Source: Escherichia coli (GTDB lineage: Bacteria; Pseudomonadota; Gammaproteobacteria; Enterobacterales; Enterobacteriaceae). From it: 64,000 nt of DNA. A program made the translations under genes and the position numbers. The stretch lies in the NCBI RefSeq assembly GCF_003018235.1, contig NZ_CP027437.1, one strand, 5' to 3'. Positions within the stretch are counted from its first letter, which is position 1. The number at the start of each line of letters is the position of its first letter. This document shows positions 1-64,000 of the stretch, one piece after another. The notes under the pieces are model-generated. The model did no database searches and had not been told where the DNA came from. It saw nothing but the letters and a program-made list of their open reading frames with translations.

Positions 1-2
1 CT

Positions 3-65
3 GATAAGGCGCTGGAGTATCTGAAGCAGAACGGACTGATAAGCGTGGAGGATATTTTACGATGA
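3..65 (+). CDS. C-terminal end of an upstream prophage ORF (partial, ...DKALEYLKQNGLISVEDILR*)
   Basis: Frame open from window edge to TGA at 63-65; protein-like composition; identity unknown. Confidence 0.3.
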   Translation, partial: DKALEYLKQNGLISVEDILR

Positions 66-149
66 CCTGGCCTGAAGCATTCACCACGGCAGGAATTGCG
101 ATGGCGGTGGCACTGGTTGTGTATTCTATTTGTCGTTGGGGGTAAACAC

Positions 150-401
150 ATGTTCTCTCTGATTCAGCGTGGTCAGCGGTATGTTGATGCAGCTGGTTAT
201 CCTGTGGAGATTTGTTTTTGTTCTGCTGAGAAAGTGGTGTATCGCCGCCAGGACAATCAGACCCGTTCTGCAAGTATTGTTGACTTTAATCAGAATTTTG
301 AACGTCTGGATTATCACGAATATATACGGATTAAATCAGATATGGAGCAGACAGAACATCTGCGGAAATTAAGACGATTACACAAAAGAGGTGGGGAATA
401 A
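150..401 (+). CDS. hypothetical prophage protein (83 aa)
   Basis: ORF-track frame 96..401 (TTG); first ATG at 150; no recognisable motif. Confidence 0.35.
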   Translation: MFSLIQRGQRYVDAAGYPVEICFCSAEKVVYRRQDNQTRSASIVDFNQNFERLDYHEYIRIKSDMEQTEHLRKLRRLHKRGGE

Positions 402-864
402 CCACGGATAAAGAGAACTAAATTTCGTCAGAATTAACAGGAAATAACTGGAACGAAAAATACACCGCTTACGCGGCGGGGTTTCTGCAACCTTAAAACA
501 GGGTAAGAGAAATGGCAGAGATGATGAACAATAAACTCTTCATAACCAGTCTCTTTAAGTTGACTGGCCGGGAGTAACGACCAGTGGCAATACAAAAAAA
601 CCGCTTGCCAGCGTTTGTCTGGTCGGGTTACATTTCCCGTGCACCTCATAAAACGGGTGCCGGGATTCTCAACCCGCAGAAGAACAGAGCGCATAACCGC
701 GCCAGCGGTTTTTTTATGCGTGCCGTATCGTCACACCTTTTTCGCACACGAATTATGGCGGGGCGTACGGGGCCGACTTCGGTCGGGCCGGATCCTCTGT
801 TCTCCGGTGTTGAGAACCCCGTACGTCTCGCCACCCCGAGATTCTCAACTCTGGATGGTGAGTT

Positions 865-1125
865 ATGTCTATCACTGAACAGAGGTTACCCCTTATGGCA
901 AACCGTAAACAACAGCGCGCCCGCACTGAGCGTCGTCACATCCAGACCGAAATCAACCGCAGACTGTACCGGGCTATCACTGTCGCCAGAGTCATGTACT
1001 TCAATATGCTGTGTGATCAGGGATGCCAGATTGCACCTGATTACATTGCCTCCACGTTCAGTTACCTGGCAGACGATCTGCGGGATATGCAACGCCTGGT
1101 TAACGATCAGGCGCATAACCTGTAA
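865..1125 (+). CDS. hypothetical small basic protein upstream of replication gene
   Basis: ATG with GGTGAG RBS; Arg/Lys-rich N-terminus; 86 aa. Confidence 0.4.
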   Translation: MSITEQRLPLMANRKQQRARTERRHIQTEINRRLYRAITVARVMYFNMLCDQGCQIAPDYIASTFSYLADDLRDMQRLVNDQAHNL

Positions 1126-1203
1126 CGCACTTTTTCCTGAAATCATGAAACGGCACTCCGCTATCTGGCGGGGTGTCTGGCTGCCCGTTATCCGGGAGGA
1201 CAT

Positions 1204-3126
1204 ATGACCGTGTATTCAGCGGGAGGTCCGCGCATGCCTGAGCCGGAAGAAGAACAGGCATTCACTGAAGAGGTGAACAGCGCCTTTTCCGGGCTGCCTC
1301 GTTTTGTGTCTGTAAAGCTGGGGCGCAGGATCAGCAGCGCATGGCAGACAAAGGGTTTTGCCGGTGCACGGGAAAAATTTGCGCTGATGGTTCAGAAGGA
1401 TTTGCCGTTCATTACCGGGGTGAATAAACGTTATGCCATTAATCCGGATGAATTACCGGGGTGGCTGTTTGGTGGGCTGGCATCTGATCAGGCATACGGT
1501 GCGGTTCATTCCATGACCTGGCGATTTAATGCCATGGTGGATGGTGACGACGGGGATGCGCATTTACTGGCTCAGGATCTGTCCGTGTTTCTTATTGCTG
1601 AAATGCAGCACCTGAGTGTTCTTCTTGCGGATGAAGATGCGGATGCGGCGGCAGATGCCATTTATGCCATGGTTGCCGGGCTTGTTGAGCATTTCCGGAT
1701 GGAGCCACCGGACTGGAAGCGTTTTATTGGCAGAAAGCTGACACTGGAGCAACTGACTGTTGCCATCAGCCGGATGCTGAGTGTTCGCTGGTGGCAGGGA
1801 AAACTCAGGGCATTCTCCCGTCGCTGGCGTGAACATCTGCTTATAGCTATGGGTGTCGTTCGTCGGCAGTCTTCACCGCACTGCAGTTATGAATGGGTGC
1901 AGAGGTGGCTGGCGGGGCGTAAGCACGGTCGAAGGCTGATGGCGGAAACGGACGTTGAGGATGAAGAAACAGGAGAAAGATTTTCACTTCTCGATTTGGT
2001 TGACAGCAGCATTTCAGATGCGGAGAAACGCCGCGCAGAGCTGATGACCAGGGTTAAGGGGCTGGAAGATTTAGCCCGTTTTGAAGGTGTGGCGCAGGAG
2101 CAGGGGTATATCGGGCTTTTTTTCACGATGACCGCGCCATCAAAATATCATGCCTGGCTGGAGACAGGATATCGCAATCGTCGTTATAACGGCGCAAGCC
2201 CGAAAGACACACAAAATTATTTCTCCGGACTCTGGCGTCAGATCAGTGCAACGCTGAGGCGCAGGGGGATCGGGATTTTTGGATTAAGAAGTGCCGAACC
2301 GCATCATGACGGAACGCCGCACTGGCATGGTGTTCTCTATGTGCATCAGGAGCATGCTGCCGCCTTACAGGACATTCTTGAGTATTACGCCAACCGCGAT
2401 GATGACGCGGGAAAAACGCCCATCCGCAAAGCAGGAAGAAAATCCCACCTGGAAATAAAACCGGTTCTTGATGATCTGGGGAGTGCCTCTGCCTATATCG
2501 CCAAGCATATTGGAATGAATCTTGACGGTTGTGCGCCAGGCGGAATGAATCATGAAACGGGCCATACACTGGTGGTCACTGCCCGCCACGCCTCGGCGTG
2601 GGCGTCATTATGGGGGATCAAGCAGTTTCAGTTTATAGGCAGCACACCGGTAAGTGTATGGCGTGAGCTGCGTCGCTTTAACAATCAGGCTCATGCTGAC
2701 CGGATAAGCCCGGCGCTGGGTGAGTTACACCGTGCAGCCAGTGAGGGTGACTGGAAAACCTATACCAGGCTGCAGGGTGGACCGTTTGTGGCACGAAGAG
2801 ATCTGGTCCTTCGCACATGGTATCAGCGTTCGGAGGAGCCGGATGAGTGTGGGCTACACACCAGTGCGATCAAAGGTGTTTATATGCCGGGGCGTGATAC
2901 GCCACCGGTAGTGACGCGTTCACGTAACTGGAGGATCACCCGGAACGTTACAACAGGCGCTCTCAATGTTAACCGGGGGTCTGCTTTAACGCCCTGGACT
3001 TGTGTCAATAACTGCATTTCGGGCAGAAAACGACCAGATGGTCATCCTCCGGATCCAGGTATAAGGATCCCTGTTCAACTGGAACTGAACTTCGGGGAAG
3101 AGAATAAAGGGAAAAGTGAGCAGTAA
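1204..3126 (+). CDS. phage replication initiation endonuclease, HUH rolling-circle type (P2/186 gpA-like)
   Basis: 640-aa ORF with GGGAGGA RBS; HUH motif set FFTMTAP, PHWHGVLYV and YIAKHIG in canonical order. Confidence 0.7.
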   Translation: MTVYSAGGPRMPEPEEEQAFTEEVNSAFSGLPRFVSVKLGRRISSAWQTKGFAGAREKFALMVQKDLPFITGVNKRYAINPDELPGWLFGGLASDQAYGAVHSMTWRFNAMVDGDDGDAHLLAQDLSVFLIAEMQHLSVLLADEDADAAADAIYAMVAGLVEHFRMEPPDWKRFIGRKLTLEQLTVAISRMLSVRWWQGKLRAFSRRWREHLLIAMGVVRRQSSPHCSYEWVQRWLAGRKHGRRLMAETDVEDEETGERFSLLDLVDSSISDAEKRRAELMTRVKGLEDLARFEGVAQEQGYIGLFFTMTAPSKYHAWLETGYRNRRYNGASPKDTQNYFSGLWRQISATLRRRGIGIFGLRSAEPHHDGTPHWHGVLYVHQEHAAALQDILEYYANRDDDAGKTPIRKAGRKSHLEIKPVLDDLGSASAYIAKHIGMNLDGCAPGGMNHETGHTLVVTARHASAWASLWGIKQFQFIGSTPVSVWRELRRFNNQAHADRISPALGELHRAASEGDWKTYTRLQGGPFVARRDLVLRTWYQRSEEPDECGLHTSAIKGVYMPGRDTPPVVTRSRNWRITRNVTTGALNVNRGSALTPWTCVNNCISGRKRPDGHPPDPGIRIPVQLELNFGEENKGKSEQ

Positions 3127-3253
3127 ATTTTCCGGTTAAGTCAGCGGAAGAAACTGGACTTGTCCGGAGAATAAAAATACCGGTTTTACCTGGGCATGGT
3201 TTTATATACAGTGTCGCTGTATGGCGACAGTTAAGTGAAAAATGAGGTGGAAC

Positions 3254-3523
3254 ATGAGAGGACTGGAGCTTGAACGAATGACGCCGGAAAAAATGCATGC
3301 AATTGGTATGGAGTTCATCAGGAGATCTGAGGCCATGACGCAGGCGGGGATGACAAAAGACGCTGTCAGAAAAAATCTGCTTCCGGCGATACAGCGCCTG
3401 AACCGTGCAAAACATGAGCTTCAGATGGTGGTTGATCAGATGATCGATAAGGCAGCAGAGCTGGAAAAGTATAGCAGTGCGCTTGAAAAAATCATTCAGG
3501 ATATTGTGGGCACTGAGCAGTAA
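3254..3523 (+). CDS. hypothetical helical prophage protein (89 aa)
   Basis: ATG preceded by GAGGTGG RBS; first gene of a tightly spaced three-gene cassette. Confidence 0.4.
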   Translation: MRGLELERMTPEKMHAIGMEFIRRSEAMTQAGMTKDAVRKNLLPAIQRLNRAKHELQMVVDQMIDKAAELEKYSSALEKIIQDIVGTEQ

Positions 3524-3533
3524 GAGGTGGGGT

Positions 3534-4613
3534 ATGCAGGCGATCCTGACGGTATTCCCGCAGCGTAATGCCGGGATAACACTGATGAAAACAGGTAATC
3601 TGACAGCGCGGTTCAGGGACGGGCAGAGAATAATGATAAGGGATGTTCCGTCTGTGATGGCTGGGATGCCATCAGGAGAAATTCCGTCATCAGGACAGAG
3701 GCTGGCGGAAGAGGAAGGACTGACGGCTTTCTTTGCTGACGGAAGGGTAATAAAGCGTGCTGGTGGCAGTGATGCCATGGCGCGTTGGGTGAGCAGGATT
3801 GCAGGCTGCCAGTGTGAGAATGGTGATCACGTGGAGAACATGACAACAGCGCGGACAATGCAGGGAGAGGCGCTTCGGTTATGCCATGCCTGTGATAATC
3901 ATCATTATATGAAAGGATATCGGGCGCTGGCAGATGTGGCAGCCAGAAATCGTGCAGAATGGCTGATGGATTATATCAGGATGAGTCTGGGGCTGGGGGA
4001 AGATCATCAGGTGACCATTCCTGAGTTGTTTTGCTGGGCAGTGCTGAATGATGTGGCAGATGCTGTTCCGGTTATGATCGTAAGGCGTATCAGACAATTG
4101 CCGGAAGAGGAAAAGCTGAGCGGCACGATGAAAGAAGCAGATATTAATCCCTGGCAGACATCAGCAGGCACAGTGGTGAAGAAACTGGCAGATAATGCGA
4201 AGAGCGTTAATGTGTGCAATGTGCGGGTCAGACATGCAGTACGCCAGGAAGAACACAAAGAAATGGAAAAACCGGTGCTGAAACTTGTTGCAGACAGTGA
4301 TCCGGCTGCGGGCTATATGAGGAAGCCCAGAATGCAGCGGCTGTCTCTGCCGGGTTATACCTCGTGGGTGAAGCGTCAGCGATGCTGTGGATGCGGGAAA
4401 CCTGCAGATGATCCGCATCACATCACCGGGCACGGTTTTGGTGGTGCAGGGATAAAAGCCAGTGATTTGTTTGTGATCCCGCTGTGTCGGCAATGTCATC
4501 AGGAATTACACAATGACAGCAAGGCATGGGAGGAGAAAAACGGCAGTCAGTTGCTGTGGGTGATAAGGACGCTGGACAGGGCAGCGGGCATTGGCGCTTT
4601 AGTTGGGGGGTAA
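3534..4613 (+). CDS. Cys/His-rich prophage protein, resembles YdfU/DUF968 family (from memory)
   Basis: ATG with AGAGGTGGGG RBS; C-terminal CCGCGKPADDPHHITGHGFGG...IPLCRQCHQELHN zinc-binding-like cluster and internal CQCENGDH...CHACDNHHY cluster; size about 359 aa. Confidence 0.4.
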   Translation: MQAILTVFPQRNAGITLMKTGNLTARFRDGQRIMIRDVPSVMAGMPSGEIPSSGQRLAEEEGLTAFFADGRVIKRAGGSDAMARWVSRIAGCQCENGDHVENMTTARTMQGEALRLCHACDNHHYMKGYRALADVAARNRAEWLMDYIRMSLGLGEDHQVTIPELFCWAVLNDVADAVPVMIVRRIRQLPEEEKLSGTMKEADINPWQTSAGTVVKKLADNAKSVNVCNVRVRHAVRQEEHKEMEKPVLKLVADSDPAAGYMRKPRMQRLSLPGYTSWVKRQRCCGCGKPADDPHHITGHGFGGAGIKASDLFVIPLCRQCHQELHNDSKAWEEKNGSQLLWVIRTLDRAAGIGALVGG

Positions 4614-4614
4614 C

Positions 4615-5319
4615 ATGACACCGCAACAGATGGTATGGGCGAGAGAGCAGGTTATTTTTGCACTGAATCCACCGGATAAACGTCAGAAGGGGCAACTGGA
4701 GGCATTTGGTGATTTTGCCAGGTCAGACACCAGGCGTTACGGGAGGCAGAGAAACAGGACACTGAACATTGATGGCCGGTGGTATTGTCAGGATGGTGAT
4801 CCGGTACATGCTGCGGCAACAGCCTGTTATGCAATACAACCGGATATGATCACCAGGGAAGCGTTCAGAACGGCACAACTGAGGAGGAGGATTTATTGTC
4901 TGGAGGATTATCATCGGGCCTGGGTGTTATTCAGTTACAGCTTGCAGAAAAAACGAATACACCATCTTCTGGTCAGTGAGTACATCTGGATGAGGATGTT
5001 CGAGCGGTTGCAGGGGAAACGGGTTACGGACAGGATGACAGGAAATCTGATTGAAATAGCGAGGATGGCTGCATGGAATGCTGCAGTGACAGCCGGTGGG
5101 ATTGTTGCAGGTAAGGTTCTGATTGCTCCTTCATGTGCGGCGCAGATTGCAGGTGTAAAACCAAACACATGGAGTCAGCATTACAAGGCTCACTGGTGTT
5201 TTATGCATGAAGTATGCGATGAACTGGATCATGAGGCGCTGGTGACCATTACAGGAATAAAAAATCACCAAAAAAACGGCGAAAAATATAAATTTGCTAA
5301 AGTGAATATTTTAAGGTAG
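4615..5319 (+). CDS. hypothetical protein, candidate Q-type late antiterminator (by position and size only)
   Basis: Start 1 nt after upstream stop; 234 aa; followed immediately by promoter-like hexamers and a strong intrinsic terminator, as for Q/PR-prime/tR-prime. Confidence 0.3.
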   Translation: MTPQQMVWAREQVIFALNPPDKRQKGQLEAFGDFARSDTRRYGRQRNRTLNIDGRWYCQDGDPVHAAATACYAIQPDMITREAFRTAQLRRRIYCLEDYHRAWVLFSYSLQKKRIHHLLVSEYIWMRMFERLQGKRVTDRMTGNLIEIARMAAWNAAVTAGGIVAGKVLIAPSCAAQIAGVKPNTWSQHYKAHWCFMHEVCDELDHEALVTITGIKNHQKNGEKYKFAKVNILR

Positions 5320-5322
5320 ATT
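5294..5322 (+). promoter_or_regulatory. candidate sigma70 promoter (possible PR-prime analogue): TTGCTA, 17-nt spacer, TAGATT
   Basis: Hexamers read directly at 5294-5299 and 5317-5322, at the 3-prime end of the candidate Q gene. Confidence 0.25.
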
Positions 5323-5363
5323 TGAGGCAAATTTGATAGTCTGCCGTATTTGTAAGCAGAGCA

Positions 5364-5390
5364 TAAACCCGCATATTGCGGGTTTTTTTA
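5364..5390 (+). terminator. intrinsic terminator (AACCCGCA-TATT-TGCGGGTT plus T7)
   Basis: Perfect GC-rich hairpin followed by TTTTTTT. Confidence 0.65.
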
Positions 5391-5513
5391 TGCCCGAAAT
5401 TTTCCCTCAGCGCAATAAATACGCTGGTGGTTGTGAGTACCGGTCTTTCAGCTTGCTGGCTTTTTCGACAAGAGTTATTGGTATGCCACGTTAACCGGAC
5501 AGGGGGAAAAGAC

Positions 5514-5711
5514 ATGCTGAAACAGCAGGATATGACAGAAACCGCCAGGGTGGTGTTTAATGAATTAAGCATTACCGAACCGGCGACCGTCGGGGAAATA
5601 GCGCAGAATACCTGCCTTTCACGTGAACGCTGCCAGTTAATACTGACTCAGCTTGTTATGGCGGGTCTGGCTGACTATCAGTTCGGTTGTTACAGACGCC
5701 TTCAGCAATGA
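5514..5711 (+). CDS. small winged-helix-like DNA-binding protein (65 aa)
   Basis: ATG with AGGGGGAAAAG RBS; helix-turn-helix-like segment VGEIAQNTCLSRERCQLILTQLVMAGL. Confidence 0.45.
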   Translation: MLKQQDMTETARVVFNELSITEPATVGEIAQNTCLSRERCQLILTQLVMAGLADYQFGCYRRLQQ

Positions 5712-5862
5712 AGGCATTCTTTTATTGTGAAGATGGGCGACTGGTTAGGTGTTACAGCACCCAACCAGTCATTCGCTCATGCTTGAAGGTCACAAGCGAA
5801 CCCAGGCCCACCGCTTTTGCACAAAAGCCCGGAGAGCCTACCGGAGATGAGTTTGTTGATCT

Positions 5863-6930
5863 ATGACGCATGTTGTAAAAATATCAGAAAGTGAACTGGT
5901 CAATGCTGACTGCCTGGAATTTATACACACGTTGCCAGATGACAGTATTGACCTGATCGTTACCGATCCACCGTACTTTAAAGTGAAACCCAATGGCTGG
6001 GATAACCAGTGGAAGGGTGATGAAGATTACCTGAAGTGGCTGGATCAGTGTCTTGCGCAGTTCTGGCGGGTGCTGAAACCTGCCGGAAGTCTTTACCTGT
6101 TCTGTGGCCATCGCCTGGCATCTGACATCGAAATCATGATGCGTGAACGCTTTAATGTGCTGAACCATATTATCTGGGCGAAGCCGTCCGGACGCTGGAA
6201 CGGATGCAACAAGGAAAGCCTGAGGGCGTATTTCCCGGCCACAGAGCGCATTCTGTTCGCGGAACACTATCTGGAGCCGTATCGCCCGAAAGATGATGGT
6301 TATGAGGCGAAGGGCAGGGCACTGAAACAGCATGTGATGGCACCGCTGATTTCTTACTTTCGTGATGCGCGTGCCGCCCTTGGGATAACGGCAAAACAGA
6401 TTGCTGATGTCACAGGAAAGAAAAACATGGTGTCGCACTGGTTCAGTGCCAGTCAGTGGCAGCTGCCGAACGAAAGCGATTATCTGAAATTACAGGCGCT
6501 GTTTGCCCGGGTGGCAGAAGAGAAGCATCAGCGCGGAGAACTGGAAAAGCCACACCACCAGCTGGTGGTAACGTATACCTCACTGAACCGGCAGTATGCG
6601 GAGTTGCTGAGTGAATACAAAAATCTGCGCCGGTATTTTGGCGTGACGGCGCGGGTCCCGTACACCGATGTGTGGACGCACAAGCCGGTCCAGTTTTACC
6701 CGGGTAAACACCCCTGTGAAAAACCGGCGGAGATGCTGCGGCAGATAATTTGTGCGAGCAGCCGTCCTGGTGACATGGTGGCGGATTTCTTTATGGGGTC
6801 GGGCTCAACCATAAAAGCCGCTATGGCGCTGGGGCGTCGTGCAATTGGTGTTGAACTGGAAGAGGAACGTTTTGCGCAGACCGTGAAAGAGATTAGTCAT
6901 ATCCTGACAGGCTCAATTGATGACGGATAA
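5863..6930 (+). CDS. orphan DNA amino-methyltransferase (N6-adenine/N4-cytosine, beta-class motif order)
   Basis: TDPPYF (motif IV) near N-terminus and FFMGSGST (motif I) near C-terminus; no adjacent restriction endonuclease. Confidence 0.8.
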   Translation: MTHVVKISESELVNADCLEFIHTLPDDSIDLIVTDPPYFKVKPNGWDNQWKGDEDYLKWLDQCLAQFWRVLKPAGSLYLFCGHRLASDIEIMMRERFNVLNHIIWAKPSGRWNGCNKESLRAYFPATERILFAEHYLEPYRPKDDGYEAKGRALKQHVMAPLISYFRDARAALGITAKQIADVTGKKNMVSHWFSASQWQLPNESDYLKLQALFARVAEEKHQRGELEKPHHQLVVTYTSLNRQYAELLSEYKNLRRYFGVTARVPYTDVWTHKPVQFYPGKHPCEKPAEMLRQIICASSRPGDMVADFFMGSGSTIKAAMALGRRAIGVELEEERFAQTVKEISHILTGSIDDG

Positions 6931-7380
6931 GGATGGATAAAGACATGGTCAGTTCAGGATGCGAAGCAAGTAAACAGATAAGGCTATAAAAAAAACTGAC
7001 AGTAGAAAAATAGCTTTTTCCCAGGTATTCATGAACACAATCTCTTAAAAGCGCCCGCTGATACCAGCGGGCAATACATACTGGCATTGATGTTAAGTTT
7101 ACAGGTTTCATTTATCGTATCGTGCGACACGACGTTGTTATGTTAATAAGTGTGATTTTTGATGTGAAATGTTTGTTGCGTGTTTTTTGATGGGTTTCTC
7201 ATTTTTCAGGCATCATCTCGTCACTGATGTGCAGCACAGCGATGAGGTGCTACTACTTCCACGGAGCGGATTTTGTCTTTTTTGTGGGTGGTAAAAATCT
7301 CCTTATAGCAGGATGTGATAATTATTTATCAGTATAATCTTATGAGATTGACGCGATTTCTCCGGATTTGTTAGAAGATC

Positions 7381-7420
7381 ATGCATGGTGAATCCACCTC
7401 AGCGGTGGGTCATAATGACC
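7381..7420 (+). repeat. about 40-bp conserved motif, copy 1 (GCATGGTGAATCC-hairpin-CATAATGAC)
   Basis: 33 of 40 identical to copy 2 at 7940-7979. Confidence 0.5.
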
Positions 7421-7456
7421 GCCTGTTCGCCGGTTCAATCCCTGCGGGGGCCACCA
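7404..7456 (+). pseudogene. degenerate tRNA: ileX/ileZ-like 3-prime half (CAT anticodon, T-arm, GGGGGCC-A-CCA) lacking a pairing 5-prime acceptor strand
   Basis: 3-prime half aligns closely to E. coli ileX recalled from memory; no 5-prime sequence can pair with the acceptor 3-prime strand. Confidence 0.4.
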
Positions 7457-7457
7457 T

Positions 7458-7534
7458 GCGCCGTTAGCTCAGCTGGACAGAGCAATTGCCTTCTAAGCAA
7501 TCGGTCACTGGTTCGAATCCAGTATGGCGCACCA
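7458..7534 (+). tRNA. tRNA-Arg (anticodon TCT, reads AGA)
   Basis: Cloverleaf folded by hand: 7-bp acceptor stem, perfect 5-bp anticodon stem ATTGC/GCAAT, loop CTTCTAA, T-loop TTCGAAT, encoded CCA. Confidence 0.85.
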
Positions 7535-7535
7535 T

Positions 7536-7610
7536 GCGGTCATCGTATAATGGCTATTACCTCGGCCTTCCAGGCTGATGATGCGGGTTCGATTCCAGCT
7601 GGCCGCTCCA
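7536..7610 (+). tRNA. tRNA-Gly (anticodon TCC), glyT-like with one T-stem mismatch
   Basis: 75 nt, near-identical to E. coli glyT recalled from memory; anticodon loop CTTCCAG; acceptor stem with one G-U; T-stem GCGGG/CCAGC has a G-A mismatch. Confidence 0.7.
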
Positions 7611-7630
7611 TAGAGGATTATGGGGACTGT

Positions 7631-7768
7631 ATGTTGAGTATTTTTCTGCGTTACCTTTCATCGGTAAAAATAAACACACAACAACTATTTATGCTGGCAT
7701 TAGCAATGATAGTTATTGGTTTTCTCGGAACTTGTTTATTTATTTACTATATTTTTGTCGATAATTAA
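7631..7768 (+). CDS. small hydrophobic peptide ORF (45 aa, MLSIFLRYLSSVKINTQQLFMLALAMIVIGFLGTCLFIYYIFVDN)
   Basis: ATG ORF in AT-rich spacer after tRNAs; one predicted TM helix; weak RBS. Confidence 0.25.
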   Translation: MLSIFLRYLSSVKINTQQLFMLALAMIVIGFLGTCLFIYYIFVDN

Positions 7769-7939
7769 TATTTTTAGTATTTAGCCAGAGTGGCCCAAAC
7801 AGAAAATAAAGTTACTGTGAAACAGGGGGGCCTAATAAAAATAATCACCACTAAATTCGGGGCTTTAAAAATGCTAAGAACATCACATTTCATTATGCCG
7901 GGTACTGGAGAATAACATGATGTTTTGTTAAAAATGATT

Positions 7940-7979
7940 TTGCATGGTGAATCCCCCTGTGCGGCGGGGCATAATGACA
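7940..7979 (+). repeat. about 40-bp conserved motif, copy 2
   Basis: See copy 1; a partial inverted copy (GGTCATTGCAG...CACCATGCAG) lies at about 8021-8064. Confidence 0.5.
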
Positions 7980-8321
7980 GATGTTTGGTTGCGTATTGTA
8001 TAGGCAAGTTGCGGATTCTGTCTGGTCATTGCAGAATTCACCGGGAGGCACCCGGCACCATGCAGATAATTGTTTTGTGGATGATAATACCAGCCCCTCT
8101 CCGGAGGGGCTTTCTTATGGGCGAAAAAAAGCCCGGGGAGCCGGGCAATAGCATGAGATATACGTTTTTATAGACGTACAGATTTTAATCAGAATTTATG
8201 GGGCTGCGCAACTGCGTGGCCTTTTTTGTTTTGTGGGCTAAGGTTTTCCCCTTTGATTCGCCATGTGGCTGAACCTGTAGCCCGCCACTGTTCAGACGCA
8301 ATCCCGGCAAGGGGAGGAATA

Positions 8322-10349
8322 ATGGCATTTAAACACTACGATCTGGTCTCTGCCAGCAGCGGTGATGAACTGCAAAAGAAACTGACAGAAAAAATAAATG
8401 AAGGGTGGCAGCCATACGGTTCGCCGCTTGTTTCGTATGACGATAACGGGATGAAAATTATTCAGGCCATTGCAGCAGAGGGTGATGTCAGGATCCCGGT
8501 TGAAACGCCTGATGATGGTGGTGATTCACCGGTCACAATGACCTCCGGTGCACCTGATTATTATTATGTTGTTGTGCTTGCCGGACAGTCCAACGGCATG
8601 GCCTACGGTGAGGGGCTTCCGTTACCGGACTCTTATGACCGCCCGGACCCGCGCATTAAACAGCTGGCACGCCGCAGTACAGTGACGCCGGGTGGGGACG
8701 CCTGTGCATACAATGATGTGATTCCGGCTGACCATTGTCTGCATGATGTACAGGATATGAGCGGTGTTAATCATCCGAAAGCGGACCTGAATAAGGGGCA
8801 GTATGGCTGTGTCAGTCAGGGGCTGCATATTGCCAAAAAACTGCTGTCGTATATCCCGCAGAATGCAGGGATACTTCTGGTGCCCTGCTGCCGTGGTGGT
8901 TCTGCATTCACCACCGGGGCTGACGGCACATTCAGTGAGGTCACCGGCGCATCCGCTGACGCTGCACGCTGGGGTGCCGGTAAACCCCTGTATCAGGACA
9001 TGGTCAGCCGGACAAAAGCGGCGCTGGCCAAGAACCCGAAAAACAGGCTGCTGGCGGTGGTATGGATGCAGGGCGAGGCAGACCTTGCGTCAGGCAGTCA
9101 GCAGCATAACGGGTTATTCACGGCCATGGTTCAGCAGTTCCGGACTGACCTGTCCTCACTTGCTGCGCAGTGCGTGAGTGGCAATGCTGCCACGGTGCCG
9201 TGGATTTGTGGTGATACCACGTATTACTGGAAGGCCACTTATGGCACACAGTATGAAGCCATTTATGGAGCCTATAAGAATCTGTCCGCACAGAATATTT
9301 TCTTTGTACCGTTCCTGACAGATGAAAACGGCGCAAACACGCCAACGAACCAGCCAGCGGAAGACCCGGATATTGTGGCTGTGGGGTATTACGGTGCGGC
9401 ATCACGAACACAGGCGAACTGGACGACAGCGCAACGTGACAGCCATTTCAGCACCTGGGCGCGTCGCGGCATCATTTCTGACCGCCTTGCGTCAGCTATT
9501 CTGGTGCACGCGGGACGTACGTCAGGTTTCATTACCGGTGAAGTTTCTTCTCCGGACACTGCATCCGGTGACGGTGGTTCGTCCACTGATGCGGGTACGG
9601 ATGCGGGGACCGGCACTTCCGGAACAGGAAGTGATGACGCTACCGGAACGACACCAGCCACCGCTGCCATTATTCTGAGTGCAGACGGAGGGGATGTTTC
9701 GGCACAGGGCTGGACGGTGGAAGGCACCACGGTGACCACCACGGCAAACACGGTGACTTCATCGGGTGAGGCGCTGGCGCAGAATGTGCTGAGTGTTCCG
9801 AAACAGAGCGGGGCAGCATGGAAGCTTGTTCATACCACCACAGATGAGCCAGCGGAACTGCTGAACAATGGCGGTGAGTTCCTGTGTCGTTTCCGTATCA
9901 CGGATACTGCCATTGCTGAGGGGCGTTATGCCTTTGGTCTTTACTGGCTTCCGGACGCACAGAAGATACCAGCCGGTGCGACATTCAATAAAACAGGAAG
10001 CGGGATGTCCCCGTCCATGCTCAACTTCTATGTCCAGACGGATGGCAGCAACATAAACCTGTTATCACACTGCAGTACGAAGAGTGCAGGGAATCTGAAG
10101 ATTGGCTCATTCGGTGCATTTAACAATGAATGGCATACCTTCCGTCTTCGCTACCATGGTGGCAATACGGCAAGAGCAACGGTGACGCTGGACAGTCAGG
10201 TGGTGGGAGATATAACGCTGTTATGTGCGCCGTCAGCGGCCAGTGCCGGTGACACTCTGTCGATGATAAGTATCACATCGGGTGATACATACAGTATTGA
10301 AGTGGAAAGCCTGAGTGTGACGGTGAACGGGGCTGCGGCAGCGGCGTGA
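8322..10349 (+). CDS. prophage sialate O-acetylesterase-like protein (NanS-p-like) with long C-terminal Thr/Gly-rich domain
   Basis: GGGGAGGAATA RBS then ATG; SASA-type catalytic motif VLAGQSNGMAYGEG; N-terminal region resembling DUF1737; position equivalent to the esterase gene downstream of stx in Stx phages. Confidence 0.6.
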   Translation: MAFKHYDLVSASSGDELQKKLTEKINEGWQPYGSPLVSYDDNGMKIIQAIAAEGDVRIPVETPDDGGDSPVTMTSGAPDYYYVVVLAGQSNGMAYGEGLPLPDSYDRPDPRIKQLARRSTVTPGGDACAYNDVIPADHCLHDVQDMSGVNHPKADLNKGQYGCVSQGLHIAKKLLSYIPQNAGILLVPCCRGGSAFTTGADGTFSEVTGASADAARWGAGKPLYQDMVSRTKAALAKNPKNRLLAVVWMQGEADLASGSQQHNGLFTAMVQQFRTDLSSLAAQCVSGNAATVPWICGDTTYYWKATYGTQYEAIYGAYKNLSAQNIFFVPFLTDENGANTPTNQPAEDPDIVAVGYYGAASRTQANWTTAQRDSHFSTWARRGIISDRLASAILVHAGRTSGFITGEVSSPDTASGDGGSSTDAGTDAGTGTSGTGSDDATGTTPATAAIILSADGGDVSAQGWTVEGTTVTTTANTVTSSGEALAQNVLSVPKQSGAAWKLVHTTTDEPAELLNNGGEFLCRFRITDTAIAEGRYAFGLYWLPDAQKIPAGATFNKTGSGMSPSMLNFYVQTDGSNINLLSHCSTKSAGNLKIGSFGAFNNEWHTFRLRYHGGNTARATVTLDSQVVGDITLLCAPSAASAGDTLSMISITSGDTYSIEVESLSVTVNGAAAAA

Positions 10350-10481
10350 GGATAAAAAAAGCTGCCGTGGAAAGTGTCCTGAACCGGCAGCAAGGTCAAA
10401 TGATGGATATACCAATAAGGTTTAATAGGCGCAGATATTTCTAACCGGAAGGCACTTAACGGTCAATAATGGAGGTTGGTA

Positions 10482-10667
10482 ATGACATTTATACAACTGA
10501 TACTGCTATATTTCTGCACGGTGGTCTGTGCGTTATATCTGGTGAGCGGTGGCTATAAAGCCATCAGAAATTATGTCCGCCGAAAAATTGATGATGCAGC
10601 GGCTGAGAAGCTCAGCAGAACAACACAGGCTGCCTCATCCCCGAACGAACCAACCCTTCCACAGTAA
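10482..10667 (+). CDS. small single-pass membrane protein (61 aa)
   Basis: GGAGG RBS 6 nt upstream of ATG; N-terminal hydrophobic helix. Confidence 0.45.
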   Translation: MTFIQLILLYFCTVVCALYLVSGGYKAIRNYVRRKIDDAAAEKLSRTTQAASSPNEPTLPQ

Positions 10668-10689
10668 CGTCTCTCAGCGGGAAAATACC

Positions 10690-11025
10690 ATGACAGAACT
10701 GAACAAACTGGTCACTGCAGATGCAGTGAAGGCCGCACTGCGCTCTGAAGAAGTGCGGGGAAAACTGAAGGAAACCATCCGCAAAACGTTTGAGGCACAG
10801 ATTGATGCGGATGTGGAAGCGGTGCTGGATGAGCTTATCGGGCCTGCGGAAGCTCAGCCGGGAGCACCGGCCGGAGAGGATGCGCAGGCGGATGACACGT
10901 CAGCGGAAAACGGTGCGGCACAACCGGAACCTGAATCAGGAACCGAAGCTCAACCGGACGCTGCTTCCGGAACAGGAACGCAACCGGAGGGTACCCCGGA
11001 GCCGGAACCGGCGACGTTGCTGTAA
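10690..11025 (+). CDS. acidic low-complexity protein (112 aa)
   Basis: ATG in frame of ORF 10549..11025; C-terminal E/P/A/G/T-rich tail. Confidence 0.4.
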
Positions 11026-11102
11026 CACCTCATACTCAGGCCACCAGCATACAGCGGTGGCCTTTTGTTATCGTGCGCTTCCGGAGAACGGGAGACGGGG
11101 AT

Positions 11103-11318
11103 ATGTACCAGATGGAAAAAATCACAACAGGGGTGTCATACACCACGTCAGCGGCGGGAACGGGATACTGGTTACTGCAGCTGCTGGACAGGGTCTCCCC
11201 GTCCCAGTGGGCGGCGATAGGCGTGCTGGGGAGTCTGCTGTTTGGTCTGCTGACGTACCTGACGAACCTGTATTTTAAAATCAGAGAGGACCGTCGTAAG
11301 GCGGCGCGGGGAGAATAA
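11103..11318 (+). CDS. holin, phage-21 S-type (pinholin-like) with dual-start motif MYQM
   Basis: Near-identity to S21 C-terminal region ([14 protein letters not shown]...[22 protein letters not shown], from memory); two TM segments. Confidence 0.8.
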
Positions 11319-11321
11319 ATA

Positions 11322-11953
11322 ATGAACCATGAAGAAATGAATCAGCGCTTCAGTCGCCTGGAAAATGAAATTGCCGGACTGAATAAAAAACTGTCGGCGC
11401 TGGTGACTTCTGAAGATGAAAAAAAAAACGCCGCGATGAACAGGAGGCGGCGTTTTATGATTATTGCATCAAAGTTGCCCGCAGGACCTTTGCGAATTTT
11501 TTGCAGGAAAAGCTATCACCGACCACATCGTCAGAAAAGTACTCCATTACGGTTGAAAGTGCCGGAGAGGAAGGCAATAAACGTTATTTTATTGCGTCTG
11601 CACCGGATAAAGACGAGGAACCCCGTCGGCCTTTCAGGGTTTCCTATGAAGAGGGGGAGTTCGTCGTTTATGAGAACGGAAAACCTGTCCGGGCATCGCA
11701 TCATCACTGCCTGAAAATTATTGATCTCGCTATTGGATGCCTGAAAGACGAAAACACCAGGGTTATGAAACGCATTGGCCGTTGCATGGGGTATCTGCAG
11801 GTGGCGGCAGAGATTGAAGCACTTGACAGTGGTGCTGACAGGGATACAGCGGTGCGGGAGTTCCTTCTTCGTGATTTCAATACCACGCCCTTTAAAAAAG
11901 TGCCTTATGACTGGATCCAGCCGGGCCTGACTTATCTCAAAGGGCGTATATGA
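11322..11953 (+). CDS. hypothetical gene between holin and endolysin, split into two frames at an A10 tract (11419-11428); fused product about 210 aa if -1 shift
   Basis: Frame 0 ORF 11322.. is protein-like for about 33 codons then junk-like; frame -1 is protein-like from the A-run to 11953 but has no ATG start; A10 tract followed by 7-bp-stem hairpin ACGCCGC...GCGGCGT. Confidence 0.35.
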
Positions 11954-11995
11954 GTTGGCATGTTATCTGTGGCCGATAAATCCTGATAAATATCC

Positions 11996-12529
11996 ATGAA
12001 CGCAAAAATCAGATACGGCCTGTCGGCTGCCGTTCTGGCGCTGATTGCCGCAGGGGCTTCTGCGCCAGAAATCCTTGACCAGTTTCTGAATGAAAAAGAA
12101 GGTAATCACACCACGGCATACCGTGATGGTGCGGGTATCTGGACCATCTGCCGTGGTGCCATTCTGGTGGACGGTAAGCCTGTTGTTCCCGGCATGAAGT
12201 TGTCGAGGGAAAAATGCGACCAGGTTAACGCCATCGAACGTGACAGGGCGCTGGCATGGGTGGAGAAAAACATCAAAGTGCCGCTGACCGAACCGCAGAA
12301 AGCGGGGATTGCGTCATTCTGCCCGTACAACATCGGTCCTTCGAAATGCTTCACCTCAACGTTTTACCGGAGACTGAACGCCGGAGACCGTAAGGGGGCA
12401 TGTGCTGAAATCCGTCGGTGGATATATGACGGTGGCAGGGACTGCCGTATCCGCTCAAACAACTGCTACGGTCAGGTATCCCGGCGTGACCAGGAGAGTG
12501 CGCTGGCGTGCTGGGGTATCGACAGATAA
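11996..12529 (+). CDS. SAR endolysin (lysozyme, phage-21 R-type)
   Basis: N-terminal signal-anchor-release helix LSAAVLALIAAGASA followed by lysozyme catalytic region EGNHTTAYRDGAGIWTICRG. Confidence 0.8.
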   Translation: MNAKIRYGLSAAVLALIAAGASAPEILDQFLNEKEGNHTTAYRDGAGIWTICRGAILVDGKPVVPGMKLSREKCDQVNAIERDRALAWVEKNIKVPLTEPQKAGIASFCPYNIGPSKCFTSTFYRRLNAGDRKGACAEIRRWIYDGGRDCRIRSNNCYGQVSRRDQESALACWGIDR

Positions 12530-12619
12530 GCAGAATATTTTGCTGAAAAATGAGATTTTCCCACGCGTCCGGAAAACACAAAATCCTTCATAAAGGTATT
12601 TCAGTAGTGAATAAAAGTA

Positions 12620-12660
12620 AAAACCCCGATTGCGCTAACAGTCGGGGTTTTGTGTTTCTG
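12620..12660. terminator. bidirectional intrinsic terminator-like hairpin (AAAACCCCGA...TCGGGGTTTT)
   Basis: GC stem flanked by A-run and T-run. Confidence 0.5.
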
Positions 12661-12749
12661 ACCTTGAATAAGGCAAGGGAGAAATTATCAGGTAGGGAGG
12701 TGCTTTCCCTGTGAGGAAGTATAAAAGATTCTTTCTGAGGTTGTCCATT

Positions 12750-12863
12750 ATGAAAGGCATTGAAGTGGAGACGCCAGCCAGTCTGGATTTAACAAGAGCA
12801 GCAGCCTTTGCCATTCGTATTGTGGCAATTGCCATACTGGTCTGGGCAATCCGCTGGTGGTGA
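12750..12863 (+). CDS. small hydrophobic ORF (37 aa) overlapping the Rz start
   Basis: ATG ORF ending TGGTGATATG where Rz starts; one TM-like helix; weak RBS. Confidence 0.2.
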
Positions 12864-12864
12864 T

Positions 12865-13332
12865 ATGAACCGTGTTCTGTATGTGTTGATTATTGTCCTG
12901 CTGGTGGCCTGCGGTGCGCTGTGGCTGGCAACAGACCATTACCGCGATAATGCCATCACTTACAAAGCGCAGCGCGATAAAAAAGTCAGAGAACTGAAGC
13001 TGGCTGACGCCACCATTACTGACATGCAGCAGCGCCAGCGTGATGTTGCTGCACTCGATGCAAAATACACAAAGGAGTTAGCCGATGCGAGAGCTGAAAA
13101 TGAAACTCTGCGCGCTGATGTTGCTGCTGGTCGTAAGCGCCTGCGTGTCAACGCCACCTGTGTGTCCGCCACAGACAAAGCCACCGGCACCGCCCGCGTG
13201 GGTAATGCTGCCCGCCCCAGACTGGCAGACGCCGCTCAACGGTATTATTTCACCCTCAGAGAGCGGCTGATGACGATGCAGAAGCAACTGGAAGGGGCAC
13301 AGGAATATATCAGGACGCAATGCGTGAAATAG
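12865..13332 (+). CDS. i-spanin Rz
   Basis: N-terminal TM helix then coiled-coil periplasmic domain; embedded Rz1 frame. Confidence 0.7.
13100..13270 (+). CDS. o-spanin Rz1 (lipoprotein embedded in Rz in +1 frame)
   Basis: Lipobox LLVVSAC and Pro-rich mature region, fully inside Rz. Confidence 0.65.
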
Positions 13333-13759
13333 GTTTTCTCAGTGCGTTGTATCGTCGCCGTATTCCCGCATTAACAGAGACCGCAGCCCGACGGGGAGAC
13401 TCCTCTGCGCGAGTGTGCGGGAATAATCAGAAACGATGCACACCGGGTTTTGCCGCGTAAACAGGACGCGGACTGCACCCACATGGTCGCCTGTCCGGTG
13501 CGATGGTGGAAGAAACCGGAACACTCAGTACTCACCTGGAATAAAAAAAGCCGCAGGTGGTATGCGGCATAAAATGGCACGAATTAGTGGATGTTTCTTT
13601 TTTCGTTTGTATTTTTATCTGATTTCCTGAGGTGTAATCAATTCGAAAAATACGTGAGAACAGAGCGTGTATTTTCGACCTTTTTTTGCTGGAAGAAACC
13701 TGATGTAAACACAATTGATAATTATTATCATTTGTGGGGTCCTCCTGGCGGGGTTGGCC

Positions 13760-13795
13760 TGTCCACGGGGCGGGTCGGCGCGGAAAAAGGCGCAT
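13760..13795. other. candidate cos site (cosN-like ACGGGGCGGGTCGGCGCGG)
   Basis: Resembles lambda cosN region ACGGGGCGGCGACCTCGCGG recalled from memory; lies between lysis genes and terminase as in lambda. Confidence 0.4.
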
Positions 13796-13970
13796 TTTTG
13801 TGATTTTATCGTCATCATCATCATGTGTTTAACGTATTGATTTTAAGTGAATTCATCCTGAAAAGATGATGATTGTGGTTAATTTTTGTTCGACATCTTT
13901 GTGTGGCGCTGTTTCTTTACAAAAAAAACAGAGTCACTTCTGTTTTGCGGTATTTGTGGAGGAGGAATAA

Positions 13971-14447
13971 ATGGACGGCGAGCTGAAAAATATGAAGTTC
14001 AATATTAATCAACTGGCATTCCTTTCAGGCCTGCACCGGCAGACTGTTGCCGCCAGAATGGCGGATGTTCCTCTTGCGCCAGGCAGTAATGAAAAGAAAA
14101 AACTTTATCTCCTGACGGATTTGATTAGTTCGTTACTGGAAAAACCACCCTCTTCCGAAGATGAGGAGATGGATCCACACGATCGCAAGGCATGGTATCA
14201 GTCCGAGCGCGAGCGCCTTAAATTTCAGCATGAAACTGTTCAGCTTGTGCCCGTCAGTGATGTCAGGCGGTCGTTTTCCGTCGTGGTGAAAGCCATTGTG
14301 CAGATACTGGAAACCTGGCCTGACAGGCTGGAAAGGGACAGGGGGTGGACTGCATCACAACTGAACGAAGTGCAGATCGTTGTTGATGAGATCCGTGACA
14401 CGCTGGAAAAGGCAGTGATTGCCTGCTGTGATGAGGCCGATATGTGA
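13971..14447 (+). CDS. terminase small subunit (Nu1-like)
   Basis: GGAGGAATAA RBS then ATG; N-terminal HTH like lambda Nu1; overlaps large subunit start. Confidence 0.7.
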   Translation: MDGELKNMKFNINQLAFLSGLHRQTVAARMADVPLAPGSNEKKKLYLLTDLISSLLEKPPSSEDEEMDPHDRKAWYQSERERLKFQHETVQLVPVSDVRRSFSVVVKAIVQILETWPDRLERDRGWTASQLNEVQIVVDEIRDTLEKAVIACCDEADM

Positions 14448-16567
14448 ATCAGGTGAACGAGAGCCACAGCCGCGCATCAGATATCTGGCGCGAAGTGGCC
14501 TCACTGTTTCGCCCACCAGGCCGGTTACCTGTGGCGGAAGCCATCAGGCGTTACATGCGGGTACCACGGGGAGCCAATACTTCCGGTCCGTGGGAGTCAT
14601 CGCTGACGCCCTACATGATTGACCCCATTAATACATTATCAGCCCGTGAATATGACGCGGTGGTGTTTGTGGGACCGGCGCGAACCGGGAAAACCGAAGG
14701 GCTGATTGATGGCTGGATTGTGTATGGCATTATCTGCGATCCGGCGGATATGCTGGTGGTGCAGATGACCGAAACAAAGGCGCGGGAGCATTCCAGAACG
14801 CGTCTTTCCAGGACATTTCGTCACAGTCCGGAGGTCAGTAAACGCCTCAGCCCTTCCCGTAATGACAACAACGTCCACGATAAAATGTTTCTTGACGGCT
14901 CCTTTCTGAAAATTGGCTGGCCGTCGATCACCGTATTTTCCTCCTCAGATTACCGCCGGGTGGCGCTGACGGACTATGACCGTTTTCCTGAGAACGTCGA
15001 CGGTGAAGGGGATGCCTTCACGCTGGCATCAAAGCGTACCACCACCTTTATGTCCTCAGGGATGACCCTGGTCGAAAGTTCACCCGGGCGGGATATCACC
15101 GACACCAAATGGCGATGTGGTGGTGCACATGAGGCTCCGCCAACAACGGGGATCCTGTCGCTGTATAACCGGGGAGACCGCCGCCGGTGGTACTGGCCGT
15201 GTCCGCACTGCGGGGAATATTTTCAGCCGGTGATGGATAACATGACCGGTTACCGTAATAACCCAGATTTTGTGGCTGCGGGTCAGGCTGCCCGTCTGAT
15301 GTGTCCGCACTGTCGCGGGCTGATTGCTCCGGAACAGAAACGCGAACTGAATAACAGGGGGATCTGGCTGCGGGAAGGTGAACGGGCGGCGGCGGACGGC
15401 AGCATCACCGGAACGCCACGAAATTCCAGGATTGCGTCATTCTGGATGGAGGGTCCGGCTGCGGCGTTTCAGACCTGGGAACAACTGATTTTTAAGCTGC
15501 TGGCGGCAGAAGAAGAGTATGAGCGAACCGGCAGTGAAGAGACCCTGAAAGCGGTGGTGAATACCGATATCGGACGGCCTTATCTGCCCCGTTCAGCCAC
15601 GGAACAGCGTAAAAGTGAACTGCTTGAACAGCGTGCTGAGCCGGTTCCCCGGCGGTGTGTGCCGGATGGGGTGCGCTTCATTGAGGCAACGGTTGACGTA
15701 CAGGGCGGTAAAAACCGCCGGTTTGTGGTGCAGATCACCGGATATGGAGAGCAGGGGGAACGCTGGATTGTTGATCGCTACAACATCCGGCAATCACTGC
15801 GATGCAGTCCCGGTGGTGAGAGCCTGCCGGTTGATCCGGCGGCCTATCCGGAAGACTGGGAACTGTTGCTGACAGATGTGTTTCACAAAACCTGGCCGCT
15901 GGCGTCTGATCCGGATGTGCATATGCGGCTCATGGCGATGGCCGTGGATACGGGCGGTGAAGCCGGGGTGACGGATAACGCCTATCGTTTCTGGCGGCAG
16001 TGCCGCCGGGAAGGGCTGGGTAACCGGGTGTTTCTGTTCAAGGGGGATGGTCTTCGTCGCGACAGACTGATTAACCGGACATTCCCGGATAACACCGGCA
16101 GAAGCGCCCGCCGGGCCAGGGCGAGCGGTGACGTTGCCCTGTGGCTGGTACAGACCGATGCGTTTAAGGACCGGGTGAATAATGCGCTGTGGCGTGACAC
16201 ACCGGGGCCGAACTATATCCACTTTCCTGACTGGCTGGGACGGTGGTTTTTCGATGAGCTGACCTATGAGGAGCGCGGCAGTGACGGAAAATGGCGAAAA
16301 CCGGGCAGAGGCGCTAACGAAGCGTTTGACCTGCTGGTCTATGCGGATGCGCTTGCCGTTCTGCATGGCTACGAGAAGATACGCTGGCCGTCTGCACCGG
16401 ACTGGGCGCAGCGGGAAACATGGCTTGTCGGTCCGGAGGAGCGTTCAGGGCTGACAACATCACGGGCGCTGCCGGAAAGGAAAGAAAAACGCCGTCGCAG
16501 GCAGGAAAAACTGCGCGCAGAGCGGGCAGAGGATAATCCGTGGATAACATCAGGAGGCTGGTTGTGA
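14444..16567 (+). CDS. terminase large subunit (lambda gpA-like)
   Basis: Walker A VVFVGPARTGKTEG; zinc-binding CPHCGE...CPHCRG as in lambda A; 707 aa; GTG start overlapping upstream stop. Confidence 0.9.
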   Translation: MNQVNESHSRASDIWREVASLFRPPGRLPVAEAIRRYMRVPRGANTSGPWESSLTPYMIDPINTLSAREYDAVVFVGPARTGKTEGLIDGWIVYGIICDPADMLVVQMTETKAREHSRTRLSRTFRHSPEVSKRLSPSRNDNNVHDKMFLDGSFLKIGWPSITVFSSSDYRRVALTDYDRFPENVDGEGDAFTLASKRTTTFMSSGMTLVESSPGRDITDTKWRCGGAHEAPPTTGILSLYNRGDRRRWYWPCPHCGEYFQPVMDNMTGYRNNPDFVAAGQAARLMCPHCRGLIAPEQKRELNNRGIWLREGERAAADGSITGTPRNSRIASFWMEGPAAAFQTWEQLIFKLLAAEEEYERTGSEETLKAVVNTDIGRPYLPRSATEQRKSELLEQRAEPVPRRCVPDGVRFIEATVDVQGGKNRRFVVQITGYGEQGERWIVDRYNIRQSLRCSPGGESLPVDPAAYPEDWELLLTDVFHKTWPLASDPDVHMRLMAMAVDTGGEAGVTDNAYRFWRQCRREGLGNRVFLFKGDGLRRDRLINRTFPDNTGRSARRARASGDVALWLVQTDAFKDRVNNALWRDTPGPNYIHFPDWLGRWFFDELTYEERGSDGKWRKPGRGANEAFDLLVYADALAVLHGYEKIRWPSAPDWAQRETWLVGPEERSGLTTSRALPERKEKRRRRQEKLRAERAEDNPWITSGGWL

Positions 16568-16587
16568 GTATTGATGATGTCAGGAAC

Positions 16588-16776
16588 ATGATACAGCGGT
16601 ACCGCGATGCGGAAATGGCGGTACTGGAAGGAAAATCCGTCACATTTAACGGGCAGCAACTGACGCTGGAAAGTCTGTCCCAGATCCGCGCCGGTCGGCA
16701 GGAGTGGGAGCGAAGACTTACGGCGATGGAGAACCGCAGACGGGGGAGTCCGGGGTTTAAACTGGTGAGGTTCTGA
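16588..16776 (+). CDS. head-tail joining protein (gpW-like)
   Basis: C-terminal RRRGSPGF resembles lambda W end; start uncertain (GTG 16564 or ATG 16588). Confidence 0.55.
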   Translation: MIQRYRDAEMAVLEGKSVTFNGQQLTLESLSQIRAGRQEWERRLTAMENRRRGSPGFKLVRF

Positions 16777-18278
16777 TGGCGATTAGTGATGATGTGATTG
16801 GTTTTTTCTCGCCCGGCTGGAAAGCGGCGCGATTACGCTCAAGGGCGTTAATTATGGCCTATGAGGCCGTGAAACCCACCCGCACGCACAAAGCCCGGCG
16901 GGAAAACCGTTCTGCCGATCAGCTCAGTAAATACGGTGCGGTTTCCCTGCGCGAGCAGGCCCGCTTTCTGGATATCAATCATGACCTGGTGATAGGCGTG
17001 TTTGACAAGCTGGAGGAGCGGGTGATTGGCGCCAGGGGGATCACCGTTGAACCTCATCCGGTGCTGAAAAACGGGAAGATTGCGGCGGAGCTGGCAGCGG
17101 ATATCCGGCGGCTGTGGGCGGAATGGTCTGTCAGTCCGGATGTGACCGGACAGTACACCCGTCCCATGCTTGAACGTCTGCTGCTGCGCACCTGGCTGCG
17201 GGACGGGGAAGTGTTTGCGCAGATGGTCAGTGGTGCGGCAGGCGGTCTTAAGCGGTCTGCCGGTGTGCCTTTCTGGCTTGAGGCGATGGAGCCGGATTTT
17301 GTGCCCATGCGCAGTGATGAATCTGCCGGACTGAATCAGGGCGTTTTTCTGGATGAGTGGGGCAGGCCGAAAAAATATCTGGTTTACAAAAATTATCCGG
17401 TTTCCGGGATACAGAGTGATACCAAAGAGATCGCCGCAGACAATATGGTGCACCTGAAGTTCACCCGTCGCCTGCACCAGACGCGTGGCACATCCATGCT
17501 GTCAGGGGTGCTGATGCGGATCAGTGCGCTTAAGGAATATGAAGACGCCGAGCTGACTTCGGCACGTGTTGCGGCGGCGCTGGGGCTGTATATCCGTAAA
17601 GGGGACGGACAGGACTATGAAGATCCGGGGGTGAAAGACAACGAACGTGAAGTGCATATCACCCCGGGCATTATCTATGACGATTTGCGCAAGGGTGAGG
17701 ATATCGGCATGGTCAAATCAGACCGTCCGAATCCCAATCTTGAGAATTTTCGTAACGGCCAGCTGCGTGCGGTGGCGGCAGGCAGTCGTCTGAGCTTTTC
17801 CAGTGCGGCGCGCAACTACAACGGCACCTACAGTGCCCAGCGGCAGGAGCTGGTGGAGTCCACCGATGGTTATTTTATCCTTCAGGACTGCTTTATTGGC
17901 GCGGTAACCCGTCCGGTATACCGGGCATGGCTGAATATGGCGGTTGCGGCAGGTCTGCTGAAAATCCCGACTGGCCTGGATATGAAGACGTTATATAACG
18001 CGACGTATTCCGGTCCGGTGATGCCGTGGATTGACCCGGTTAAGGAAGCTGAAGCCTGGCGGATACAGATCAGGGGTGGTGCCGCGACGGAATCCGACTG
18101 GATCCGCGCAAGCGGGCGCAACCCGGATGAGGTCAAACGTCGCCGTAAGGCTGAAACTGATGAAAACCGCAGGCTGGGGCTGGTCTTTGATACTGACCCC
18201 GTCAACGACAAAGGAGGCAACAGTGCCGGAACTGAACAACAGCGTCAGCAGGCCACCGACAGCCAGCATGAAGAATAA
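16776..18278 (+). CDS. portal protein (lambda gpB-like)
   Basis: 500-aa ORF directly after W with ATGA overlap; lambda-like head gene order. Confidence 0.8.
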   Translation: MAISDDVIGFFSPGWKAARLRSRALIMAYEAVKPTRTHKARRENRSADQLSKYGAVSLREQARFLDINHDLVIGVFDKLEERVIGARGITVEPHPVLKNGKIAAELAADIRRLWAEWSVSPDVTGQYTRPMLERLLLRTWLRDGEVFAQMVSGAAGGLKRSAGVPFWLEAMEPDFVPMRSDESAGLNQGVFLDEWGRPKKYLVYKNYPVSGIQSDTKEIAADNMVHLKFTRRLHQTRGTSMLSGVLMRISALKEYEDAELTSARVAAALGLYIRKGDGQDYEDPGVKDNEREVHITPGIIYDDLRKGEDIGMVKSDRPNPNLENFRNGQLRAVAAGSRLSFSSAARNYNGTYSAQRQELVESTDGYFILQDCFIGAVTRPVYRAWLNMAVAAGLLKIPTGLDMKTLYNATYSGPVMPWIDPVKEAEAWRIQIRGGAATESDWIRASGRNPDEVKRRRKAETDENRRLGLVFDTDPVNDKGGNSAGTEQQRQQATDSQHEE

Positions 18279-20238
18279 ATCCTGGTTCAGGATGCAGGCG
18301 GGTGGTCAGGGTGAGGCGGATATTTATATTTATGACGAGATTGGTTTCTGGGGGGTTACGGCGAAGCAGTTTATCAGTGATCTGAATGCGCTTGGCGACA
18401 TCACCCACATTAATCTCCATATCAATTCACCGGGTGGCGAGGTCTTTGAAGGCATCGCCATTTTTAATACCCTCAGAAATCACGGTGCAGGCATTACCGT
18501 GTATGTGGACGGGGTTGCCGCGTCGATGGCATCCCTGATTGCGATGGCCGGTGACACGGTCATTATGCCGGAAAATGCCTTCATGATGATCCATAAGCCC
18601 TGGGGGATCAGCGGTGGTGACGCGGAGAAAATGCGCACTTATGCCGATCGCCTCGACAAACTTGAGTCGGTTATGGTGCCGGTATATGCGCAGAAAACCG
18701 GGAAAACCACCGATGAAATTGCTGCCATGCTGGCGGATGAGACCTGGATGTCCGGTGCGGAATGTCTGGCACACGGATTTGCAGACCAGGTGACGCCAGC
18801 CGTTAAGGCAATGGCATGTATTCAGTCAAAACGTACAGAGGAATTTAAAAAGATGCCGGAATCCATCAGAAATATGATCACACAACCGTCTGACCGTACC
18901 CCGCGTGAGGCGACCACCACACAGGCAGTCACAGAACCCGCCCCGGCACCGGCAGCGCCAGATGAGGAGACCATCCGGGCCAGTGTACTGGCGGAGCAGA
19001 AGGCCCGTATGTCAGGCATTAACGATCTGTTTGCCATGTTTGGTGGTCGTTATCAGGCACTTCATGCGCAGTGTGTGGCCGATCCCGGCTGCTCGCTGGA
19101 GATGGCCCGAGAGCGTCTGCTGAATGAAATGGGTAAGGAGTCCTCGCCGACTAACAAAACCACACCGGCACATATTTATGCCGGAAACGGTAATTTTGTG
19201 GGTGACGGGATCCGTCAGGCGCTGATGGCCCGCGCCGGATTTGAGACTACGGAGAAGGATAATGCCTATAACGGGATGACCCTGCGTGAATGCGCCCGCA
19301 TGTCACTGACGGAGCGGGGGATCGGGGTGGCCAGTTACAACCCCATGCAGATGGTGGGGCTGGCGCTGACGCACAGCACCTCGGATTTTGGCAATATCCT
19401 GCTGGATGTGTCGAATAAGGGACTGATTCAGGGCTGGGAGGAATCAGAGGAAACCTTCCAGAAATGGACCCGCAAAGGTCGCCTGTCTGACTTCAAAACG
19501 GCATACCGTGTGGGGATGGGGGGCTTTGGTTCACTGCGTCAGGTGCGCGAAGGGGCAGAGTACAAGTACATCACCACCTCAGACCGCAGGGAAACCATCG
19601 CGCTGGCGACCTACGGGGAAATTTTCTCCATCACCCGTCAGGCCATTATCAATGATGACCTGAATATGCTGGTGGATGTCCCGATGAAGATGGGGCGTGC
19701 CGCGAAGGCAACGATTGGTGACCTGGTGTATGACGTGCTGACAAAAAATCCGAAACTGTCAGACGGCAAGGCGCTGTTCCATGCCGATCACCAGAATATT
19801 GCCACCGGCGGGATCTCCGTTTCCGGTCTGGATGCGGCACGTCAGATGATGCGTCTGCAGAAGGAGGGGAATCGTGCACTGAATATCCGTCCGGCCTTCA
19901 TGCTGGTACCGGTGGCGCTGGAGACGGTGGCAAACCAGACCATCAAATCGGCCAGTGTGAAAGGGGCGGATGCGAATGCCGGTGTCATTAACCCGATTCA
20001 GAACTTTGCCGAAGTGATTGCGGAAGCGCGTCTTGATGCGGCAGATCCGAAAACCTGGTATCTGGCGGCGGCACAGGGGACCGATACGATAGAAGTGGCC
20101 TGGCTGGATGGTGTGGACACGCCGTATATTGATCAGCAGGAAGGCTTCACCACTGACGGTATCGCCACAAAAATCCGTATTGATGCCGGTGTGGCACCGC
20201 TTGACTGGCGCGGACTGGTACGATCATCTGCTGCCTGA
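18268..20238 (+). CDS. prohead protease (ClpP/S14 family) fused to major capsid protein
   Basis: N-terminal ClpP-like region INSPGGEVFEGIAIFNTLRNH...ASMASLIAMAGD; about 450 aa C-terminal extension in capsid position. Confidence 0.7.
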   Translation: MKNKSWFRMQAGGQGEADIYIYDEIGFWGVTAKQFISDLNALGDITHINLHINSPGGEVFEGIAIFNTLRNHGAGITVYVDGVAASMASLIAMAGDTVIMPENAFMMIHKPWGISGGDAEKMRTYADRLDKLESVMVPVYAQKTGKTTDEIAAMLADETWMSGAECLAHGFADQVTPAVKAMACIQSKRTEEFKKMPESIRNMITQPSDRTPREATTTQAVTEPAPAPAAPDEETIRASVLAEQKARMSGINDLFAMFGGRYQALHAQCVADPGCSLEMARERLLNEMGKESSPTNKTTPAHIYAGNGNFVGDGIRQALMARAGFETTEKDNAYNGMTLRECARMSLTERGIGVASYNPMQMVGLALTHSTSDFGNILLDVSNKGLIQGWEESEETFQKWTRKGRLSDFKTAYRVGMGGFGSLRQVREGAEYKYITTSDRRETIALATYGEIFSITRQAIINDDLNMLVDVPMKMGRAAKATIGDLVYDVLTKNPKLSDGKALFHADHQNIATGGISVSGLDAARQMMRLQKEGNRALNIRPAFMLVPVALETVANQTIKSASVKGADANAGVINPIQNFAEVIAEARLDAADPKTWYLAAAQGTDTIEVAWLDGVDTPYIDQQEGFTTDGIATKIRIDAGVAPLDWRGLVRSSAA

Positions 20239-20325
20239 TAACCGGCCCGACACAATCACTGCCCGTAAGGGCTTTTTTTATGCCTGAAAACAGCCCCGCC
20301 GGGGGCTGTCCGGAGATACAGCATT

Positions 20326-20652
20326 ATGGCGAAAAATTTTGTACAGGACGGCACCACCATTGAACTGGTGAATGCCGGGGATCAGACCATTCTGAGCGGT
20401 GCCGCTGTGGTGGTCGGCAGCATGGTGGCGGTGGCCATTACCGATATTCCTGCCGGGGAAACCGGTGACGGGTTCGCAGAAGGCGTGTTCCTGCTGCCAA
20501 AACAGTCAGTTGATGATATTCCGCAGGGGACGGTGGTTTATCTGAAGGATGGCCTTGTGCAGCCTGCGGCGGATGGTGCAGTGGCGGCAGGGGTGGCATG
20601 GGAACATGCGACGGCAGGCAGCGACACAGTGGCGGTCAGAATCAATGCCTGA
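20326..20652 (+). CDS. small head-associated protein (DUF2190-like, from memory)
   Basis: 108 aa Gly/Ala/Val-rich ORF after capsid gene; GGAGA RBS. Confidence 0.45.
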   Translation: MAKNFVQDGTTIELVNAGDQTILSGAAVVVGSMVAVAITDIPAGETGDGFAEGVFLLPKQSVDDIPQGTVVYLKDGLVQPAADGAVAAGVAWEHATAGSDTVAVRINA

Positions 20653-20926
20653 TTTGCTTTCACGGATGTGCCGCCATATGGATCTGGCGACGGTGCGCAT
20701 GATGGGAAAAACGGCGGAGATTAACGGCGTCAGTTATGACGTGATACCGGAGTATGAGTCCGCTGATATGGGGGCGCTTTCCGGCAGTCAGTTGTCACTG
20801 GTGGTGTTTTCAGCGCAGTACCGGCCTGCCCGCGATGATGTGGTTGTGTTTGACGGTCGCTCACTGGTGGTGACCCGTTATGACACTTACAACGGTAAAC
20901 CCCGGATTTTTGTCGAACAGGAGTAA
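20645..20926 (+). CDS. head-tail adaptor/head completion protein (93 aa)
   Basis: Position between capsid and tail genes; ATG in ORF 20549 frame. Confidence 0.4.
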   Translation: MPDLLSRMCRHMDLATVRMMGKTAEINGVSYDVIPEYESADMGALSGSQLSLVVFSAQYRPARDDVVVFDGRSLVVTRYDTYNGKPRIFVEQE

Positions 20927-20928
20927 GT

Positions 20929-21552
20929 ATGGCGATAAAAGGTCTGGCGCAGGCCATGAAAAATCTGGATGCCATTGATCGCCGTGCCGTTCCCCGTGCT
21001 GCTGCCACGACGCTTAACCGTGTGGCGGCGTCCGTTATTGCGAAAACAGCCTCTTCGGTTGCCCGGGAGCTGGCGGTCCCACGACGTCTTATCCGTGAGC
21101 GTATCCGCCTGCAACAGGCCAGCGCAGACAGGGTTTATGCGAAGGTCATCATCAACACCGGTAATCTGCCCGCCATAAAACTGGGGACGGCCAGCGTGCG
21201 GCTTTCCCGCAGAAAGCGGCGAAAGAAAGGCGAGCGATCGGTCACGAAAGGCGGTGGCAGCGTGCTGATTGTCGGGAAACGGCGGATCCCGAATGCCTTT
21301 ATTACCCGGCTGGAAAATGGCCGGTGGCATGTGATGCAGCGTATGCCGTGGGCGTCGTCGTCAACCGGTGTTGACCGTAAGGGCAGGCCTGCGCGTTATC
21401 GTCTGCCGATTGATGTGGTGAAAATCCCGACGGTAAAACCGCTGACAGAAACCTTTGAGCGTGAACGTGAGCGAATGTACCGGGAGAAATTACCGGAACA
21501 GATGATGAAAGCCATGACGCAGCAGTTGCGTCTGGTCATGAAACGAAAATGA
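20929..21552 (+). CDS. tail completion protein (gpZ-like)
   Basis: Position and size; AGGAG RBS. Confidence 0.5.
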   Translation: MAIKGLAQAMKNLDAIDRRAVPRAAATTLNRVAASVIAKTASSVARELAVPRRLIRERIRLQQASADRVYAKVIINTGNLPAIKLGTASVRLSRRKRRKKGERSVTKGGGSVLIVGKRRIPNAFITRLENGRWHVMQRMPWASSSTGVDRKGRPARYRLPIDVVKIPTVKPLTETFERERERMYREKLPEQMMKAMTQQLRLVMKRK

Positions 21553-21563
21553 CAGGGGGTGGC

Positions 21564-21962
21564 ATGAAACACCGTGAGATACGGGCGGCAATACTGTCTG
21601 CCCTGAAGGCAAATATTGCTGAGCGGGTGACCTGGTTTGACGGGCGACCTGTTTTTATTGACGAGCAGGAGCTTCCGGCAGTGGCGGTCTACCTGACTGA
21701 CGCGTCAGCGGCTGACGAGTTTGTGGATGAGGATACCTGGGAGGCGGTACTGCATGTCGAAGTGTTTCTCAGGGCAAAAGAGACGGACTCCGTACTGGAT
21801 ACATGGATGGAAGAAAAAATTTTTCCGGCGCTGGAAGGCGTTCCCGGTCTCAGTGCACTGCTGCTGAAAATGAATCTTCAGGGGTACGACTACAGCCGTG
21901 ATGATGAATTCATGATGTGGGGATCGGCAGATCTCCGGTGGAACATTACCTACGAAATGTGA
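21564..21962 (+). CDS. minor tail protein (gpU-like, tail terminator)
   Basis: Position immediately before major tail gene; 132 aa; AGGGGG RBS. Confidence 0.55.
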
Positions 21963-21969
21963 GGACGAT

Positions 21970-22728
21970 ATGTCAACACCTAATCCTCTTGAGCCGGTAA
22001 AAGGCTCCGGCACCACACTCTGGCTTTATTCCGGAAATGGTGATGCTTATGCAAATCCACTGTCTGATGATGACTGGACGCGACTGGCAAAAATCAAGGA
22101 ACTGACGCCGGGCGATATGACGGCAGAATCCTATGACGATAACTACCTGGATGATGAGGATGCCGACTGGGTTTCCACCGGGCAGGGACAGAAATCGGCG
22201 GGTGATACCAGTTTCACCCTGGCCTGGAAGCCCGGTGAGGCAGGCCAGCAGGCGCTGTTGCGGTGGTTTGATGAGGGCGATACCCGTGCCTATAAAATCC
22301 GTTTTCCCAATGGCACGGTCGATGTGTTCCGTGGCTGGGTGAGCAGTATTGGCAAGGCCGTCACCGCAAAAGAAGTGATCACCCGTACGATAAAAGTCAC
22401 CAATATTGGTCGTCCGTCGCTGGCGGAAGACAGCGGAACCATCACGCCGGTGACGGGGATCACCGTCACACCGGCCACGGCTTCTGTTGAGGCGGGGAAA
22501 ACGGTGGAACTGACGGTGGCCGTTCAGCCGGATACGGCATCGGACAAAACCTTCCGGGTGTCATCTGACCACAACAATGTGGCGACGGTGACCGTGAAGG
22601 ATAACGTCATCACGGTGAAAGGGGTGGCAAAAGGTACCGCGCTTATCCCGGTCATGAGTAATGGTGGCGCTTTCGCTGCCGTGGCCACCGTAACGGTCAC
22701 AACACCTGCAGCACAGCCTGCCACTTAA
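21970..22728 (+). CDS. major tail protein (gpV-like) with C-terminal Ig-like domain
   Basis: 252 aa, lambda V-like; C-terminal Big_2-like segment. Confidence 0.75.
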
Positions 22729-22746
22729 TTTTCCGGGAGTGAATTC

Positions 22747-23163
22747 ATGTTTCTGAAAACGGAACCGTTTGAATATAACGGGCAGACTGTCACGCTCAGC
22801 GAACTGTCCGCCCTGCAGCGCCTCGAGTATCTGGCCTGGGTGAAGGAGAAGGAAGAACAGCGGGGGGAGGGTGTCAGTGAACAGCAGGCGCTCACTGACA
22901 TCATCAGCGAAGGTGCCCTGCTGGTGGCCATGTCGCTCTGGCATCACCATGAGCTGAACGGAGCGTCATCCTCACTGCGTGAAGAGACGGACAGGCTCAT
23001 GCAGGAAGTCCTGACCTCCTGGCCGGTGGAAGCCATCGCCGCAGGCCGGAACGTGGTGGCACGTCTGAGTGGTATGTCGGCTCCGGCAGGTGAAAAATCC
23101 CCCGCTCAGGGGGGTAAAACAGACGAACCGGTAACGGCAAAAAAGCGTACGAAGGGGAGCTGA
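22747..23163 (+). CDS. tail assembly chaperone G
   Basis: 138 aa, lambda G position; ends ...VTAKKRTKGS. Confidence 0.7.
   Translation: MFLKTEPFEYNGQTVTLSELSALQRLEYLAWVKEKEEQRGEGVSEQQALTDIISEGALLVAMSLWHHHELNGASSSLREETDRLMQEVLTSWPVEAIAAGRNVVARLSGMSAPAGEKSPAQGGKTDEPVTAKKRTKGS
23139..23145 (+). other. programmed -1 ribosomal frameshift slippery heptamer A_AAA_AAG giving the G-T fusion
   Basis: Heptamer in G frame 7 codons before stop; -1 frame stays open to 23471. Confidence 0.6.
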
Positions 23164-23460
23164 TTTTTGCCCTGCAACTGGCGCGCGAGATGGGCCGTCC
23201 TGACTGGCGTGCCATGCTGGCCGGGATGTCATCAACCGAGTATTCCGACTGGCGTCATTTTTACCGCACGCATTATTTTCAGGATGCACAACTGGATATG
23301 CATTTTGCCGGGCTGACGTATGCCGTACTCAGCCTGTTTTTTGCCGATCCTGATATGAGTCCGTCTGATTTCAGCCTGCTGAACCGGCGTGGTGCTGAAG
23401 AAGAGCCTGAAGATGATGTGCTGATGTCGGTATCAGAAGGTATAGCAGGAGGTGTCCGCT

Positions 23461-26058
23461 ATGGCGGGTAACTTTGCAGATCTGACAGCAATTCTGACCC
23501 TGGATTCCACCCGCTTTTCTGAAGAAATGGGGCGGGTGAAAAAAGAGCTTGGCGAAACCAGCTCACTGGCAGACACGATGTCAGGCAAGGTCAGCCAGTC
23601 CCTGAATAAATCCGCAGAGGCCATTGAGCAGAGTCTGAGCCGTCAGGCGCTGGCCGCACAGAAAGCGGGGATTTCCGTCGGGCAGTATAAAGCCGCCATG
23701 CGTATGCTGCCTGCACAGTTCACGGATGTCGCCACGCAGCTTGCAGGCGGGCAAAGTCCGTGGCTGATCATGCTGCAACAGGGGGGCCAGGTGAAGGACT
23801 CCTTTGGCGGGATAATCCCTATGTTCAGGAGCCTTGCCGGTGCTGTCACCCTGCCGATGGCCGGGCTCACCTCGCTGGCGGTGGCGACAGGTGCGCTGGT
23901 GTATGCCTGGTACAAGGGTGATACCGTCCTGTCTGAATTTAATAAAACGCTGGTTCTTTCCGGTAATCAGTCGGGACTGACGGCAGATCGTATGTTGTCC
24001 CTGACCAGAGCCGGGCAGGCGGCAGGGCTGACGTTTAACCAGACCAGTGAGGCACTGACGGCGCTGGTGAATGCCGGTGTGCGTGGTGGTGAGCAGTTTG
24101 AAGCCATCAGCCAGAGTGTGGCACGTTTCTCCGCCGCATCGGGTGTGGAGGTGGACAAGGTTGCTGAAGCCTTCGGGAAGCTGACCACCGACCCGACGTC
24201 GGGGCTGACGGCGATGGCGCACCAGTTCCATAACGTGACGGCGGAGCAGATTGCGTATGTTGCTCAGTTGCAGCGTTCCGGCGATGAAGCCGGGGCATTG
24301 CAGGCGGCGAACGAGGCCGCAACGAAAGGGTTTGATGACCAGACCCGCCGCCTGAAAGAAAACATGGGGACACTGGAGACCTGGGCAGACAGGACAGCAC
24401 GGGCATTCAAATCCATGTGGGATGCGGTGCTGGATATTGGTCGTCCTGATACCGCGCAGGAGATGCTGATTAAGGCAGAGGCCGCGTTTAAGAAAGCGGA
24501 CGATATCTGGAATCTGCGCAAGGATGATTATTTTGTTAACGATGAAGCGCGGGCGCGTTACTGGGATGATCGTGAAAAGGCCCGTCTTGCGCTTGAAGCC
24601 GCCAGAAAGAAGGCAGAACAGCAGAGTCAACAGGACAAAAATGCGCAGCAGCAGAGCGATACCGAAGCGTCACGGCTGAAATATACCGAAGAGGCGCAGA
24701 AGGCTTACGAACGGCTGCAGACGCCGCTGGAAAAATACACCGCCCGTCAGGAGGAGCTGAATAAAGCCCTGAAGGCCGGGAAAATCCTGCAGGCGGACTA
24801 CAACACGCTGATGGCGGCGGCGAAAAAGGACTATGAGTCGACGCTGAAAAAGCCGAAACAGTCAGGCGTGAAAGTGTCAGCAGGCGATCGTCAGGAGGAC
24901 AACACCCGTACAGCGCTGCTGGCGCTGCAGACTGAGCTGCGGACACTTCAGGCCCACGCCGGGGCGAATGAAAAAATCAGCCAGCAGCGTCGGGAACTGT
25001 GGAAGGCGGAAAGTCAGTATGCGGTACTGGCGGAGGCGGCACAACGTCGCCAGTTATCCGCACAGGAGAAATCCCTGCTGGCGCATAAAGACGAGACGCT
25101 GGAGTACAGACGCCAGCTGGCTGACCTGGGCGACAAGGTTGAATACCAGAAACGGCTGAACGAGCTGGCAGACCAGGCGGAGAAATTTGCACAGCAGCAG
25201 CGGGCAAAACAGGCTGCCATCAGTGCAAAAGGCAGGGGGCTGACTGACAGGCAGGCGCAGCGGGAGTCAGAAGAGCAGCGGTTGCGCGAGGTGTATGGTG
25301 ATAATCCGCAGGCGCTGGTGAAGGCAACAGGTGCGCTGAAACAGACATGGGCTTCGGAAGACCAGCTGAATGGCAGCTGGATGGCCGGGCTTCAGTCGGG
25401 CTGGAGCCAGTGGGCTGAGAGTGCGATGGACAGTTTTTCGCAGGTGAAAAGTGTGTCCATGCAGACCTTTGACGGGATTGCGCAGAATATGGCAGCAATG
25501 CTGACCGGCAGTGAACAGAACTGGCGCAGCTTCACCCGTTCGGTGTTGTCGATGCTGACAGAAATTCTGCTGAAGCAGGCCATGGCCGGAATGGTCGGAA
25601 GTGCGATCAGTGCCATTGGCAGCGCTTTCGGCGGTGGTGCGTCGGCTTCAGCCGGTACGGCCATTCAGGCTGCGGCGGCGAACTTCCATTTTGCGACCGG
25701 AGGATTTACGGGCACGGGTGGCAAATATGAGCCTGCGGGGATTGTTCACCGCGGGGAGTTTGTCTTCACGAAGGAGGCAACCAGCCGGATTGGTGTCGGT
25801 AACCTGTACCGCCTGATGCGGGGCTATGCGGAAGGTGGTTATGTGGGCGGTGCCGGAAGTCCGGCGCAGATGCGGCGGGCGGAAGGTATCCGGTTTGAGC
25901 AGAACAACAGCGTGGTGATTCAGAACGACGGTACCAACGGGCAGGCGGGACCGCAACTGATGAAGGCGGTGTATGACATGGCCCGCAAAGGGGCGCAGGA
26001 TGAGATTCAGGCGCAGATGCGTGATGGCGGCGTATTTTCCGGAGGAGGTGGACGATGA
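23461..26058 (+). CDS. tail tape measure protein (lambda gpH-like)
   Basis: Near-colinear match to lambda H recalled from memory; AGGAGG RBS. Confidence 0.9.
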   Translation: MAGNFADLTAILTLDSTRFSEEMGRVKKELGETSSLADTMSGKVSQSLNKSAEAIEQSLSRQALAAQKAGISVGQYKAAMRMLPAQFTDVATQLAGGQSPWLIMLQQGGQVKDSFGGIIPMFRSLAGAVTLPMAGLTSLAVATGALVYAWYKGDTVLSEFNKTLVLSGNQSGLTADRMLSLTRAGQAAGLTFNQTSEALTALVNAGVRGGEQFEAISQSVARFSAASGVEVDKVAEAFGKLTTDPTSGLTAMAHQFHNVTAEQIAYVAQLQRSGDEAGALQAANEAATKGFDDQTRRLKENMGTLETWADRTARAFKSMWDAVLDIGRPDTAQEMLIKAEAAFKKADDIWNLRKDDYFVNDEARARYWDDREKARLALEAARKKAEQQSQQDKNAQQQSDTEASRLKYTEEAQKAYERLQTPLEKYTARQEELNKALKAGKILQADYNTLMAAAKKDYESTLKKPKQSGVKVSAGDRQEDNTRTALLALQTELRTLQAHAGANEKISQQRRELWKAESQYAVLAEAAQRRQLSAQEKSLLAHKDETLEYRRQLADLGDKVEYQKRLNELADQAEKFAQQQRAKQAAISAKGRGLTDRQAQRESEEQRLREVYGDNPQALVKATGALKQTWASEDQLNGSWMAGLQSGWSQWAESAMDSFSQVKSVSMQTFDGIAQNMAAMLTGSEQNWRSFTRSVLSMLTEILLKQAMAGMVGSAISAIGSAFGGGASASAGTAIQAAAANFHFATGGFTGTGGKYEPAGIVHRGEFVFTKEATSRIGVGNLYRLMRGYAEGGYVGGAGSPAQMRRAEGIRFEQNNSVVIQNDGTNGQAGPQLMKAVYDMARKGAQDEIQAQMRDGGVFSGGGGR

Positions 26059-26384
26059 AAACCTTCCGCTGGAAAGTGAAGCCGGATATGGAGGTCAGTT
26101 CGCAGCCATCGGTACGGGAGGTGCGCTTTGGTGATGGTTATTCCCAGCGTGCGCCTGCCGGGCTGAATGCCGACCTGAAAACGTACAGCGTGACGCTTTC
26201 TGTCTCCCGGGAGGAGGCCCGGTATCTGGAAGCATTCCTGGCAGAGCACGGAGGCTGGAAGGCGTTTCTGTGGACGCCGCCTTATGGTTACAGGCAGATA
26301 AAGGTGACCTGCGCCAGGTGGTCATCCCGGGTGGGAATGCTGCGAGTGGAATTCAGCGCGGAGTTTAAACAGGTGGTGAACTGA
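26055..26384 (+). CDS. minor tail protein M
   Basis: 109 aa as in lambda M; GGAGGAGG RBS; ATGA overlap with H. Confidence 0.8.
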   Translation: MKTFRWKVKPDMEVSSQPSVREVRFGDGYSQRAPAGLNADLKTYSVTLSVSREEARYLEAFLAEHGGWKAFLWTPPYGYRQIKVTCARWSSRVGMLRVEFSAEFKQVVN

Positions 26385-27082
26385 TGCAGGAAATTCACGA
26401 AGAGAGCCTGAACGAGTCGGTAAAATCAGAGCAGTCAGCCCGCGTGGTGCTGTGGGAAATCGACCTGACAGCGGTCGGTGGTGAACGGTATTTTTTCTGT
26501 AATGAGCTGAATGAAAAAGGGGAGCCTGTGACCTGGCAGGGCAGGGAGTATCAGGCATACCCGATTGACGGCAGCGGTTTTGAGATGAACGGAAAGGGCA
26601 GCAGTGCCCGCCCGTCACTGACGGTGTCCAATCTTTTCGGGCTGGTCACCGGCATGGCGGAGGACCTGCAGAGCCTGGTGGGGGCCACAGTGGTCCGCCG
26701 CCGGGTGTATGCCCGTTTTCTGGATGCGGTGAATTTTGTGGCGGGAAATCCGGAGGCTGACCCGGAGCAGGAGCTGACGGACCGCTGGGTGGTGGAGCAG
26801 ATGTCAGAGCTCACAGCCATGAAGGCCTCGTTTGTGCTGGCGACACCGACGGAGACGGACGGGGCGCTGTTTCCCGGTCGCATCATGCTGGCGAACACCT
26901 GCACCTGGGATTACCGGGGGGAGGAGTGCGGTTATGACGGTCCGGCAGTCGCAGATGAATATGACCAGCCCACATCTGATATCGCGAAGGACAAGTGCAG
27001 TAAATGCCTGCGCGGGTGTGAGCTGCGCGGGAATGTGGCAAACGGCGGTTTTTTCCTTTCCATCAATAAGCTTTCGCAGTGA
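26384..27082 (+). CDS. minor tail protein L
   Basis: 232 aa as in lambda L; C-terminal Cys cluster CTWDYRGEECGY...CSKCLRGC. Confidence 0.8.
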   Translation: MQEIHEESLNESVKSEQSARVVLWEIDLTAVGGERYFFCNELNEKGEPVTWQGREYQAYPIDGSGFEMNGKGSSARPSLTVSNLFGLVTGMAEDLQSLVGATVVRRRVYARFLDAVNFVAGNPEADPEQELTDRWVVEQMSELTAMKASFVLATPTETDGALFPGRIMLANTCTWDYRGEECGYDGPAVADEYDQPTSDIAKDKCSKCLRGCELRGNVANGGFFLSINKLSQ

Positions 27083-27831
27083 TTATCATGAAACAGACAG
27101 AATCAGACATTCTGGCGCATGCCCGGCGGTGTGCGCCAGCGGAGTCGTGCGGCTTCGTGATAACCACGCCGGAGGGTGAACGGTACCAGCCGTGTGTGAA
27201 TATTTCCGCAGAGCCGGAGGCGTATTTTCGTATTGCTCCGGAAGACTGGCTGCGGGCGAAGATGTCGGGGGAGATTGTGGCGCTGGTCCACAGTCATCCC
27301 GGCGGCCTGGCCTGGCTGAGTGAGGCAGACCGGCGTCTGCAGATAAAAAGCGCACTGTCCTGGTGGCTGGTCTGCCGGGGAGACATTCATAAATTCCGCT
27401 GTGTTCCACACCTGACCGGGCGGCGTTTTGAGCACGGGGTGACGGACTGTTACACGCTGTTCCGGGATGCATACCATCTGGCGGGGATTGAGATGCCGGA
27501 TTTTCACCGCGAGGATGAGTGGTGGCGAAACGGTCAGAACCTGTACCTGGACAATATGGAGGCAACGGGCTTTTACCGGGTGCCCCTGTCCTCTGCACAG
27601 GCGGGCGATATTCTGCTGTGCTGCTTTGGTTCATCGGTACCGAACCATGCCGCGGTTTACTGTGGCAACGGCGAGCTGCTTCACCATATACCTGAACAAC
27701 TGAGTAAACGGGAGAGGTATTCCGAAAAATGGCAACGACGAACGCATTCAGTCTGGCGTCACCGCCACTGGCACGCATCTGCCTTCACGGGGATTTACAA
27801 CGATTTGGCCGCCGCATCAGCCTGTATGTGA
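27079..27831 (+). CDS. tail tip assembly protein K (JAB/MPN plus NlpC/P60-like)
   Basis: VALVHSHPGG JAB/MPN motif; overlaps L and I; start GTG 27079 or ATG 27088. Confidence 0.7.
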   Translation: MIIMKQTESDILAHARRCAPAESCGFVITTPEGERYQPCVNISAEPEAYFRIAPEDWLRAKMSGEIVALVHSHPGGLAWLSEADRRLQIKSALSWWLVCRGDIHKFRCVPHLTGRRFEHGVTDCYTLFRDAYHLAGIEMPDFHREDEWWRNGQNLYLDNMEATGFYRVPLSSAQAGDILLCCFGSSVPNHAAVYCGNGELLHHIPEQLSKRERYSEKWQRRTHSVWRHRHWHASAFTGIYNDLAAASACM

Positions 27832-28373
27832 ACACGGCAGCGGAGGCCATCCGTGCCCTGTCGTTACAGGTGCCCGGTTTTCGCCGTCAGATGAACGAAG
27901 GCTGGTACCGGGTGCGTATTGCCGGTGAGGATACCTCGCCGGAACAGATAATGACACGACTGCATGAGCCGTTGAGCCACGGGGATATCATTCATCTGAT
28001 CCCCCGGACCGAAGGTGCCAAAAGCGGTGGTGTTTTTCAGGCGGTGCTGGGAGCTGCACTGGTTGTTGCCTCCATCTGGATGCCGGGTATCGGTATTGCT
28101 GCCAGCAACATTATGTTTTCCATGGGGGCAGCAATGGCGCTGGGGGGTGTCGCACAACTGCTGGCCCCGAAGGCAAAGACGCCGGAGTACAGAAGCACGG
28201 ATAACGGTAAACAGAACACGTATTTCTCCTCACTGGACAACATGATTGCCCAGGGCAACCCGATGCCGGTGCCTTATGGTGAGATGCTGGTGGGTTCACG
28301 ACGGATATCCCAGGACATCAGCACCCGGGATGAAGGCGGTGACGGAAAAGTGGTGGTTATCGGTCGGGGGTGA
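27729..28373 (+). CDS. tail assembly protein I
   Basis: Strong match to lambda I recalled from memory (ARICLHGDLQRFGRRI, GAKSGGVFQ, DNGKQNTYFSSLDNM). Confidence 0.85.
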   Translation: MATTNAFSLASPPLARICLHGDLQRFGRRISLYVNTAAEAIRALSLQVPGFRRQMNEGWYRVRIAGEDTSPEQIMTRLHEPLSHGDIIHLIPRTEGAKSGGVFQAVLGAALVVASIWMPGIGIAASNIMFSMGAAMALGGVAQLLAPKAKTPEYRSTDNGKQNTYFSSLDNMIAQGNPMPVPYGEMLVGSRRISQDISTRDEGGDGKVVVIGRG

Positions 28374-28618
28374 GAATAAAAAAATACCCACAGTGTTGGC
28401 CAGGCTGTGGGGAATACGATGAAAAACCATGTGAAGGAGTTATTTTTATGTACGGTGAAACTGTAACGCTGTGCAATTATCAGCGCCACAGGTATTTTGC
28501 AGAAATGTGAAGAAATTCAGAATTTTTATTCAGTCAGTCAACAGACAGGCACCCCACGGGGTGCCTGTTGTTTTTGGGTATAAACAGATTCAGGCATCAG
28601 GCTGGACAGGGGGACAGA

Positions 28619-31600
28619 GTGGGTAAAGGTGGTGGTAAGGCGCACACGCCGGTTGAGGCGAAAGATAACCTGAAATCCACGCAGATGATGAGCGTGATTG
28701 ACGCGATTGGCGAAGGCCCGGTGGAAGGTCCGGTTAACGGTCTGCAGAGTATTCTGGTGAACAAAACCCCGCTGACGGACACGGACGGCAATCCCGTGAT
28801 ACACGGTGTGACAGCCGTCTGGCGTGCCGGGGAGCAGGAGCAGACACCGCCGGAAGGCTTTGAGTCCTCCGGGGCGGAAACCGCGCTGGGTGTGGAAGTC
28901 ACGAAGGCAAAGCCGGTGACGCGCACCATCACATCAGCGAACATTGACCGTCTGCGGGTGACCTTCGGGGTGCAGTCACTGGTGGAGACCACCTCACAGG
29001 GTGACCGTAATCCTTCTTCAGTCCGCCTGCTGATTCAGGTGCAGCGTAACGGCAACTGGGTGACGGAGAAGGATATCACCATTAACGGCAAGACCACCTC
29101 GCAGTACCTGGCGTCGGTGATAATCGGTAACCTGCCTCCCCGCCCCTTTAACATCCGGATGGTCAGGGAAACGGCGGACAGCACCACGGACCAGCTGCAG
29201 AACAGGACGCTGTGGTCGTCATACACCGAAATCATCGATGTGAAACAGGGTTACCCGAACACGGCCATTGTGGGGCTGCAGGTGGATGCGGAGCAGTTCG
29301 GCGGCCAGCAGATGACGGTGAACTACCATATCCGCGGTCGCATCATCCAGGTGCCGTCAAACTATGACCCGGAAAAACGCACATACAGCGGTATCTGGGA
29401 CGGGAGTCTCAAACCGGCATACAGCAACAACCCGGCCTGGTGCCTGTGGGACATGCTGACGCACCCGCGCTACGGGATGGGAAAACGCCTGGGGGCAGCG
29501 GATGTGGACAAGTGGGCACTGTATGCCATCGGACAGTACTGTGACCAGCGTGTTCCGGACGGCTTCGGAGGGACAGAGCCGCGGATGACGTTTAATGCGT
29601 ACCTGTCACAGCAGCGTAAGGCGTGGGACGTTCTCAGTGATTTCTGCTCGGCAATGCGCTGTATGCCGGTATGGAACGGCCAGACGCTGACGTTCGTTCA
29701 GGACCGCCCGTCGGATGTGGTGTGGCCGTACACCAACAGCGATGTGGTGGCGGATGATAACGGCGTGGGGTTCCGCTACAGCTTCAGCGCCCTGAAGGAC
29801 CGGCACACGGCGGTGGAGGTGAACTGGACCGACCCGCAGAACGGCTGGCAGACCTCCACAGAGCTGGTTGAGGACCCGGAAGCGATACTGCGCTACGGGC
29901 GCAATCTGCTGAAGATGGATGCGTTCGGCTGTACCAGCCGCGGTCAGGCCCACCGTGCCGGACTGTGGGTGATAAAGACCGAACTGCTGGAAACACAGAC
30001 GGTGGATTTCACACTCGGGTCACAGGGGCTGCGCCACACGCCGGGTGACATCATTGAAATCTGTGATAACGACTATGCCGGGACCATGACCGGCGGGCGC
30101 ATTCTGTCCGTTGACGCTGGCAGCCGGACCCTGACGCTGGACCGTGAGGTGACGCTTCCGGAAACCGGCACATCCACGGTGAACCTGATTAACGGCAGCG
30201 GTAAGCCGGTAAGTGTGGACATCACCGCACAACCGGCCCCTGACCGGATACAGGTCAGCGCCCTGCCAGATGGCGTGGAGACATACGGTGTGTGGGGACT
30301 GAAAATACCCGGTCTTCGCCGTCGCCTGTTCCGCTGTGTGTCCATCCGGGAAAACACGGACGGCACCTTTGCCATCACGGCGGTGCAGCATGTGCCGGAG
30401 AAGGAAGCCATTGTGGATAACGGGGCCACCTTTGAGCCGCTGTCCGGTTCGCTGAACAGTGTCACACCTCCTGCCGTGCAGCACCTCACGGTGGCGGTGA
30501 GTGCGTCTGACGGCCAGTATCTGGCGCAGGCGAAATGGGACACGCCACGGGTGGTGAAGGGCGTGCGCTTCAGTCTTCGCCTGACCAGCGGAAGCGGAGA
30601 AGACAGCCGTCTGGTGACCACTGCCATCACCGCAGACACGGAGCACCGTTTCAGTGGCCTGCCGCTCGGGGAATACACCCTGACCGTGAGAGCGATAAAC
30701 AGTTACGGCCAGCAGGGGGAGCCTGCCGGTACCACGTTCCGGATTGACGCCCCGGCAGCGCCTGTAACCATTGAACTGATACCGGGATATTTTCAGATAA
30801 CGGCGGTCCCGAAACTGGCCATTTATGACCCGACGGTGCAGTTTGAGTTCTGGCTCTCGGAAAAGCAGATTGCGGATGTTCGTCAGGTTGAAACCACCGC
30901 CCGTTATCTTGGTACGGCGCTGTACTGGAGTACCGCCAGTAATATCAGGCCGGGGTATGATTATTATTTTTATATCCGCAGCGTCAACCTGGTGGGCAAA
31001 TCGGCATTCGTGGAGGCCGTCGGCCGGGCCAGCGATGATGCGGAAGGTTACCTGGATTTTTACAAAGGGCTGATTAATAAAACACATCTCGGTAAAGAGC
31101 TGCTGGAAAACGCTGAACTGACGGAGGATAACGCCAGTAAGCTGGAGCAGTTCTCGAAAGAGTGGAAGGACGCGAACGATAAATGGAATGCCATGTGGGG
31201 CGTCAGAATTGAGCAGACCGAAGACGGTAAGCATTATGTTGCCGGGCTTGGTCTCAGCATGGAGGATACGGAAGAAGGCAAGCTGAGCCAGTTTCTGGTT
31301 GCCGCCAGCCGTATTGCGTTTATTGACCCGGCAAACGGGAATGAAACGCCGATGTTTGTGGCGCAGGACGGGCAGATATTCATGAACGACGTGTTCCTGA
31401 AACGCCTGACGGCTCCCACCATTACCAGCGGCGGAAATCCACCGGTATTTTCCCTGACACCGGACGGAAAGCTGACTGCCAGAAATGCGGATATCAGCGG
31501 CAGTATCACCGCCAGTTCGGGTACGCTCAACAATGTGACGATAAACCAGGACTGTGTGATTAAGGGCAATTTATCCGCGGCACAGATAACCGGAGATATT

Positions 31601-31915
31601 GCGAAGACGTATGTGCTTAACGGGAACAGTGTGTATATCCCTGCTCAGGTATTTACCATGAATCTGGTGATGCTGGGCGGTGCCGGACACCTGTACTTTA
31701 ACGGTAACGAGCAGACACCGGTTTCCTCTGCGATCCTTTCGAGGATGCAGACAGACAGTGTCTGGAGCGGCGGAAGTCCGGGGCATGGTGGCGGCAGTTA
31801 CAGACCTGTTTACAGCACAATCTGGATCAAGGTGTTCAGGCTTAATGCGGGGACACCCGTGACGGTGTCGGTTTCAGACAATGCCGTGACGGTTATCTGG
31901 ATGTCGAAGGCGTAA
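28619..31915 (+). CDS. central tail fibre / host specificity protein J with divergent C-terminal receptor-binding region
   Basis: GTG start giving [11 protein letters not shown]; near-colinear to lambda J for about 980 aa; last about 110 aa unrelated to lambda J. Confidence 0.9.
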
Positions 31916-32001
31916 ATTTGTTAACTCGTTGAAATATTTATAACCCCGGTACGGGCACCAGAAATGGTGCCTTTTTTATTGCAGAAAAGCGAGAGGTCAT
32001 T

Positions 32002-32601
32002 ATGCGTAAATTATGTGCAGTTATTTTGTCTGCAGCTGTCTGGCTGGTTGCTGCTGTTGTGCCAGCGGGTGCCGCAGAGTATCAGTCCACACTGAGTGCC
32101 GGATATCTTCATGCCCGTTCCGGGATGTCCGGCAGTGATGATTCAGCCGGATTCAATGTGAAATACCGTTATGAATTAACGGACACACTGGGGATGGTGA
32201 CGTCATTCAGCTATGCAGGAGACAGGAATTGCCAGCTGACCCGTTACAGCGATACCCGCTGGCATGAGGATTCCGTGCGTAACCGCTGGTTCAGCGTGAT
32301 GGCGGGGCCGTCTGTGCGCGTGAATGAATGGTTCAGCGCGTATGCGATGGCGGGTGTTGCTTACAGCCGTGTGTCGACCTTCTCCGGGGATTATCTTCGC
32401 GTGACTGACAACAAGGGAAAAACGCACGATGTGCTGACCGGAAGTGATGACGGTCGCCACAGCAACACGTCACCGGCGTGGGGGGCTGGCGTGCAGTTTA
32501 ACCCGACCGAATCCGTGGCCATTGATATTGCTTATGAAGGCTCCGGCAGTGGTGACTGGCGCACTGACGGTTTCATTGTGGGTGTCGGTTATAAATTCTG
32601 A
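32002..32601 (+). CDS. lom: Lom-like outer membrane protein (Ail/Lom/PagC family)
   Basis: Signal peptide and beta-barrel pattern; position after J as in lambda. Confidence 0.8.
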   Translation: MRKLCAVILSAAVWLVAAVVPAGAAEYQSTLSAGYLHARSGMSGSDDSAGFNVKYRYELTDTLGMVTSFSYAGDRNCQLTRYSDTRWHEDSVRNRWFSVMAGPSVRVNEWFSAYAMAGVAYSRVSTFSGDYLRVTDNKGKTHDVLTGSDDGRHSNTSPAWGAGVQFNPTESVAIDIAYEGSGSGDWRTDGFIVGVGYKF

Positions 32602-32665
32602 TTAGCCAGGTGACACAGTGTTATGACAGCCCGCCGGTTCAGGCGGGCTTTTTTGTGGGGGGAAT

Positions 32666-33859
32666 ATGCCAGTACAGATTTCAGGTGTGCTGAAGGATGG
32701 TACAGGAAAACCGGTACCGGAGTGCACCATAGAGCTGAAAGCCGTGAGAACCAGTGAGACGGTGGTGGTCACCACGGTGGCGGAGTGTCAGCCGGGGGAA
32801 ACAGGCAGTTACAGCATGCAGGTTGAGCCGGGGCGTTATCGTGTGACCCTGTGCGTGGAAGGTCGCCAGCCAGCATATGCCGGAGAGATTGATGTCATGG
32901 CAGACGACAAACCGGGTACCCTGAATGCCTTTCTGCTCCGTGAAACGGATGCTGCGTATTACCCTGATGCACTGAAGAAACTGGAAGCGGCGGCGGATGA
33001 GGCTGTGCGCAGGGCGCGGGAAGCTGCTGAGAAAGCGGAAACTGCCGTGGGGCCACAGGGGCCAAAGGGAGATAAAGGCGAGAAGGGGGAGCAGGGGCCA
33101 AAGGGTGATAAGGGAGACACCGGTGCACAGGGGCCGAAGGGAGAAACCGGCGCTAAGGGTGACAAAGGTGATACAGGCCCCGCAGGTCCGAAAGGTGAGC
33201 GGGGCGACCCTGGCGGCCCACAGGGGCCAAAAGGGGATACGGGAGCCGCAGGTCCGGCAGGCCCACAGGGGCCGAAAGGGGATACCGGAGCCACAGGCCC
33301 GGCAGGCCCACAGGGACCAAAAGGAGATACCGGAGCCGCAGGTCCGGCAGGCCCACAGGGACCGAAAGGAGATACAGGAGCCACCGGTCCGGCAGGCCCA
33401 CAGGGACCGAAAGGAGATACGGGGGCCGCAGGCCCGGCAGGCCCACCGGGACCGAAAGGAGATACCGGAGCCACTGGTCCGGCAGGCCCACTGGGACCGA
33501 AAGGGGATACGGGAGCCACCGGTCCGGCAGGTCCGCAGGGGCCGAAAGGCGATACCGGAGCCACCGGTCCGGCAGGTCCGCAGGGTCCGGCGGGAAGTTC
33601 TGACAGCGGGTTGTTTGGCGTCGGTTCTTTTGTTCTTGCAGCGTATTACCCGACGAGTTACTCGGGGGACATGCCACCGGGCACAACTGTTGCCGGGTCA
33701 TCACTGTCTGCATGCTGCCTTTCGAATGGTACTCCCCTGATTGCGTCCGGTAATGTGGGGGAAACCCGTTTACCGGGGACGTGGCGTGCATGTGGTCCGT
33801 TAATATGGACATCTGCTGCGGGTATCAGACAGGCAGGATTATTTCAGCGCATATCATGA
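32666..33859 (+). CDS. side tail fibre protein (Stf-like) with collagen-like Gly-X-Y repeats
   Basis: N-terminus [17 protein letters not shown] matches lambda Stf N-terminus; about 160 aa of GPKGDTGA-type triplets. Confidence 0.75.
33040..33600 (+). repeat. tandem 45-bp (15-aa [15 protein letters not shown]) collagen-like repeats inside stf
   Basis: Repeated nucleotide unit read directly; generates spurious ORFs on both strands. Confidence 0.7.
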
Positions 33860-33869
33860 GGAGGTCAGG

Positions 33870-34475
33870 GTGGATAAGGGAAAAGAGATTCTTGCAGTAC
33901 GAAATGCCGGTTACAACGAATACGGCGGTATAAACTGTGAGGTGCAGTTTGAAGGCGCGGTGAATGAAAAAGGTGAAGCGTTATGGCTGCCATATACGGC
34001 AACGGAAACGGATAATACTGAACACGGAAAAGCATTATGGTCTGGTCTGACAGCAGGAAAGTACGGAGATGTGACCGCCTTTGCTGCCACGGAAGCTGTT
34101 CTTGAGGCGGCAAAATCGGTGAAAAGGGAGGAGATTAATCTCTGGCGGGACGTGCAGGAAAATATGGAATACGTGATGGAATTCAACGGAAGAAAATGGG
34201 ATTACGGCAAGAAGACATTGTCCAGGATAAGCACGACGCGCCTGATGGCGGAAAAAAACAGTCTTCCGGAAGGATTTGCGTGGACGGATGGTGAAAATAA
34301 TGTGGTGCCGGTGACGGCGGCGGAAGTTATCGCGCTGTCGGATGCGATAGAGAAGGCGATGTTTGCGAAGGGGGTGGAGATTAACACCAGACAGTTGCAG
34401 ATGAAAGCAGAGGTTGAGGCGCTGACAGAGCTGAAGTCCATCAGAAGTTATGTTGTTGGCTGGCCTGCCAGTTGA
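33870..34475 (+). CDS. hypothetical protein in tail-fibre-assembly position, not lambda Tfa-like
   Basis: GAGGAGG RBS then GTG; 201 aa; no similarity to lambda Tfa recalled. Confidence 0.4.
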   Translation: MDKGKEILAVRNAGYNEYGGINCEVQFEGAVNEKGEALWLPYTATETDNTEHGKALWSGLTAGKYGDVTAFAATEAVLEAAKSVKREEINLWRDVQENMEYVMEFNGRKWDYGKKTLSRISTTRLMAEKNSLPEGFAWTDGENNVVPVTAAEVIALSDAIEKAMFAKGVEINTRQLQMKAEVEALTELKSIRSYVVGWPAS

Positions 34476-35135
34476 ATAAAAAAAGCGGGGCCACCCCCGG
34501 GCCCCGACATAACGAAGTATCAGATGTTTATAATTATTAGCTTACTAACTGTGCCATATCAGAATACTGCAGGAAGTGATGTTGTTATCATTTTTGCAAG
34601 CAGGGCGTTTCTGGAGGGAATCGATTGGTGATGGAGTGTGCAATGATGAAGGGAATAAGCCTCTGCAAAACAAAAAAAGACTTTAACAAAATCAAGCTCG
34701 CTTAGTGGCGCATCTGCCCGTATCCGCACCAGTCGTCCGGAAAATGATTCAAACACCGGGCGGCAAAAGTATTACCAGTGTAGCAACCTGGAATGCGGCG
34801 TATGCTTCTCAACTCTGGCAGCTTTCCATAAATTCACATCGAAACACGCTTCCGGCGTTCACTCTTCAGAAGGTATCCCGTGGCATGAACTGCCAGCTTC
34901 ACACTGGTGAAACAATCAGATGACTTTTCCTTTACCTCAAATTAACAGGCAGAATTGCCGGAGTAACAAAAAAACGATAGATTACGCGCGGGTGCCTTTC
35001 GGCTGATGGTCGGAGGGAATACCCGAAGGCCAGATGTGGAAAGGCCCCGGAAAACACTTTTGTTTAACCGAGGCCCTAACCGTCTACCCTAAGCAAGTGA
35101 TAGGTTAGCGCCTCCCCGAAAAAGGAGCAAGCGCT

Positions 35136-35276
35136 ATGTCGCAAAAATCGCTGATCGCCATCACGCTCTGCGTGACAGCAACCCTCATCATCTGGATATT
35201 GCACGGTTCGCTGTGTGAGATACGGATGAGTTTCTGGGGAGCGGAGTTTGCGGCGTTCTTACAGTGTAAGCAGTAA
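35136..35276 (+). CDS. Hok/Gef-family type I toxin (46 aa)
   Basis: AAGGAG RBS; TM helix then SLCEIR...EFAAFLQCK matching Hok signature SLCEIRYRDGHREVAAF (from memory); structured flanking RNA. Confidence 0.6.
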   Translation: MSQKSLIAITLCVTATLIIWILHGSLCEIRMSFWGAEFAAFLQCKQ

Positions 35277-35417
35277 GGAGACCGCGACGGGGGAGTAATC
35301 CCCCGTCAATCGGTTGTCAGGGTAAGGTCGAAGTGGCACCCAAATTTAAATAGAGGCCCACCAGTAAGAGTAAGAGCGGTGGGCTTAGCACTTGTTTAAA
35401 TTTGAAAGGAATTCTTT

Positions 35418-35714
35418 ATGAGTGAAATGGTATTTTGTCGCGGCTGCGGCAAGGAAATACATAAAAATGCCATATCTTGCCCCAATTGTGGAGCACCTCA
35501 AAGAACAGCAAGTTCAAAAAGCAGGATTACAGCTGCACTACTGGCTTTCTTTTTTGGTGGTCTCGGTGCACACAAATTTTATTTAGGTAAAGTGGGACAA
35601 GGATTTCTTTATCTTATTTTTTGCTGGACATTCATTCCGGCAATCGTGGCTTTTATTGAGTTTATTATCTATCTATGCACCTCAGATGAAGATTTCGCCC
35701 GCAAATATGGCTGA
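35418..35714 (+). CDS. zinc-ribbon plus TM2-domain membrane protein (98 aa)
   Basis: CRGCG...CPNCG zinc ribbon; TM2-like motif FFFGGLGAHKFYLG and two TM helices. Confidence 0.6.
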   Translation: MSEMVFCRGCGKEIHKNAISCPNCGAPQRTASSKSRITAALLAFFFGGLGAHKFYLGKVGQGFLYLIFCWTFIPAIVAFIEFIIYLCTSDEDFARKYG

Positions 35715-35749
35715 CATCTAGCGGACGAATCAGAATGACAAACCCGCAA

Positions 35750-35780
35750 CCCGCAGCGTAAAAACTGCGGGTTTTCTTTT
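35750..35780 (+). terminator. intrinsic terminator after TM2-domain gene
   Basis: CCCGCAG...CTGCGGG hairpin followed by TTTTCTTTT. Confidence 0.6.
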
Positions 35781-35960
35781 GCTACCCATCACGAATGAGG
35801 GCACCATAAAGAAAGCCCACAGCATAGTGGTTGCGGGCTTTTTACATTCAAAGATGGACGTTTTATGGACATTGAAAGTTTAAATCCTTTAACTTTCAAC
35901 TGGTTGATGCTAATTTTAACGCACCCGAAGGCGCGTTGGCGATACACTCAATATAAAGGA

Positions 35961-36356
<396 letters not shown>

Positions 36357-36572
36357 TCAAAATGTGTGATGGAAATCTCATAATTTTGTCACTTTTTGTC
36401 AACGAATCTTTTTTGTGAGAAATCGCAGGAAGAGGTGTTTTTTTACTTGAGGAATATCTCAAAGCGAGCCATATTTGATGAGATCGATAGTGACTAAATC
36501 GCTTCAGTTTCACAACTAACAGAATAAAAAAACGGCAGCTCAAGGGCTGCCGTTTTGTGTTTCAGGTTTTTG

Positions 36573-37310
36573 TTATGTATTGCTGCTGTTTGCAGCGATG
36601 ATTTTCGCTACTTTTTCAGCTTGCGCATTCATCTGCATCTGACGGTATGCATTTTCCATCAGCGGCAGCGCATCACGCGTCGCCTGGGTATCCGGGTAGT
36701 CGCGCAACATGCCTTCTACGCGGTTAACGACGGCAACCCATGCACCACGTTCTGTATAGTACTCGGCAACGGAGTATTCATATTTCGCCAGACGATCTTT
36801 CAGGAATACCAGACGTTTGGTGGCATCGGTGGTGTACTGACTGTTCGGATAGCCGCGCACCAGTTTGGAAAAGTCACTAAACGCAGCTCGTGCATGTTGA
36901 GGATCGCGATCGCTACGGTCAACGCCAAAGAACCCTTGCAGCGCACTGTCATCGAGCGCCATATTGGTCAGGCCACGCATGTACATGACATAATCGATAT
37001 TCGGATGGGTCGGGTTAAGGCGAATAAAACGATCGATGGCAGCCTGTGCTAACGGCAAATCGGCGTTTTTATAGTAGGCGTAGATGAGATCCAGCTGCAC
37101 CTGCTGCGAATATGGACCAAACGGATAGCGATTATCTAACGCTTCCAGTTGCGTTATTGCCTGTCTCCAGTTACCGTCCTGCAGCTTTTGTTGTGCAGTC
37201 GCGTAAATTTCATTTGGCGGATTATCAGGTACTTCTTCCTTTGACCCCGAGCAACCCGCCAAAAACAGGCTTAGTGTGGCGGCTGCCACCAGATATTTCA
37301 TGCGCGTCAT
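36573..37310 (-). CDS. bamD: outer membrane protein assembly factor BamD
   Basis: 245 aa, lipoprotein signal LAGCSG, TPR-like; K-12 synteny. Confidence 0.95.
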
Positions 37311-37444
37311 GACGTTTTGACTTTCCTCAAAATGTAATACGGGAGATTCTCTGTTCCTGCTCCCGGTTAAGACCAGCTACAATAGCACACTATATTAAAC
37401 GGCAAAGCCGTAAAACCCCAACGATAAACGAAGAAGCAGTATAT

Positions 37445-38425
37445 ATGGCACAACGAGTACAGCTCACTGCAACGGTGTCCGAAAACCAACTCGGTCAACG
37501 CTTAGATCAGGCTTTGGCCGAAATGTTCCCGGATTATTCACGTTCGCGGATAAAAGAATGGATCCTCGACCAGCGCGTGCTGGTTAACGGCAAAGTTTGT
37601 GATAAGCCGAAAGAAAAAGTATTGGGTGGCGAGCAGGTTGCCATCAACGCAGAGATTGAAGAAGAAGCGCGTTTTGAACCGCAGGATATCCCGCTGGATA
37701 TCGTCTATGAAGATGAAGACATCATCGTCATTAATAAACCGCGCGACCTGGTGGTTCATCCTGGCGCGGGTAACCCGGATGGCACGGTACTGAATGCGTT
37801 GCTTCATTACTATCCGCCCATTGCCGATGTACCGCGTGCGGGCATCGTCCATCGTCTGGATAAAGACACCACTGGCCTGATGGTTGTGGCAAAAACCGTT
37901 CCGGCTCAGACGCGTTTAGTCGAATCTTTGCAACGGCGTGAAATTACTCGTGAGTATGAAGCGGTGGCAATTGGTCATATGACCGCTGGCGGTACAGTAG
38001 ATGAACCAATCAGCCGCCACCCGACCAAACGTACTCACATGGCGGTACATCCCATGGGCAAACCGGCGGTCACTCACTATCGCATCATGGAACACTTCCG
38101 TGTGCACACGCGTCTGCGGTTGCGTCTGGAAACCGGACGTACGCACCAGATCCGCGTGCATATGGCCCATATCACTCATCCGCTGGTGGGCGATCCGGTT
38201 TATGGTGGCCGTCCGCGTCCGCCAAAAGGTGCTTCGGAAGCGTTTATCTCCACGCTGCGTAAGTTTGACCGCCAGGCGCTTCATGCAACCATGTTGCGTC
38301 TTTATCACCCAATCTCCGGCATCGAAATGGAATGGCATGCGCCTATTCCACAAGATATGGTGGAGCTGATTGAGGTGATGCGCGCCGATTTCGAAGAGCA
38401 TAAGGATGAAGTGGACTGGTTATGA
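37445..38425 (+). CDS. rluD: 23S rRNA pseudouridine synthase RluD
   Basis: 326 aa; S4 domain and RluA-family catalytic motif HRLDKDTTGL. Confidence 0.95.
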   Translation: MAQRVQLTATVSENQLGQRLDQALAEMFPDYSRSRIKEWILDQRVLVNGKVCDKPKEKVLGGEQVAINAEIEEEARFEPQDIPLDIVYEDEDIIVINKPRDLVVHPGAGNPDGTVLNALLHYYPPIADVPRAGIVHRLDKDTTGLMVVAKTVPAQTRLVESLQRREITREYEAVAIGHMTAGGTVDEPISRHPTKRTHMAVHPMGKPAVTHYRIMEHFRVHTRLRLRLETGRTHQIRVHMAHITHPLVGDPVYGGRPRPPKGASEAFISTLRKFDRQALHATMLRLYHPISGIEMEWHAPIPQDMVELIEVMRADFEEHKDEVDWL

Positions 38426-39153
38426 GTAAGCTGATTGTCCCGCAGTGGCCGCTGCCAAAAGGTGTTGCGGCCTGTAGCTCCACTCGTATCGGCGGCGTGA
38501 GCTTGCCCCCGTATGACTCGCTCAACCTCGGTGCTCATTGTGGCGATAACCCGGATCACGTTGAGGAGAATCGTAAGCGACTTTTTGCTGCGGGCAATTT
38601 GCCTTCAAAACCGGTCTGGCTTGAGCAGGTACACGGCAAAGATGTGCTTAAGCTTACTGGCGAACCTTATGCCTCAAAACGAGCAGATGCCTCTTATAGC
38701 AACACGCCGGGCACGGTTTGCGCAGTGATGACTGCCGACTGCCTCCCCGTGCTGTTTTGCAATCGAGCGGGAACGGAAGTCGCCGCCGCTCATGCTGGCT
38801 GGCGTGGACTGTGCTCAGGCGTGCTGGAAGAGACGGTTTCCTGTTTTGCTGATAATCCGGAAAATATTCTCGCCTGGTTAGGGCCGGCAATTGGTCCACG
38901 CGCGTTTGAAGTGGGGGCGGAGGTTCGCGAGGCGTTTATGGCAGTAGACGCCAAAGCGAGTACAGCTTTCATTCAGCATGGTGATAAGTATCTGGCGGAT
39001 ATTTATCTCCTTGCCCGGCAGCGTCTGGCGAACGTCGGTGTCGAACAAATTTTCGGCGGTGACCGTTGTACATATACGGAAAATGAGACTTTCTTCTCTT
39101 ATCGTCGCGACAAGACCACCGGTCGTATGGCAAGTTTCATTTGGCTGATATAA
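38422..39153 (+). CDS. yfiH: YfiH/PgeF family protein
   Basis: 243 aa; synteny between rluD and clpB. Confidence 0.9.
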   Translation: MSKLIVPQWPLPKGVAACSSTRIGGVSLPPYDSLNLGAHCGDNPDHVEENRKRLFAAGNLPSKPVWLEQVHGKDVLKLTGEPYASKRADASYSNTPGTVCAVMTADCLPVLFCNRAGTEVAAAHAGWRGLCSGVLEETVSCFADNPENILAWLGPAIGPRAFEVGAEVREAFMAVDAKASTAFIQHGDKYLADIYLLARQRLANVGVEQIFGGDRCTYTENETFFSYRRDKTTGRMASFIWLI

Positions 39154-39214
39154 CCTAAAGAATCAAGACGATCCGGTACGCGTGATTTTCTTTTCACATT
39201 AATCTGGTCAATAA

Positions 39215-39243
39215 CCTTGAATAATTGAGGGATGACCTCATTT
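39215..39243 (+). promoter_or_regulatory. sigma32 heat-shock promoter of clpB (CCTTGAA, 14-nt spacer, CCTCATTT)
   Basis: Match to sigma32 consensus CTTGAAA / CCCCATNT. Confidence 0.6.
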
Positions 39244-39282
39244 AATCTCCAGTAGCAACTTTGATCCGTTATGGGAGGAGTT

Positions 39283-41856
39283 ATGCGTCTGGATCGTCTT
39301 ACTAATAAATTCCAGCTTGCTCTTGCCGATGCCCAATCACTTGCACTCGGGCACGACAACCAATTCATCGAACCACTTCATTTAATGAGCGCCCTGCTGA
39401 ATCAGGAAGGGGGTTCGGTTAGTCCTTTATTAACATCCGCTGGCATAAATGCTGGCCAGTTGCGCACAGATATCAATCAGGCATTAAATCGTTTACCGCA
39501 GGTTGAAGGTACTGGTGGTGATGTCCAGCCATCACAGGATCTGGTGCGCGTTCTTAATCTTTGCGACAAGCTGGCGCAAAAACGTGGTGATAACTTTATC
39601 TCGTCAGAACTGTTCGTTCTGGCGGCACTTGAGTCTCGCGGCACGCTGGCCGACATCCTGAAAGCAGCAGGGGCGACCACCGCCAACATTACTCAAGCGA
39701 TTGAACAAATGCGTGGAGGTGAAAGCGTGAACGATCAAGGTGCTGAAGACCAACGTCAGGCTTTGAAAAAATATACCATCGACCTTACCGAACGAGCCGA
39801 ACAGGGCAAACTCGATCCGGTGATTGGTCGTGATGAAGAAATTCGCCGTACCATTCAGGTGCTGCAACGTCGTACTAAAAATAACCCAGTACTGATTGGT
39901 GAACCCGGCGTCGGTAAAACTGCCATCGTTGAAGGTCTGGCGCAGCGTATTATCAACGGCGAAGTGCCGGAAGGGTTGAAAGGCCGCCGCGTACTGGCGC
40001 TGGATATGGGCGCGCTGGTGGCTGGGGCGAAATATCGCGGTGAGTTTGAAGAACGTTTAAAAGGCGTGCTTAACGATCTTGCCAAACAGGAAGGCAACGT
40101 CATCCTGTTTATCGACGAATTACATACCATGGTCGGCGCGGGTAAAGCCGATGGCGCAATGGACGCCGGAAACATGCTGAAACCGGCGCTGGCGCGTGGT
40201 GAATTGCACTGCGTAGGTGCCACGACGCTTGACGAATATCGCCAGTACATCGAAAAAGATGCTGCGCTGGAACGTCGTTTCCAGAAAGTGTTTGTTGCCG
40301 AGCCTTCTGTTGAAGATACCATTGCGATTCTGCGTGGCCTGAAAGAACGTTACGAATTGCACCACCATGTGCAAATTACTGACCCGGCAATTGTTGCAGC
40401 GGCGACGTTGTCTCATCGCTACATTGCTGACCGTCAGCTGCCGGATAAAGCCATCGACCTGATCGATGAAGCAGCATCCAGCATTCGTATGCAGATCGAC
40501 TCAAAACCAGAAGAACTCGACCGACTCGATCGTCGTATCATCCAGCTTAAACTGGAACAACAGGCGTTAATGAAAGAGTCTGATGAAGCCAGTAAAAAAC
40601 GCCTGGATATGCTCAACGAAGAACTGAGCGACAAAGAACGTCAGTACTCCGAGTTAGAAGAAGAGTGGAAAGCAGAGAAAGCATCGCTTTCTGGTACACA
40701 GACCATTAAAGCGGAACTGGAACAGGCGAAAATCGCTATTGAACAGGCTCGCCGTGTGGGTGACCTGGCGCGGATGTCTGAACTGCAATACGGCAAAATC
40801 CCGGAACTGGAAAAGCAACTGGAAGCCGCAACGCAGCTCGAAGGCAAAACTATGCGTCTGTTGCGTAATAAAGTGACCGATGCCGAAATTGCTGAAGTGC
40901 TGGCGCGTTGGACGGGGATTCCGGTTTCTCGCATGATGGAAAGCGAGCGCGAAAAACTGCTGCGTATGGAGCAAGAGCTGCACCATCGCGTTATTGGTCA
41001 GAACGAAGCGGTTGATGCGGTATCTAACGCTATTCGTCGTAGCCGTGCGGGGCTGGCGGATCCAAATCGCCCGATTGGTTCATTCCTGTTCCTCGGCCCA
41101 ACGGGTGTGGGGAAAACTGAGCTTTGTAAGGCGCTGGCGAACTTTATGTTTGATAGCGACGAGGCGATGGTCCGTATCGATATGTCCGAGTTTATGGAGA
41201 AACACTCGGTGTCTCGTCTGGTTGGTGCGCCTCCGGGATATGTCGGTTATGAAGAAGGTGGCTACCTGACCGAAGCGGTGCGTCGTCGTCCGTATTCCGT
41301 CATCCTGCTGGATGAAGTGGAAAAAGCGCATCCGGATGTCTTCAACATTCTGTTGCAGGTACTGGATGATGGGCGTCTGACTGACGGGCAGGGGAGAACG
41401 GTCGACTTCCGTAATACGGTTGTCATTATGACCTCTAACCTCGGTTCCGATTTGATTCAGGAACGCTTCGGTGAACTGGATTATGCGCACATGAAAGAGC
41501 TGGTGCTCGGTGTGGTAAGCCATAACTTCCGTCCGGAATTCATTAACCGTATCGATGAAGTGGTGGTCTTCCATCCGCTGGGTGAACAGCACATTGCGTC
41601 GATTGCGCAGATTCAGTTGAAACGTCTGTACAAACGTCTGGAAGAACGTGGTTATGAAATCCACATTTCTGACGAGGCGCTGAAACTGCTGAGCGAGAAC
41701 GGTTACGATCCGGTCTATGGTGCACGTCCTCTGAAACGTGCTATCCAGCAGCAGATCGAAAACCCGCTGGCACAGCAAATACTGTCTGGTGAATTGGTTC
41801 CGGGTAAAGTTATTCGCCTGGAAGTTAATGAAGACCGGATTGTCGCCGTCCAGTAA
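39283..41856 (+). CDS. clpB: chaperone ClpB; internal GTG at 39727 for the short isoform
   Basis: 857 aa with two AAA+ modules ([16 protein letters not shown]); internal GTG with GGAGGTGA RBS. Confidence 0.97.
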
Positions 41857-41862
41857 TGATAA

Positions 41863-41890
41863 AACGAGCCCTTCGGGGCTCGTTTTTGTC
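41863..41890 (+). terminator. intrinsic terminator after clpB
   Basis: ACGAGCCC-TTCG-GGGCTCGT hairpin plus TTTTT. Confidence 0.7.
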
Positions 41891-41970
41891 TATAAATTAG
41901 ACGGAAAAGACTATGCTTAAGATGTTTTGCCTGAAAAATGAGCGAACGATAAAGTTTTTATATTTTTTGC

Positions 41971-41998
41971 TTGTCAGGCCGGAATAACTCCCTATAAT
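41971..41998 (+). promoter_or_regulatory. rRNA operon promoter P1 (TTGTCA, 16 nt, TATAAT) with upstream AT-rich UP element
   Basis: Hexamers read directly; classical rrn P1. Confidence 0.8.
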
Positions 41999-42088
41999 GC
42001 GCCACCACTGACACGGAACAACGGCAAACACGCCGCCGGGTCAGCGGGGTTCTCCTGAGAATCTCAACAGAGTCAAGCAAGAAAATGC

Positions 42089-42116
42089 TTGACTCTGTAG
42101 CGGGAAAGCGTATTAT
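42089..42116 (+). promoter_or_regulatory. rRNA operon promoter P2 (TTGACT, 16 nt, TATTAT)
   Basis: Hexamers read directly. Confidence 0.8.
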
Positions 42117-42153
42117 GCACACCCCGCGCCGCTGAGAAAAAGCGAGGCGGCAC

Positions 42154-42166
42154 TGCTCTTTAACAA
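42154..42166 (+). promoter_or_regulatory. rrn leader boxA antitermination element (TGCTCTTTAACAA)
   Basis: Exact boxA consensus; second boxA-like TGCTCTTTAAAAA in 16S-23S spacer near 44076. Confidence 0.75.
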
Positions 42167-42297
42167 TTTATCAGACAATCTGTGTGGGCACTCGAAGATA
42201 CGGATTCTTAACGTCGCAAGACGAAAAATGAATACCAAGTCTCAAGAGTGAACACGTAATTCATTACGAAGTTTAATTCTTTGAGCATCAAACTTTT

Positions 42298-43839
<1,542 letters not shown>

Positions 43840-43924
43840 CCTTAAAGAACTGTGCTTTGCAGTGCTCACACAGATTGTCTGATGAAAAGTGAAAAGCAAG
43901 GCGTCTTGCGAAGCAGACTGATAC

Positions 43925-44000
43925 GTCCCCTTCGTCTAGAGGCCCAGGACACCGCCCTTTCACGGCGGTAACAGGGGTTCGAATCCCCTAGGGGACGCCA
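43925..44000 (+). tRNA. gltW: tRNA-Glu (anticodon TTC) in 16S-23S spacer
   Basis: Exact E. coli tRNA-Glu sequence GTCCCCTTCGTCTAGAGGCCCAGGACACCGCCCTTTCACGGCGGTAACAGGGGTTCGAATCCCCTAGGGGACGCCA. Confidence 0.98.
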
Positions 44001-44203
44001 CTTGCTGGTTTGTGAGTGAAAGTCACCTGCCTTAATATCTCAAAACTCATCTTCGGGTGACGTTTGAGATATTTGCTCTTTAAAAATCTGGATCAAGCTG
44101 AAAATTGAAACACTGAACAACGAAAGTTGTTCGTGAGTCTCTCAAATTTTCGCAACACGATGATGAATCGAAAGAAACATCTTCGGGTTGTGAGGTTAAG
44201 CGA

Positions 44204-47097
<2,894 letters not shown>

Positions 47098-47189
47098 ACA
47101 ACGCCGAAGCTGTTTTGGCGGATGAGAGAAGATTTTCAGCCTGATACAGATTAAATCAGAACGCAGAAGCGGTCTGATGAAACAGAATT

Positions 47190-47309
47190 TGCCTGGCGGC
47201 CTTAGCGCGGTGGTCCCACCTGACCCCATGCCGAACTCAGAAGTGAAACGCCGTAGCGCCGATGGTAGTGTGGGGTCTCCCCATGCGAGAGTAGGGAACT
47301 GCCAGGCAT
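47190..47309 (+). rRNA. rrfG: 5S ribosomal RNA
   Basis: 120 nt TGCCTGGCGGC...GCCAGGCAT. Confidence 0.97.
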
Positions 47310-47323
47310 CAAATTAAGCAGAA

Positions 47324-47350
47324 GGCCATCCTGACGGATGGCTTTTTTGC
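47324..47350 (+). terminator. rRNA operon terminator
   Basis: GGCCATC-CTGACG-GATGGCC hairpin plus TTTTT. Confidence 0.75.
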
Positions 47351-47631
47351 ATTGGCGCAGAAAAAATGCCGGATGCGACGCTGGCGCGTCTTATACTCCC
47401 ACATAAGCTAGATTCAGCAGCGAATACGGCTTCCCAAACTTGCCCACCTCCATACGTGTCCTCCTTACCAGAAATTTATCCTTAAGCTCCTCAATAACCA
47501 TTTTCCTGCTAACTAAATTCATGGTTAAGGTTGCATAATGATGCGCAACAAATGTATAACATTTTCTTTACCAAAAAAATAAACAACAGCGACCGACAAA
47601 AGCATCGGATTACGGCAGGAGATATAATGGC

Positions 47632-48930
47632 ATGGCTGAAAGTACTGTAACGGCAGACAGCAAACTGACAAGTAGTGATACTCGTCGCCGCATTTGGGCA
47701 ATTGTGGGGGCCTCTTCAGGTAATCTGGTCGAGTGGTTCGATTTCTATGTCTACTCGTTCTGTTCACTCTACTTCGCCCACATCTTCTTCCCTTCCGGGA
47801 ACACGACGACTCAACTACTGCAAACAGCAGGTGTTTTTGCTGCGGGATTTCTGATGCGCCCGATAGGCGGTTGGCTATTTGGCCGCATAGCCGATAAACA
47901 TGGTCGCAAAAAATCGATGCTGTTATCGGTGTGTATGATGTGTTTCGGCTCACTGGTTATCGCCTGTTTGCCAGGCTACGAAACAATCGGTACCTGGGCT
48001 CCGGCATTATTGCTTCTTGCTCGTTTATTCCAGGGATTATCCGTTGGCGGAGAATATGGCACCAGCGCCACCTATATGAGTGAAGTTGCCGTTGAAGGGC
48101 GCAAAGGTTTTTACGCATCATTTCAGTATGTGACGTTGATCGGCGGGCAATTGCTAGCTCTACTGGTTGTCGTGGTTTTACAACACACCATGGAAGACGC
48201 TGCACTCAGAGAGTGGGGATGGCGTATTCCTTTCGCGTTAGGAGCTGTGTTAGCTGTTGTGGCGTTGTGGTTACGTCGTCAGTTAGATGAAACTTCACAA
48301 CAAGAAACACGCGCTTTAAAAGAAGCTGGATCTCTGAAAGGATTATGGCGCAATCGCCGTGCATTCATCATGGTTCTCGGTTTTACCGCTGCGGGCTCCC
48401 TTTGTTTCTATACCTTCACCACTTATATGCAGAAGTATCTGGTAAATACTGCGGGAATGCATGCCAACGTGGCGAGTGGCATTATGACTGCCGCATTGTT
48501 TGTATTCATGCTTATTCAACCACTTATTGGCGCGCTGTCGGATAAGATTGGTCGTCGTACCTCAATGTTATGTTTCGGTTCGCTGGCAACCATTTTTACC
48601 GTTCCTATTCTCTCAGCATTGCAGAACGTTTCTTCGCCTTATGCCGCTTTTGGTCTGGTGATGTGCGCCCTGCTGATAGTGAGTTTTTATACTTCAATCA
48701 GTGGAATACTGAAGGCTGAGATGTTCCCGGCACAGGTTCGCGCATTAGGCGTTGGTCTGTCATATGCGGTCGCCAATGCTATATTTGGTGGCTCAGCAGA
48801 GTATGTAGCGTTGTCGCTGAAATCAATAGGAATGGAAACAGCCTTCTTCTGGTATGTGACCTTGATGGCCGTGGTGGCGTTTCTGGTTTCTTTGATGCTA
48901 CATCGCAAAGGGAAGGGGATGCGCCTTTAA
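47632..48930 (+). CDS. kgtP: alpha-ketoglutarate permease (MFS)
   Basis: 432 aa matching E. coli KgtP ([39 protein letters not shown]...). Confidence 0.95.
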
Positions 48931-49271
48931 TTATGCGCCAACTGCCAGACGGTATAGCCAGTAGTTGCACCGGCGACATCCCAGGTAAAATCTTTCCAGC
49001 TCCAGCCGCTCCCCTCGGGGCGGCTATCCCAAAGTTCTTTTGACGCGCCCAGCCCAACAGAGAACATCAGCCCGAAAGTGGCACTGCGATCTCGACTCAT
49101 CCCCTGATGCTGTGCATATTCATTTCCGGCGGCGGAAAGCATCGCCGAGGCGATAAAGTGTTGAGCTTTATCCTGCCCGCTCCAGCTATCGTTAGCCATA
49201 TGGCTGCATCCAGAAAGTAACAATAGCGAACAGACAAAAAGAATACGCAAAACGTGGCCTCCAAAAAACAA
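48927..49271 (-). CDS. yfiM: lipoprotein YfiM
   Basis: Lipobox LLLSGCS; synteny; start codon uncertain (TTG in ORF track). Confidence 0.8.
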
Positions 49272-49295
49272 ACCCCGTACAGGACGGGGTTGTGA

Positions 49296-50651
49296 TTACA
49301 GGATGCGGCTAATTAATCGGTCGATGCGGATACGGCGCAAACGACGGATGAGTTTACGAACCTTCACCGGATAATCGGCAATACTTTGCAGATCGCGATA
49401 GTGCTTAACGATGGTGGTATGCTCGCGGATCAGCTCCAGTTCTTTCTCTCGCTGTGGCGCAAGCTCCAGTTGCGGATCGTGGATCAAAATGGCGTTTTCC
49501 AGATCCAGACGCCAGGCGCGCGGGTTCAGGTTATTACCAGTGATCAACATCCACTTATCATCAACCCACATCCCTTTCAGGTGATAGGTGTTGTCGTCAT
49601 CTTTCCATAACCGAACCACTAACTGGTCAGTGTTGACGTAATACTGTAAACGGCTCAGGAAACGACGCAGATTGATCTCATAGAGATAAGGCAATGCGCC
49701 AATTATCTTGAAAGGTTCATCTTCCGGAATGTAGAAGTCATTCGCGGTTTTATCACCAACAATAATTTCGACCTTTTTCCCTTCGCGCAGCAACTGGATG
49801 ATATTGCGCACAAGGATTGCTGGCAGGTTGAAGTATGGCGTACAGATGGTTAGTTTCTGCTCGGCACAAGGCATAAGGTGGAAAATGGTCTTGTTTAACA
49901 GACTCGATTTCCCCAGTCCCACTAGCGGCGTTACGGAAAGCTGATCGTTGTCGGCATCGCCCTGGAAATGATAAGCGGCATCACGCAGCTCCTGGCGGAA
50001 CAGACGAATATCGTTCTTGATTTCCGGGCTTTTTGGCCGATTAACATCATCCAGACGATTAACGCCGCGGCCATTCATAATATTCTGTGTAACCCATTCA
50101 AACATAATGTCTGACATCTTACGGTTACGGATCAGATGATAACGGTCGTAGCGATATTTATCGTGCTGATGCAGGTAAACATCGTTCAGGCTGGCACCGC
50201 TATAAAGTACGCTATCGTCGATGATAAAGCCTTTAAAGTGCAGAACACCAAGGGCTTCACGGGTATTGATTGGAACGCCATAAACCGGAACATCTACGCC
50301 CGGATTTTCCTGCGCCATGCGGCAGTACCAGTCAGCGTTAGTGTTAGATGCCGCAGCGCCAATGCGTCCACGTTGTGCACGATGCCAGTCGACCAGCACC
50401 CGCACATCCAGTTCCGGACGCTGCCTTTTAGCCTCATACAACGCGTTCAGAATGCCTTTGCCACCGTCATCCTGTTCGAGATACAGGGCGACAATGCAAA
50501 TGCGCTGCTTCGCGCTGGCTATTTTTTCCAGCAGCGTCTCCCGGAAGTCGGCGGGAGCGTAAAAGAAATCGACATCATCAACTGATTGAGAAATCTTGGG
50601 TAGTTGGGCAAGGTGTTGTTGATGTTTATTACGCTTAAATTTTGACAACAT
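49296..50651 (-). CDS. pssA: CDP-diacylglycerol-serine O-phosphatidyltransferase
   Basis: 451 aa matching E. coli PssA (MLSKFKRNKHQQHLAQLPKISQSVDDVDFFYAPADF...). Confidence 0.95.
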   Translation of the reverse strand: MLSKFKRNKHQQHLAQLPKISQSVDDVDFFYAPADFRETLLEKIASAKQRICIVALYLEQDDGGKGILNALYEAKRQRPELDVRVLVDWHRAQRGRIGAAASNTNADWYCRMAQENPGVDVPVYGVPINTREALGVLHFKGFIIDDSVLYSGASLNDVYLHQHDKYRYDRYHLIRNRKMSDIMFEWVTQNIMNGRGVNRLDDVNRPKSPEIKNDIRLFRQELRDAAYHFQGDADNDQLSVTPLVGLGKSSLLNKTIFHLMPCAEQKLTICTPYFNLPAILVRNIIQLLREGKKVEIIVGDKTANDFYIPEDEPFKIIGALPYLYEINLRRFLSRLQYYVNTDQLVVRLWKDDDNTYHLKGMWVDDKWMLITGNNLNPRAWRLDLENAILIHDPQLELAPQREKELELIREHTTIVKHYRDLQSIADYPVKVRKLIRRLRRIRIDRLISRIL

Positions 50652-50764
50652 CACAGTGCATTTCTTCTCTGTTCATTGAAGGGTCCTCTGTGCAATGCAG
50701 ACGACATAAGCGGGCAATAATAACACCAGTCCCGATTAAGTGGTCAACATTTCCAGTACCTTAC

Positions 50765-53425
50765 TCATGATTCCTCGCGCTGGGCAAGATTTAGCGTAAG
50801 CCCAACGATCCCCTCTTCGAGCTGGATATCAACGTTAAACCCGAGCTTGCGGGCCAGCGCCACCATGCCACGATTGTTTGGCATCGTAATACCATTCAGA
50901 CGTTGTAGTCCGTGATCTCGCGTATAGGTAATCAACTTTTCCATTAAGCGTCGACCTAAGCCTAACCCTTTGAGATCCGAGCGAACCAGCACGGCAAATT
51001 CGGCATCGATGTTATCAGGGTCGGAGATCGCACGCGTGACGCCGAGGATCTCTTCCGTTTGTTCAATACGTCGTACTGCTACAAACGCCATTTCCCGATC
51101 GTAGTCGATCTGCGTCATGTTGGCTAAATCTTCATGGGTAAATTCGTTGATCTCGCTAAAGTAGCGGTAATAAAGATCTTCTTTGGTGACTCGCGAAATG
51201 AATTGCTGAAGTTGTGGCTCATCTTCTGGCAAAATCGGGCGGAACAAGCAGCGTTCACCGTTTTTCAATTCTACCCATTCTTCCAGCTGATGCGGATAAG
51301 GGCGCACTGCCAGCCGACTCTCGTTATCGCCTTCAAACGGCGCGATATCCAGCGTGACATCCAGCGCGGTAAATTCACTGCCAGAAGCCAGCAAAGGATG
51401 AATATCCAGACGCTGAATTTCCGGGCAATCGACAATCAAGTTAGAAACCTGCACCAGAAGCTGGCTCAAGCCTGCAACATCTAATGGGCGTAGCGCACTG
51501 CGCGCACGAATCTTTTTACTTTTGATCCCCTGAATAACCAGATAGCGGGCCAGGTTCATGTTCAGCGGCGGTAGTGCGACGACGGCTTGATCTTCAGGAC
51601 GCCACTCCACACCGCCTTCGCCCAGCATGATCAACGGCCCGAAAACCGGATCGTGCTCAACCACAACCCGCAACTCCTGAGCGCCAGCACGGTTAGCCAT
51701 ACTTTGCACCAACAGGCCGTGGATCCGCGCCTGCGGCCAGGCCATTTTTACGCGATCGAAAATAGCGTTTGCCGCTTGCTGGACTTCATTAGCTGTACGC
51801 AGGTAGAGCATTACGCCCTGAACTTCCGATTTATGTGGAATATCCGGCGAACGCAATTTCAGCGCCACCGGATAACCAATCTGTTCGGCAATATGCACCG
51901 CTTCGGTGCTATCGCTGGCAATCCAGGTGGGGAGCGTGTTCATGCCATACGCTTGCAGGATGGGCTGAACTTCATGGGTATCGAGCGACGTAGCCCCTTC
52001 GGCAATCGCCTGTTGCAACAGAAGATGTGCTTCTGCGGTATTGGAGGTCAGATTGCTGGGCAACGCCGGCGTTTCGCGTAGTTGCTTCTGATTACGTCGG
52101 TACTCCACCATATGCATAAAAGCAGTGATGGTTCCTTCCGGCGTGCGATAGGTCGGCAGCCCGGCTTCACTGAATAATCGTCGTGCCTCTTGAGAGGAGT
52201 GCTCGCCGCACCAGTTCGTCAGCAGAGAAACATACTTGCTGCGGGGATGATGCTTTACCGCTTCAATTAATACTTGCGCGCTTTCTGTTGCGGGAGCAGC
52301 GGCGCTGGGCGAATGAATAACCATCAGCGCATCAAAATCCTGGCTGTGGAGCAGAATGTCCAGCGTTTTGACATAATGCTCGCTGCTGGCGTCATCGCGT
52401 AGATCGAGCGGGTTAGAGACTGCCACATGTTCTGGCAGTGCATCGCGCAGTTTCTGGCAGGTTTCTTCGCTTAGTGTTGCCAGCTTGCCATTGCGTGACC
52501 ATAAGGCATCCAGCGCCAGCGCGGCAGGCGCAGCACCGTTGCTGATAATCATCAACCGGTCGCCACGCAGCGGGCGCATATGGCTAAGGGTTTCTACCGC
52601 CGAAAACAGTTCGTGGGTGTCCTGTACCCGCAACAAACCGGCACGCTGAATAGCCGCATCCCACGCCGGATCCATTCCTGCCGTGGTGTTCAACAGACGT
52701 TGAGCCGCCGGGCTACGTCCGCTTTTAATCACCAGAATCGGTTTATTGCGAGAGGCACTACGGGCCGCCGAAACAAAGCGTCGCGCGTCGCTTAACTGTT
52801 CGAGATAGAGCAGGATGGCGCTGGTTTTACTGTCGCGCGCCAGATAGTCGAGCAATTCATCAACGTCGATATCCAGGCTGTCGCCGAGCGCAATAAAGTA
52901 GGAAAAGCCCATCTCACGCTGTTGCGCCCAGTCGAGGATGGTATTGGAGACGGCAGCCGATTGCGAAATAAACGCCAGCTTGCCGCGTTTAATCGGCACA
53001 GGTGAAAAGCTGGCATTTAGACCTTGCCAGGGAGCCAGTAAACCCAGACTGTTTGGTCCTAGCAGGCGCATGTTATGGCGCAGGGCGCAGGCGCGGAGAT
53101 CTTCGTGTTGCGATGCCGGGGCGGAAAGAATAATGCAGGTTTTACAGCCTTTCTCGCCGAGCTCTTCCAGAAGAGCAAGATTACGGCTGGCATTGGTACA
53201 TAAAACCGCAAGGTCGGGTGTAAAGGGCAAGCTGGCAATATCCGGCCAGGCCAACACACCCAACACCGCTTTCCAGGCAGGCGTCACCGGGAGTACCGGT
53301 CCGTTAAAGCCTCCCGCCAGCAGGTTACGCATCATCAGGTAACCTGCGCGATTGGGTTTCATCGATGCGCCAATTACCGCAATCGATTTTGGTCGCAGTA
53401 GTGCTTCCAGTCCTCGCTGACTCAT
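50765..53425 (-). CDS. patZ: protein lysine acetyltransferase PatZ/Pka
   Basis: 886 aa; N-terminal CoA-binding/acyl-CoA synthetase-like region and C-terminal GNAT domain. Confidence 0.95.
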   Translation of the reverse strand: MSQRGLEALLRPKSIAVIGASMKPNRAGYLMMRNLLAGGFNGPVLPVTPAWKAVLGVLAWPDIASLPFTPDLAVLCTNASRNLALLEELGEKGCKTCIILSAPASQHEDLRACALRHNMRLLGPNSLGLLAPWQGLNASFSPVPIKRGKLAFISQSAAVSNTILDWAQQREMGFSYFIALGDSLDIDVDELLDYLARDSKTSAILLYLEQLSDARRFVSAARSASRNKPILVIKSGRSPAAQRLLNTTAGMDPAWDAAIQRAGLLRVQDTHELFSAVETLSHMRPLRGDRLMIISNGAAPAALALDALWSRNGKLATLSEETCQKLRDALPEHVAVSNPLDLRDDASSEHYVKTLDILLHSQDFDALMVIHSPSAAAPATESAQVLIEAVKHHPRSKYVSLLTNWCGEHSSQEARRLFSEAGLPTYRTPEGTITAFMHMVEYRRNQKQLRETPALPSNLTSNTAEAHLLLQQAIAEGATSLDTHEVQPILQAYGMNTLPTWIASDSTEAVHIAEQIGYPVALKLRSPDIPHKSEVQGVMLYLRTANEVQQAANAIFDRVKMAWPQARIHGLLVQSMANRAGAQELRVVVEHDPVFGPLIMLGEGGVEWRPEDQAVVALPPLNMNLARYLVIQGIKSKKIRARSALRPLDVAGLSQLLVQVSNLIVDCPEIQRLDIHPLLASGSEFTALDVTLDIAPFEGDNESRLAVRPYPHQLEEWVELKNGERCLFRPILPEDEPQLQQFISRVTKEDLYYRYFSEINEFTHEDLANMTQIDYDREMAFVAVRRIEQTEEILGVTRAISDPDNIDAEFAVLVRSDLKGLGLGRRLMEKLITYTRDHGLQRLNGITMPNNRGMVALARKLGFNVDIQLEEGIVGLTLNLAQREES

Positions 53426-53456
53426 ACCGGTCTCCCGCAGAAGTGACCGAATGATT

Positions 53457-54155
53457 TTAAACGCTTTCTAACTGTTCTGCTGTGATGCTACCCAGATGTT
53501 GCGTTTTTCCTGCCAGATAGCGTGTTTTAAAGCGGGTAAAATGCTCGCCTAACCCTGCCGCCGCCCCGGTATCGCCGGCCATATCTAACAGTGCGATGGC
53601 TACCTCGGCAGTACAATATTGGCCTTCAGCCTGGGCTTCACGCAGGCGATAGGCAGAAAGCCGGGAAAGATCGACGGAAATGACGGGAAGATTATCCAGA
53701 TACGGACTTTTACGAAACATCTTGCGAGCTTCAGGCCAGGTACCATCGAGCATGATAAATAGCGGAGGCTTACCGGCAGGTGGTGTGAAGATCACTTCCC
53801 GTTGCTCATCAGCATATGAGGCGGGAAAGACCACCATTGGCTGATAGTCCGGGTTTTGTACCAGATCCAGCAAATCTAGCGAGGGTTCGGTACGCGACCA
53901 TTGAAACGCAACGGTATCAGGCAAAATATCAGCAATCAGACGCCCGGTATTACTGGGCTTCATTGGCTCGGTGTCGAACATCAGCAAACAGAAGCGACTT
54001 TTTGCTTGTGCTGGGGTAATTGTCGAACAGAGACATAATTTCTCTGGCAAAAGACAGCGTTGGCAGCGACGAACGCGATTACCGCGGGCAAGAAAAGGAC
54101 GTGTTGCGCGCGCAATACGCTCGGCGCGTAACTGGAGAACAGCGTTTTCGGTCAT
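53457..54155 (-). CDS. yfiP: DTW-domain tRNA-uridine aminocarboxypropyltransferase YfiP
   Basis: 232 aa from MTENAVLQLRAE; Cys cluster and DTW-like motif FIMLDGTWPEA. Confidence 0.9.
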   Translation of the reverse strand: MTENAVLQLRAERIARATRPFLARGNRVRRCQRCLLPEKLCLCSTITPAQAKSRFCLLMFDTEPMKPSNTGRLIADILPDTVAFQWSRTEPSLDLLDLVQNPDYQPMVVFPASYADEQREVIFTPPAGKPPLFIMLDGTWPEARKMFRKSPYLDNLPVISVDLSRLSAYRLREAQAEGQYCTAEVAIALLDMAGDTGAAAGLGEHFTRFKTRYLAGKTQHLGSITAEQLESV

Positions 54156-54223
54156 AAGAGAGCGTCGAAAAAACGCCATTGTCGCAGAGGAGAAAACGGG
54201 GCACAAGATGCGCCCCGGTAAGA

Positions 54224-54643
54224 TTAAAGAGATTCGTTCAGCCAGCTATCAAACGGCGCTTTCGGTACTGCGCCATTAAGCATGTCGACAACCTGACCGT
54301 TTTTGAAAATCATGATCGTCGGTATACTACGAATTCCAAAGCGACTGCTCAATTCACGTTCAGCTTCGGTATTCACTTTCACAAAGCGCACTTTACCGCT
54401 ACGCTCTTGCGCGACATCTTCAAAAATTGGTGCGAAATTACGGCAGGGGCCGCACCACGGTGCCCAGAAGTCGATCACCACAGGTAGATCATCTTTCAGC
54501 AATTTGTCGAGCGTTTCACCGGTCGCATTAATCACCTCTCCGTCAAACAAGTCGTGACCGCAGCGTCCGCATTTTGCCGCATCTTCGATCCGATCGTCGG
54601 GAATGCGATTGATGGCCTGACAATGGGTACAAACGGTATTCAT
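54224..54643 (-). CDS. trxC: thioredoxin 2
   Basis: 139 aa; N-terminal zinc-binding CxxC pairs and WCGPC active site. Confidence 0.97.
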
Positions 54644-54849
54644 AACTAACCTCGGGATGAGTAAGGAGACTTATCGGCAACGACGCCGGTATGTTTCTAA
54701 TATGTTACATATTATCGGGGACATTGTTCCAGACAACAATCTGTTTTATTCAATAGGTATGATAGTCGCAGGCTTTGGTACGAAATCATGGCGAACCGCG
54801 CGGACTTCGGGTAATCTGCGCGCTTCGCGCAGCGCTGGTGGAGAAAAGC

Positions 54850-55887
54850 ATGAACGATGAAATGAAAGGTAAAAGCGGCAAGGTCAAAGTGATGTATGTC
54901 CGCAGTGATGATGATTCTGATAAACGTACCCACAACCCGCGTACCGGGAAAGGGGGCGGGCGTCCAGGAAAATCTCGTGCTGACGGTGGCCGTCGCCCCG
55001 CCCGCGATGACAAACAGAGTCACCCCCGTGACCGCAAGTGGGAAGATTCGCCGTGGCGCACGGTTTCCCGCGCGCCGGGTGATGAGACGCCGGAAAAGGC
55101 CGATCACGGTGGCATCAGTGGTAAAAGTTTTATTGATCCGGAAGTTTTGCGTCGTCAACGTGCGGAAGAAACCCGCGTCTACGGCGAAAACGCCTGTCAG
55201 GCACTGTTCCAGAGCCGTCCGGAAGCGATTGTTCGCGCCTGGTTTATCCAGAGTGTAACGCCGCGTTTTAAAGAAGCCTTGCGCTGGATGGCAGCAAACC
55301 GCAAAGCGTACCATGTGGTAGATGAAGCGGAACTGACAAAAGCGTCAGGCACGGAACATCACGGCGGCGTTTGCTTCCTGATCAAAAAGCGTAATGGTAC
55401 AACCGTGCAGCAGTGGGTAAGCCAGGCAGGCGCGCAGGATTGTGTACTGGCGCTGGAAAACGAATCTAACCCGCATAACCTGGGCGGCATGATGCGTAGC
55501 TGTGCGCACTTCGGCGTGAAAGGTGTTGTGGTGCAGGATGCAGCACTGCTGGAGTCTGGGGCGGCTATCCGTACCGCAGAAGGCGGCGCAGAGCACGTTC
55601 AGCCGATTACTGGCGACAACATTGTTAACGTGCTGGATGATTTCCGTCAGGCGGGTTACACCGTAGTGACAACTTCCAGCGAGCAGGGGAAACCGCTGTT
55701 CAAAACCAGCCTGCCAGCGAAAATGGTACTGGTGCTGGGTCAGGAATATGAAGGGTTACCGGATGCCGCACGCGATCCGAACGATCTGCGCGTGAAGATT
55801 GACGGTACGGGCAACGTTGCCGGGCTGAATATCTCTGTTGCAACCGGCGTTTTGCTTGGTGAATGGTGGCGTCAGAATAAAGCCTGA
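54850..55887 (+). CDS. yfiF: SpoU-family RNA methyltransferase YfiF
   Basis: 345 aa from [12 protein letters not shown]; basic N-terminus, SpoU/TrmH-like C-terminus. Confidence 0.9.
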
Positions 55888-55934
55888 TAAATCAGCCGGG
55901 TGGCAACTCTGCCATCCGGCATTTTCCCGCAAAT

Positions 55935-56624
55935 TTACTCACTCTCTGCCGGTAATACTGGCATCCAGTCAATCGGCGTCTCGCCATGTTGTTCCAGCCA
56001 CTGATTTGCCAGCACAAAATGGTTACAGCCAAAGAATCCACGATGCGCAGAAAGCGGTGACGGATGCGGTGCTTTCAGTACGTGATGGCGTTGCTTATCT
56101 ATAATCGCCCCTTTCTTTTGCGCATGCGATCCCCACAACAAAAACACCACGCCTTCGCGATGCTGGTTAATCAGGCTGATGACTTTATCAGTAAACGTCT
56201 CCCAACCGAGGCTGGCATGGGAATGCGCCTGACCTGCGCGAACCGTCAACACAGTATTGAGTAGCAGAACGCCCTGACGCGCCCAGCTTTCAAGATAACC
56301 ATGATTAGGGCGGGTGAAACCGGGAATAGTATTTTCCAGCTCTTTATACATATTCAGCAGTGACGGCGGTGTCGCAATGCCGGGGCGAACGGAAAATGCC
56401 AGACCATGCGCCTGTCCCGGTCCGTGATAAGGATCCTGGCCGAGAATCACCACTTTAACGTCACCCAACTCGGTAAAGCGGAACGCGTTAAAGACATCTT
56501 TTTGTGGTGGATAGATAGTGACGCCGGACTGCCGCTCGCTGGCGACGGTCTGTAGGGTATTAAGAAAATAGGGTTGTTGCTTCTCTTCAGCCAGCACGTC
56601 ATGCCAGGTTAATTCGTTTGCCAT
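55935..56624 (-). CDS. ung: uracil-DNA glycosylase
   Basis: 229 aa; motifs GQDPYH and HPSPLS. Confidence 0.97.
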
Positions 56625-56927
56625 CTCGCTCTCCCGCGAATCTTCAATCCGCCTAGCTTAACTGCTTCTTTCTACAGAACAAAATCATGCTCATTTTTTA
56701 GACTTAAACGAGTGCAAAAAATGTAAATTGGTAAAATTTCACACCTGCATAAGTTGATGTAAAACAATAAAATCCATTTGCGACCATGCTTGATGTGTGG
56801 TTTTTATTGATTTAAATCAAAGATTCAAGGGTGTTTGAGGAGTATATATACACTCAAGCAACAATGGTTTTACCAATTGGCCGCGACAGGCTGAACAAAT
56901 CAAATAATTTTGCCGGGGAGGCATCAC

Positions 56928-57311
56928 ATGATTACAGGTATCCAGATTACTAAAGCCGCTAACGACGATCTGCTGAACTCTTTCTGGCTGCTGGACAGCG
57001 AAAAAGGCGAAGCGCGTTGCATCGTTGCGAAAGCAGGTTTTGCAGAAGACGAAGTGGTTGCAGTAAGCAAACTGGGTGACATTGAGTACCGTGAAGTTCC
57101 AGTAGAAGTGAAACCAGAAGTTCGCGTTGAAGGTGGTCAACACCTGAACGTAAACGTTCTGCGTCGTGAAACTCTGGAAGATGCAGTTAAGCATCCGGAA
57201 AAATATCCGCAGCTGACCATCCGTGTATCCGGTTATGCAGTTCGCTTTAACTCTCTGACTCCGGAACAGCAGCGCGACGTTATCGCTCGTACCTTTACTG
57301 AAAGCCTGTAA
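56928..57311 (+). CDS. grcA: autonomous glycyl radical cofactor GrcA
   Basis: 127 aa; C-terminal glycyl-radical motif RVSGYAV. Confidence 0.97.
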
Positions 57312-57365
57312 GGCTTAAGTAGCAAGTTACTAAGCGGAAGAGGGCGACCTCTTCCGCTTTTTTCA

Positions 57366-57953
57366 TTAATAGAAAATGCGTACCGCGCAATAGACCAGCA
57401 GCAGCGCGAGCACGATATTTAACTGGCGACCATACTGGCGAAACAATCGCTGAAACAGGTGCCCCGCCAGCGCCCAGCACACATTGCCAAACGTCCCAAT
57501 CATCGCCAGCAAAACGCTGACGCCAATTACCCAGCTTAGCGCCTGCGTTTGCGGCAGGACAAACGTCGACAGTGCTGTAATGCCATACAAAATGATTTTG
57601 ACGTTCACAAACTGCAAAGCAAAGCTGGCCCAAAAACTGATTGGTTTTGTCTGAAGCCCATCTTCCTTTGTTGGACTGGTAGCGATTTTCCACGCCAGCC
57701 AGACAATATATGCCGCCCCCGCCCAACTCAACAGATGCACTGCTACCGGGTCGATAACAGCCAGTGAAAACGAAATGCCCGCGCATAGCAACATGACGAT
57801 TAAAAATCCCAGACTCATCCCTGCCAGCACGCGAGTACTCTGACGAAATCCGTGCGTTGTGGCTGAGCTAAGGGCGAGAATATTGTTCGGTCCTGGCGTC
57901 ATGGCGGTAATCAGGGTGTAAGTCCAAAAAGCACTTAAAAGGGTCGGTGTCAC
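57366..57953 (-). CDS. eamB: cysteine/O-acetylserine exporter EamB (LysE family)
   Basis: 195 aa, multi-TM; synteny. Confidence 0.93.
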   Translation of the reverse strand: MTPTLLSAFWTYTLITAMTPGPNNILALSSATTHGFRQSTRVLAGMSLGFLIVMLLCAGISFSLAVIDPVAVHLLSWAGAAYIVWLAWKIATSPTKEDGLQTKPISFWASFALQFVNVKIILYGITALSTFVLPQTQALSWVIGVSVLLAMIGTFGNVCWALAGHLFQRLFRQYGRQLNIVLALLLVYCAVRIFY

Positions 57954-58055
57954 TTGTTATCTCCTCTGTTTTGGTAGACAGTACCCGACACGGAATATTT
58001 AAAAAAATGAATGTTTTTACATTCTAAATTCGATATTTTCGATAGGTTTGGGGTT

Positions 58056-58937
58056 ATGGATCTGCGCCGTTTTATTACGCTTAAAACCGTGGTGGAAGAG
58101 GGTTCCTTTTTGCGAGCTTCGCAAAAATTGTGCTGCACACAATCGACGGTGACTTTTCATATTCAGCAGCTTGAGCAGGAGTTCTCAGTACAGTTATTTG
58201 AGAAAATTGGTCGACGAATGTGCCTTACCCGCGAAGGAAAAAAGCTGCTGCCGCACATTTATGAACTTACCCGAGTGATGGATACCCTTCGTGAGGCTGC
58301 CAAAAAAGAGTCGGATCCGGACGGGGAACTACGCGTTGTTTCAGGCGAAACGTTGCTTTCTTACCGAATGCCGCAGGTGTTGCAGCGTTTTCGGCAACGC
58401 GCACCAAAAGTGCGTTTATCGTTGCAGTCTCTGAACTGTTACGTGATCCGTGATGCGCTACTGAATGATGAGGCTGATGTCGGCGTCTTTTACCGCGTAG
58501 GGAATGATGATGCTCTAAACCGACGAGAATTGGGTGAGCAATCGCTGGTGCTGGTAGCTTCACCGCAAATTGCAGATGTCGATTTTACTGAGCCGGGAAG
58601 ACATAACGCCTGTAGCTTTATTATCAACGAACCGCAATGTGTATTCCGGCAGATATTTGAGAGCACGCTGCGCCAGCGGCGGATCACGGTGGAAAACACC
58701 ATTGAGCTGTTAAGCATTGAAAGTATCAAACGTTGTGTCGCGGCGAATATCGGGGTCAGCTACCTGCCGCGCTTTGCGGTAGCAAAAGAATTGGCGAGCG
58801 GCGAGTTAATCGAATTGCCTTTTGGCGAACAGTCGCAGACGATTACAGCAATGTGCGCACACCATGCTGGAAAAGCGGTTAGCCCGGCGATGCACACTTT
58901 TATTCAGTGTGTTGAAGAGTGTTTTTTGCCGGGATAA
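58056..58937 (+). CDS. yfiE: LysR-family transcriptional regulator YfiE
   Basis: 293 aa from MDLRRFITLKTVVEEGSFLRAS (LysR HTH). Confidence 0.92.
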   Translation: MDLRRFITLKTVVEEGSFLRASQKLCCTQSTVTFHIQQLEQEFSVQLFEKIGRRMCLTREGKKLLPHIYELTRVMDTLREAAKKESDPDGELRVVSGETLLSYRMPQVLQRFRQRAPKVRLSLQSLNCYVIRDALLNDEADVGVFYRVGNDDALNRRELGEQSLVLVASPQIADVDFTEPGRHNACSFIINEPQCVFRQIFESTLRQRRITVENTIELLSIESIKRCVAANIGVSYLPRFAVAKELASGELIELPFGEQSQTITAMCAHHAGKAVSPAMHTFIQCVEECFLPG

Positions 58938-58969
58938 AAATAATGCCGGGCTTAAACCCGGCATTGAGA

Positions 58970-60304
58970 TTACTCTTCTGTCGTTTGCGGTGGCACGCCC
59001 GTTCCGCTCGGTTTACGGCGCTTACCAATATTTTTGGTGTCGCGATGGCGTTTTTTCACCCGCGGCTTCTCTTTCTCTTTAGCTTTTTTCTTCTCGGCGC
59101 GTTTTGCCAGTACTTTCTTCGATGGCTTGCCGGTTTGCTTCTCGCTTGGCGCACGCGTTTTCGGGCGTAACTCATCAATTACACGAGCTTTAATTGGCTC
59201 TTCAATATAGCGACCAACTTTGCCCAGCAGCAGATGGTCATGGGCTTCTACCAGCGAAATTGCGGTGCCTTTACGACCGGCGCGCGCGGTACGTCCGATA
59301 CGGTGCAAATAAGTATCACCACTGCGCGGCATATCGAAGTTAAAGACGTGGCTGACATCAGGAATGTCGATACCGCGTGCAGCAACATCGGTGGCAACCA
59401 GTACGTTTACGCGGCCTTCGGTCAAACGCTTGATCGCTTCGTTACGCTTGCCTTGTACCATCTCACCTTCGAGATAGCAGTTGTTGATGCCCGCTTCGCG
59501 CAGCCAGTTTGCCAGCTCATGCACACGCTCACGCTTACGCACAAACACAATTGAGCGGGTCGCTTCCGGCTGTTTTAACAGATGCACCAGCAATGCGGTT
59601 TTATGTTCCAGGTCATCGGCGCGGTAATACCACTGATGAATTTTTTTGCGCTCACGGGTGGACGGATTGGCAGAAACCTCCACCGGATCTTCCAGCAGAC
59701 GCTCGGCAAAGTCTTGAATCGCATCGCCTTCCAGAGTTGCCGAAAAGAGCAGGGTCTGTTTACGCCAGCGCGTTTCGCCAGCAATATGTTCGATATCCTG
59801 AGCGAAGCCCATATCCAGCATACGGTCTGCTTCGTCGAGGATCAGCGTTTCAACCGCGCGGCAATCGAAGTTCTCTTCTTTTATGTATTGCAGCAGACGT
59901 CCGGTCGTGGCGACCACGATGTCCTGATTTTCGCTGAACACTTCCGCGTGGTTCATATAGGCTACGCCGCCGGTGATGGTGGCAATATCCAGATGCGTAT
60001 GTTTCGCCAGTTCGCGGGCATGATCGGCTACCTGCATCGCCAGCTCGCGAGTTGGGGTGAGGATCAAAATACGCGGCGGACCGGATTTCTTACGTGGGAA
60101 ATCGAGCAGGTGCTGCAACGCTGGCAGCAGATACGCCGCCGTTTTACCGGTGCCTGTCGGCGCAGAACCGAGTACATCACGGCCATCGAGCGCAGGCGGA
60201 ATGGCGGCAGCCTGAATGGCGGTCGGGCGAGTGAAACCTTTATCCTGGAGGGCTTCCAGCAGGCTTTCGTCGAGTTCAAGTTCGGAAAAAGTCGTTACAG
60301 TCAT
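58970..60304 (-). CDS. srmB: ATP-dependent RNA helicase SrmB (DEAD-box)
   Basis: 444 aa; motifs [25 protein letters not shown]. Confidence 0.97.
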
Positions 60305-60435
60305 GTTCTACCTCTGTGTGGGGCGCTGATTATAGACGTTACGGCTGCAATCTTCATCTGTTTGTATGGATATCGCTTCTCGGGTATTGTTCTCACCCGG
60401 TGCTATCGCCGTTTTTCCTGCAAGGTTTTATTTTC

Positions 60436-62789
<2,354 letters not shown>

Positions 62790-63077
62790 TTAATTTACTA
62801 AACACGGTTTGGTCAGCATAGCATCATGTTGTGCGATTAAACACCTGCTATTTTAATATTTGTTACAGTGGCTAAACACGCTGACGCAGGGCGGCGAGAA
62901 AAAGAGAAGTTACTGGCTGGTGGAGGATTAGGTGGTGAAATAAAAAGGCCGTTGGGTTACTCTTCAGGCAGTTAAATGGGCATTTCTACACAGATAATGC
63001 GATGTTCAGATTCTGTAGACTTATAATGATAGATAATGATCCGTCTACAGCATGACAAACAAAAACAGATGCGTTAC

Positions 63078-63105
63078 GGAACTTTACAAAAACGAGACAC
63101 TCTAA
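63078..63105 (+). promoter_or_regulatory. sigmaE-dependent rpoE promoter (GGAACTT, 16 nt, TCTAA)
   Basis: Exact match to sigmaE consensus hexamers and spacing. Confidence 0.8.
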
Positions 63106-63187
63106 CCCTTTGCTTGCTCAAATTGCAGCTAATGGAGTGGCGTTTCGATAGCGCGTGGAAATTTGGTTTGGGGAGACTTTACCTCGG

Positions 63188-63763
63188 ATGAGCGAGCAGT
63201 TAACGGACCAGGTCCTGGTTGAACGGGTCCAGAAGGGAGATCAGAAAGCCTTTAACTTACTGGTAGTGCGCTATCAGCATAAAGTGGCGAGTCTGGTTTC
63301 CCGCTATGTGCCGTCGGGTGATGTTCCCGATGTGGTACAAGAAGCTTTTATTAAAGCCTATCGTGCGCTGGATTCGTTCCGGGGAGATAGCGCTTTTTAT
63401 ACATGGCTGTATCGGATTGCTGTAAATACAGCGAAAAATTACCTGGTTGCTCAGGGGCGTCGTCCACCTTCCAGTGATGTGGATGCCATTGAAGCTGAAA
63501 ACTTCGAAAGTGGCGGCGCGTTGAAAGAAATTTCGAACCCTGAGAACTTAATGTTGTCAGAAGAACTGAGACAGATAGTTTTCCGAACTATTGAGTCCCT
63601 CCCGGAAGATTTACGCATGGCAATAACCTTGCGGGAGCTGGATGGCCTGAGCTATGAAGAGATAGCCGCTATCATGGATTGTCCGGTAGGTACGGTGCGT
63701 TCACGTATCTTCCGAGCGAGGGAAGCTATTGATAACAAAGTTCAACCGCTTATCAGGCGTTGA
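63188..63763 (+). CDS. rpoE: RNA polymerase sigma factor sigmaE
   Basis: 191 aa from MSEQLTDQVLVERVQKGDQKAFNLLV. Confidence 0.98.
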   Translation: MSEQLTDQVLVERVQKGDQKAFNLLVVRYQHKVASLVSRYVPSGDVPDVVQEAFIKAYRALDSFRGDSAFYTWLYRIAVNTAKNYLVAQGRRPPSSDVDAIEAENFESGGALKEISNPENLMLSEELRQIVFRTIESLPEDLRMAITLRELDGLSYEEIAAIMDCPVGTVRSRIFRAREAIDNKVQPLIRR

Positions 63764-63795
63764 CGATAGCGGGATACTGGATAAGGGTATTAGGC

Positions 63796-64000
63796 ATGCA
63801 GAAAGAACAACTTTCCGCTTTAATGGATGGCGAAACGCTGGATAGTGAGCTGCTTAACGAACTGGCTCATAACCCAGAAATGCAGAAAACCTGGGAAAGC
63901 TATCACTTAATCCGTGACTCAATGCGGGGTGATACTCCCGAGGTGCTCCATTTCGATATCTCTTCACGCGTGATGGCCGCCATTGAAGAAGAGCCAGTAC
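63796..64000 (+). CDS. rseA: anti-sigmaE factor RseA (5-prime partial, runs off window)
   Basis: MQKEQLSALMDGETLDSELLNELAHNPEMQKTWESYHLIRDSMRGD matches RseA N-terminus. Confidence 0.95.
   Translation, partial: MQKEQLSALMDGETLDSELLNELAHNPEMQKTWESYHLIRDSMRGDTPEVLHFDISSRVMAAIEEEPV

Follow-up and report, generated by a model that had tools for sequence, protein, structure and literature searches.

The last gene of a small tRNA array in the late region of an Escherichia coli prophage is an ordinary, host-derived tRNA-Gly(UCC), already annotated in RefSeq, and the particular allele carried there is probably an impaired, decaying copy of host glyT. The window, by which we mean the whole stretch of 64,000 nucleotides that was analysed (assembly GCF_003018235.1, contig NZ_CP027437.1), places this gene directly behind an intact tRNA-Arg(UCU) and the remnant of a tRNA-Ile gene (Table 1). 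While the identity and origin of the Gly gene are evident at the level of sequence, its expression, processing, and loss of function are what we infer.

Table 1. Features of the prophage late region and its tRNA array (positions are those of the window; L numbers designate the related loci and alleles used for comparison)
Feature	Position	Strand	Basis
P2 gpA-like replication protein	1204-3126		Pfam
Antitermination protein Q	4603-5319	+	Pfam PF06323, 97.3 bits; annotated Q in homologous prophage L015
N6/N4 DNA methyltransferase, immediately upstream of the array	5863-6930	+	Pfam PF01555, 150.4 bits
ileZ-like tRNA-Ile(CAU) relic	7384-7457	+	Aligns to the 3' half of Ile(CAU) in L006, L007 and 933W ileZ
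tRNA-Arg(UCU), intact, argO-like	7458-7534	+	ARAGORN (tct); Rfam 69.3 bits; 69/77 vs 933W argO
tRNA-Gly(UCC), glyT-derived prophage copy	7536-7610	+	ARAGORN (tcc); Rfam RF00005; 70/75 vs host glyT
STnc100-family sRNA element, preceded by the tRNA array and followed by the esterase gene	7912-8122	+	Rfam RF02076, 145.6 bits
NanS-p-like esterase (DUF1737 + SASA + DUF6645)	8226-10349	+	Pfam; in 933W follows stx
Lysozyme	11996-12529		Pfam

ARAGORN and Rfam agree, to the exact coordinates, on the tRNA-Gly(UCC) that the first-pass annotation had placed at 7536-7610. The gene matches RF00005 over the full length of the model (positions 1-71/71) at 46.6 bits, above the gathering score of 29 bits and as expected of a bacterial elongator tRNA, with E-values of 8.5e-7 in a search of the whole window and 5.3e-9 in a local search; on the strength of these scores and E-values, a chance origin is excluded. 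It encodes its own CCA end, has U73 as its discriminator, and retains the UCC anticodon in the covariance-model alignment, so that the anticodon first assigned to it stands unchanged at a score above threshold. With the thrU-tyrU-glyT-thrT-tufB locus (L013) as the reference for host glyT, 70 of 75 positions are identical (93.3%), which places the gene within a family defined by at least 90% identity and a UCC anticodon. PGAP annotates the identical 75-nt allele as tRNA-Gly without a pseudogene flag. The alternative that the feature is a chance tRNA-like sequence, or merely a part of a spurious open reading frame, draws on an overlapping, ATG-started frame of 127 aa at 7385-7768; that frame, though, crosses both tRNA genes and the tRNA relic. 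The Gly gene has precise ends and resembles glyT over its full length, and its homologues carry the annotation tRNA-Gly in many genomes and phages. This alternative is vanishingly improbable and is refuted by ARAGORN, Rfam, and the identity to glyT.

The five substitutions that separate the allele from host glyT, given here in canonical tRNA numbering, fall in the acceptor stem, the anticodon arm, and the T stem. G5U and C68G together convert an acceptor pair into a U5.G68 wobble, A29G creates a G29.U41 wobble in the anticodon stem, A38G alters the anticodon loop, and C63A produces a G51.A63 mismatch in the T stem. The G-A mismatch and the acceptor G-U pair that had been described initially are thus both real, whereas A29G and A38G had been overlooked. 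Two non-standard pairs are flagged by the covariance-model alignment, G51.A63 and the D-stem U13.U22, the latter being native to host glyT as well, so that the four stems of the allele do not consist of standard pairs throughout. Elsewhere the canonical features persist: U8, A14, G18 G19, U33, the T-loop TTCGA, and an anticodon loop of 7 nt are all kept, with the caveat that C32-G38 pairing within this loop is predicted at P = 1.0. In E. coli, glycyl-tRNA synthetase (GlyRS) recognizes its substrate through U73, G1-C72, C2-G71, G3-C70, C35, and C36. All of these identity elements are present in the allele, as read off its sequence and its alignment with glyT.

The first-pass annotation had counted the Gly gene as the third tRNA of an array of three. 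Over the whole window ARAGORN reports three tRNA genes, and only two of them, Arg and Gly, are adjacent on the + strand, separated by a spacer of 1 nt; the presumed first member, at about 7384-7457, is an ileZ half-gene that neither ARAGORN nor Rfam calls. Its recognizable part extends only from the anticodon to the 3' end (CATAA...GGTTCAATCC...GGGGGCCACCA), the 5' half having been exchanged for a segment resembling the STnc100 5' end, to which a weak match starts at 7355. In the neighboring Arg(UCU) gene, by comparison with 933W argO, the acceptor-stem changes are compensated. Among the arrays of IMG/VR contigs, many ARAGORN calls of the form '???', with abnormal anticodon loops, lie between Ile(CAU) and Thr or Arg genes, which suggests that such arrays regularly include tRNA genes in partial decay.

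The segment fused to the relic bears on a separate matter, the STnc100 element downstream, which is conserved at the same position in the relatives L002-L007 and in one of them is followed directly by a match to AgvB, an anti-GcvB sRNA (L004 1298-1357). About 40 nt (GCATGGTGAATCC.CC...GG.CATAATGAC) occur twice in the window, once fused to the ileZ relic (7355-7457) and a second time at the 5' end of STnc100. The terminal helix of STnc100, GCAUGGUG/CACCAUGC, resembles the CACCA-TGC junction that recurs between the tRNA genes of the array, a resemblance which suggests that STnc100 may itself descend from a tRNA-array junction.

The surrounding element is a lambdoid prophage with a Stx-phage-like late region and is stx-negative. 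Q and the DNA methylase lie on one side of the array and the NanS-p-like esterase and the lysis genes on the other, with Gly as the last tRNA gene between the Q region and the lysis genes, the position that is typical of its family. The closest annotated counterpart is a prophage at the pheA/raiA site of NZ_CP076709.1 (L015, 2.97-3.01 Mb), which shares the gene order of the window prophage at 96-99% identity; the clpB-raiA host flank is 99.3% identical to that of the same strain, E. coli O158:H23 CFIAFB20140388. A second prophage of NZ_CP076709.1, the closest complete genome, at 1.15 Mb, matches at 100% over 601 nt and was considered as the counterpart, but the tRNA-Ser and hya genes downstream of it do not fit, and BLAST led to the pheA/raiA prophage instead. 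These two prophages (L014, 1.14-1.18 Mb, beside tRNA-Ser/hya, and L015 at pheA/raiA) have near-identical late regions, and both carry the Gly allele of the window unchanged; a single D-loop base distinguishes their Arg genes, and their early regions differ. Because P2-type and lambda-like genes occur together, the element is a P2-like/lambdoid hybrid: the homologous annotated prophage encodes Cox-family and ogr/Delta-like zinc-finger proteins alongside lambda-like Q, lysis, head, and tail genes, and in the window, matches to isrK and C4 antisense RNA (641-838) lie just upstream of the P2 gpA-type gene.

Several further features of the window lie outside the array. In the tail-fibre gene region, at 33212-33589, BLAST against the related prophage gives an overlapping ladder of matches offset by about 45 nt, the mark of a tandem repeat. 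Toward the end of the gene for tail chaperone G, an A-rich run at 23080-23110 (GGCAAAAAAGCG) is a likely -1 frameshift site for a G/GT fusion; in the homologue, PGAP labels the T gene that follows 'incomplete', an artefact that programmed frameshifting probably introduced into the annotation. The idea that tRNA-Gly(UCC) acts at a lambda-type G GGA AAG frameshift site was rejected, the prophage part of the window having no GGGAAAG and the G/T overlap an AAAAAAG run. Host features comprise the RyfD sRNA upstream of clpB and an rrn operon with 16S, tRNA-Glu, the StyR-44 spacer element, 23S, and 5S (39164-39302, 42298-47307).

Genes derived from glyT are widespread among phages of this kind. Of 5,426 complete E. 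coli genomes, 5,420 contain host glyT, and the 75-nt query matches 6,616 places in those 5,420, about 1,190 of them beyond the host gene and up to 6 in a single genome. A pattern scan of IMG/VR recovered at least 120 contigs that carry a glyT-derived Gly(UCC). The 120 matches listed all have a phage-like context, never the host operon and never an adjacent tyrU, and in nearly all of them Gly(tcc) is the last gene of its array, behind a variable set of upstream members (Ile-CAU, Lys, Thr, Arg-UCU, Arg-CCG, His, Ser, Gln, and many aberrant ARAGORN calls). Deposited phages with such a gene number about a dozen and include phi467, JLK-2012, SerU-LTIIb, vB_EcoM-606R7, 689R5, 683R6, PhiR47_1, and Yersinia YeP1-3, where it is mostly annotated as tRNA-Gly, and annotated relatives of the window array combine Arg-Gly, Thr-Arg-Gly, Ile-Thr-Arg-Gly, Ile-Arg-Gly, Ile-Thr-Gly, and Asn-Gly. 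Comparison with the tRNA sets of related prophages thus identifies glyT-derived Gly(UCC) as a common terminal member of lambdoid arrays. The suggestion that it represents a different cargo set is correct insofar as the array departs from the ileZ-argN-argO set of 933W; the presence of a Gly gene as such is not unusual. A literature search on ileZ/argN/argO and on prophage tRNA-Gly and tRNA-Thr returned nothing specific to the window array, and when phage records were queried with just the Arg gene, distant full-length matches ranked first, with Stx phages not among the matches listed.

The source of the phage Thr-Gly module can be read from its most faithful copies. The Thr(UGU) genes of phi467 and L009 are identical to host thrU at 76/76 positions, the Gly(UCC) of phi467 is identical to host glyT at 75/75, and a gap of three bases stands between Thr and Gly in place of tyrU and its spacer. 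Given the identity to thrU and glyT and the lack of tyrU between them, the module represents a capture from the tRNA cluster of the host tufB operon.

Once captured, the gene has kept its cloverleaf in the family as a whole. Of the 120 IMG/VR matches listed, 49 are identical to glyT, 28 have a compensated U6-A67, and 19 have a compensated U5-A68; in 96 of the 120, no new stem mismatch or wobble has arisen, the native U13.U22 aside. When the 32 distinct alleles gathered for comparison are aligned, standard pairs make up 95.5% of the cells, and covariation with both sides changed is seen at pairs 5:68, 6:67, and 50:64, at a score reached by none of 500 shuffles. This family-wide maintenance of the cloverleaf argues that intact copies of the glyT-derived phage gene are used. 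What they may be used for is suggested by codon demand, which we assessed by comparing the annotated coding sequences of the homologous prophage L015 (10,458 codons; 96-99% identical to the window) with 14,779 codons of neighboring host genes. Both of the codons named at the outset, GGA and AGA, are more frequent in the prophage: GGA stands at 16.1 versus 7.7 per 1000 (odds ratio 2.1, p = 8e-10) and AGA at 6.8 versus 1.1 (odds ratio 6.3). The same holds for GGG (21.2 versus 9.9, odds ratio 2.2), AGG (8.3 versus 0.7, odds ratio 12), ATA (8.6 versus 2.4, odds ratio 3.6), and ACA (15.7 versus 6.8, odds ratio 2.3). Most of these codons are read by tRNAs that rank among the most frequent in such arrays, and the match makes codon supplementation a reasonable role for the family. 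For Gly the case is modest, its codons being less enriched than those of Arg and Ile.

Against this background of well-kept copies, the window allele stands out by its condition. Host glyT and the phi467 gene score 64.9 bits with the Rfam model, YeP1 64.8, and alleles whose only change is U5.G68 62.7; the window allele is 18 bits below glyT. Its 46.6 bits fall among copies with several mismatches, below L010 (53.7), L009 (52.9), and L003 (51.6), close to L006 (46.2), L005 (45.1), and L008 (42.8), and not far above the more damaged L002 copy (39.3), which PGAP leaves unannotated. Folding with ViennaRNA, which ignores tertiary contacts and base modifications, returns the cloverleaf for glyT, for the U5.G68 allele (L004), and for the U5-A68 allele (YeP1). 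For the window allele (z of -0.6, versus -2.6 for glyT), the minimum-energy fold has no T arm and a 7-bp anticodon stem closed by a 3-nt loop, with the cloverleaf lying 3.3 kcal/mol higher; the mean pair probability in the T stem is 0.13 versus 1.00 for glyT. Single changes introduced into glyT reproduce these effects in the predictions, the T-stem pairs dropping from a mean probability of 1.00 to one of 0.04 with C63A alone, and P(C32-G38) reaching 1.0 with A38G alone.

The affinity of EF-Tu for tRNA is set by the T-stem pairs 49-65, 50-64, and 51-63, with G51-C63 the tightest (PMC3239215). EF-Tu binding also protects Gly-tRNAGly from deacylation by DTD (PMC5409826). An alternative that we regard as unlikely is that the allele is a fully working tRNA-Gly(UCC) whose defects are tolerated and which is kept by selection for the GGA/GGG-rich prophage genes. 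In one tRNA in which it was measured, an A.C mismatch at 51-63 barely altered EF-Tu binding, at a cost of only 0.2 kcal/mol (PMC3239215). Furthermore, the allele is called by ARAGORN, Rfam, and PGAP alike, and it retains the GlyRS identity elements, U33, the anticodon, the T-loop, and CCA. Its 75 nt recur unchanged at four prophage loci, distributed over the window genome and two or more RefSeq genomes, while the flanks have diverged by about 4%. The prophage uses GGA and GGG at about twice the host level, and G38 also occurs in alleles with perfect or compensated stems (L137, L141), where it may suit function. These points are countered by the score, by a predicted fold in which the T arm is missing and the anticodon loop closed, by the modest enrichment of Gly codons relative to Arg and Ile, and by the intact stems that are the norm among the phage copies listed.

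The history of the A63 lineage speaks to both sides. It is rare, comprising 2 IMG/VR contigs in addition to the window type and L003, and a compensating change at G51 was never found among its carriers, which have instead gathered further stem defects: C2A (L118), U5.C68 (L153), and U6.G67 (L003). At 5:68, U.C, U-A, and U.G are all seen on the A63 background, and this acceptor pair may have been repaired after C63A, which would imply continued selection. Taken together, the defects of the allele and the destroyed ileZ alongside it point to relaxed selection and decay. Of the two possibilities raised by the first-pass annotation, supplementation of rare-codon decoding fits the family, and a decaying duplicate better describes the window allele, in view of its score, its predicted folding, and its lineage; impairment and decay are accordingly the reading toward which we lean.

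A further alternative holds that A29G and A38G are adaptive, having been selected to escape some OLD-like or other tRNA-cleaving nuclease of a defence system or competitor, and that lambdoid late-region arrays are mainly anti-defence cargo rather than a codon supplement. Phage tRNAs are known to replace host tRNAs cleaved by defence nucleases and to resist cleavage through changes in the anticodon loop or stem (PMC10264068; PMC12445682). The preferred substrates of P2-OLD have A37 and, at 28-30 and 40-42, paired CNG motifs, and a Thr(UGU) resistant to this nuclease occurs in lambdoid phage 21 (PMC12445682). Host glyT, read by the same rule, has the features of an OLD substrate (C28-A29-G30 / C40-U41-G42 and A37), A29G falls within one of these CNG motifs, A38G recurs on at least four acceptor-stem backbones, and the Thr(UGU) genes of the relatives L003 and L007 lack one CNG motif. 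In these two genes (L003 530-605, L007 529-604), the 3' strand of the anticodon stem reads TCATC in place of the TCAGT of host thrU, a loss that parallels the OLD-resistant phage tRNA-Thr (PMC12445682). The window allele itself, though, retains both CNG motifs (C28-G29-G30 / C40-U41-G42) as well as A37 and thus lacks the signature of the only published resistance rule. The T-stem mismatch and the acceptor wobble would also be left unexplained. G38 is rare, with 18 viral contigs against at least 120 that match the general A38-permitting pattern, and most G38 alleles also bear clearly harmful changes such as U8C and G10A. In the papers searched on tRNA-targeting defence, no nuclease for tRNA-Gly(UCC) was found, and a paper on Schlafen defence does not mention Gly. 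Nuclease evasion is for these reasons very unlikely to account for the allele.

The course of events that we favor, ending in impairment and decay of the Gly gene, would then run as follows. The gene was captured from host glyT and stands at the end of an array that now consists of the ileZ relic, Arg(UCU), and Gly(UCC). Transcription of such arrays would be part of that of the late operon, and host processing enzymes would release the individual tRNAs. On the + strand, a promoter scan gave no convincing sigma-70 site upstream of the window array, and sites resembling promoters were not enriched relative to shuffles; for this reason, we infer transcription of the array from the 933W annotation. 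The likely role of the arrays is an extra supply of tRNAs for ATA, AGA/AGG, ACA, and GGA/GGG, the codons favored by phage genes, and they may also buffer against tRNA-targeting defence systems, as work on other phage tRNAs suggests. In the window allele, C63A breaks the G51-C63 pair of the T stem, and A38G would let C32 pair with G38 and U33 with A37, closing the anticodon loop, both changes being predicted to be harmful. The allele would thus add little or nothing to decoding, beside an intact Arg(UCU) and a destroyed Ile gene.

The locus illustrates that calling a tRNA gene in a prophage does not establish that the tRNA works. Host-derived tRNA genes in lambdoid late-region arrays range from perfect copies to half-genes, and RefSeq annotates the window allele as a normal tRNA-Gly, which is relevant to models of codon supplementation or tRNA-based defence evasion in Stx-like prophages. 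Were it true that the anticodon-arm changes confer nuclease resistance, the locus would point to a new nuclease that targets tRNA-Gly(UCC). Beyond such bookkeeping, the finding on the Gly gene matters little.

Among known systems, the nuclease-resistant phage tRNAs, namely, the tRNA-Thr(UGU) of phage 21 and T5-like phages that withstand P2-OLD and the mycobacteriophage tRNAs that withstand VapC, share with the window gene the status of a phage-borne duplicate of a host tRNA with an altered anticodon arm. They differ from it in that the window allele keeps both CNG motifs and has a T-stem defect to which they offer no counterpart. A second parallel is phage 933W, in which Q, pR', qut, terminators, and a putative tRNA promoter precede ileZ-argN-argO, followed by stx2AB, the SASA esterase, the holin (S), and the lysozyme (R). 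The window array fills the corresponding position, with Q before it and the SASA esterase, holin, and lysozyme after it; its Arg(UCU) is homologous to argO (69/77), and its relic matches ileZ over the 3' half. In addition, window positions 7924-8348 match the 933W region just downstream of stxB at 70% DNA identity. In contrast to 933W, ileZ is destroyed, argN is absent, Gly(UCC) has been appended, and Q is separated from the array by a methylase gene; nor does the window prophage contain stx, or an intact ileZ-argN-argO set upstream of it.

The ancestor, host glyT (tRNA-Gly2 of the thrU-tyrU-glyT-thrT-tufB operon), has the D arm including U13.U22, the anticodon, the variable loop, the T-loop, U73, the first three acceptor pairs, and CCA in common with the window allele. 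It lacks the U5.G68, G29.U41, G38, and A63 of that allele, whose cloverleaf is lost in predictions, and it resides among tyrU, thrT, and tufB, whereas the window gene lies in a prophage without them. The closest relatives in arrangement are the arrays of temperate enterobacterial phages (phi467, JLK-2012, SerU-LTIIb, vB_EcoM-606R7, YeP1-3), where a glyT-derived Gly is likewise the terminal gene, between the antiterminator and the lysis genes. In the phage Thr(UGU)-Gly(UCC) arrays the upstream partner is Thr, in place of the Arg(UCU) and Ile relic of the window, and most copies of the Gly gene are identical to glyT or compensated, whereas the window allele belongs to a rare, uncompensated A63/G38 lineage.

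Follow-up and report, generated by a model that had tools for sequence, protein, structure and literature searches.

A likely occupied cargo site with a convergent sRNA pair and a small membrane-peptide ORF at the stxAB position of a stx-negative lambdoid prophage of Escherichia coli

The interval considered here, positions 7611–8321 of a 64,000-nucleotide stretch of Escherichia coli DNA (the window), separates the end of a tRNA-Gly(UCC) gene from the start of a sialate O-acetylesterase gene, with ORF and tRNA calls placing the gap at 711 bp. A sequence-only reading had sized this gap at about 700 bp and noted that the order of candidate antiterminator, tRNA cluster, esterase gene and lysis cassette around it resembles Shiga-toxin (Stx) phages, in which stxAB sits between the tRNAs and the esterase; the gap itself was described as an empty toxin slot of AT-rich sequence with several hairpins, a repeated motif and only a 45-aa hydrophobic ORF. 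Gene calls and phage matches bear out the gene order (Table 1), and stxAB does occupy that position in two relatives, the Stx2a phages Stx2_EH1910 (locus L003) and P13771 (L005). The slot is nevertheless not empty, as it contains an STnc100 sRNA gene, an AsxR/AgvB-type anti-sRNA gene and a conserved small membrane-peptide ORF, such that the hydrophobic ORF exists as described but is accompanied by two sRNA genes of known families. Together these sRNA genes make up the right 60% of the interval as a convergent pair that is also found 3' of stx2B in Stx2 phages. AT-richness holds for the left 301 bp (33.6% GC, with the small ORF at 28.3%) and not for the right 410 bp (47–49%), and terminator-like hairpins are indeed enriched (7 found against 1.3 expected).

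Table 1. Features of the interval and its surroundings, in window coordinates.
Feature	Position	Strand	Basis
Q-like late antiterminator, 238 aa	4603–5319	+	phrog_304 'anti-termination protein Q-like', E 8.2e-42
Candidate PR' promoter, TTGCTA-17-TAGATT	5295–5323	+	By-eye reading, 8/12 matches
Intrinsic terminator, stem 5365–5385 plus T-run	5365–5392	+	About 45 nt after the Q-like gene
TrmB-like ORF, 65 aa	5514–5711	+	
DNA adenine methyltransferase gene	5863–6930	+	NCBIfam NF008572 and others
Chimeric pseudo-RNA gene, STnc100 leader/5' arm plus ileZ-type tRNA 3' half	7366–7457	+	Local alignments
tRNA-Arg(UCU), argO homologue of Stx phages	7458–7534	+	ARAGORN; Rfam, 69.3 bits
tRNA-Gly(UCC), first element of the stxAB-replacing cassette	7536–7610	+	ARAGORN; Rfam, 46.6 bits
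Small hydrophobic ORF, 45 codons (44 if the start is the conserved TTG/ATG/GTG at 7634)	7631–7768	+	
Poorly conserved spacer, ending in conserved blocks 5' of STnc100	7769–7911	+	Alignments
STnc100 sRNA gene (RF02076; equivalent to EcOnc27, related to PasD)	7912–8122	+	Rfam
Anti-sRNA, AsxR/AgvB (EcOnc01-03) family, AsxR-like variant, convergent to STnc100	8126–8176	-	Rfam and alignment
Anti-sRNA terminator	8131–8146	-	Terminator scan
Anti-sRNA promoter, -35 TTGCGC (8211–8206), 18-nt spacer, -10 TAAAAT (8187–8182)	8182–8211	-	Sequence reading
Intrinsic terminator, 10-bp stem (hairpin 8200–8223) plus TTTTTTGTTTT	8200–8233	+	Terminator scan
NanS-p-type sialate O-acetylesterase, 675 aa	8322–10349	+	Pfam DUF1737+SASA+DUF6645; phrog_143, E 1.9e-278
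Lysis cassette	11103–13332	+	
Holin	11103–11318	+	PHROGs holin match
Frameshifted gene	11322–11953	+	
Endolysin	11996–12529	+	NCBIfam endolysin match
ORF at the Rz (spanin) position	12865–13332	+	RefSeq Rz1 lipoprotein at the corresponding position of homologous regions

Evaluating the flanking genes, we found that relatives of the Q-like gene carry the RefSeq label 'bacteriophage antitermination protein Q', and that its product has no similarity to the quuQ-type Q of Stx2_EH1910; judged by sequence, it is of another Q family. The candidate PR' promoter at the end of this gene was not called by our sigma-70 scan, and the sequence that follows (within 5295–5392) is a short leader ending in an intrinsic terminator, a probable tR', with weak isrK and Trp-leader matches at 5327–5391 in the Rfam scan. 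The methyltransferase gene is common to many Stx2a phages, and window positions 5378–6884 are 86.5% identical to Stx2_EH1910. On the right, the predicted esterase, on whose kinship with the prophage esterase family the earlier comparison had been made to depend, shares 51% identity along its entire length with the NanS-p of the Stx2a phage P13771 and has the NanS-p architecture (DUF1737, SASA and a C-terminal lectin-like domain, 5' of lysis genes). It is followed by small DUF1378 and DUF826 genes and then by the holin gene; the ORF at the Rz position gave no significant family match. Aligning 5,300–10,400 with Stx prophages had been suggested as a check, and a megablast of this region matched 331 phage records, mainly of Stx-converting phages, with flanking genes similar to the Stx-phage late region. 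Given the gene order, the NanS-p identity and these phage records, the description of a Stx-phage-type neighbourhood is correct: this is a lambdoid late region whose Q, tRNA, nanS-p and lysis genes are homologous to those of Stx phages.

The STnc100 gene is recognized over the full length of its model (positions 1–206 of 206) at 145.6 bits (E 2.8e-33) against a gathering score of 47, with the closing stem formed by 7942–7949 and 8056–8063 and an intrinsic terminator at 8092–8111 followed by a U-tract. Its fold is conserved across 10 aligned loci, with 34 consensus pairs of which 3 show compensatory changes, and the gene keeps its place in each of the 10 related loci irrespective of cargo, including P13771, where it begins 75 nt after stx2B. 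For its promoter, the sigma-70 scan returned nothing convincing; an extended -10 element (TGTTAAAAA, 7926–7934) is a candidate from reading the sequence. STnc100 overlaps EcOnc27, 3' of stx2B, and its homologues are expressed in strain EDL933 by northern blot and RNA-seq (PMC5331693), with EcOnc27 associated with Hfq according to Hfq-CRAC in strain Sakai (PMC4104026, PMC12711010).

Convergent to STnc100 lies the anti-sRNA, which scores below the Rfam gathering scores of both candidate families (AsxR, RF02703, 44.5 bits and E 1.3e-4 against 63; AgvB, RF02702, 28.4 bits against 56) and has the descriptive features of the EcOnc01-03 group, being a unit of about 51–53 nt (8176–8126) that faces STnc100. 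Aligning it across six loci, including a bona fide AsxR (L005) and a bona fide AgvB (L004), revealed a 3' part (TCTCATGC..GCCCG..CGGGC-U-tract) conserved in 5 of the 6, with L006 diverging, and a compensatory change in the stem. The promoter hexamers are invariant in the six loci except for the -10 of L006 (AAAAAT). Compared with AsxR, the 5' part carries differences at 5 of about 20 positions, leaving the anti-sRNA with a 5' seed of its own, CGUCUAUAAAAACGUAUA, distinct from both AsxR and AgvB. In the published description, anti-sRNAs of this group are 51–60 nt long, combine a conserved 3' part of about 42 nt that holds the terminator with a variable 5' part of 14–18 nt, face a second sRNA at the moron site in convergent orientation, and antagonise the core-genome sRNAs FnrS or GcvB through their 5' ends (PMC4104026). 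The pattern seen here, a conserved promoter and 3' part with a varied 5' part, fits the group of Tree et al. 2014 as far as sequence comparison goes. Overlapping the anti-sRNA -35 element and lying just 5' of the esterase gene is a terminator on the opposite strand that is conserved in Stx2a phages, its equivalent hairpin in P13771 being at 4274–4300.

To the left of the interval, the tRNA-Arg(UCU) gene is 90–93% identical to its counterparts in P13771 and Stx2_EH1910 and marks the left edge of the conserved sequence, and the tRNA-Gly(UCC) gene that follows it has no counterpart in either phage by sensitive blastn. Directly before the tRNA-Arg lies an element that ARAGORN, like every other tool applied, did not call as a tRNA. 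Local alignments match its first part (7366–7419) to the STnc100 leader and 5' arm (7923–7978) and its second part (7409–7457) to the 3' half of the P13771 ileZ tRNA, and therefore we interpret it as an STnc100::ileZ chimera, with the anticodon-loop sequence TCATAAT as the junction. This accounts for the repeated motif noted before, which is real (7377–7419 and 7936–7978 are 84% identical) and is a duplicated 5' part of STnc100 joined to the 3' half of a decayed ileZ tRNA. Consistent with this, a sub-threshold STnc100 match covers 7355–7586 (25.8 bits), the equivalent element of L002 scores 43.6 bits, and in L002 the chimera copy and the STnc100 copy of the repeat are nearly identical. A search of 6880–7420 against phage records, addressing the origin of the chimera and of a 435-bp non-coding stretch, gave no match.

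The small ORF contains one strongly hydrophobic stretch (residues 19–43; Kyte-Doolittle peak 2.6) predicted to form a transmembrane helix, and its pattern of conservation makes it a probable gene for a small membrane protein. We aligned 8 variants (79–100% DNA identity), each of which has the tRNA-Gly(UCC) 5' of the ORF, and considered alongside this reading the alternative that 7611–7770 is a non-coding RNA or DNA element in which the frame is open by chance (e.g., the processed trailer of a tRNA, a regulator of the STnc100 transcript or an extension at its 5' end, or a site of recombination or protein binding). Against the alternative, the frame is open in all 8 variants, its stop (TAA or TGA) never shifts, the second codon can serve as a start in every variant (TTG, ATG or GTG), stop codons interrupt all five other frames, and indels occur just outside the ORF and never inside it. 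Identity is 82–91% within the ORF and 49–75% in the following 150 bp, and pairwise dN/dS is below 0.5 in most pairs (mostly 0.2–0.5, range 0.2–0.8), with conservative replacements (I/V, T/M/V, F/L). Pointing the other way, the excess of variable columns at third codon positions is mild (12, 10 and 17 at positions one, two and three), and the central 60 nt are near-invariant, most synonymous sites included, which could reflect constraint on RNA or DNA instead of coding. Placing the observed substitutions at random left the frame open in 43–70% of trials per variant and matched the observed amino-acid conservation at P 0.01–0.35 per variant, these tests not being independent of one another; since this permutation support is moderate, we do not claim the ORF as a proven coding gene. 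In three variants its Shine-Dalgarno sequence is poorly conserved.

The distribution of the ORF is narrow. Of 5426 complete E. coli genomes, 23 contain it, and it is an annotated feature in none of the 23 (RefSeq/PGAP). Among 5.8 billion proteins we found 7 clusters, all of those with an organism name being from E. coli and one coming from a JGI metagenome, and profile searching among 1.84 billion representative proteins recovered only the family's own 5 representatives. The missing annotation and the lack of further homologues speak for the non-coding alternative. There was no family for it in Pfam, NCBIfam, PHROGs or PADLOC, and no tblastn match in 50,697 phage records. Weighing these observations together, we consider a non-coding element rather unlikely, and a small membrane-protein gene remains our preferred reading.

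If the ORF is coding, its product could resemble either of two classes, since small inner-membrane proteins such as AcrZ, MgrB and MgtS, like type I toxins, are about 30–50 aa long with one hydrophobic helix and a short polar N-terminus. The likeness is one of class and comes without sequence similarity to either. Read as a toxin, the ORF would encode the membrane-depolarising component of an RNA-controlled type I toxin-antitoxin-like module and not a benign modulator. In favour, the ORF is like type I toxins in size, in its one hydrophobic helix and in its very low GC, abundant sRNA genes adjoin it, and it stays intact in strain MFDS1022581 (L008), where a decayed prophage remnant keeps little beyond the tRNA-Arg, the tRNA-Gly, the small ORF and STnc100. 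Scanning in and beside the ORF, however, revealed no antisense promoter or terminator, and no toxin family matched in the four family collections named above, such that we regard a toxin as quite improbable.

The limits of the variable segment can be placed exactly. P13771 has ileZ, argN and argO at 2332–2580, stx2A/stx2B at 2674–3914, STnc100 at 3989–4194, AsxR at 4196–4248 on the minus strand, the same terminator hairpin and nanS-p from 4400. By sensitive blastn its homology to the window comprises the 3' half of ileZ and the argO-type tRNA-Arg and extends to 7535, and homology to Stx2 phages restarts at 7924, about 18 nt 5' of the STnc100 closing stem. These two limits define an exchangeable cassette at 7536–7923. 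Here it carries the tRNA-Gly(UCC) and the small ORF, and in the Stx2 phage it carries stx2AB with short flanks. The absence of A and B subunit ORFs noted earlier extends to all 64 kb, in which tblastn with Stx2A/B gave a best E of 2.5, and word-7 blastn of Stx2-phage tRNA-to-nanS-p regions matched the window at the RNA anchors only. The cassette has no similarity to the 90-bp and 75-bp stx2-proximal flanks, and 7600–7923 has no match in any phage record. The further suggestion of a former stx site, in which a Stx phage lost stxAB by deletion and left a decayed scar, could draw on stxAB lying between the same anchors in L003 and L005 and on the adjacent chimera as a sign of illegitimate or short-homology recombination in the region, but it is very improbable given that neither stx nor its proximal flanks left a trace, that the resident tRNA-Gly and intact ORF form a coherent unit in 8 lineages (synonymous divergence up to 0.33, conserved above the flank), and that this cassette is never beside stx in the loci examined. 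By its divergence across these 8 lineages, the cassette now resident is a long-established unit of its own.

Taken together, we consider it likely, and hold this with good confidence, that 7611–8321 is a cargo ('moron') site downstream of PR' in a stx-negative lambdoid prophage of E. coli, and an occupied one. The site lies 3' of the Q gene and terminator and 5' of the lysis genes, and its cargo varies among L002–L009 between conserved anchors: iraM lies between or beside them in L002 and L003, stx2 in L003 and L005, and plasmid-stabilisation, regulator and TerB genes in L004, with the small-ORF cassette recurring in L002 and L006–L011. What defines a Stx phage, stxA and stxB between the late tRNAs/PR' and the nanS-p/lysis genes, is absent here, and lacking stx the locus falls outside that definition. 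Two of the options that the sequence-only reading had left standing thus fit, as the prophage is a toxin-negative relative and the slot, a known moron site, holds a non-stx cassette.

Moron sites that carry a convergent sRNA pair have been published with this layout. According to PMC4104026, the stx-negative Sakai prophages Sp3, 4, 9, 10, 11 and 17 and the Stx phages Sp5 and Sp15 carry such pairs, at a site that likewise follows Q/PR', precedes nanS-p and the lysis genes, has variable upstream cargo, and sets a plus-strand EcOnc27/STnc100-type sRNA against an anti-sRNA of about 51–53 nt. The tRNA-Gly and 44–45-codon ORF cargo does not feature in that description, and the 5' seed found here is distinct from AsxR and AgvB. 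Stx2a phages (of the 933W/Sp5 type, e.g., P13771, or methylase-bearing, e.g., Stx2_EH1910) share with the window the TrmB-like and methylase genes (86.5% identical in DNA), the argO-type tRNA-Arg (90–93%), STnc100 (70–91%), the terminator before nanS-p, NanS-p itself (51% amino-acid identity) and the holin/endolysin order. Unlike them, the window has no stxAB, its ileZ has decayed into the chimera, the tRNA-Gly replaces the second tRNA-Arg and Q is of a different family. The EPEC/EHEC arrangement PasD/STnc100-esterase-PasA/PasC-holin in the preprint of Zhu, Shabalina and Storz 2026 (10.64898/2026.05.13.724894) similarly places an STnc100-family sRNA directly 5' of the esterase and shares the holin/lysozyme operon after it and the surrounding mosaicism; the small ORF and the STnc100::ileZ chimera are unreported in it.

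Building on the published behaviour of these families, we propose that in the lysogen each sRNA would be transcribed from a promoter of its own, associate with Hfq and target host RNAs, with the anti-sRNA sponging or destabilising a core sRNA through its variant 5' seed. Homologous sRNAs are expressed in lysogens and bind Hfq (PMC4104026, PMC5331693, PMC12711010). Upon induction, Q-modified RNA polymerase from PR' would read through tR' and all terminators of the interval and co-express the tRNAs, small ORF, nanS-p and lysis genes, as with stx2 in Stx phages; late genes including moron-site cargo are co-transcribed from PR' after Q-dependent antitermination (PMC8065619). As no terminator separates it from the tRNAs, the small ORF is presumably co-transcribed with them, and it would yield a single-pass inner-membrane peptide with a cytoplasmic N-terminus. 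Our best guess at its role is lysogenic conversion, through modulation of a membrane protein or of the integrity of the membrane.

As a tentative proposal, one that we would sooner doubt than assert, the tRNA-Gly(UCC) and the 44–45-aa ORF may form an undescribed lysogenic-conversion cassette for a new single-pass membrane peptide at the stxAB position, with the argO-type tRNA and the STnc100 promoter/5' arm serving as homologous anchors that swap cargo, stx included, and with the chimera as the scar of such a recombination. Since the cargo slot and the sRNA families are known, the locus is largely ordinary, and lambdoid prophages that lack stx and share this late-region layout are common, their sRNA pairs published (EDL933 alone has 11 STnc100 copies, all expressed, and 7–10 nanS-p alleles). 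The new items are minor, namely a rare unannotated tRNA-Gly and small-ORF cassette and a chimeric RNA-gene scar. Automated annotation is blank over a stretch with a pair of regulatory RNA genes and what is likely a gene for a small protein, and 'empty' toxin slots should therefore not simply be accepted as such. Beyond this, the exact breakpoints, one at the 3' end of the tRNA-Arg and one at the STnc100 promoter, combine with the rare cassette to offer a natural comparison for the exchange of stx cassettes, and the small ORF is a candidate new small membrane protein to test.

Comparing the window with other genomes revealed that a prophage of E. coli O158:H23 CFIAFB20140388 (NZ_CP076709.1) matches 7300–8400 at 100% identity. 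A second prophage of the same strain, beside raiA/bamD/rluD/yfiH, is 99.2–99.4% identical to window positions 1–5400 and 34400–39400 but only about 94% identical over the late region, and we therefore regard the window as a mosaic relative of these prophages. Lying 3' of the prophage part of the window are chromosomal ryfD and an rrn operon.

The window is mosaic. One prophage of E. coli O158:H23 CFIAFB20140388, at 1.156 Mb, matched the slot region (7300-8400) at 100% identity; the flanks (1-5400 and 34400-39400) matched a second prophage of the same strain, located beside raiA/bamD/rluD/yfiH, at 99.2-99.4% identity. Matches to two different prophages of a single strain suggest that co-resident prophages have recombined with each other. 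The outer limit of the prophage is placed before ~39 kb by the RyfD, rrn operon and StyR-44 features of the chromosomal flank (39164-47307), while in its early region we found isrK and a C4 antisense RNA that together (641-838) resemble an antisense control module of the P1/P7 type, acting in immunity or on an antirepressor.

RNA features of the early region and the chromosomal flank, in window positions
Feature	Position	Setting	Support
isrK	641-715		Rfam, 65.4 bits, above gathering score
C4 antisense RNA	751-838		Rfam, 77 bits, above gathering score
RyfD	39164-39302	chromosomal flank	
rrn operon with tRNA-Glu	42298-47307	chromosomal flank	
StyR-44	44078-44186	chromosomal flank	

Between the methylase gene and the tRNA cluster, we observed 435 bp (6931-7365) that held no convincing ORF, matched none of the phage records, and was 96-99.8% identical across four related prophages, in one of which the neighbouring cassette (tRNA-Gly plus the small ORF) reached only ~82%. 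At this position, the Stx2a phage Stx2_EH1910, which carries the methylase gene, has only 40 bp. Next to this stretch and immediately 5' of tRNA-Arg lies a chimeric element (7366-7457) in which the leader and 5' arm of the sRNA gene STnc100 run into the 3' half of an ileZ-type tRNA, with TCATAAT as the junction. Upstream of the chimera, a promoter-like TTGACG-17-TTAGAA is retained at 7349-7377, from which the tRNA cluster could be transcribed.

A heavily decayed prophage remnant in the yccA-hyaA interval of E. coli MFDS1022581 (L008, 2532-3184) has kept tRNA-Arg, tRNA-Gly, an intact small ORF and STnc100. Its Q, methylase and esterase genes are gone, along with those for lysis and the structural genes. 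The block of RNAs and small ORF may have been selectively retained there.

Elsewhere in the late region, a short leader directly 3' of the Q gene (5295-5392) ends in a strong terminator and is weakly similar to isrK and Trp-leader; it probably represents the short transcript from PR' to tR', a counterpart of the short regulatory RNA that has been described in Stx phages. Further downstream, the small genes DUF1378 and DUF826 occupy the esterase-holin interval (10350-11100), where the sRNAs PasA and PasC have been reported in EPEC/EHEC prophages (10.64898/2026.05.13.724894). Between holin and endolysin, the overlapping ORFs 11322-11714 and 11501-11953 match successive portions of phrog_1085, which points to one putative frameshifted gene (11322-11953), and its homologue in relatives is marked as frameshifted by RefSeq.

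Follow-up and report, generated by a model that had tools for sequence, protein, structure and literature searches.

Small membrane proteins are a systematic blind spot of genome annotation. Proteins of the AcrZ, MgrB, MgtS and YohP type are single-pass inner-membrane proteins of 30–50 residues with basic residues on the cytoplasmic side, which modulate larger membrane proteins and are of a kind routinely passed over by annotation pipelines. The type I toxins Hok/Gef, Ldr, TisB, Ibs, ShoB, ZorO and DinQ are shorter than 60 residues, have one hydrophobic helix and poor translation signals, and are often found on mobile elements. With regard to genomic position, lambdoid phages carry stxAB and moron cargo in the interval between Q and the lysis genes, and stx expression is driven by the late promoter pR'. 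Finally, the thrU-tyrU-glyT-thrT-tufB operon of E. coli is a precedent for the co-transcription of tRNAs and an mRNA. Here we compare these systems with a candidate gene in a 64,000 nt stretch of an E. coli genome (contig NZ_CP027437.1 of RefSeq assembly GCF_003018235.1), which is referred to as the window and to which all positions apply.

The candidate gene is located on the plus strand at 7631..7768, where an initial annotation of this DNA had placed a 45-aa ORF in the AT-rich spacer after two tRNA genes, and where it is present as written. It has 45 codons from ATG 7631 to the TAA at 7766–7768, or 44 codons if the TTG at 7634 is the start, and the predicted product is MLSIFLRYLSSVKINTQQLFMLALAMIVIGFLGTCLFIYYIFVDN, which contains the helix quoted in the initial annotation. 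Upstream are the genes for a phage tRNA-Arg (anticodon TCT, 7458..7534, plus strand; ARAGORN, 69.3 bits with the Rfam tRNA model, and also tRNA-Arg in the identical RefSeq record) and a phage tRNA-Gly (anticodon TCC, 7536..7610, plus strand; ARAGORN, 46.6 bits with the Rfam tRNA model), with the 3' CCA of tRNA-Gly(tcc) lying 21 nt ahead of the start of the ORF. The stop codon is followed by an AT-rich, fast-diverging spacer (7769..7867), in which neither strand had any conserved element and only weak promoter-like matches were found, and then by a conserved block (7868..7911, 85% identity, no gaps) directly upstream of a gene for an sRNA of the STnc100 family (7912..8122, plus strand; Rfam RF02076, 145.6 bits versus a gathering score of 47). 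This block contains a conserved, weak promoter-like match (TGGAGA-18-AAAAAT, from about 7906, with an implied start near 7942), and probably belongs to the STnc100 gene as its upstream or promoter region, and not to the ORF. Behind the sRNA gene there is a sub-threshold Rfam match to AsxR/AgvB-like RNA on the minus strand (8124–8179). STnc100 is related to PasD, and such sRNAs are typical of prophages derived from Stx phages (bioRxiv 10.64898/2026.05.13.724894).

The locus is part of the late region of a lambdoid prophage, and is 100% identical, over the 330 nt compared, to the RefSeq record of E. coli O158:H23 CFIAFB20140388. In that record the ORF falls in an unannotated gap, which is preceded by Q, a minus-strand DUF4236 gene, a small TrmB-like gene, a DNA methyltransferase gene, tRNA-Arg and tRNA-Gly, and is followed by genes encoding a DUF6645/SASA esterase, DUF1378, DUF826, a class II holin, lysozyme and Rz1, with terminase and the remaining late genes after these. 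Q, the tRNAs, the ORF, the esterase, the holin and the lysozyme share one strand, and the synteny of tRNA-Gly, ORF and STnc100 is constant: tRNA-Gly is upstream of the ORF in every allele seen, and STnc100 is the downstream neighbour in every allele, with the same family at the same place in loci L005, L010, L016 and L021. The initial annotation had stated that the ORF sits in the position of toxin cargo in related phages, and this is borne out by Shigella phage 75/02 Stx, where stxA and stxB are found in the equivalent interval, between Q and an STnc100-like/esterase segment which aligns to window positions 7926–8330. Other genes in this region are iraM, just beyond STnc100 in STEC299, a tciA-like gene (annotated as tolA) in or next to the slot in strain M3, and tciAB in or next to the slot in phage JLK-2012. 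In the latter phage the DNA behind a similar tRNA-Gly is unrelated, which makes the ORF a separable unit with the end of the tRNA as its left boundary. The ORF is probably dispensable accessory cargo of a lambdoid prophage, located in the stx-equivalent slot. It shares slot and orientation with the stxAB and moron cargo of lambdoid phages, but it differs in being tiny, in lacking any promoter or terminator that could be recognised as its own, and in being unrelated to Stx; with neither signal found in the scan, it falls outside the strict definition of a moron as an autonomous cargo unit.

When considered as a single sequence, the ORF does not go beyond chance. The G+C content is 28% in the ORF and 34% in the spacer between the tRNA genes and STnc100, and the ORF has a T content of 43%. 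When the tRNA-to-sRNA spacer was subjected to dinucleotide shuffling, 27% of the shuffled sequences had a complete ORF of at least 45 codons (P=0.27), and 3.4% of random stop-free peptides with the same base composition have an equally hydrophobic 19-residue window; part of the hydrophobicity of the peptide is explained by T-rich DNA. It is the comparison with homologous loci which indicates that the ORF is more than a chance occurrence. The allele set consisted of 12 distinct intact alleles, taken from metagenomes and IMG/VR contigs as well as from E. coli genomes that are complete, and some of these alleles were retrieved using the conserved core of the ORF as search pattern. All 12 have exactly 45 codons, without indels and with the stop (TAA or TGA) at the same position. 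Mean pairwise identity of clade representatives is 87% without indels in the ORF, compared with 71% in the leader and 60% (with 39 gap columns) in the spacer after the stop, and the conserved stretch is delimited by the start and stop codons.

The substitutions between the alleles are also those expected for a translated frame. Ratios of pN/pS (Nei-Gojobori) in the more divergent pairs were 0.27–0.46 in the frame of the ORF, and were higher in both control frames. Placement simulations, in which each observed substitution event was moved to a randomly chosen position carrying the same base, so as to keep the mutation spectrum, were used in two versions. The earlier version covered codons 3–45 with 44 events, of which 16 were synonymous, 28 nonsynonymous and none introduced a stop (joint P of 0.011 for synonymous excess and absence of stops). 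The later version covered the region common to all three frames with 41 events, and here frame 0 (the ORF) had conservative values for both BLOSUM62 loss (P=0.004) and hydropathy change (P=0.0001), with no stops and 15 synonymous events versus 11.3 expected, an enrichment which is marginal by itself (P=0.09). Neither of the other frames showed such a pattern, with P=0.70 for BLOSUM62 loss, P=0.42 for hydropathy, 12 versus 10.6 synonymous events (P=0.35) and two stops for frame +1, and P=0.95, P=0.31, 9 versus 10.8 (P=0.83) and no stops for frame +2. The two halves of frame 0 gave separate signals, for BLOSUM62 in codons 3–20 (P=0.0007) and for hydropathy in codons 21–44, where the hydropathy of the transmembrane (TM) half is preserved across alleles (P=0.005), albeit that the sample is small with 12 alleles and about 41–44 events.

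This pattern points to frame-specific purifying selection on the ORF, and on this comparative evidence we consider it likely that the ORF is a protein-coding gene, and that it probably represents a genuine, hitherto unannotated orphan gene for a small single-pass membrane peptide. The caveat in the initial annotation that the ORF may be non-coding is not favoured by the comparison, as mild substitutions are seen in frame 0 only and 12 alleles are intact, and loss of the reading frame in homologous regions, named there as counter-evidence, was not seen in these alleles, which keep frame, length and stop. Other open frames at this position were discarded. The +2 frame is open over the whole ORF region in all alleles and has an ATG in one allele group, but lacks a start in most alleles and shows no signal of selection, while the 127-codon frame at 7385..7768, of which the ORF forms the tail, runs through both tRNA genes and is an artefact of ORF definition.

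Codon 1 of the ORF is ATG, ATA or AAG, and codon 2 is a start codon (TTG, GTG or ATG) in all 12 alleles. The frame-0 signal of codons 3–20 suggests that the N-terminal part is translated as well, with a start at 7631 or 7634 and not at the internal ATG 7691 (M21), and the 25-residue peptide starting from this internal ATG is thus less likely. The leader (7611..7630, plus strand) is poorly conserved and contains two weak Shine-Dalgarno (SD)-like runs, GAGGA at 7613–7617 and GGGGA at 7622–7626. Its best anti-SD match is the GAGGA sequence, at −5.8 kcal/mol and 13 nt before ATG 7631, in agreement with the weak ribosome binding site noted initially; this match is not kept in two allele groups, which lack GAGGA and are almost without SD (anti-SD only about −2), while one further allele group has GGGAG located 5 nt before a GTG start (anti-SD −7.3).

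For the peptide, AlphaFold2 (AF2) with an 11-sequence alignment as input predicted a helix at residues 2–11 (pLDDT about 70–76), a break at residues 12–15 and a long helix at residues 16–43 (pLDDT about 93–94 across the TM segment), in accordance with the single strongly hydrophobic helix described in the initial annotation. The short N-terminal helix (LSIFLRYLSS, 7634..7663) is only weakly amphipathic and precedes a basic/polar linker (VKIN), whereas the long helix (7676..7759) contains the predicted TM segment MLALAMIVIGFLGTCLFIYYIFV (codons 21–43, 7691–7759), which has a mean Eisenberg hydrophobicity of 0.86 over 23 residues. Residues R7, Y8, S10, S11, K13, I14, Q17, F20 to G30, G33, C35, L36 and Y39 to I41 are invariant. 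The TM segment is located at the extreme C-terminus and ends two residues before the end of the peptide, with only D and N following it and no charged tail, while the basic residues R7 and K13 precede it, and by the positive-inside rule this would give an N-in/C-out topology, in which the N-terminus is cytoplasmic and the C-terminus lies outside. Searches of Pfam, NCBIfam, PHROGs and PADLOC gave no relevant family match to the peptide at E-values up to 10. A role as phage holin or antiholin is not supported, given the lack of a charged hydrophilic C-terminal tail and of PHROG or Pfam holin matches, and the presence of the prophage's own class II holin gene downstream. The peptide resembles the AcrZ, MgrB, MgtS and YohP-type proteins in its length, single predicted TM helix, basic residues on the predicted cytoplasmic side and absence from the PGAP annotation, but it has no homology to any of these and is prophage-borne and rare.

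No promoter for the ORF was found when the leader and tRNA genes were scanned, and a simple scan for the late promoter pR' did not locate it. The scan also found no terminator between the tRNA genes and the ORF; the nearest plus-strand terminator-like site (7606–7625) is weak and lies upstream of the ORF start, and a convincing terminator on the plus strand comes only with STnc100 (at 8092–8111). As the ORF points the same way as Q and all the late genes, and the tRNAs are not followed by a terminator, late co-transcription would be the most economical route of expression. The ORF would then be transcribed together with the tRNAs on the Q-antiterminated late transcript, 3' processing of the tRNA would free an mRNA whose leader is about 20 nt long, translation would occur at a low rate from ATG 7631 or TTG 7634, and the resulting peptide of 44–45 residues would insert into the inner membrane, where it would most likely modulate a membrane process, for example by acting on a host membrane protein, on lysis timing or on exclusion. 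The arrangement is like that of the thrU-tyrU-glyT-thrT-tufB operon, in that a coding frame is located directly 3' of a tRNA-Gly(TCC) on the same strand without a terminator in between, but differs in that co-transcription is inferred here and that the downstream gene encodes an orphan peptide and not a housekeeping protein. A genuine gene for an inner-membrane peptide, carried as cargo on the late transcript and modulating a membrane process, is the best explanation for this locus and, taken as a whole, a moderately probable one. Within it, a modulatory small membrane protein is favoured over an addiction-type toxin, for which the sole basis is the absence of type I hallmarks.

The element was found in 23/5426 complete E. 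coli genomes (about 0.4%), at 26 places which are all chromosomal, and on a handful of IMG/VR and metagenome contigs. Searches of 50,697 phage records with megablast, blastn and tblastn gave no homologue, with protein matches only at E-values of about 8–9, and a wobble-tolerant version of the core pattern matched nowhere when representative genomes of 100,044 species were searched. In metagenomes the core pattern detected five true copies and two GC-rich chance matches (L025 and L029), while a second, N-terminal pattern gave only chance matches in IMG/VR (L033–L037). At the protein level, a word-indexed search returned seven clusters, of which the six named ones are all from E. coli and the seventh is a JGI metagenome protein without a name, and a profile built from 11 alleles had five hits among 1.84 billion protein representatives, all from its own family. 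The literature searches found no paper containing the peptide string, and nothing relevant on small membrane proteins from lambdoid late operons. By these searches the peptide represents a narrow orphan family, which is new but belongs to a type of gene that is very common.

Next to the intact alleles there are several broken copies. In strains M1 and M3 (locus L022) indels of −2 and +5 scramble the TM segment, two metagenome contigs (L023 and L028) show frameshifts together with a TAC-to-TAA change and have lost the stop, and in L011 and L013 an IS1 element is inserted at about codon 11. A further metagenome copy (L024) has several small indels, for which decay and assembly error are not distinguishable. 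The core which is invariant in the other alleles is mutated in L022, as expected once loss of the frame lifts the constraint, and we read the broken copies as the probable normal decay of dispensable prophage cargo.

The possibility that this is a functionless ORF, present by chance in young and slowly decaying intergenic DNA and conserved through recent ancestry and recombination mosaicism, would agree with an ORF length within shuffle expectation, with the rarity of the element and its absence from catalogued phages, with dispensability as seen from broken copies in several lineages, and with the small allele sample. We consider it unlikely, as, within the same genomes, divergence is far greater in both flanks than in the ORF, 41–44 substitution events have led to neither stops nor indels, the conservative pattern is frame-specific (P=0.0001–0.004) and joined by synonymous excess without stops (P about 0.01), and the core carries mutations in the decayed L022 copy. 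Conservation could also reside in the nucleic acid, with the ORF being incidental to a non-coding element such as a hairpin, a DNA site bound by a protein, or an element in the tRNA-Gly trailer that serves RNA processing or stability. This would account for the weak ribosome binding site, the two open frames and the lack of a PGAP gene call, and for the near-invariant core at codons 17–30 (7679..7720, plus strand), which has 97.5% pairwise identity with synonymous sites included, and where the third position of codon 25 (A/T/G) is the one truly variable site. Such invariance at synonymous sites hints at a constraint at the nucleotide level; it is in part due to ascertainment, since the core was the search pattern, yet the wobble-tolerant scans gave no further alleles. 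Within the core an imperfect inverted repeat (AACTAT..ATAGTT) surrounds the internal ATG and forms the central hairpin of the predicted folds, without covariation. However, the folds are no more stable than shuffled sequences (z=+0.43 for the plus strand and −1.31 for the minus strand), RNAalifold gave a covariation term of −1.24 with compensatory changes in only 2/48 pairs, and Rfam had no match over 7611–7867, on which grounds a structured non-coding RNA was rejected. Substitutions outside the core fit the genetic code when read in frame 0 only, a pattern which a nucleic-acid element would not produce, and conservation ends at the start and stop codons, making a non-coding element with an incidental ORF an improbable reading as well.

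The suggestion in the initial annotation of a small membrane toxin or type I toxin-like peptide concerns the function of the gene. As a type I or other membrane-damaging small toxin the peptide would depolarise the inner membrane, and would be curbed by poor translation and by an antisense RNA or nearby sRNA. Only the general type I look fits, as like Hok/Gef, Ldr, TisB, Ibs, ShoB, ZorO and DinQ the peptide is shorter than 60 residues (44–45 aa) with one hydrophobic TM helix, a weak ribosome binding site and a location on a mobile element, in this case in a virulence/toxin cargo slot with two sRNA genes within 500 nt, and an RNA pairing site could explain why the core does not vary at synonymous sites. 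Yet HMM searches with Pfam, NCBIfam, PHROGs and PADLOC gave no match to Hok/Gef, Ldr, TisB, Ibs, ShoB or others, and there is no own promoter and no structured leader, the mRNA being not unusually structured, while the TM segment is at the extreme C-terminus without a charged tail. As to an antisense RNA, for which a search had been proposed, a weak minus-strand promoter-like match (TTTAAA-17-GATTAT, about 7869–7841) recurs in several alleles, but its score is 8–9 of 12 (the window copy has 8), the surrounding DNA is AT-rich, one allele group is without it, and it lies in the least conserved part of the locus. The promoter scan of 7611–7911 found no minus-strand promoter, and there was no minus-strand terminator, so that no convincing or conserved antisense signal came out of the sequence search; complementarity of the ORF to STnc100 or the AsxR-like RNA did not exceed that expected by chance in AT-rich DNA. 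Size and hydrophobic helix thus speak for the earlier suggestion, while family matches, antisense promoter or terminator and sRNA complementarity do not, and we give a toxin of this type a low probability. Elements of these readings can be combined into a membrane-active phage effector (toxin-like, or acting in lysis timing or superinfection exclusion) which would serve as alternative cargo to Shiga toxin in the same slot, and whose expression would be gated by a nucleotide-level element in the core at 7679–7720, for instance a hairpin around the internal ATG or a site there for sRNA pairing; this too we regard as a doubtful prospect.

If the gene is real, its product would represent an orphan family of small membrane peptides that is new and carried by prophages, and one more load in the slot to whose stx cargo Stx phages owe their medical importance. 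The gene would be expressed together with phage tRNAs and is situated beside prophage sRNAs (STnc100/PasD-like and AsxR/AgvB-like) that rewire host regulation. Given that the family is rare and dispensable, the practical impact would be small unless a phenotype is found.

With regard to existing annotations, PGAP has no gene at the position of the ORF in any of the RefSeq loci inspected (0/12), and other gene callers independently called the ORF as 'hypothetical' or 'putative membrane protein'. Database versions of the peptide with 72, 79 and 108 residues are gene-caller artefacts which run through the tRNA genes, and one database variant (P0006) contains an in-frame duplication of seven codons.

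The interval between the tRNA genes and the esterase gene, in which the 45-codon ORF (7631-7768, +) is located, is a cargo hot spot, as its content differs among relatives (homologous loci L005 2058-2375, L022 1686-2114, L021 1947-2345 and L038 1803-2395). It holds a minus-strand iraM gene in STEC299, a tciA-like gene (annotated as tolA) in strains M1 and M3, tciAB in phage JLK-2012, and an unnamed ORF of 132 aa in MFDS1022581. The ORF itself is interrupted by IS1 at approximately codon 11 in E. coli 3006 and in one IMG/VR contig (L011 2458-3038; L013), and the chimeric 56-aa gene call P0005 is a consequence of this insertion. Outside the window (NZ_CP076709.1 and NZ_CP062876.1), the genome identical to the window contains two copies of the ORF region, and there are three in E. 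coli O157:H16 Res13-Lact-PEA12-26; such multiple copies presumably sit in different lambdoid prophages.

Comparison of the 12 distinct intact alleles of the ORF highlighted a core of 14 codons (7679-7720) in which the synonymous sites are invariant throughout, with the exception of one fourfold site which has three states. Within this core an internal ATG is flanked by the inverted repeat AACTAT..ATAGTT, and the synonymous invariance may reflect an overlapping constraint at the nucleotide level. The +2 frame relative to the ORF (7620-7763) likewise contains no stop codon over the length of the ORF in any of the 12 alleles, and in a single allele group (L014, L002 and L006-L008) an ATG in this frame directly follows GAGGATT, giving an alternative ORF of 47 codons. 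No signal of selection was found in the +2 frame over the ORF.

Downstream of the ORF, the STnc100-family sRNA (7912-8122, +, 145.6 bits) is directly adjoined by an AsxR/AgvB-like match on the other strand (8124-8179, -), which stays below threshold (44.5 and 28.4 bits) and has a terminator of its own (8146-8131). Together these constitute the pair of prophage sRNAs that has been described in regions derived from Stx phages. The block 5' of STnc100 (7868-7941) is common to all alleles with 85% identity and no gaps, and contains a conserved but weak promoter-like match (TGGAGA-18-AAAAAT). Transcription from this match would begin at about 7942, where the closing stem formed by GCATGGTG...CACCATGC has its first base, and on the basis of this predicted start the true 5' end of STnc100 may lie approximately 30 nt within the Rfam model.

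The 5' portion of STnc100, from 7942 onwards, also resembles the 5' portion (GCATGGTGAATCCACCTCAGCGGTGGGTCATAATGAC) of a chimeric tRNA-like stretch located directly 5' of the tRNA-Arg gene (7381-7458), the 3' portion of which corresponds to the 3' half of a tRNA(CAT) found at this position in relatives (L010 2801-2876). ARAGORN did not call a tRNA at 7381-7458, and a weak Rfam match to STnc100 (7355-7586, 25.8 bits) spans the stretch. The stretch looks like the product of recombination between this sRNA and this tRNA, with the junction at the CATAA motif common to both.

Further upstream, the plus strand has a strong intrinsic terminator at 5365-5385 (AAACCCGCATATTGCGGGTTT, then a T run) between the DUF4236 gene (-) and a small TrmB-like gene. 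It could be the tR' of the late operon, which the insertion of the minus-strand gene would have moved away from the antiterminator gene Q. The prophage also carries, upstream of the Q region, an annotated type II toxin-antitoxin pair, ParD/ParE (RelE/ParE family), at approximately 1065-1627 (-; position taken from the record coordinates), and in the prophage early region, close to the window's left end, matches to isrK (65 bits) and C4 antisense RNA (77 bits) adjoin each other at 641-838. The right part of the window contains a RyfD sRNA match (39164-39302) and a full rRNA operon (16S, tRNA-Glu, 23S, 5S; 42298-47307).

Follow-up and report, generated by a model that had tools for sequence, protein, structure and literature searches.

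An intact nanS-p gene, predicted to encode a sialate 9-O-acetylesterase, in an stx-negative lambdoid prophage of Escherichia coli

Genes and features at the nanS-p locus

The 64,000-nucleotide stretch of E. coli DNA analyzed here (the window) contained a lambdoid, long-tailed (siphovirus), stx-negative prophage with the gene order Q, methylase, tRNAs, STnc100 sRNA, nanS-p, lysis cassette (terminase after Rz), and head genes. All features described below are on the + strand. The late-gene regulator, antiterminator Q (4603–5319), was identified by Pfam Phage_antiter_Q (1.4e-27) and PHROG_304, and tRNA-Arg(TCT) and tRNA-Gly(TCC) were located at 7458–7610 by ARAGORN and Rfam. An STnc100-family prophage sRNA (7912–8122; Rfam RF02076, 145.6 bits compared with a gathering threshold of 47) was present directly 5' of nanS-p. 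A terminator scan, in which a hit represents a consensus match, gave two terminator-like hairpins upstream of the gene: one at the 3' end of the STnc100 match (8092–8111) and the second, with a T-run, approximately 100 nt upstream of the ATG (8200–8223). Downstream of nanS-p, Pfam searches identified a lysis cassette of DUF1378, DUF826, a P21-type holin, lysozyme, and Rz (10476–13332), followed by a gene for a ClpP-protease/major-capsid fusion (18031–20238; Pfam CLP_protease and Phage_capsid_4; PHROG_133), with the capsid domain at approximately residues 395–735 of the product. The lysis, head, and tail genes around nanS-p were intact. The same synteny is found for nanS-p in the Stx phages Min27 and YYZ-2008 and in the closest E. 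coli prophage (CP076709). The gene occupied the slot held by stx in Shiga-toxin phages; here this slot would carry sialic-acid scavenging without the toxin, which fits with nanS-p being widespread beyond STEC.

The nanS-p coding sequence (8322–10349; 675 amino acids plus stop) lay in an enclosing open reading frame of 8226–10349, began with the ATG at 8322, and ended with the stop codon at 10347–10349, exactly as the preliminary description had placed it. A Shine–Dalgarno-like AGGGGAGG read from the sequence (8310–8317) was positioned 4 nt 5' of the ATG, and annotated homologues begin at the same start, with the N-terminus MAFKHYDL. The product matched Pfam DUF1737 (3.6e-15), SASA (3.3e-14), and DUF6645 (7.8e-21), PHROG_143 spanned its whole length (1.9e-278), and more than 1500 homologues were found; therefore, this is no chance open reading frame. 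A weak Pfam match to DUF5666 (E = 0.007) was below the cut-off and was disregarded, and an NCBIfam search of the protein gave no match, hence no curated equivalog name. A second copy of DUF1737 was sought within the 64-kb window and none was found.

Megablast against a phage collection gave a best match with only 32% coverage at approximately 77% identity, and the closest of 5426 complete E. coli genomes, in which nanS-p occurred at approximately 2100 places, was 90% identical. These values first suggested a rare allele, which was ruled out because an exact-sequence look-up found the identical 675-amino-acid protein already deposited in NCBI, on 13 contigs (e.g., P0121, EIM3166406.1). The window gene is thus an intact copy of nanS-p, a known E. 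coli prophage gene.

Domain organization and catalytic residues

The AlphaFold2 (AF2) model of the full-length protein was of moderate quality (mean pLDDT 66.6, pTM 0.45) and was used for domain boundaries and for the fold of the C-terminal domain. Active-site geometry was not read from the model but rests on sequence alignment, because confidence was low in parts of the esterase domain. At the N-terminus, amino acids 1–56 (8322–8489) formed a DUF1737 domain; PF08410 covered residues 3–53 over the full profile length. Its predicted secondary structure was E5–11/H14–26/E36–40/E43–52 with pLDDT of 75–81, and this fold of a helix and three strands agreed with a preprint's description of the phi24B domain, the comparison being made by description. 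Linker 1 (amino acids 57–76; 8490–8549), which was variable in alignments, was predicted to be disordered, with pLDDT below 50 for residues 55–79. It was followed by a NanS-like SASA/SGNH esterase domain (amino acids 77–400; 8550–9521), a disordered linker 2 rich in Thr, Gly, Ser, Asp, and Ala (amino acids 401–449; 9522–9668; pLDDT approximately 25), and a DUF6645 lectin-like jelly-roll domain (amino acids 450–675; 9669–10346). Profile scanning, which the preliminary description had proposed for SASA and DUF1737, thus matched both families.

The esterase domain was assigned from the Pfam SASA profile, from a phmmer match of residues 77–394 to E. coli NanS (PDB ID: 3PT5; 2.1e-122), and from a Foldseek match of the model to the same structure (1.3e-26); it showed approximately 60% identity with E. 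coli NanS. The GQSN motif, from which a sialate O-acetylesterase had originally been proposed, was located at residues 88–91 (Ser90 codon, 8589–8591), and an RDSH motif at residues 372–375 (His375 codon, 9444–9446). Ser90 and His375 aligned with S19 and H301 of NanS, which bears out the catalytic residues expected on alignment, and the CCRGG189 and QGE250 blocks were conserved and aligned to NanS motifs. Block IV was RDSH in the window protein, compared with RSSH or RASH in characterized enzymes; the block variants seen here are those described for NanS and NanS-p (PMC10462455). The catalytic residues and at least 150 family-invariant positions were intact.

The C-terminal domain had been regarded in the preliminary description as a domain of unknown function that may bind carbohydrate. 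The latter suggestion stands, whereas the fold is no longer unknown: the domain was modeled with high confidence (pLDDT 80–91), matched PF20350, and was homologous to the jelly roll of the phi24B NanS-p C-terminal domain (PDB ID: 6YP6) by phmmer (2.4e-34) and Foldseek (TM 0.90, rmsd 2.3 Å). Further Foldseek neighbors included L-type lectins, sialidases of Akkermansia, and the domain of Vibrio cholerae sialidase that binds sialic acid (2W68). The binding site proposed for phi24B contains four aromatic residues, of which Y536, Y541, and Y570 were conserved in the window protein and F611 was replaced by Ser. Carbohydrate binding by this domain has so far only been proposed (PMC8065619, PMC10462455), and its probable role is to keep the enzyme attached to glycans.

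Comparison with related enzymes and the Thr/Gly-rich linker

The window protein resembled NanS-p of the Stx phages 933W, Min27, and phi24B (Z1466, L0105, vb_24B_21, gp84) in the domain order DUF1737-SASA-DUF6645, in the position of its gene between Q/tRNAs and DUF1378-DUF826-holin-lysozyme, and in the SGNH block motifs, the lectin-like C-terminal domain, and flexible linkers bearing SSP. It differed from them in lacking stx genes upstream and in belonging to a lambda-like siphovirus, the head of which is of the ClpP-capsid fusion type, rather than to a T=9 podovirus. Its C-terminal domain was approximately 31–37% identical to the crystallized phi24B domain and its Stx-phage counterparts. Over the whole protein, the window allele was only approximately 50% identical to the characterized Stx-phage enzymes, an observation that counts against an esterase acting on mucin, as do the low identity of the C-terminal domain, the Ser in place of F611, and the RDSH form of block IV. 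E. coli NanS (YjhS), with the same aligned Ser (GQSN) and His (RxSH) and the same expected substrate, Neu5,9Ac2, is encoded in the nanCMS operon and consists solely of the catalytic domain (326 amino acids), with neither DUF1737 nor the linker and lectin-like domain.

The low-complexity string TASGDGGSSTDAGTDAGTGTSGTGSDDATGTT quoted in the preliminary description was present verbatim at residues 413–444, within the 49-residue disordered, acidic Thr/Gly/Ser stretch of linker 2. This linker was approximately 30 residues longer than that of Stx-phage NanS-p and Thr/Gly/Asp-rich instead of Pro/Ser-rich. Its description as extended was correct in that 61 residues separated the conserved anchors, compared with a family median of 49, but the length was not exceptional: it was within the family range of 12–92, and the linker was as long or longer in 9 of 120 relatives. 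Tandem Repeats Finder detected no tandem repeat in the linker DNA, so that the extra length is not a simple repeat expansion. An SSP motif at residues 409–411 resembled the putative processing motif of phi24B.

Two other alleles accounted for different parts of the window protein. P0001 (672 amino acids) had an identical linker (100%) and a 99% identical C-terminal domain, with only 57% identity in the N-domain. P0003 (WP_216781411, CP076709; 664 amino acids), which has the same flanking genes, was 100% identical in the N-domain and linker 1, whereas its linker 2 was 11 residues shorter and its C-terminal domain 78% identical. As judged from these alignments, the window allele has a mosaic structure made up of P0001-like and P0003-like parts. 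Because the exact protein is deposited, its linker is shared by other alleles, and the linker length is within the family range, the long linker and the allele itself are already known and are not new. The nanS-p gene call itself therefore adds little, and more is gained from the reassortment pattern of the domains described below.

Proposed role and alternative explanations

From its sequence, the product is very likely a prophage-borne sialate 9-O-acetylesterase of the NanS-p family that would be made with the late genes and act on mucin. In EDL933 and O104:H4, every NanS-p allele tested has esterase activity on Neu5,9Ac2, supports growth, and removes O-acetyl groups from mucin glycans (PMC8065619, PMC10462455). 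By analogy with publications on orthologues, nanS-p would be transcribed with the late genes upon prophage induction. Upregulation upon induction has been reported for other alleles (PMC10462455), and we infer late-promoter dependence here only from the gene position and the terminator-like hairpins. The protein has no signal peptide and would therefore exit the cell at lysis. As for the orthologues, it would then strip 9-O-acetyl groups from Neu5,9Ac2 of mucin glycans, and the deacetylated sialic acid would become accessible to sialidases and usable through the Nan pathway, nourishing the lysogens that survive. By further extension, DUF1737 may attach the protein to the capsid hexons of the phage itself, in the manner described for phi24B.

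It is improbable that the natural substrate is instead a bacterial surface polysaccharide that carries O-acetyl groups (O-antigen, capsule, or colanic acid), with the enzyme aiding the phage in reaching its receptor or progeny in escaping debris. A review raised such substrates as a possibility (PMC8065619), virion association in phi24B would suit a role in adsorption, and the C-terminal domain types are highly variable among alleles (33–99% identity), as is often the case in receptor-binding modules. However, the catalytic domain is closely related to NanS, the substrate of which is Neu5,9Ac2, cleavage of Neu5,9Ac2 and mucin sialoglycans is common to all NanS-p enzymes tested, and the same review cites no experimental support for LPS substrates (PMC8065619). 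Still less credible is the idea that nanS-p is a decaying, non-functional prophage remnant. Many E. coli copies are indeed truncated or IS-interrupted, as seen in partial cluster members and in IS-disrupted alleles (PMC10462455), but the window gene was full length with three domains, retained its catalytic and invariant positions, encoded a protein found identically on 13 contigs, and was surrounded by intact lysis, head, and tail genes.

A weightier alternative, which we consider a real possibility although somewhat short of probable, is that the protein acts chiefly as part of the virion, to the benefit of the phage, and not as metabolic cargo: DUF1737 would plug the hexon centers, the esterase and lectin domains would be shown on the head and tether particles to mucus, and the linkers would later be cleaved. 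Such a function does not conflict with the esterase chemistry and differs from the scavenging role in the beneficiary and the site of action. Purified phi24B virions contained the orthologue gp84, with a hexamer of its DUF1737 domain resolved on the capsid hexons and processing in both of its linkers (preprint 10.64898/2026.04.10.717836). On the strength of that report, the earlier designation of a cargo gene may be incomplete. The window protein shares with this capsid-decorating protein the predicted DUF1737 helix and three antiparallel strands, a Tyr-bearing loop, and cleavable-looking linkers, including the linker-2 SSP motif. Moreover, the DUF1737 variant predicted the downstream head-gene module among 63 non-identical related loci (AMI 0.65), and after deduplication to 25 unique combinations the AMI was 0.42, a value reached in none of 2000 permutations. 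The esterase and C-terminal domain types, though physically nearer to the head genes, did not predict the head module (deduplicated AMI approximately 0, not significant). The window variant and two related variants occurred with the window head type in 16 of 16 cases, and the phi24B-type variant with a podovirus head in 19 of 20.

Several results argue against capsid display. No sequence similarity was detected between the window capsid protein and capsid proteins of the phi24B or YYZ-2008 type, and BLAST with the Min27 major head protein gave no match to the ClpP-capsid fusion or elsewhere in the window. A head akin to those of phi24B and YYZ-2008, which would have made docking a direct extrapolation, was thereby ruled out. 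Near-identical capsid proteins of head type H1 (96–99%) were paired with three DUF1737 variants only approximately 55–60% identical to one another, and a search for finer co-variation within H1 found none. A short-loop DUF1737 variant was paired with two heads that, when head genes were clustered at 35% identity or above, had no cluster in common, and two exceptions to the pairing occurred among the loci. The 63 loci are not phylogenetically independent, and the pattern could arise without any function, through patchy gene conversion among prophages residing in the same cell.

With these points weighed, we tentatively suggest that in long-tailed lambdoid prophages, as well as in the phi24B podovirus, DUF1737 may serve as a capsid anchor matched to the head type, by which the esterase would be displayed on the phage's own capsids, with the linkers as tethers or cleavage sites releasing the enzyme into mucus. 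If DUF1737 is such an anchor, selection for compatibility between N-domain and capsid would account for the continued association of the N-domain with the head module, in contrast to the shuffling of the esterase and lectin domains among prophages. Confirmation would extend the phi24B capsid-display result to a far larger siphoviral prophage population and would change the interpretation of nanS-p as a 'metabolic moron'. The anchor residue of phi24B, Tyr42 (the 'tooth'), belongs to a loop inserted between helices of the capsid protein; it aligned to Asn42 in the window protein, and the loop was SYDDNG here and STAGYG in gp84. Tyr39 lies in the same loop region, three residues before Asn42, and each DUF1737 variant seen keeps one loop Tyr.

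Identity and frequency of the nanS-p product

An ORF scan of the window gave a plus-strand ORF at 8226–10349, in which the nanS-p ATG at 8322 lay 4 nt 3' of AGGGGAGG. The 675-aa product from this ATG began with MAFKHYDL, the start that is also annotated for the homologues of CP076709, Min27, and YYZ-2008. The coordinates in the preliminary description (8322–10349) were exact, as were its GQSN motif (aa 88–91) and the linker string that it quoted (aa 413–444). Pfam matched DUF1737 (aa 3–53, 3.6e-15), SASA (aa 83–280, 3.3e-14), and DUF6645 (aa 514–632, 7.8e-21), the first two being the profiles for which a scan had been proposed. PHROG_143 covered the protein end to end (1.9e-278), and no NCBIfam model matched it. 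In a search against PDB sequences, aa 77–394 matched E. coli NanS/YjhS (3PT5; 2.1e-122) and aa 450–669 matched chain 6YP6, "NanS-p" (2.4e-34).

In a five-way alignment of the window protein, the closest E. coli allele, the NanS-p proteins of Min27 and YYZ-2008, and K-12 NanS, the esterase core was densely invariant and the CCRGG and QGE blocks were kept. The catalytic residues lined up as well: GQS90N was aligned with Ser19 of NanS, and RDSH375 with RSSH301. In the 3PT5 paper, NanS reportedly works with a Ser-His pair in place of a classical triad. Non-canonical SGNH block variants are common to NanS and NanS-p, with RSSH, RASH, or RPTH as block IV (PMC10462455), and RDSH in the window protein is a further variant at this already variable position. 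The SASA and DUF1737 matches and the aligned catalytic Ser and His bear out the earlier reading of a sialate O-acetylesterase. Judged by sequence, the gene encodes a NanS-p esterase, and we infer its chemistry from approximately 60% identity with NanS and from assays on other alleles; overall identity with the characterized Stx-phage NanS-p enzymes was approximately 50%.

Scoring covered more than 1500 homologues, which came almost entirely from E. coli or Shigella; they have these three Pfam domains and are typically 640–675 aa long. The identical 675-aa protein occurred in NCBI on 13 contigs (e.g., EIM3166406.1; UniParc UPI0018FE6928). The finding is real, and describes a catalogued member of a known gene family.

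Predicted structure and the C-terminal domain

An AlphaFold2 model built from a 48-sequence family alignment had moderate overall confidence (mean pLDDT 66.6, pTM 0.45). The N-terminal DUF1737 domain (N-domain) was predicted as a strand-helix-strand-strand fold (pLDDT 75–81), both linkers (aa 55–79 and aa 400–447) were predicted to be disordered, with a pLDDT of approximately 25 in linker 2, and a C-terminal beta-sandwich at aa 448–672 was modelled confidently (pLDDT 80–91). Linker 2, described previously as long, measured 61 aa between fixed anchors; it exceeded the family median of 49 aa but lay within the family range of 12–92, and no DNA tandem repeat was found in it.

Foldseek against the PDB matched the model with 3PT5 (1.3e-26) and 6YP6 (3e-21, TM 0.90, rmsd 2.3 Å), followed by 2W68 (the V. 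cholerae sialidase domain that binds sialic acid), sialidases of Akkermansia, L-type lectins, and the Hc domains of clostridial neurotoxins. Because of the 6YP6 match and these structural neighbours, the C-terminal domain is assigned a known fold, and the label "unknown" is out of date, the domain having since been solved as lectin-like; carbohydrate binding, also suggested in the preliminary description, still has the standing of a proposal, as does a lectin role of this domain in NanS-p (PMC8065619). The carbohydrate site proposed for the phage phi24B protein consists of four aromatic residues, Y510, Y515, Y540, and F611 (PMC10462455). In the alignment, three of the four were kept in the window protein (Y536, Y541, and Y570), and the position of F611 was occupied by Ser641.

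Prophage setting and predicted late expression

The host is E. coli; complete genomes of this species match the chromosomal flanks at 99.5–100% identity, and at least 80% of the prophage junction segment was matched by 76 of its complete genomes. The lambdoid, long-tailed prophage contains replication and HNH genes, a Q antiterminator (4603–5319), an N6/N4 DNA methylase (5863–6930), and tRNA-Arg(TCT) and tRNA-Gly(TCC) (7458–7610); nanS-p is followed in order by DUF1378, DUF826, a P21-type holin, lysozyme, Rz, the small and large terminase, portal, a ClpP-protease/capsid fusion (18031–20238), tape measure, and a J-like tail fibre. An stx gene is absent, and the methylase-to-nanS-p interval held only short ORFs and RNA genes. 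Between holin and lysozyme, overlapping ORFs of 130 and 150 aa (11322–11953, +) had no Pfam match, and the gene at the syntenic position of CP076709 carries the annotation of a hypothetical protein with a frameshift. In the early region, just inside or upstream of the 584–1207 ORF, Rfam matched isrK (641–715, +; 65.4 bits) and C4 antisense RNA (751–838, +; 77 bits), both above the gathering score. In the segment at about 34300–47300, the right end of the prophage adjoins raiA-bamD-rluD, and further on come the sRNA RyfD and an rRNA operon (16S, tRNA-Glu, 23S, 5S); the 861-aa ORF after RyfD is, from its size and position, probably clpB.

Directly upstream of nanS-p, a full-length STnc100-family prophage sRNA was matched at 7912–8122 (+; Rfam 145.6 bits, gathering score 47), its 3' end being the hairpin at 8092–8111. 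STnc100/PasD sRNAs have been linked to esterase genes, and an sRNA-esterase-holin arrangement has been described (preprint 10.64898/2026.05.13.724894). A weaker partial copy at 7355–7586 (+; 25.8 bits, sub-threshold) overlapped the tRNA cluster, and both copies had the motif CATGGTGAATCC-CC...GCGG-GGG-CATAATGAC. Just 5' of tRNA-Arg, the segment 7380–7457 (+) ended in GGTTCAATCCCTGCGGGGGCCACCA, which looks like the T-arm, acceptor stem, and CCA of a tRNA. No tRNA was called there by ARAGORN or Rfam, and the segment may be the decayed remnant of an ileZ-like tRNA such as Stx phages carry ahead of stx. Between STnc100 and nanS-p, 8124–8179 (-) gave antisense sub-threshold matches to the EHEC anti-sRNAs AsxR (44.5 bits, threshold 63) and AgvB (28.4 bits, threshold 56), with a minus-strand terminator-like hairpin at 8146–8131.

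Two plus-strand terminator-like hairpins, at 8092–8111 and 8200–8223, precede nanS-p and would fit Q-dependent read-through into the gene. The genes that Stx phages induce together with their late operon include nanS-p (PMC8065619, PMC10462455). The window enzyme would be a late product of the lytic cycle and, because it has no signal peptide, would be released at lysis; it would strip 9-O-acetyl groups from mucin sialic acids, which could then be cleaved and catabolized, and the lectin-like C-terminal domain would likely concentrate the enzyme on glycans.

The DUF1737 domain, head type, and mosaic alleles

The "cargo" label of the preliminary description is out of date, since the phi24B orthologue gp84 is virion-associated: according to a 2026 preprint (10.64898/2026.04.10.717836), virions contain gp84 in abundance, hexamers of its DUF1737 domain plug the hexon at the centre of each face of the T=9 capsid, Tyr42 forms a "tooth", and both linkers undergo processing close to SSP motifs. 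In the window protein, SSP occurs in linker 2 (aa 409–411) and DSP in linker 1. To see whether a capsid role would be plausible beyond podoviruses, we typed the N-domain, esterase, C-terminal domain, and downstream head module at 233 IMG/VR loci around NanS-p relatives, and counted co-occurrence in the 63 loci that were non-identical and allowed the head module to be called. The window N-domain variant and two related long-loop variants occurred only with the window head type (H1; 16/16), the short-loop variant with two other head types (25/26), and phi24B-type variants with the podovirus head (19/20). Adjusted mutual information with head type across the 63 loci, which are not independent of one another, was 0.65 for the N-domain and 0.29 for both the esterase and the C-terminal domain; across the 25 unique combinations it was 0.42 for the N-domain, a value reached by 0 of 2000 permutations, −0.01 for the esterase, and 0.00 for the C-terminal domain. 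Simple linkage would predict the opposite ranking, because the esterase and C-terminal domain are encoded after the N-domain and closer to the head genes. The association hints at functional coupling.

The pattern could also have a neutral origin, in gene-conversion patches bounded by the conserved esterase and lysis sequences. H1 capsid proteins were 96–99% identical, yet occurred with three N-domain variants only 55–60% identical to each other, and the two head modules of the short-loop variant had no head-gene cluster in common at 35% identity or above. The window capsid protein had no sequence similarity to the phi24B-type and YYZ-type capsid proteins, and phi24B Tyr42 aligned with Asn in the window protein, which has a Tyr at position 39. 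Because of these mismatched pairings, the dissimilar capsid sequences, the Tyr42 difference, the neutral alternative, the non-independence of the loci, and two exceptions to the rule (L048 and L187), we regard capsid display by the window prophage as possible but somewhat doubtful. Both exceptions look like recombinant head regions. In L048, the DUF1737 is of the short-loop variant and the capsid is H1-type (97% identity with that of the window), but the terminase (70%) and portal (79%) are divergent, and L187 combined a phi24B-type DUF1737 with a YYZ-type head.

Compared by sequence, the NanS-p family is strongly mosaic. Against the window protein, the E. coli allele P0001 showed 100% identity in linker 2, 99% in the C-terminal domain, and 57% in the N-domain; the CP076709 allele (P0003) showed 100% in the N-domain, 63% in the linker, and 78% in the C-terminal domain; and P0014 showed 100% in the N-domain, 94% in the esterase, and 33% in the C-terminal domain. 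At approximately 15 IMG/VR loci (L012, L017, L020, L023–L036, L042), NanS-p relatives of 683–692 aa lacked DUF1737, which was replaced by an unrelated N-terminal region of approximately 110 aa (MSDS[QK]WKMLSAMPGEFSVKVAGG...) with no Pfam match, and retained SASA and DUF6645.

Follow-up and report, generated by a model that had tools for sequence, protein, structure and literature searches.

The two short genes directly upstream of the holin gene in this Escherichia coli prophage encode small proteins of the families DUF1378 and DUF826, and together they may constitute a conserved, non-essential two-gene accessory of the lysis cassette that acts at the inner membrane, a role to which we assign slightly less than an even chance. 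The argument is one of guilt by association, in which DUF1378 is regarded as a lysis-cassette gene because of the lysis genes in its neighbourhood. As genes, the two are ordinary: the window adds one allele to a gene pair that is already catalogued and uncharacterised, and what is new is the cross-phage evidence that places DUF1378, in one case together with DUF826, among lysis genes. The window, that is, the whole 64,000-nucleotide stretch of DNA that was analysed, carries the late region of a lambdoid prophage from the Q antiterminator through Rz/Rz1, and no stx gene is present in this region. The following features were located.

4603..5319: Q antiterminator
5863..6930: methyltransferase-like ORF
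7458-7610: tRNA-Arg and tRNA-Gly
8322..10346, plus strand: nanS-p, phage sialate O-acetylesterase (DUF1737, SASA and DUF6645; Pfam)
10471..10475, plus strand: Shine-Dalgarno sequence GGAGG for DUF1378, six bases 5' of the ATG (read from the sequence)
10482..10667, plus strand: DUF1378 gene (ORF1), 61 aa (PF07125, phrog_494)
10690..11025, plus strand: DUF826 gene (ORF2), 111 aa (PF05696, phrog_311)
10921..10988, plus strand: 30-nt tandem repeat, 2.3 copies, within the DUF826 tail (Tandem Repeats Finder)
11038..11069, plus strand: intrinsic-terminator-like hairpin (GGCCACC...GGTGGCC) followed by TTTTGTT (RNA fold)
11070..11102, plus strand: second conserved hairpin, over the holin Shine-Dalgarno sequence (GGGAGACGGGG) (RNA fold, conservation across loci)
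11103..11318, plus strand: P21-type (class II) pinholin S (PF04971, E 1.9e-33)
11322-11953: ORF broken across two frames
11996..12529, plus strand: endolysin R, probably of the SAR type (PF00959, E 3e-25)
12865..13332, plus strand: Rz i-spanin (ORF list; tblastn matches to Rz in related loci)
13085..13270, plus strand: Rz1 o-spanin nested in Rz (lipobox LVVSAC)

The gene order across the region of interest is DUF1378, DUF826, S, the split ORF and R, and the placement of two genes just upstream of a holin, as given by the sequence-only reading, is confirmed by the P21-type holin found at 11103..11318. S may have two starts, at 11103 (MYQM...) and 11112 (MEKI...), as its sequence and its N-terminal variants across loci suggest. 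The translated N-terminus of R, MNAKIRYGLSAAVLALIAAGASA, consists of a basic stretch followed by a weakly hydrophobic one, and the protein shares 86-93% identity with the R proteins of Stx phages and Qin; taken together, these features point to a SAR endolysin. In the nearest complete E. coli genomes, the same two genes lie between a SASA esterase gene and a class II holin gene. The nearest of them annotates the nanS-p counterpart as a SASA family esterase, and one of this group is an Stx2j strain with stx upstream. A pair of the window type occurs in 4 of 5426 complete E. coli genomes (at least 80% coverage, about 92-96% DNA identity). The flanking host DNA resembles that of a somewhat divergent Escherichia.

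Both open reading frames are real genes, as purifying selection acts on each of them. ORF1 starts at ATG 10482 and stops at 10665-10667, while ORF2 starts at ATG 10690 and stops at 11023-11025. The sequence-only reading had named a lack of frame conservation in related prophages as the finding that would count against it, and the opposite was observed: both frames are preserved in at least 80 related loci, with a median pairwise dN/dS of 0.12 for DUF1378 and a median of 0.26 for the N-terminal domain of DUF826, values obtained at saturated synonymous divergence. Between the DUF1378 genes of the window and of locus L009, one non-synonymous and 18 synonymous differences are found.

A competing gene model, in which a single gene occupies 10549..11025 (158 aa) and the 61-aa ORF is spurious, is effectively refuted. 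It is prompted by the DUF826 frame, which in the window stays open for 48 codons upstream and so yields the long in-frame ORF, and by older records that carry the long form: L0106 of 933W (148 aa) and orf43 of VT2-Sakai (139 aa) are the DUF826 frame with an N-terminal extension, phrog_8301 models this form, and the DUF1378 ORF is unannotated in both records, although in 933W it can be found at 25261-25437 of AF125520. However, the open stretch 5' of DUF826 ranges from 5 to 67 codons depending on the locus and the extensions cannot be aligned, which shows the two-gene model to be correct. In Mu-like loci, moreover, a strong AAGGAGG stands right before the conserved DUF826 ATG; the supposedly spurious 61-aa frame is under the stronger purifying selection of the two and occurs alone in other phages, and the current NCBI pipeline calls two genes.

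DUF1378, the product of ORF1, matches PF07125 at 124.6 bits (cut-off 25; E 1.7e-36), with residues 1-58 aligned to model positions 1-58 of 59, and it also matches phrog_494; both entries are labelled function unknown. Its earlier description as a 61-aa membrane protein with a strong ribosome-binding site proved accurate, given the GGAGG six bases before the ATG and a strongly hydrophobic segment at residues 3-21 (mean Kyte-Doolittle value 2.43). Two uncharged residues precede the hydrophobic helix and five K/R are found in the 17 residues after it, so that the positive-inside rule, on which the orientation depends, predicts a transmembrane helix at about residues 3-22 with an N-out/C-in topology. 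Beyond the membrane, the protein continues as a basic amphipathic helix (about residues 25-45) and a variable Pro-rich end. In the AlphaFold2 model, residues 3-51 form a single continuous helix, followed by a disordered end. The family alignment shows L9, Y10, F11, V15, L18, Y19, L20, G23, G24 and Y25 to be invariant, and K26, I28, R29 and Y31 to be nearly so. The invariant residues sit within the membrane helix or at its cytoplasmic edge, and all invariant columns of the family core LYF...V..LYLVSGGYK.IR.Y are found in the window protein. Such intramembrane conservation suggests that the helix has a specific helix-helix partner and is not a mere anchor.

The second protein, DUF826, matches PF05696 over residues 1-69 (68.7 bits, cut-off 25; E 5e-19) as well as phrog_311, both again labelled function unknown. 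It had been described as a 112-aa protein with an acidic Pro/Glu/Ala-rich tail. The tail is as described, with 13 D/E, no K/R, 9 P, 13 A and a net charge of -13 over residues 53-111, and the length needs correction, since the 112 codons include the stop and the protein has 111 aa. The conserved helical domain spans residues 1-51 and the disordered acidic tail residues 52-111; in the AlphaFold2 model, two helices (10-17 and 20-50) score above 90 in pLDDT and most of the tail scores below 55. The whole protein has a net charge of about -16, and no hydrophobic segment was found in it. With 95% (DUF1378, to E. coli proteins) and 97% (DUF826) identity to database proteins, the two are close to known sequences, and the window DUF1378 is 58% identical to the Stx2-phage copy. 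The statement that neither protein could be recognised is overturned by these homology searches, which led to catalogued families in both cases.

Family membership beyond these entries was searched with several collections. In Pfam, where the neighbouring S matched PF04971, the holin, antiholin and releasin families gave no match to either ORF at E <= 0.1, and DUF2730 (PF10805) gave none at the same threshold. NCBIfam gave no meaningful match, and PDB profile searches with DUF1378 and DUF826 returned nothing significant (best E 0.044 and 0.37, respectively). In the literature, only a passing mention (PMC10462455) and no functional study of DUF1378 or DUF826 was found.

Among E. coli-type phages, the pair is closely tied to nanS-p. 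DUF1378 is present in 309 and DUF826 in 307 GenBank phage records, nearly all of them Stx or Stx-like phages, and nanS-p is present in 351. Across 80 IMG/VR loci, the order nanS-p, DUF1378, DUF826 is invariant where flanks are present, and the spacings are constant in these E. coli-type loci: about 135-150 nt from nanS-p to DUF1378, 22-40 nt from DUF1378 to DUF826 and about 75 nt from DUF826 to S. As in the window, the pair lies directly 5' of S in 53 other lambdoid loci of this set, which run on into an S21-type holin, a SAR endolysin and Rz. The other 27 loci are right ends of Mu-like prophages, where the trio follows gin and adjoins a DNA methyltransferase gene, far from any lysis genes. 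Some Stx1 phages, such as YYZ-2008, possess nanS-p, S and R and lack the pair, and the corresponding 450-nt gap contains nothing conserved. The pair is thus dispensable both for lysis and for NanS-p. Members of the two families were not detected by tblastn in the lysis regions of the K-12 prophages Qin and DLP12, and membership of YdfR or YbcW in DUF1378/DUF826 has no tblastn support there. The N-termini of the holins (MYQM, IHQM, MKSM) show no association with the presence of the pair across loci; the idea that the pair compensates for a missing antiholin start on S was dropped, since the dual-start motif does not track it.

The constancy of this trio, which has been co-transferred as strictly adjacent genes between lambdoid and Mu-like phages, could be read to mean that the three genes form one unit and that the pair serves NanS-p by localising, membrane-holding or releasing this esterase, which has no signal peptide. 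We regard this as improbable. DUF1378 occurs without nanS-p in all 14 non-E. coli lineages described below, once also with DUF826, and nanS-p in turn is found in more phage records than either member of the pair and stands without them in YYZ-2008. Each function can therefore exist without the other.

A stronger competitor, which we nevertheless hold to be rather unlikely, is that the two genes are a moron, cargo with no part in lysis, carried in a mobile cassette of nanS-p, DUF1378, DUF826 and a terminator, with the membrane protein acting on a target in the host inner membrane. The fixed order and spacing of the trio fit this account, as do the Mu-like right ends, and in Erwinia tracheiphila prophages DUF1378 stands alone in a comparable site. 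The conserved transmembrane face would also suit a conserved host partner better than a diverse set of holins. Further support comes from the 75-77-nt gap between DUF826 and S, which contains a GC-rich hairpin and a T-run in every lambdoid locus. The stem sequence of this terminator varies by lineage, so that structure and not sequence is conserved, and a hairpin follows DUF826 in Mu-like loci too. In the window, the hairpin and T-run at 11038-11069 lie directly 3' of DUF826 and close the nanS-p/DUF1378/DUF826 block before S; a terminator directly downstream is one of the criteria for morons, and it is present here in a structurally conserved form. A consensus terminator scan missed this hairpin, the loop of which exceeds 8 bases. 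Such cargo might function in superinfection exclusion by blocking DNA entry, or in some other aspect of lysogen or late-stage fitness, and its nearness to the lysis genes would then reflect only a permissive insertion site.

Several observations weigh against cargo. No sigma-70 consensus promoter was found by a consensus scan of 10350-10480, between nanS-p and DUF1378, a scan that a weak or activator-dependent promoter, or one upstream of nanS-p, could escape. PADLOC defence models matched none of DUF1378, DUF826 and NanS-p. The main counter-evidence, which is also the main evidence for a lysis accessory, comes from outside E. coli. The DUF1378 family is very narrow, with 38 clusters at 50% identity when 1.84 billion representative proteins were searched with an HMM, and the named hosts of these clusters are all Enterobacterales (Klebsiella/Raoultella, Pantoea, Mangrovibacter, Erwinia and Lonsdalea); a scan of one genome per species yielded 2 loci only. 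In 13 of the 14 non-E. coli lineages with a readable neighbourhood, DUF1378 adjoins an endolysin or spanin gene or lies within two genes of one, and nanS-p is absent from all 14. The neighbourhoods, each in gene order, are as follows.

L004, phage BUCT709: S21-type holin, SAR-type lysozyme, Rz/Rz1, DUF1378 (ATGA overlap)
L088, Lonsdalea prophage: lambda-S holin, lysozyme, Rz/Rz1, DUF1378 (overlap)
L090/L091: Q, holin, lysozyme, DUF7940, spanin, DUF1378, DUF826, terminase
L092: Rz, DUF1378
L093: muramidase, DUF7940, Rz, DUF1378
L094: lysozyme, spanin, LysC, DUF1378
L096: lysozyme-like C-terminal fragment (assigned from sequence; no Pfam match), DUF1378, spanin
L097: S21-type holin, lysozyme, DUF1378
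L098: lysozyme, DUF1378
L099: holin, lysozyme, spanin, DUF1378
L103: muramidase, 92-aa protein, Rz, DUF1378
L104/L105, Pantoea: Q, S21-type holin, lysozyme, Rz, DUF1378
L106, phage EKP1: holin, lysozyme, Rz, one ORF, DUF1378

DUF1378 directly follows Rz, Rz1 or LysC in L004, L088, L090, L092, L093, L094, L099, L103 and L104/L105, and in seven loci (L004, L088, L090, L094, L103, L104 and L105) the stop codon of the preceding lysis gene overlaps its ATG. These start/stop overlaps with Rz or LysC argue against unrelated cargo, and the location of DUF1378 between the endolysin and spanin genes in L096 points towards membership of the lysis operon. The site just after Rz is also known to harbour unrelated morons, for example lambda bor. 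The sole exception among the 14 lineages is that of the Erwinia tracheiphila prophages, in which a tail-fibre assembly gene precedes a solitary DUF1378 gene.

Apart from DUF1378, no component of these cassettes is constant. The holins belong to PF04971, to PF05106 or to no recognised family, the endolysins to PF00959 or PF11860, and the spanins to PF03245 or to PF10828 plus PF23793, and several terminase types occur as the downstream neighbour. The holin, endolysin, spanin and terminase families are thus unlike one another from cassette to cassette, yet DUF1378 stays near all of them. As all other components have been exchanged, inherited synteny alone explains the association of DUF1378 with lysis weakly, and the retention of the gene beside lysis genes in 13 lineages speaks against cargo as well. 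A true DUF826 gene follows DUF1378 directly in one lineage, L090/L091 (Pfam 2.6e-15; hhalign 97%, 40% identity), and since it is kept with DUF1378 there in the absence of nanS-p, the pair predates its link to nanS-p. A search for relatives of the L090 DUF826 protein found none. In L097, L098 and L104, a small acidic soluble ORF occupies the DUF826 position and is not detectably DUF826.

Counted against a role in lysis are the linkage of the pair to nanS-p and not to S in E. coli-type phages, the terminator-like hairpin that separates the pair from S, and the lack of adjacent lysis genes in the 27 Mu-like loci and in E. tracheiphila. The lysis-competent gene set of YYZ-2008-type phages without the pair, the absence of Pfam similarity to holin, antiholin or releasin families and the missing association with the dual-start motif of the holin count on the same side. 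The sequence-only reading had offered lysis-timing accessories or cargo as its two options. The first has gained support for DUF1378 from the 13 of 14 lineages and the second from nanS-p linkage, the terminator and the Mu-like loci, and the first is the somewhat more probable of the two, so that the reading is supported in part. For the lysis accessory, which we prefer, the dispensability of the pair implies that it would modulate lysis without being a core lysis gene.

Two small phage proteins provide models for such a modulator. [quoted passage not shown] Like gp25, DUF1378 has an N-terminal transmembrane helix, a predicted N-out/C-in orientation and almost no periplasmic part, the genes of both lie within a few genes (at most five) of an endolysin gene, and each occurs alongside SAR as well as soluble endolysins (PMC9239132). 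The two differ in length (99 aa for gp25, 61 aa for DUF1378) and in the arrangement of charge: the anionic cytoplasmic part of gp25 belongs to the same polypeptide, whereas the helix of DUF1378 is basic and the anionic moiety would have to be supplied by a separate protein, DUF826. In addition, Mu has no holin, in contrast to the window prophage with its pinholin, and gp25 is required for Mu lysis, whereas the DUF1378/DUF826 pair is dispensable in nature.

The second model is Lcc6 (SO_4795) of the Shewanella phage LambdaSo, a 65-aa protein in which residues 5-22 form a transmembrane helix and about 43 further residues a cytoplasmic tail. The pinholin step depends on this protein (bioRxiv 10.1101/2024.01.23.576932). 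DUF1378, with 61 aa, a transmembrane helix at about residues 3-22 and a 39-aa tail, resembles Lcc6 in size and predicted layout. Like the window prophage, LambdaSo is lambdoid and combines a pinholin with a SAR endolysin and Rz/Rz1. Unlike DUF1378, Lcc6 is encoded near xis, at a distance from the lysis genes, and is indispensable for lysis; the DUF1378 relatives with a named host, moreover, all come from Enterobacterales. By analogy with these proteins, the claim made here is that DUF1378/DUF826 would work like gp25 and Lcc6 without being a member of DUF2730 or of the holin families.

DUF826, considered separately, may be likened to T4 RIII in size, helices and presumed cytoplasmic place only, without any claim of homology. 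RIII lacks such an acidic disordered tail and acts with the periplasmic protein RI. In the account of Chen and Young from 2016, it is said to be a small helical cytoplasmic antiholin, reportedly proposed to act from the cytoplasmic side on a lysis membrane protein.

On this basis, a mechanism may be outlined. DUF1378 would insert into the inner membrane in the N-out/C-in orientation, with its basic helix on the cytoplasmic face, and the polar and aromatic residues conserved on its transmembrane face (Y10, Y19, S22, G23-G24, Y25) might contact another membrane protein, of which the simplest candidates would be the holin or a membrane-tethered SAR endolysin. DUF826, presumably cytoplasmic, would probably dock through its acidic helix on the basic helix of DUF1378. 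Docking would bring a net charge of -16 and the anionic tail to the cytoplasmic face of the membrane, near the basic C-terminus of the holin and the basic N-terminus of the SAR endolysin (MNAKIRYG...), so that the two proteins together would approximate the gp25/Lcc6 architecture in two pieces. [quoted passage not shown] In the window, the pair would be transcribed within the Q-dependent late operon.

A broader generalisation of this scheme, more tentative than the accessory role itself, is that DUF1378, usually accompanied by a small, acidic protein of the cytoplasm (DUF826 or an analogue), may be an unrecognised fifth component of Enterobacterales lysis cassettes, a two-piece counterpart of the Mu releasin and Lcc6 that sets holin firing or endolysin release and hence both the timing and the amount of Shiga toxin release. 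Shiga toxin exits the cell by phage-mediated lysis, and in most Stx phages the pair lies between the toxin/nanS-p cargo and the holin. If the pair does act on the holin or on the release of the endolysin in this way, toxin-release kinetics and phage burst size would be affected, and the pair would provide the third small N-terminally anchored lysis accessory, after Mu gp25 and LambdaSo Lcc6, to stand beside the holin, endolysin and spanin set. If it is unrelated cargo instead, it would simply join the small membrane morons of lambdoid prophages.

Two smaller features of the locus may be added. The second hairpin (11070..11102) may resemble the sdi structure that sets dual-start translation of the holin in lambda S. 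The tail of DUF826 varies in length between alleles by insertions and deletions of 10 aa in the protein alignment, and the 30-nt repeat at 10921-10988 is the likely source of these steps. The tip of the tail is hydrophobic, reading TLL in the window and usually TLL, TML, MMM or TMM among alleles, and the window tail is among the longest, in a protein of 111 aa compared with 79-101 aa in most alleles.

A small soluble acidic protein is again encoded directly 3' of DUF1378 in unrelated phages L097, L098 and L104, which belong to the DUF1378-bearing lineages outside E. coli. The corresponding reading frames are as follows:

L097, 4184-4414, small acidic ORF after DUF1378
L098, 567-794, small acidic ORF after DUF1378
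L104, 5179-5346, small acidic ORF after DUF1378

Homology to DUF826 was not detectable for these three proteins, and the small acidic protein that follows DUF1378 may represent a recurrent analogous partner. In reference Stx-phage records, a single long ORF is annotated and the DUF1378 gene is missed, both in 933W (L0106; AF125520 25261-25753) and in VT2-Sakai (orf43). This long ORF consists of the DUF826 frame plus a spurious extension at the N-terminus.

Within and downstream of DUF826, the window carries the following elements:

10921-10988, 30-nt tandem repeat within the DUF826 tail
11038-11102, DUF826-S gap, first of two hairpins, a terminator-like stem followed by a T-run
11038-11102, DUF826-S gap, second hairpin, whose stem overlaps the Shine-Dalgarno sequence of the holin gene

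Database alleles of DUF826 vary in 10-aa blocks, with lengths that include 91, 101 and 111 aa, and tail length therefore looks repeat-driven. Both hairpins are present in all of the lambdoid loci. The stem sequence of the first, terminator-like hairpin varies by lineage, in what looks like a compensatory pattern.

Between the pinholin and endolysin genes lies a gene (11322-11953) that is broken over two frames, 11322..11714 and 11501..11953, with an A10 run near 11415-11424; each half matches phrog_1085, a family of unknown function. Its counterpart in E. coli CFIAFB20140388 is marked 'frameshifted', and the split gene could be either a pseudogene or a slippage site. In other cassettes, the following proteins may serve as holins:

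L090, 4271-4477, DUF7940 (PF25612) protein between the endolysin and spanin genes
L093, 3186-3449, DUF7940 (PF25612) protein between the endolysin and spanin genes
L103, 4185-4463, 92-aa protein with two hydrophobic segments in the same position, with no Pfam match

In this Stx-phage-like late region, stx genes are absent between Q and nanS-p (window 4603-8300), and their place is taken by:

5863..6930, methyltransferase-like ORF
7458-7534, tRNA-Arg(tct)
7536-7610, tRNA-Gly(tcc)

In the nearest complete genome, stx2j occupies the corresponding position. The host flank comprises:

47000-50000, kgtP, pssA, yfiM and rRNA

Nearly every complete E. coli genome matches this flank at 95-99% identity, and just one reaches 99% or more. 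The window probably derives from a divergent Escherichia lineage.

Enterobacterial-type lysis cassettes also occur in OM816835 ('Stenotrophomonas phage BUCT709') and OM284015 ('Elizabethkingia phage EKP1'). The host names given in these records may need checking; the endolysins of BUCT709 and the window are 74% identical.

Follow-up and report, generated by a model that had tools for sequence, protein, structure and literature searches.

The S gene encodes a phage 21-type class II holin

In the 64,000-nucleotide stretch of the Escherichia coli chromosome analysed here (the window), the S gene occupies positions 11103-11318 on the + strand, an open reading frame of 71 codons with its stop at 11316-11318 and possible products of 71 and 68 amino acids. 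We identified the gene through a Pfam profile search, matches to holin PHROGs and composition. The 71-aa protein matches PF04971 ('Bacteriophage P21 holin S') with E=1.9e-33 and 114.6 bits (cut-off 26), covering positions 1-63 of the 64 in the profile, and additionally matches the holin PHROGs phrog_9876 and phrog_20. Composition analysis places a weakly hydrophobic, SAR-like TMD1 near the N-terminus (about 11121-11186); its content of 55% Gly/Ala/Ser/Thr and its mean Kyte-Doolittle hydropathy of 0.65 are both the same as in phage 434 S. TMD2 (about 11208-11276) contains G-x3-S-x3-G, and the C-terminal tail is short, charged and basic. As far as can be read from sequence, S belongs to the class II holins of the phage 21 S type and carries all of the family features that can be checked in this way. 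The PDB sequence search with the holin gave nothing meaningful (best E = 0.36), NCBIfam held no model matching the holin or the spanins, and Rfam returned no family at or near the S start region.

The exact S protein is already public on 962 contigs, and the holin DNA is present in 2430 of 5426 complete E. coli genomes, in 7763 genome copies. The gene and the family it belongs to were established before this work, as were the pairing with a SAR endolysin and the idea of a dual start.

For comparison with phage 21 S21, 434 S and the S21-like ev203 allele served as proxies. These belong to the same Pfam family and are 75-79% identical to the window protein (79% for 434 S). Similar to the window gene, they have forms of 71 and 68 codons starting at codons 1 and 4, tandem Shine-Dalgarnos with a predicted hairpin over the first, a SAR-like TMD1 and a G-x3-S-x3-G TMD2, followed by an R21-like SAR endolysin and Rz/Rz1. 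The S genes of Stx-converting phages (MYQM in LC567841 and vB_EcoS-783R2, IHQM in H-19B) show 93-97% protein identity to the window S and resemble it in the MYQM codons, the CTTCCGG...CGGGAGACGGGG leader and the upstream NanS-p-like esterase, DUF1378 and DUF826. EssQ (Qin) and EssD (DLP12) of E. coli K-12 are of the same family as well. In the Qin cassette, too, a further gene (ydfR) separates S from R, whereas EssQ differs from the window S in starting MKSM, with a basic residue present. An 81.5%-identical copy of holin residues 7-71 was also found in the T4-like jumbo Aeromonas phage AP1 (MT713136, 240460-240654); it lacks a start codon, carries no gene annotation, and may be either a recombination-acquired fragment or an assembly chimera.

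The lysis cassette and its prophage

S sits in the lysis cassette of a lambdoid prophage in the E. coli chromosome, along with an R21-like SAR endolysin and Rz/Rz1. The endolysin gene R (11996-12529, +; PF00959) encodes a SAR-type lysozyme whose best PDB relatives are phage 21 R21 (3HDE/3HDF) and RrrD (4ZPU), at E about 1e-18, with E35, D44 and T50 aligned and conserved. Its N-terminus, MNAKIRYGLSAAVLALIAAGASAP, is a Gly/Ala/Ser-rich anchor. A SAR endolysin is the expected partner of a pinholin. The i-spanin gene Rz follows at 12865-13332 (+; PF03245, E=2.2e-49; phrog_13), and embedded within it in the +1 frame is Rz1 (13085-13270, +; PF06085, E=1.1e-18), an o-spanin lipoprotein with the lipobox VSAC in its translation. 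A strong 13-bp hairpin, AAAACCCCGA...TCGGGGTTTT, lies at 12620-12651 in the 335-nt gap between R and Rz (12530-12864). The pairing of pinholin and SAR endolysin has already been described for nearly all Stx phages (PMC8136144).

Between S and R is a gene for a soluble protein (11322-11953, +; PHROG match to phrog_1085) whose reading frame breaks into two ORFs at an A10 run (11419-11428), where it shifts by +2. The run is A8 in the closest genome and CAAACAAA in the intact homologue of the Stx2 phage LC567841. The orthologue in the closest genome is flagged as frameshifted too, at a different site. The split could reflect a pseudogene, an error in sequencing the homopolymer, or a slippery tract. 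While the lysis genes of phage 434 abut or overlap, the window has this extra gene between S and R as well as the long R-Rz spacer.

The closest annotated genome, at 96.8% identity, has the gene order Q, methyltransferase, two tRNAs, DUF6645/SASA esterase, DUF1378, DUF826, 'class II holin family protein', frameshifted gene, lysozyme and Rz1, with the Q antiterminator upstream. Rz itself is unannotated there, and only Rz1 and a 43-aa ORF are called at its position. In the window (7458-8122, up to 10349), the Q/methyltransferase region is separated from the NanS-p-like esterase, which has DUF1737, SASA and DUF6645 domains, by tRNA-Arg(UCU), tRNA-Gly(UCC) and the sRNA STnc100 (145.6 bits). This interval is where Stx phages carry stx, and no stx genes were found in the window. 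The prophage is a toxin-less relative of the Stx phages, with a lysis region only about 84-86% identical. Toward the left of the window (641-838 and 1204-3126), matches to IsrK and C4 antisense RNA adjoin a 'derepression protein' and a P2 A-like replication endonuclease, while the right end of the prophage, by raiA (about 34700-35700), carries Ogr/Delta-like zinc finger, Hok/Gef and TM2-domain genes. Given the IsrK/C4, P2 A-like and Ogr/Delta-like genes, the prophage mixes a lambdoid late/structural region with P2/P4/P1-like modules.

Two in-frame start codons, each with a predicted ribosome-binding site

S opens with ATG TAC CAG ATG at 11103-11114 (+), which bears out the original prediction of two in-frame Met codons separated by two codons; the span given for the motif, 11103-11115, has the correct start but runs one base beyond the second ATG. 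Start codon 1 (Met1, 11103-11105) would yield the 71-aa product and is the codon from which PGAP begins the orthologous CDS in the closest genome. Start codon 2 (Met4, 11112-11114) would yield the 68-aa product, the presumed pinholin effector, and is the sole start in H-19B-type alleles. We also considered an in-frame GTG at 11073, which would extend the ORF to 81 aa and add three Arg, and ruled it out because the T-rich TTTTGTTATC preceding it has no Shine-Dalgarno.

Shine-Dalgarno 1 (GGGAGA, 11090-11095, +) is located 7 nt before ATG1, with a predicted 16S 3'-end duplex of -6.9 kcal/mol, and Shine-Dalgarno 2 (CGGGGA/GGGGAU, 11096-11101, +) is located 9-10 nt before ATG2, with a duplex of -5.5 to -5.7 kcal/mol. 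The curated phage 434 record (OL657227) gives S71 antiholin from Met1 and S68 holin from Met4, with a separate RBS for each: the position of Shine-Dalgarno 1 is annotated there as the RBS 'for S71 antiholin product', and the GGGGT equivalent to Shine-Dalgarno 2 as that 'for S68 product'. The 434 signals are GAGGUG, 5 nt before ATG1 (-6.9 kcal/mol), and GGGGUU, 9 nt before ATG2 (-5.4 kcal/mol). Each start in the window thus has a predicted ribosome-binding site whose strength and spacing are near-identical to those of 434. The window and the closest genome have in common a 1-nt insertion before ATG1, GGGGAT compared with GGGGT in Stx-phage S genes.

The stronger and better-spaced Shine-Dalgarno is that of ATG1. 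Its optimal 7-nt spacing, along with the PGAP call, would fit the use of ATG1 only, in which case S would make a single 71-aa holin and Met4 would be a conserved internal residue. However, a Shine-Dalgarno can be recognised for each ATG, in the layout of the curated 434 record, and phage 21 is reported to use both of its starts (Barenboim 1999, as cited in PMC9636201).

The arrangement had been predicted to mirror those of phage 21 and lambda S. With respect to S21 this is partly supported: S is a PF04971 homologue, and its two ATGs, each with its own Shine-Dalgarno, occupy positions homologous to those of Met1 and Met4 in the MKSM start of the S21-type sequences (434 S and ev203). The spacer, however, is Tyr-Gln and not Lys-Ser, leaving no basic residue between the starts. 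The likeness to lambda S is loose. Lambda S also encodes an effector and a longer form (S105 holin and S107 antiholin) in one gene through two in-frame starts, and RNA structure is reported to control the ratio of its products. Yet lambda S, a class I holin, is unrelated: it has three TMDs, M-K-M spacing, dependence on Lys2 and a cytoplasmic, non-SAR endolysin, whereas the window protein has two TMDs, belongs to another Pfam family and starts M-x-x-M.

Predicted hairpins upstream of S

Both the MFE and the centroid fold predict an RNA hairpin over Shine-Dalgarno 1 (11076-11097, +), in which CUUCCG (11078-11083) pairs with CGGGAG (11089-11094) and the stem is extended by CG/CG; the 3' arm is Shine-Dalgarno 1 itself. 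The predicted unpaired probability of this site in the window is 0.16, and only 4.7% of upstream shuffles (fraction 0.047) sequester it equally, although the fold z of -1.16 is not individually significant. Shine-Dalgarno 1 was mostly paired in all six UTR types examined (unpaired probability 0.00-0.20), and in each type this probability fell short of the median of shuffles confined to the upstream sequence (fractions 0.03-0.36 for the six types). Within-class UTR variation yielded no covariation for this hairpin. We consider the modelled hairpin over the first Shine-Dalgarno to be suggestive only.

A second, terminator-like hairpin lies between the DUF826 gene and S (11039-11069, +), and consists of GGCCACC, a 10-nt loop and GGTGGCC, followed by TTTTGTT. 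A simple terminator scan missed it because of the 10-nt loop. Its arms covary in relatives (GGCCACC/GGTGGCC, GACCATCGG/CCGGTGGTC, GGCCATCAG/CTGATGGCC and AGCCATCAG/CTGGTGGCT), and in the phi80 record a putative terminator is marked at the corresponding position. Late transcripts under Q antitermination would be expected to read through it.

The two-start arrangement is conserved across the family

A single M-x-x-M, taken alone, is not unusual and does not exceed chance. Among the window ORFs of at least 60 aa, 4 of 180 (2.2%) have Met at position 4, compared with an expected ATG codon frequency of 1.6%, and this background would be compatible with a second Met that arose by chance and has no significance. 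We surveyed the family using the best 120 90%-identity cluster representatives, of which 117 could be aligned at the N-terminus. An upstream Met 2-3 codons before the conserved Met4 was present in 100 of the 117, comprising 95 with Met at position 1 and 5 with M-K-M. The position-1 count is partly inflated by gene calling, although 11 of 12 representatives called from further upstream still carry Met at this position. Met4 was present in 115 of 116 of these representatives, while the most variable N-terminal columns were positions 2 and 3 (2.0 and 1.8 bits). An exhaustive search with 50%-identity representatives found only 161 family members, and the distant full-length ones start M-x(1-2)-M, an arrangement kept in representatives only 35-56% identical. 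One subclade (P0060, P0081, P0104, P0107 and P0120) has lambda-like M-K-M spacing, and representative P0112 (MKSR...) has lost the second Met while keeping the first.

Because the two-start arrangement is conserved across the family, the M-x-x-M of the window is non-random. Its occurrence in about 85% of representatives, from several genera of enterobacteria and at identities as low as about 35%, effectively refutes a chance origin, which we regard as extremely improbable. The aligned N-termini indicate that the arrangement is a real family trait. It is likewise hard to explain, if only one start is used, why both Mets are near-invariant beside hypervariable positions 2 and 3 across such deep divergence.

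The window spacer adds no positive charge

In later papers that cite the primary S21 work (PMC13056207, PMC9636201 and PMC4749879), the antiholin effect of S21-71 is attributed to an extra basic residue, Lys2, which holds the N-terminus in the cytoplasm and slows the exit of TMD1; the lambda S107 antiholin is likewise defined there by an extra basic residue between its starts. A bioinformatic survey counted a dual start only where a basic residue lies between the two codons (PMC9671378). In a study that saturated the N-terminus of S21-68, the TMD1 flip and pore formation were delayed by positive side chains, accelerated by hydrophobic or negative ones, and slowed only modestly by polar uncharged ones (bioRxiv 10.1101/2021.04.20.440580). 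Our literature search turned up no experiments that addressed the start codons of S genes from Stx phages or of the MYQM type.

In the window the long form extends the short one by Met-Tyr-Gln, and the two differ in charge by 0, compared with +1 for MKSM, MYRM, MLRM, MHRM, MMKM and MKM. No Lys or Arg lies between the two starts, and the basic residue that characterises the S21-71/S21-68 dual start is therefore absent; where the S21 type has Lys-Ser, the Tyr-Gln of the window gives the long form no positive charge. The window is not alone in this respect. Among the best 120 90%-identity representatives, 56 spacers were basic and 43 non-basic, the latter being MYQM (34), MNQM (3), MDQM (3), MFQM (2) and MHQM (1). 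Spacers without a basic residue recur in distant members of the family, and MYQM, MNQM, MDQM, MFQM, MITM, MQLM and MTDM are all found with Met1 kept.

S could still encode a full holin/antiholin pair as in phage 21 if the 71-aa MYQ form retarded the release of TMD1 independently of charge, through its longer N-terminus or through Tyr2 as an interfacial anchor, and formed inactive heterodimers with the 68-aa form. The recurrence of uncharged spacers in distant members would fit such a role, as would the prevalence of Tyr, which occupies position 2 more often than any other residue does (60 of 101 in the family). The very short N-terminus of S21-68 is, moreover, said to be critical for TMD1 exit (PMC13056207), and alleles 97% identical to that of the window are labelled 'holin/antiholin component S' in deposited phage records. 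That label, however, is inherited annotation. All of the cited experiments tie antiholin activity to added positive charge, and MDQM, which adds a negative charge, should speed the TMD1 flip.

Natural alleles with and without the first start

We surveyed the natural alleles in 119 IMG/VR viral-contig copies (among L090-L209) that share codons 3-9. Codons 1-2 were ATG TAC in 76 copies, ATG AAC in 5, ATG GAC in 3 and ATA CAT in 35 (29%). In a first IMG/VR set, the MYQM codons were identical in 80 of 80 loci, a uniformity that made this set uninformative. Met1 was kept in 84 of 84 copies with the standard UTR while codon 2 varied (Y, N or D), a pattern that would also fit a long form acting independently of charge. 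The absence of ATG1 in 29% of the sampled copies argues against such a form, and on balance we consider it rather unlikely that S encodes a charge-independent antiholin.

The ATA CAT alleles (H-19B, L089 and the 35 of 119 IMG/VR loci) have ATA CAT in place of ATG TAC and only one start, with its Shine-Dalgarno 9-10 nt upstream; the H-19B GenBank CDS starts at Met4. These alleles always have an unrelated 5' leader, which indicates a recombination junction right at the start of the S gene and a single-start holin in these phages. With 35 of 119 copies lacking the upstream ATG, the long product is dispensable in nature. The same alleles bear on the use of ATG2 only, with ATG1 an unused relic that travels with its 5' UTR: they work from ATG2 alone, and ATG1 is lost solely with a swap of the whole UTR, as hitch-hiking predicts. 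The paired ribosome-binding sites and the conservation of both Mets described above speak against a single start, and we find it unlikely that just one, whether ATG1 or ATG2, is used.

Model for S function and its implications

We propose, at somewhat better than even confidence, that S is a conserved two-start pinholin in which both starts are used, the hairpin limits ATG1, the 68-aa form is the effector and the 71-aa form serves at most as a weak brake. Ribosomes would initiate at both ATGs to give the 71-aa and 68-aa proteins, with the small hairpin over Shine-Dalgarno 1 limiting the use of ATG1. In the 68-aa effector, the weakly hydrophobic TMD1 would leave the membrane, and TMD2 would then oligomerise into small, presumably heptameric pinholes that depolarise the membrane and release the tethered SAR endolysin. 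The 71-aa form would have to drag three extra polar/aromatic residues across the membrane. Because Met-Tyr-Gln adds no charge, it would be at most a weak brake and probably not a true S21-71-like antiholin. Several observations weigh against this two-start model. The stronger, better-spaced Shine-Dalgarno of ATG1 could dominate; the hairpin is short, with the fold z of -1.16 and no covariation; and Met1 persists in many lineages without a basic spacer, so that the long form could have a selected, charge-independent role.

The finding matters little by itself. The only point that it adds is that sequence does not justify the antiholin label for the MYQM class of alleles. For annotators, the label 'holin/antiholin' on every M-x-x-M allele of the S21 family exceeds the evidence, because about half of the family variants, including that of the window, lack the basic residue of the demonstrated mechanism.

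MYQM and the other uncharged spacers also raise the idea, which we hold as doubtful, that the S21 family owes the persistence of its dual start to something other than N-terminal charge. If so, a delay of TMD1 that is length-dependent or Tyr-anchored, or two starts that buffer holin dosage translationally, would be possibilities, and the textbook 'extra basic residue' rule would be just one variant of a broader timing device. The natural single-start (H-19B-type) and uncharged dual-start alleles would provide a ready panel for determining what share the long form has in the lysis timing of Stx-type phages.
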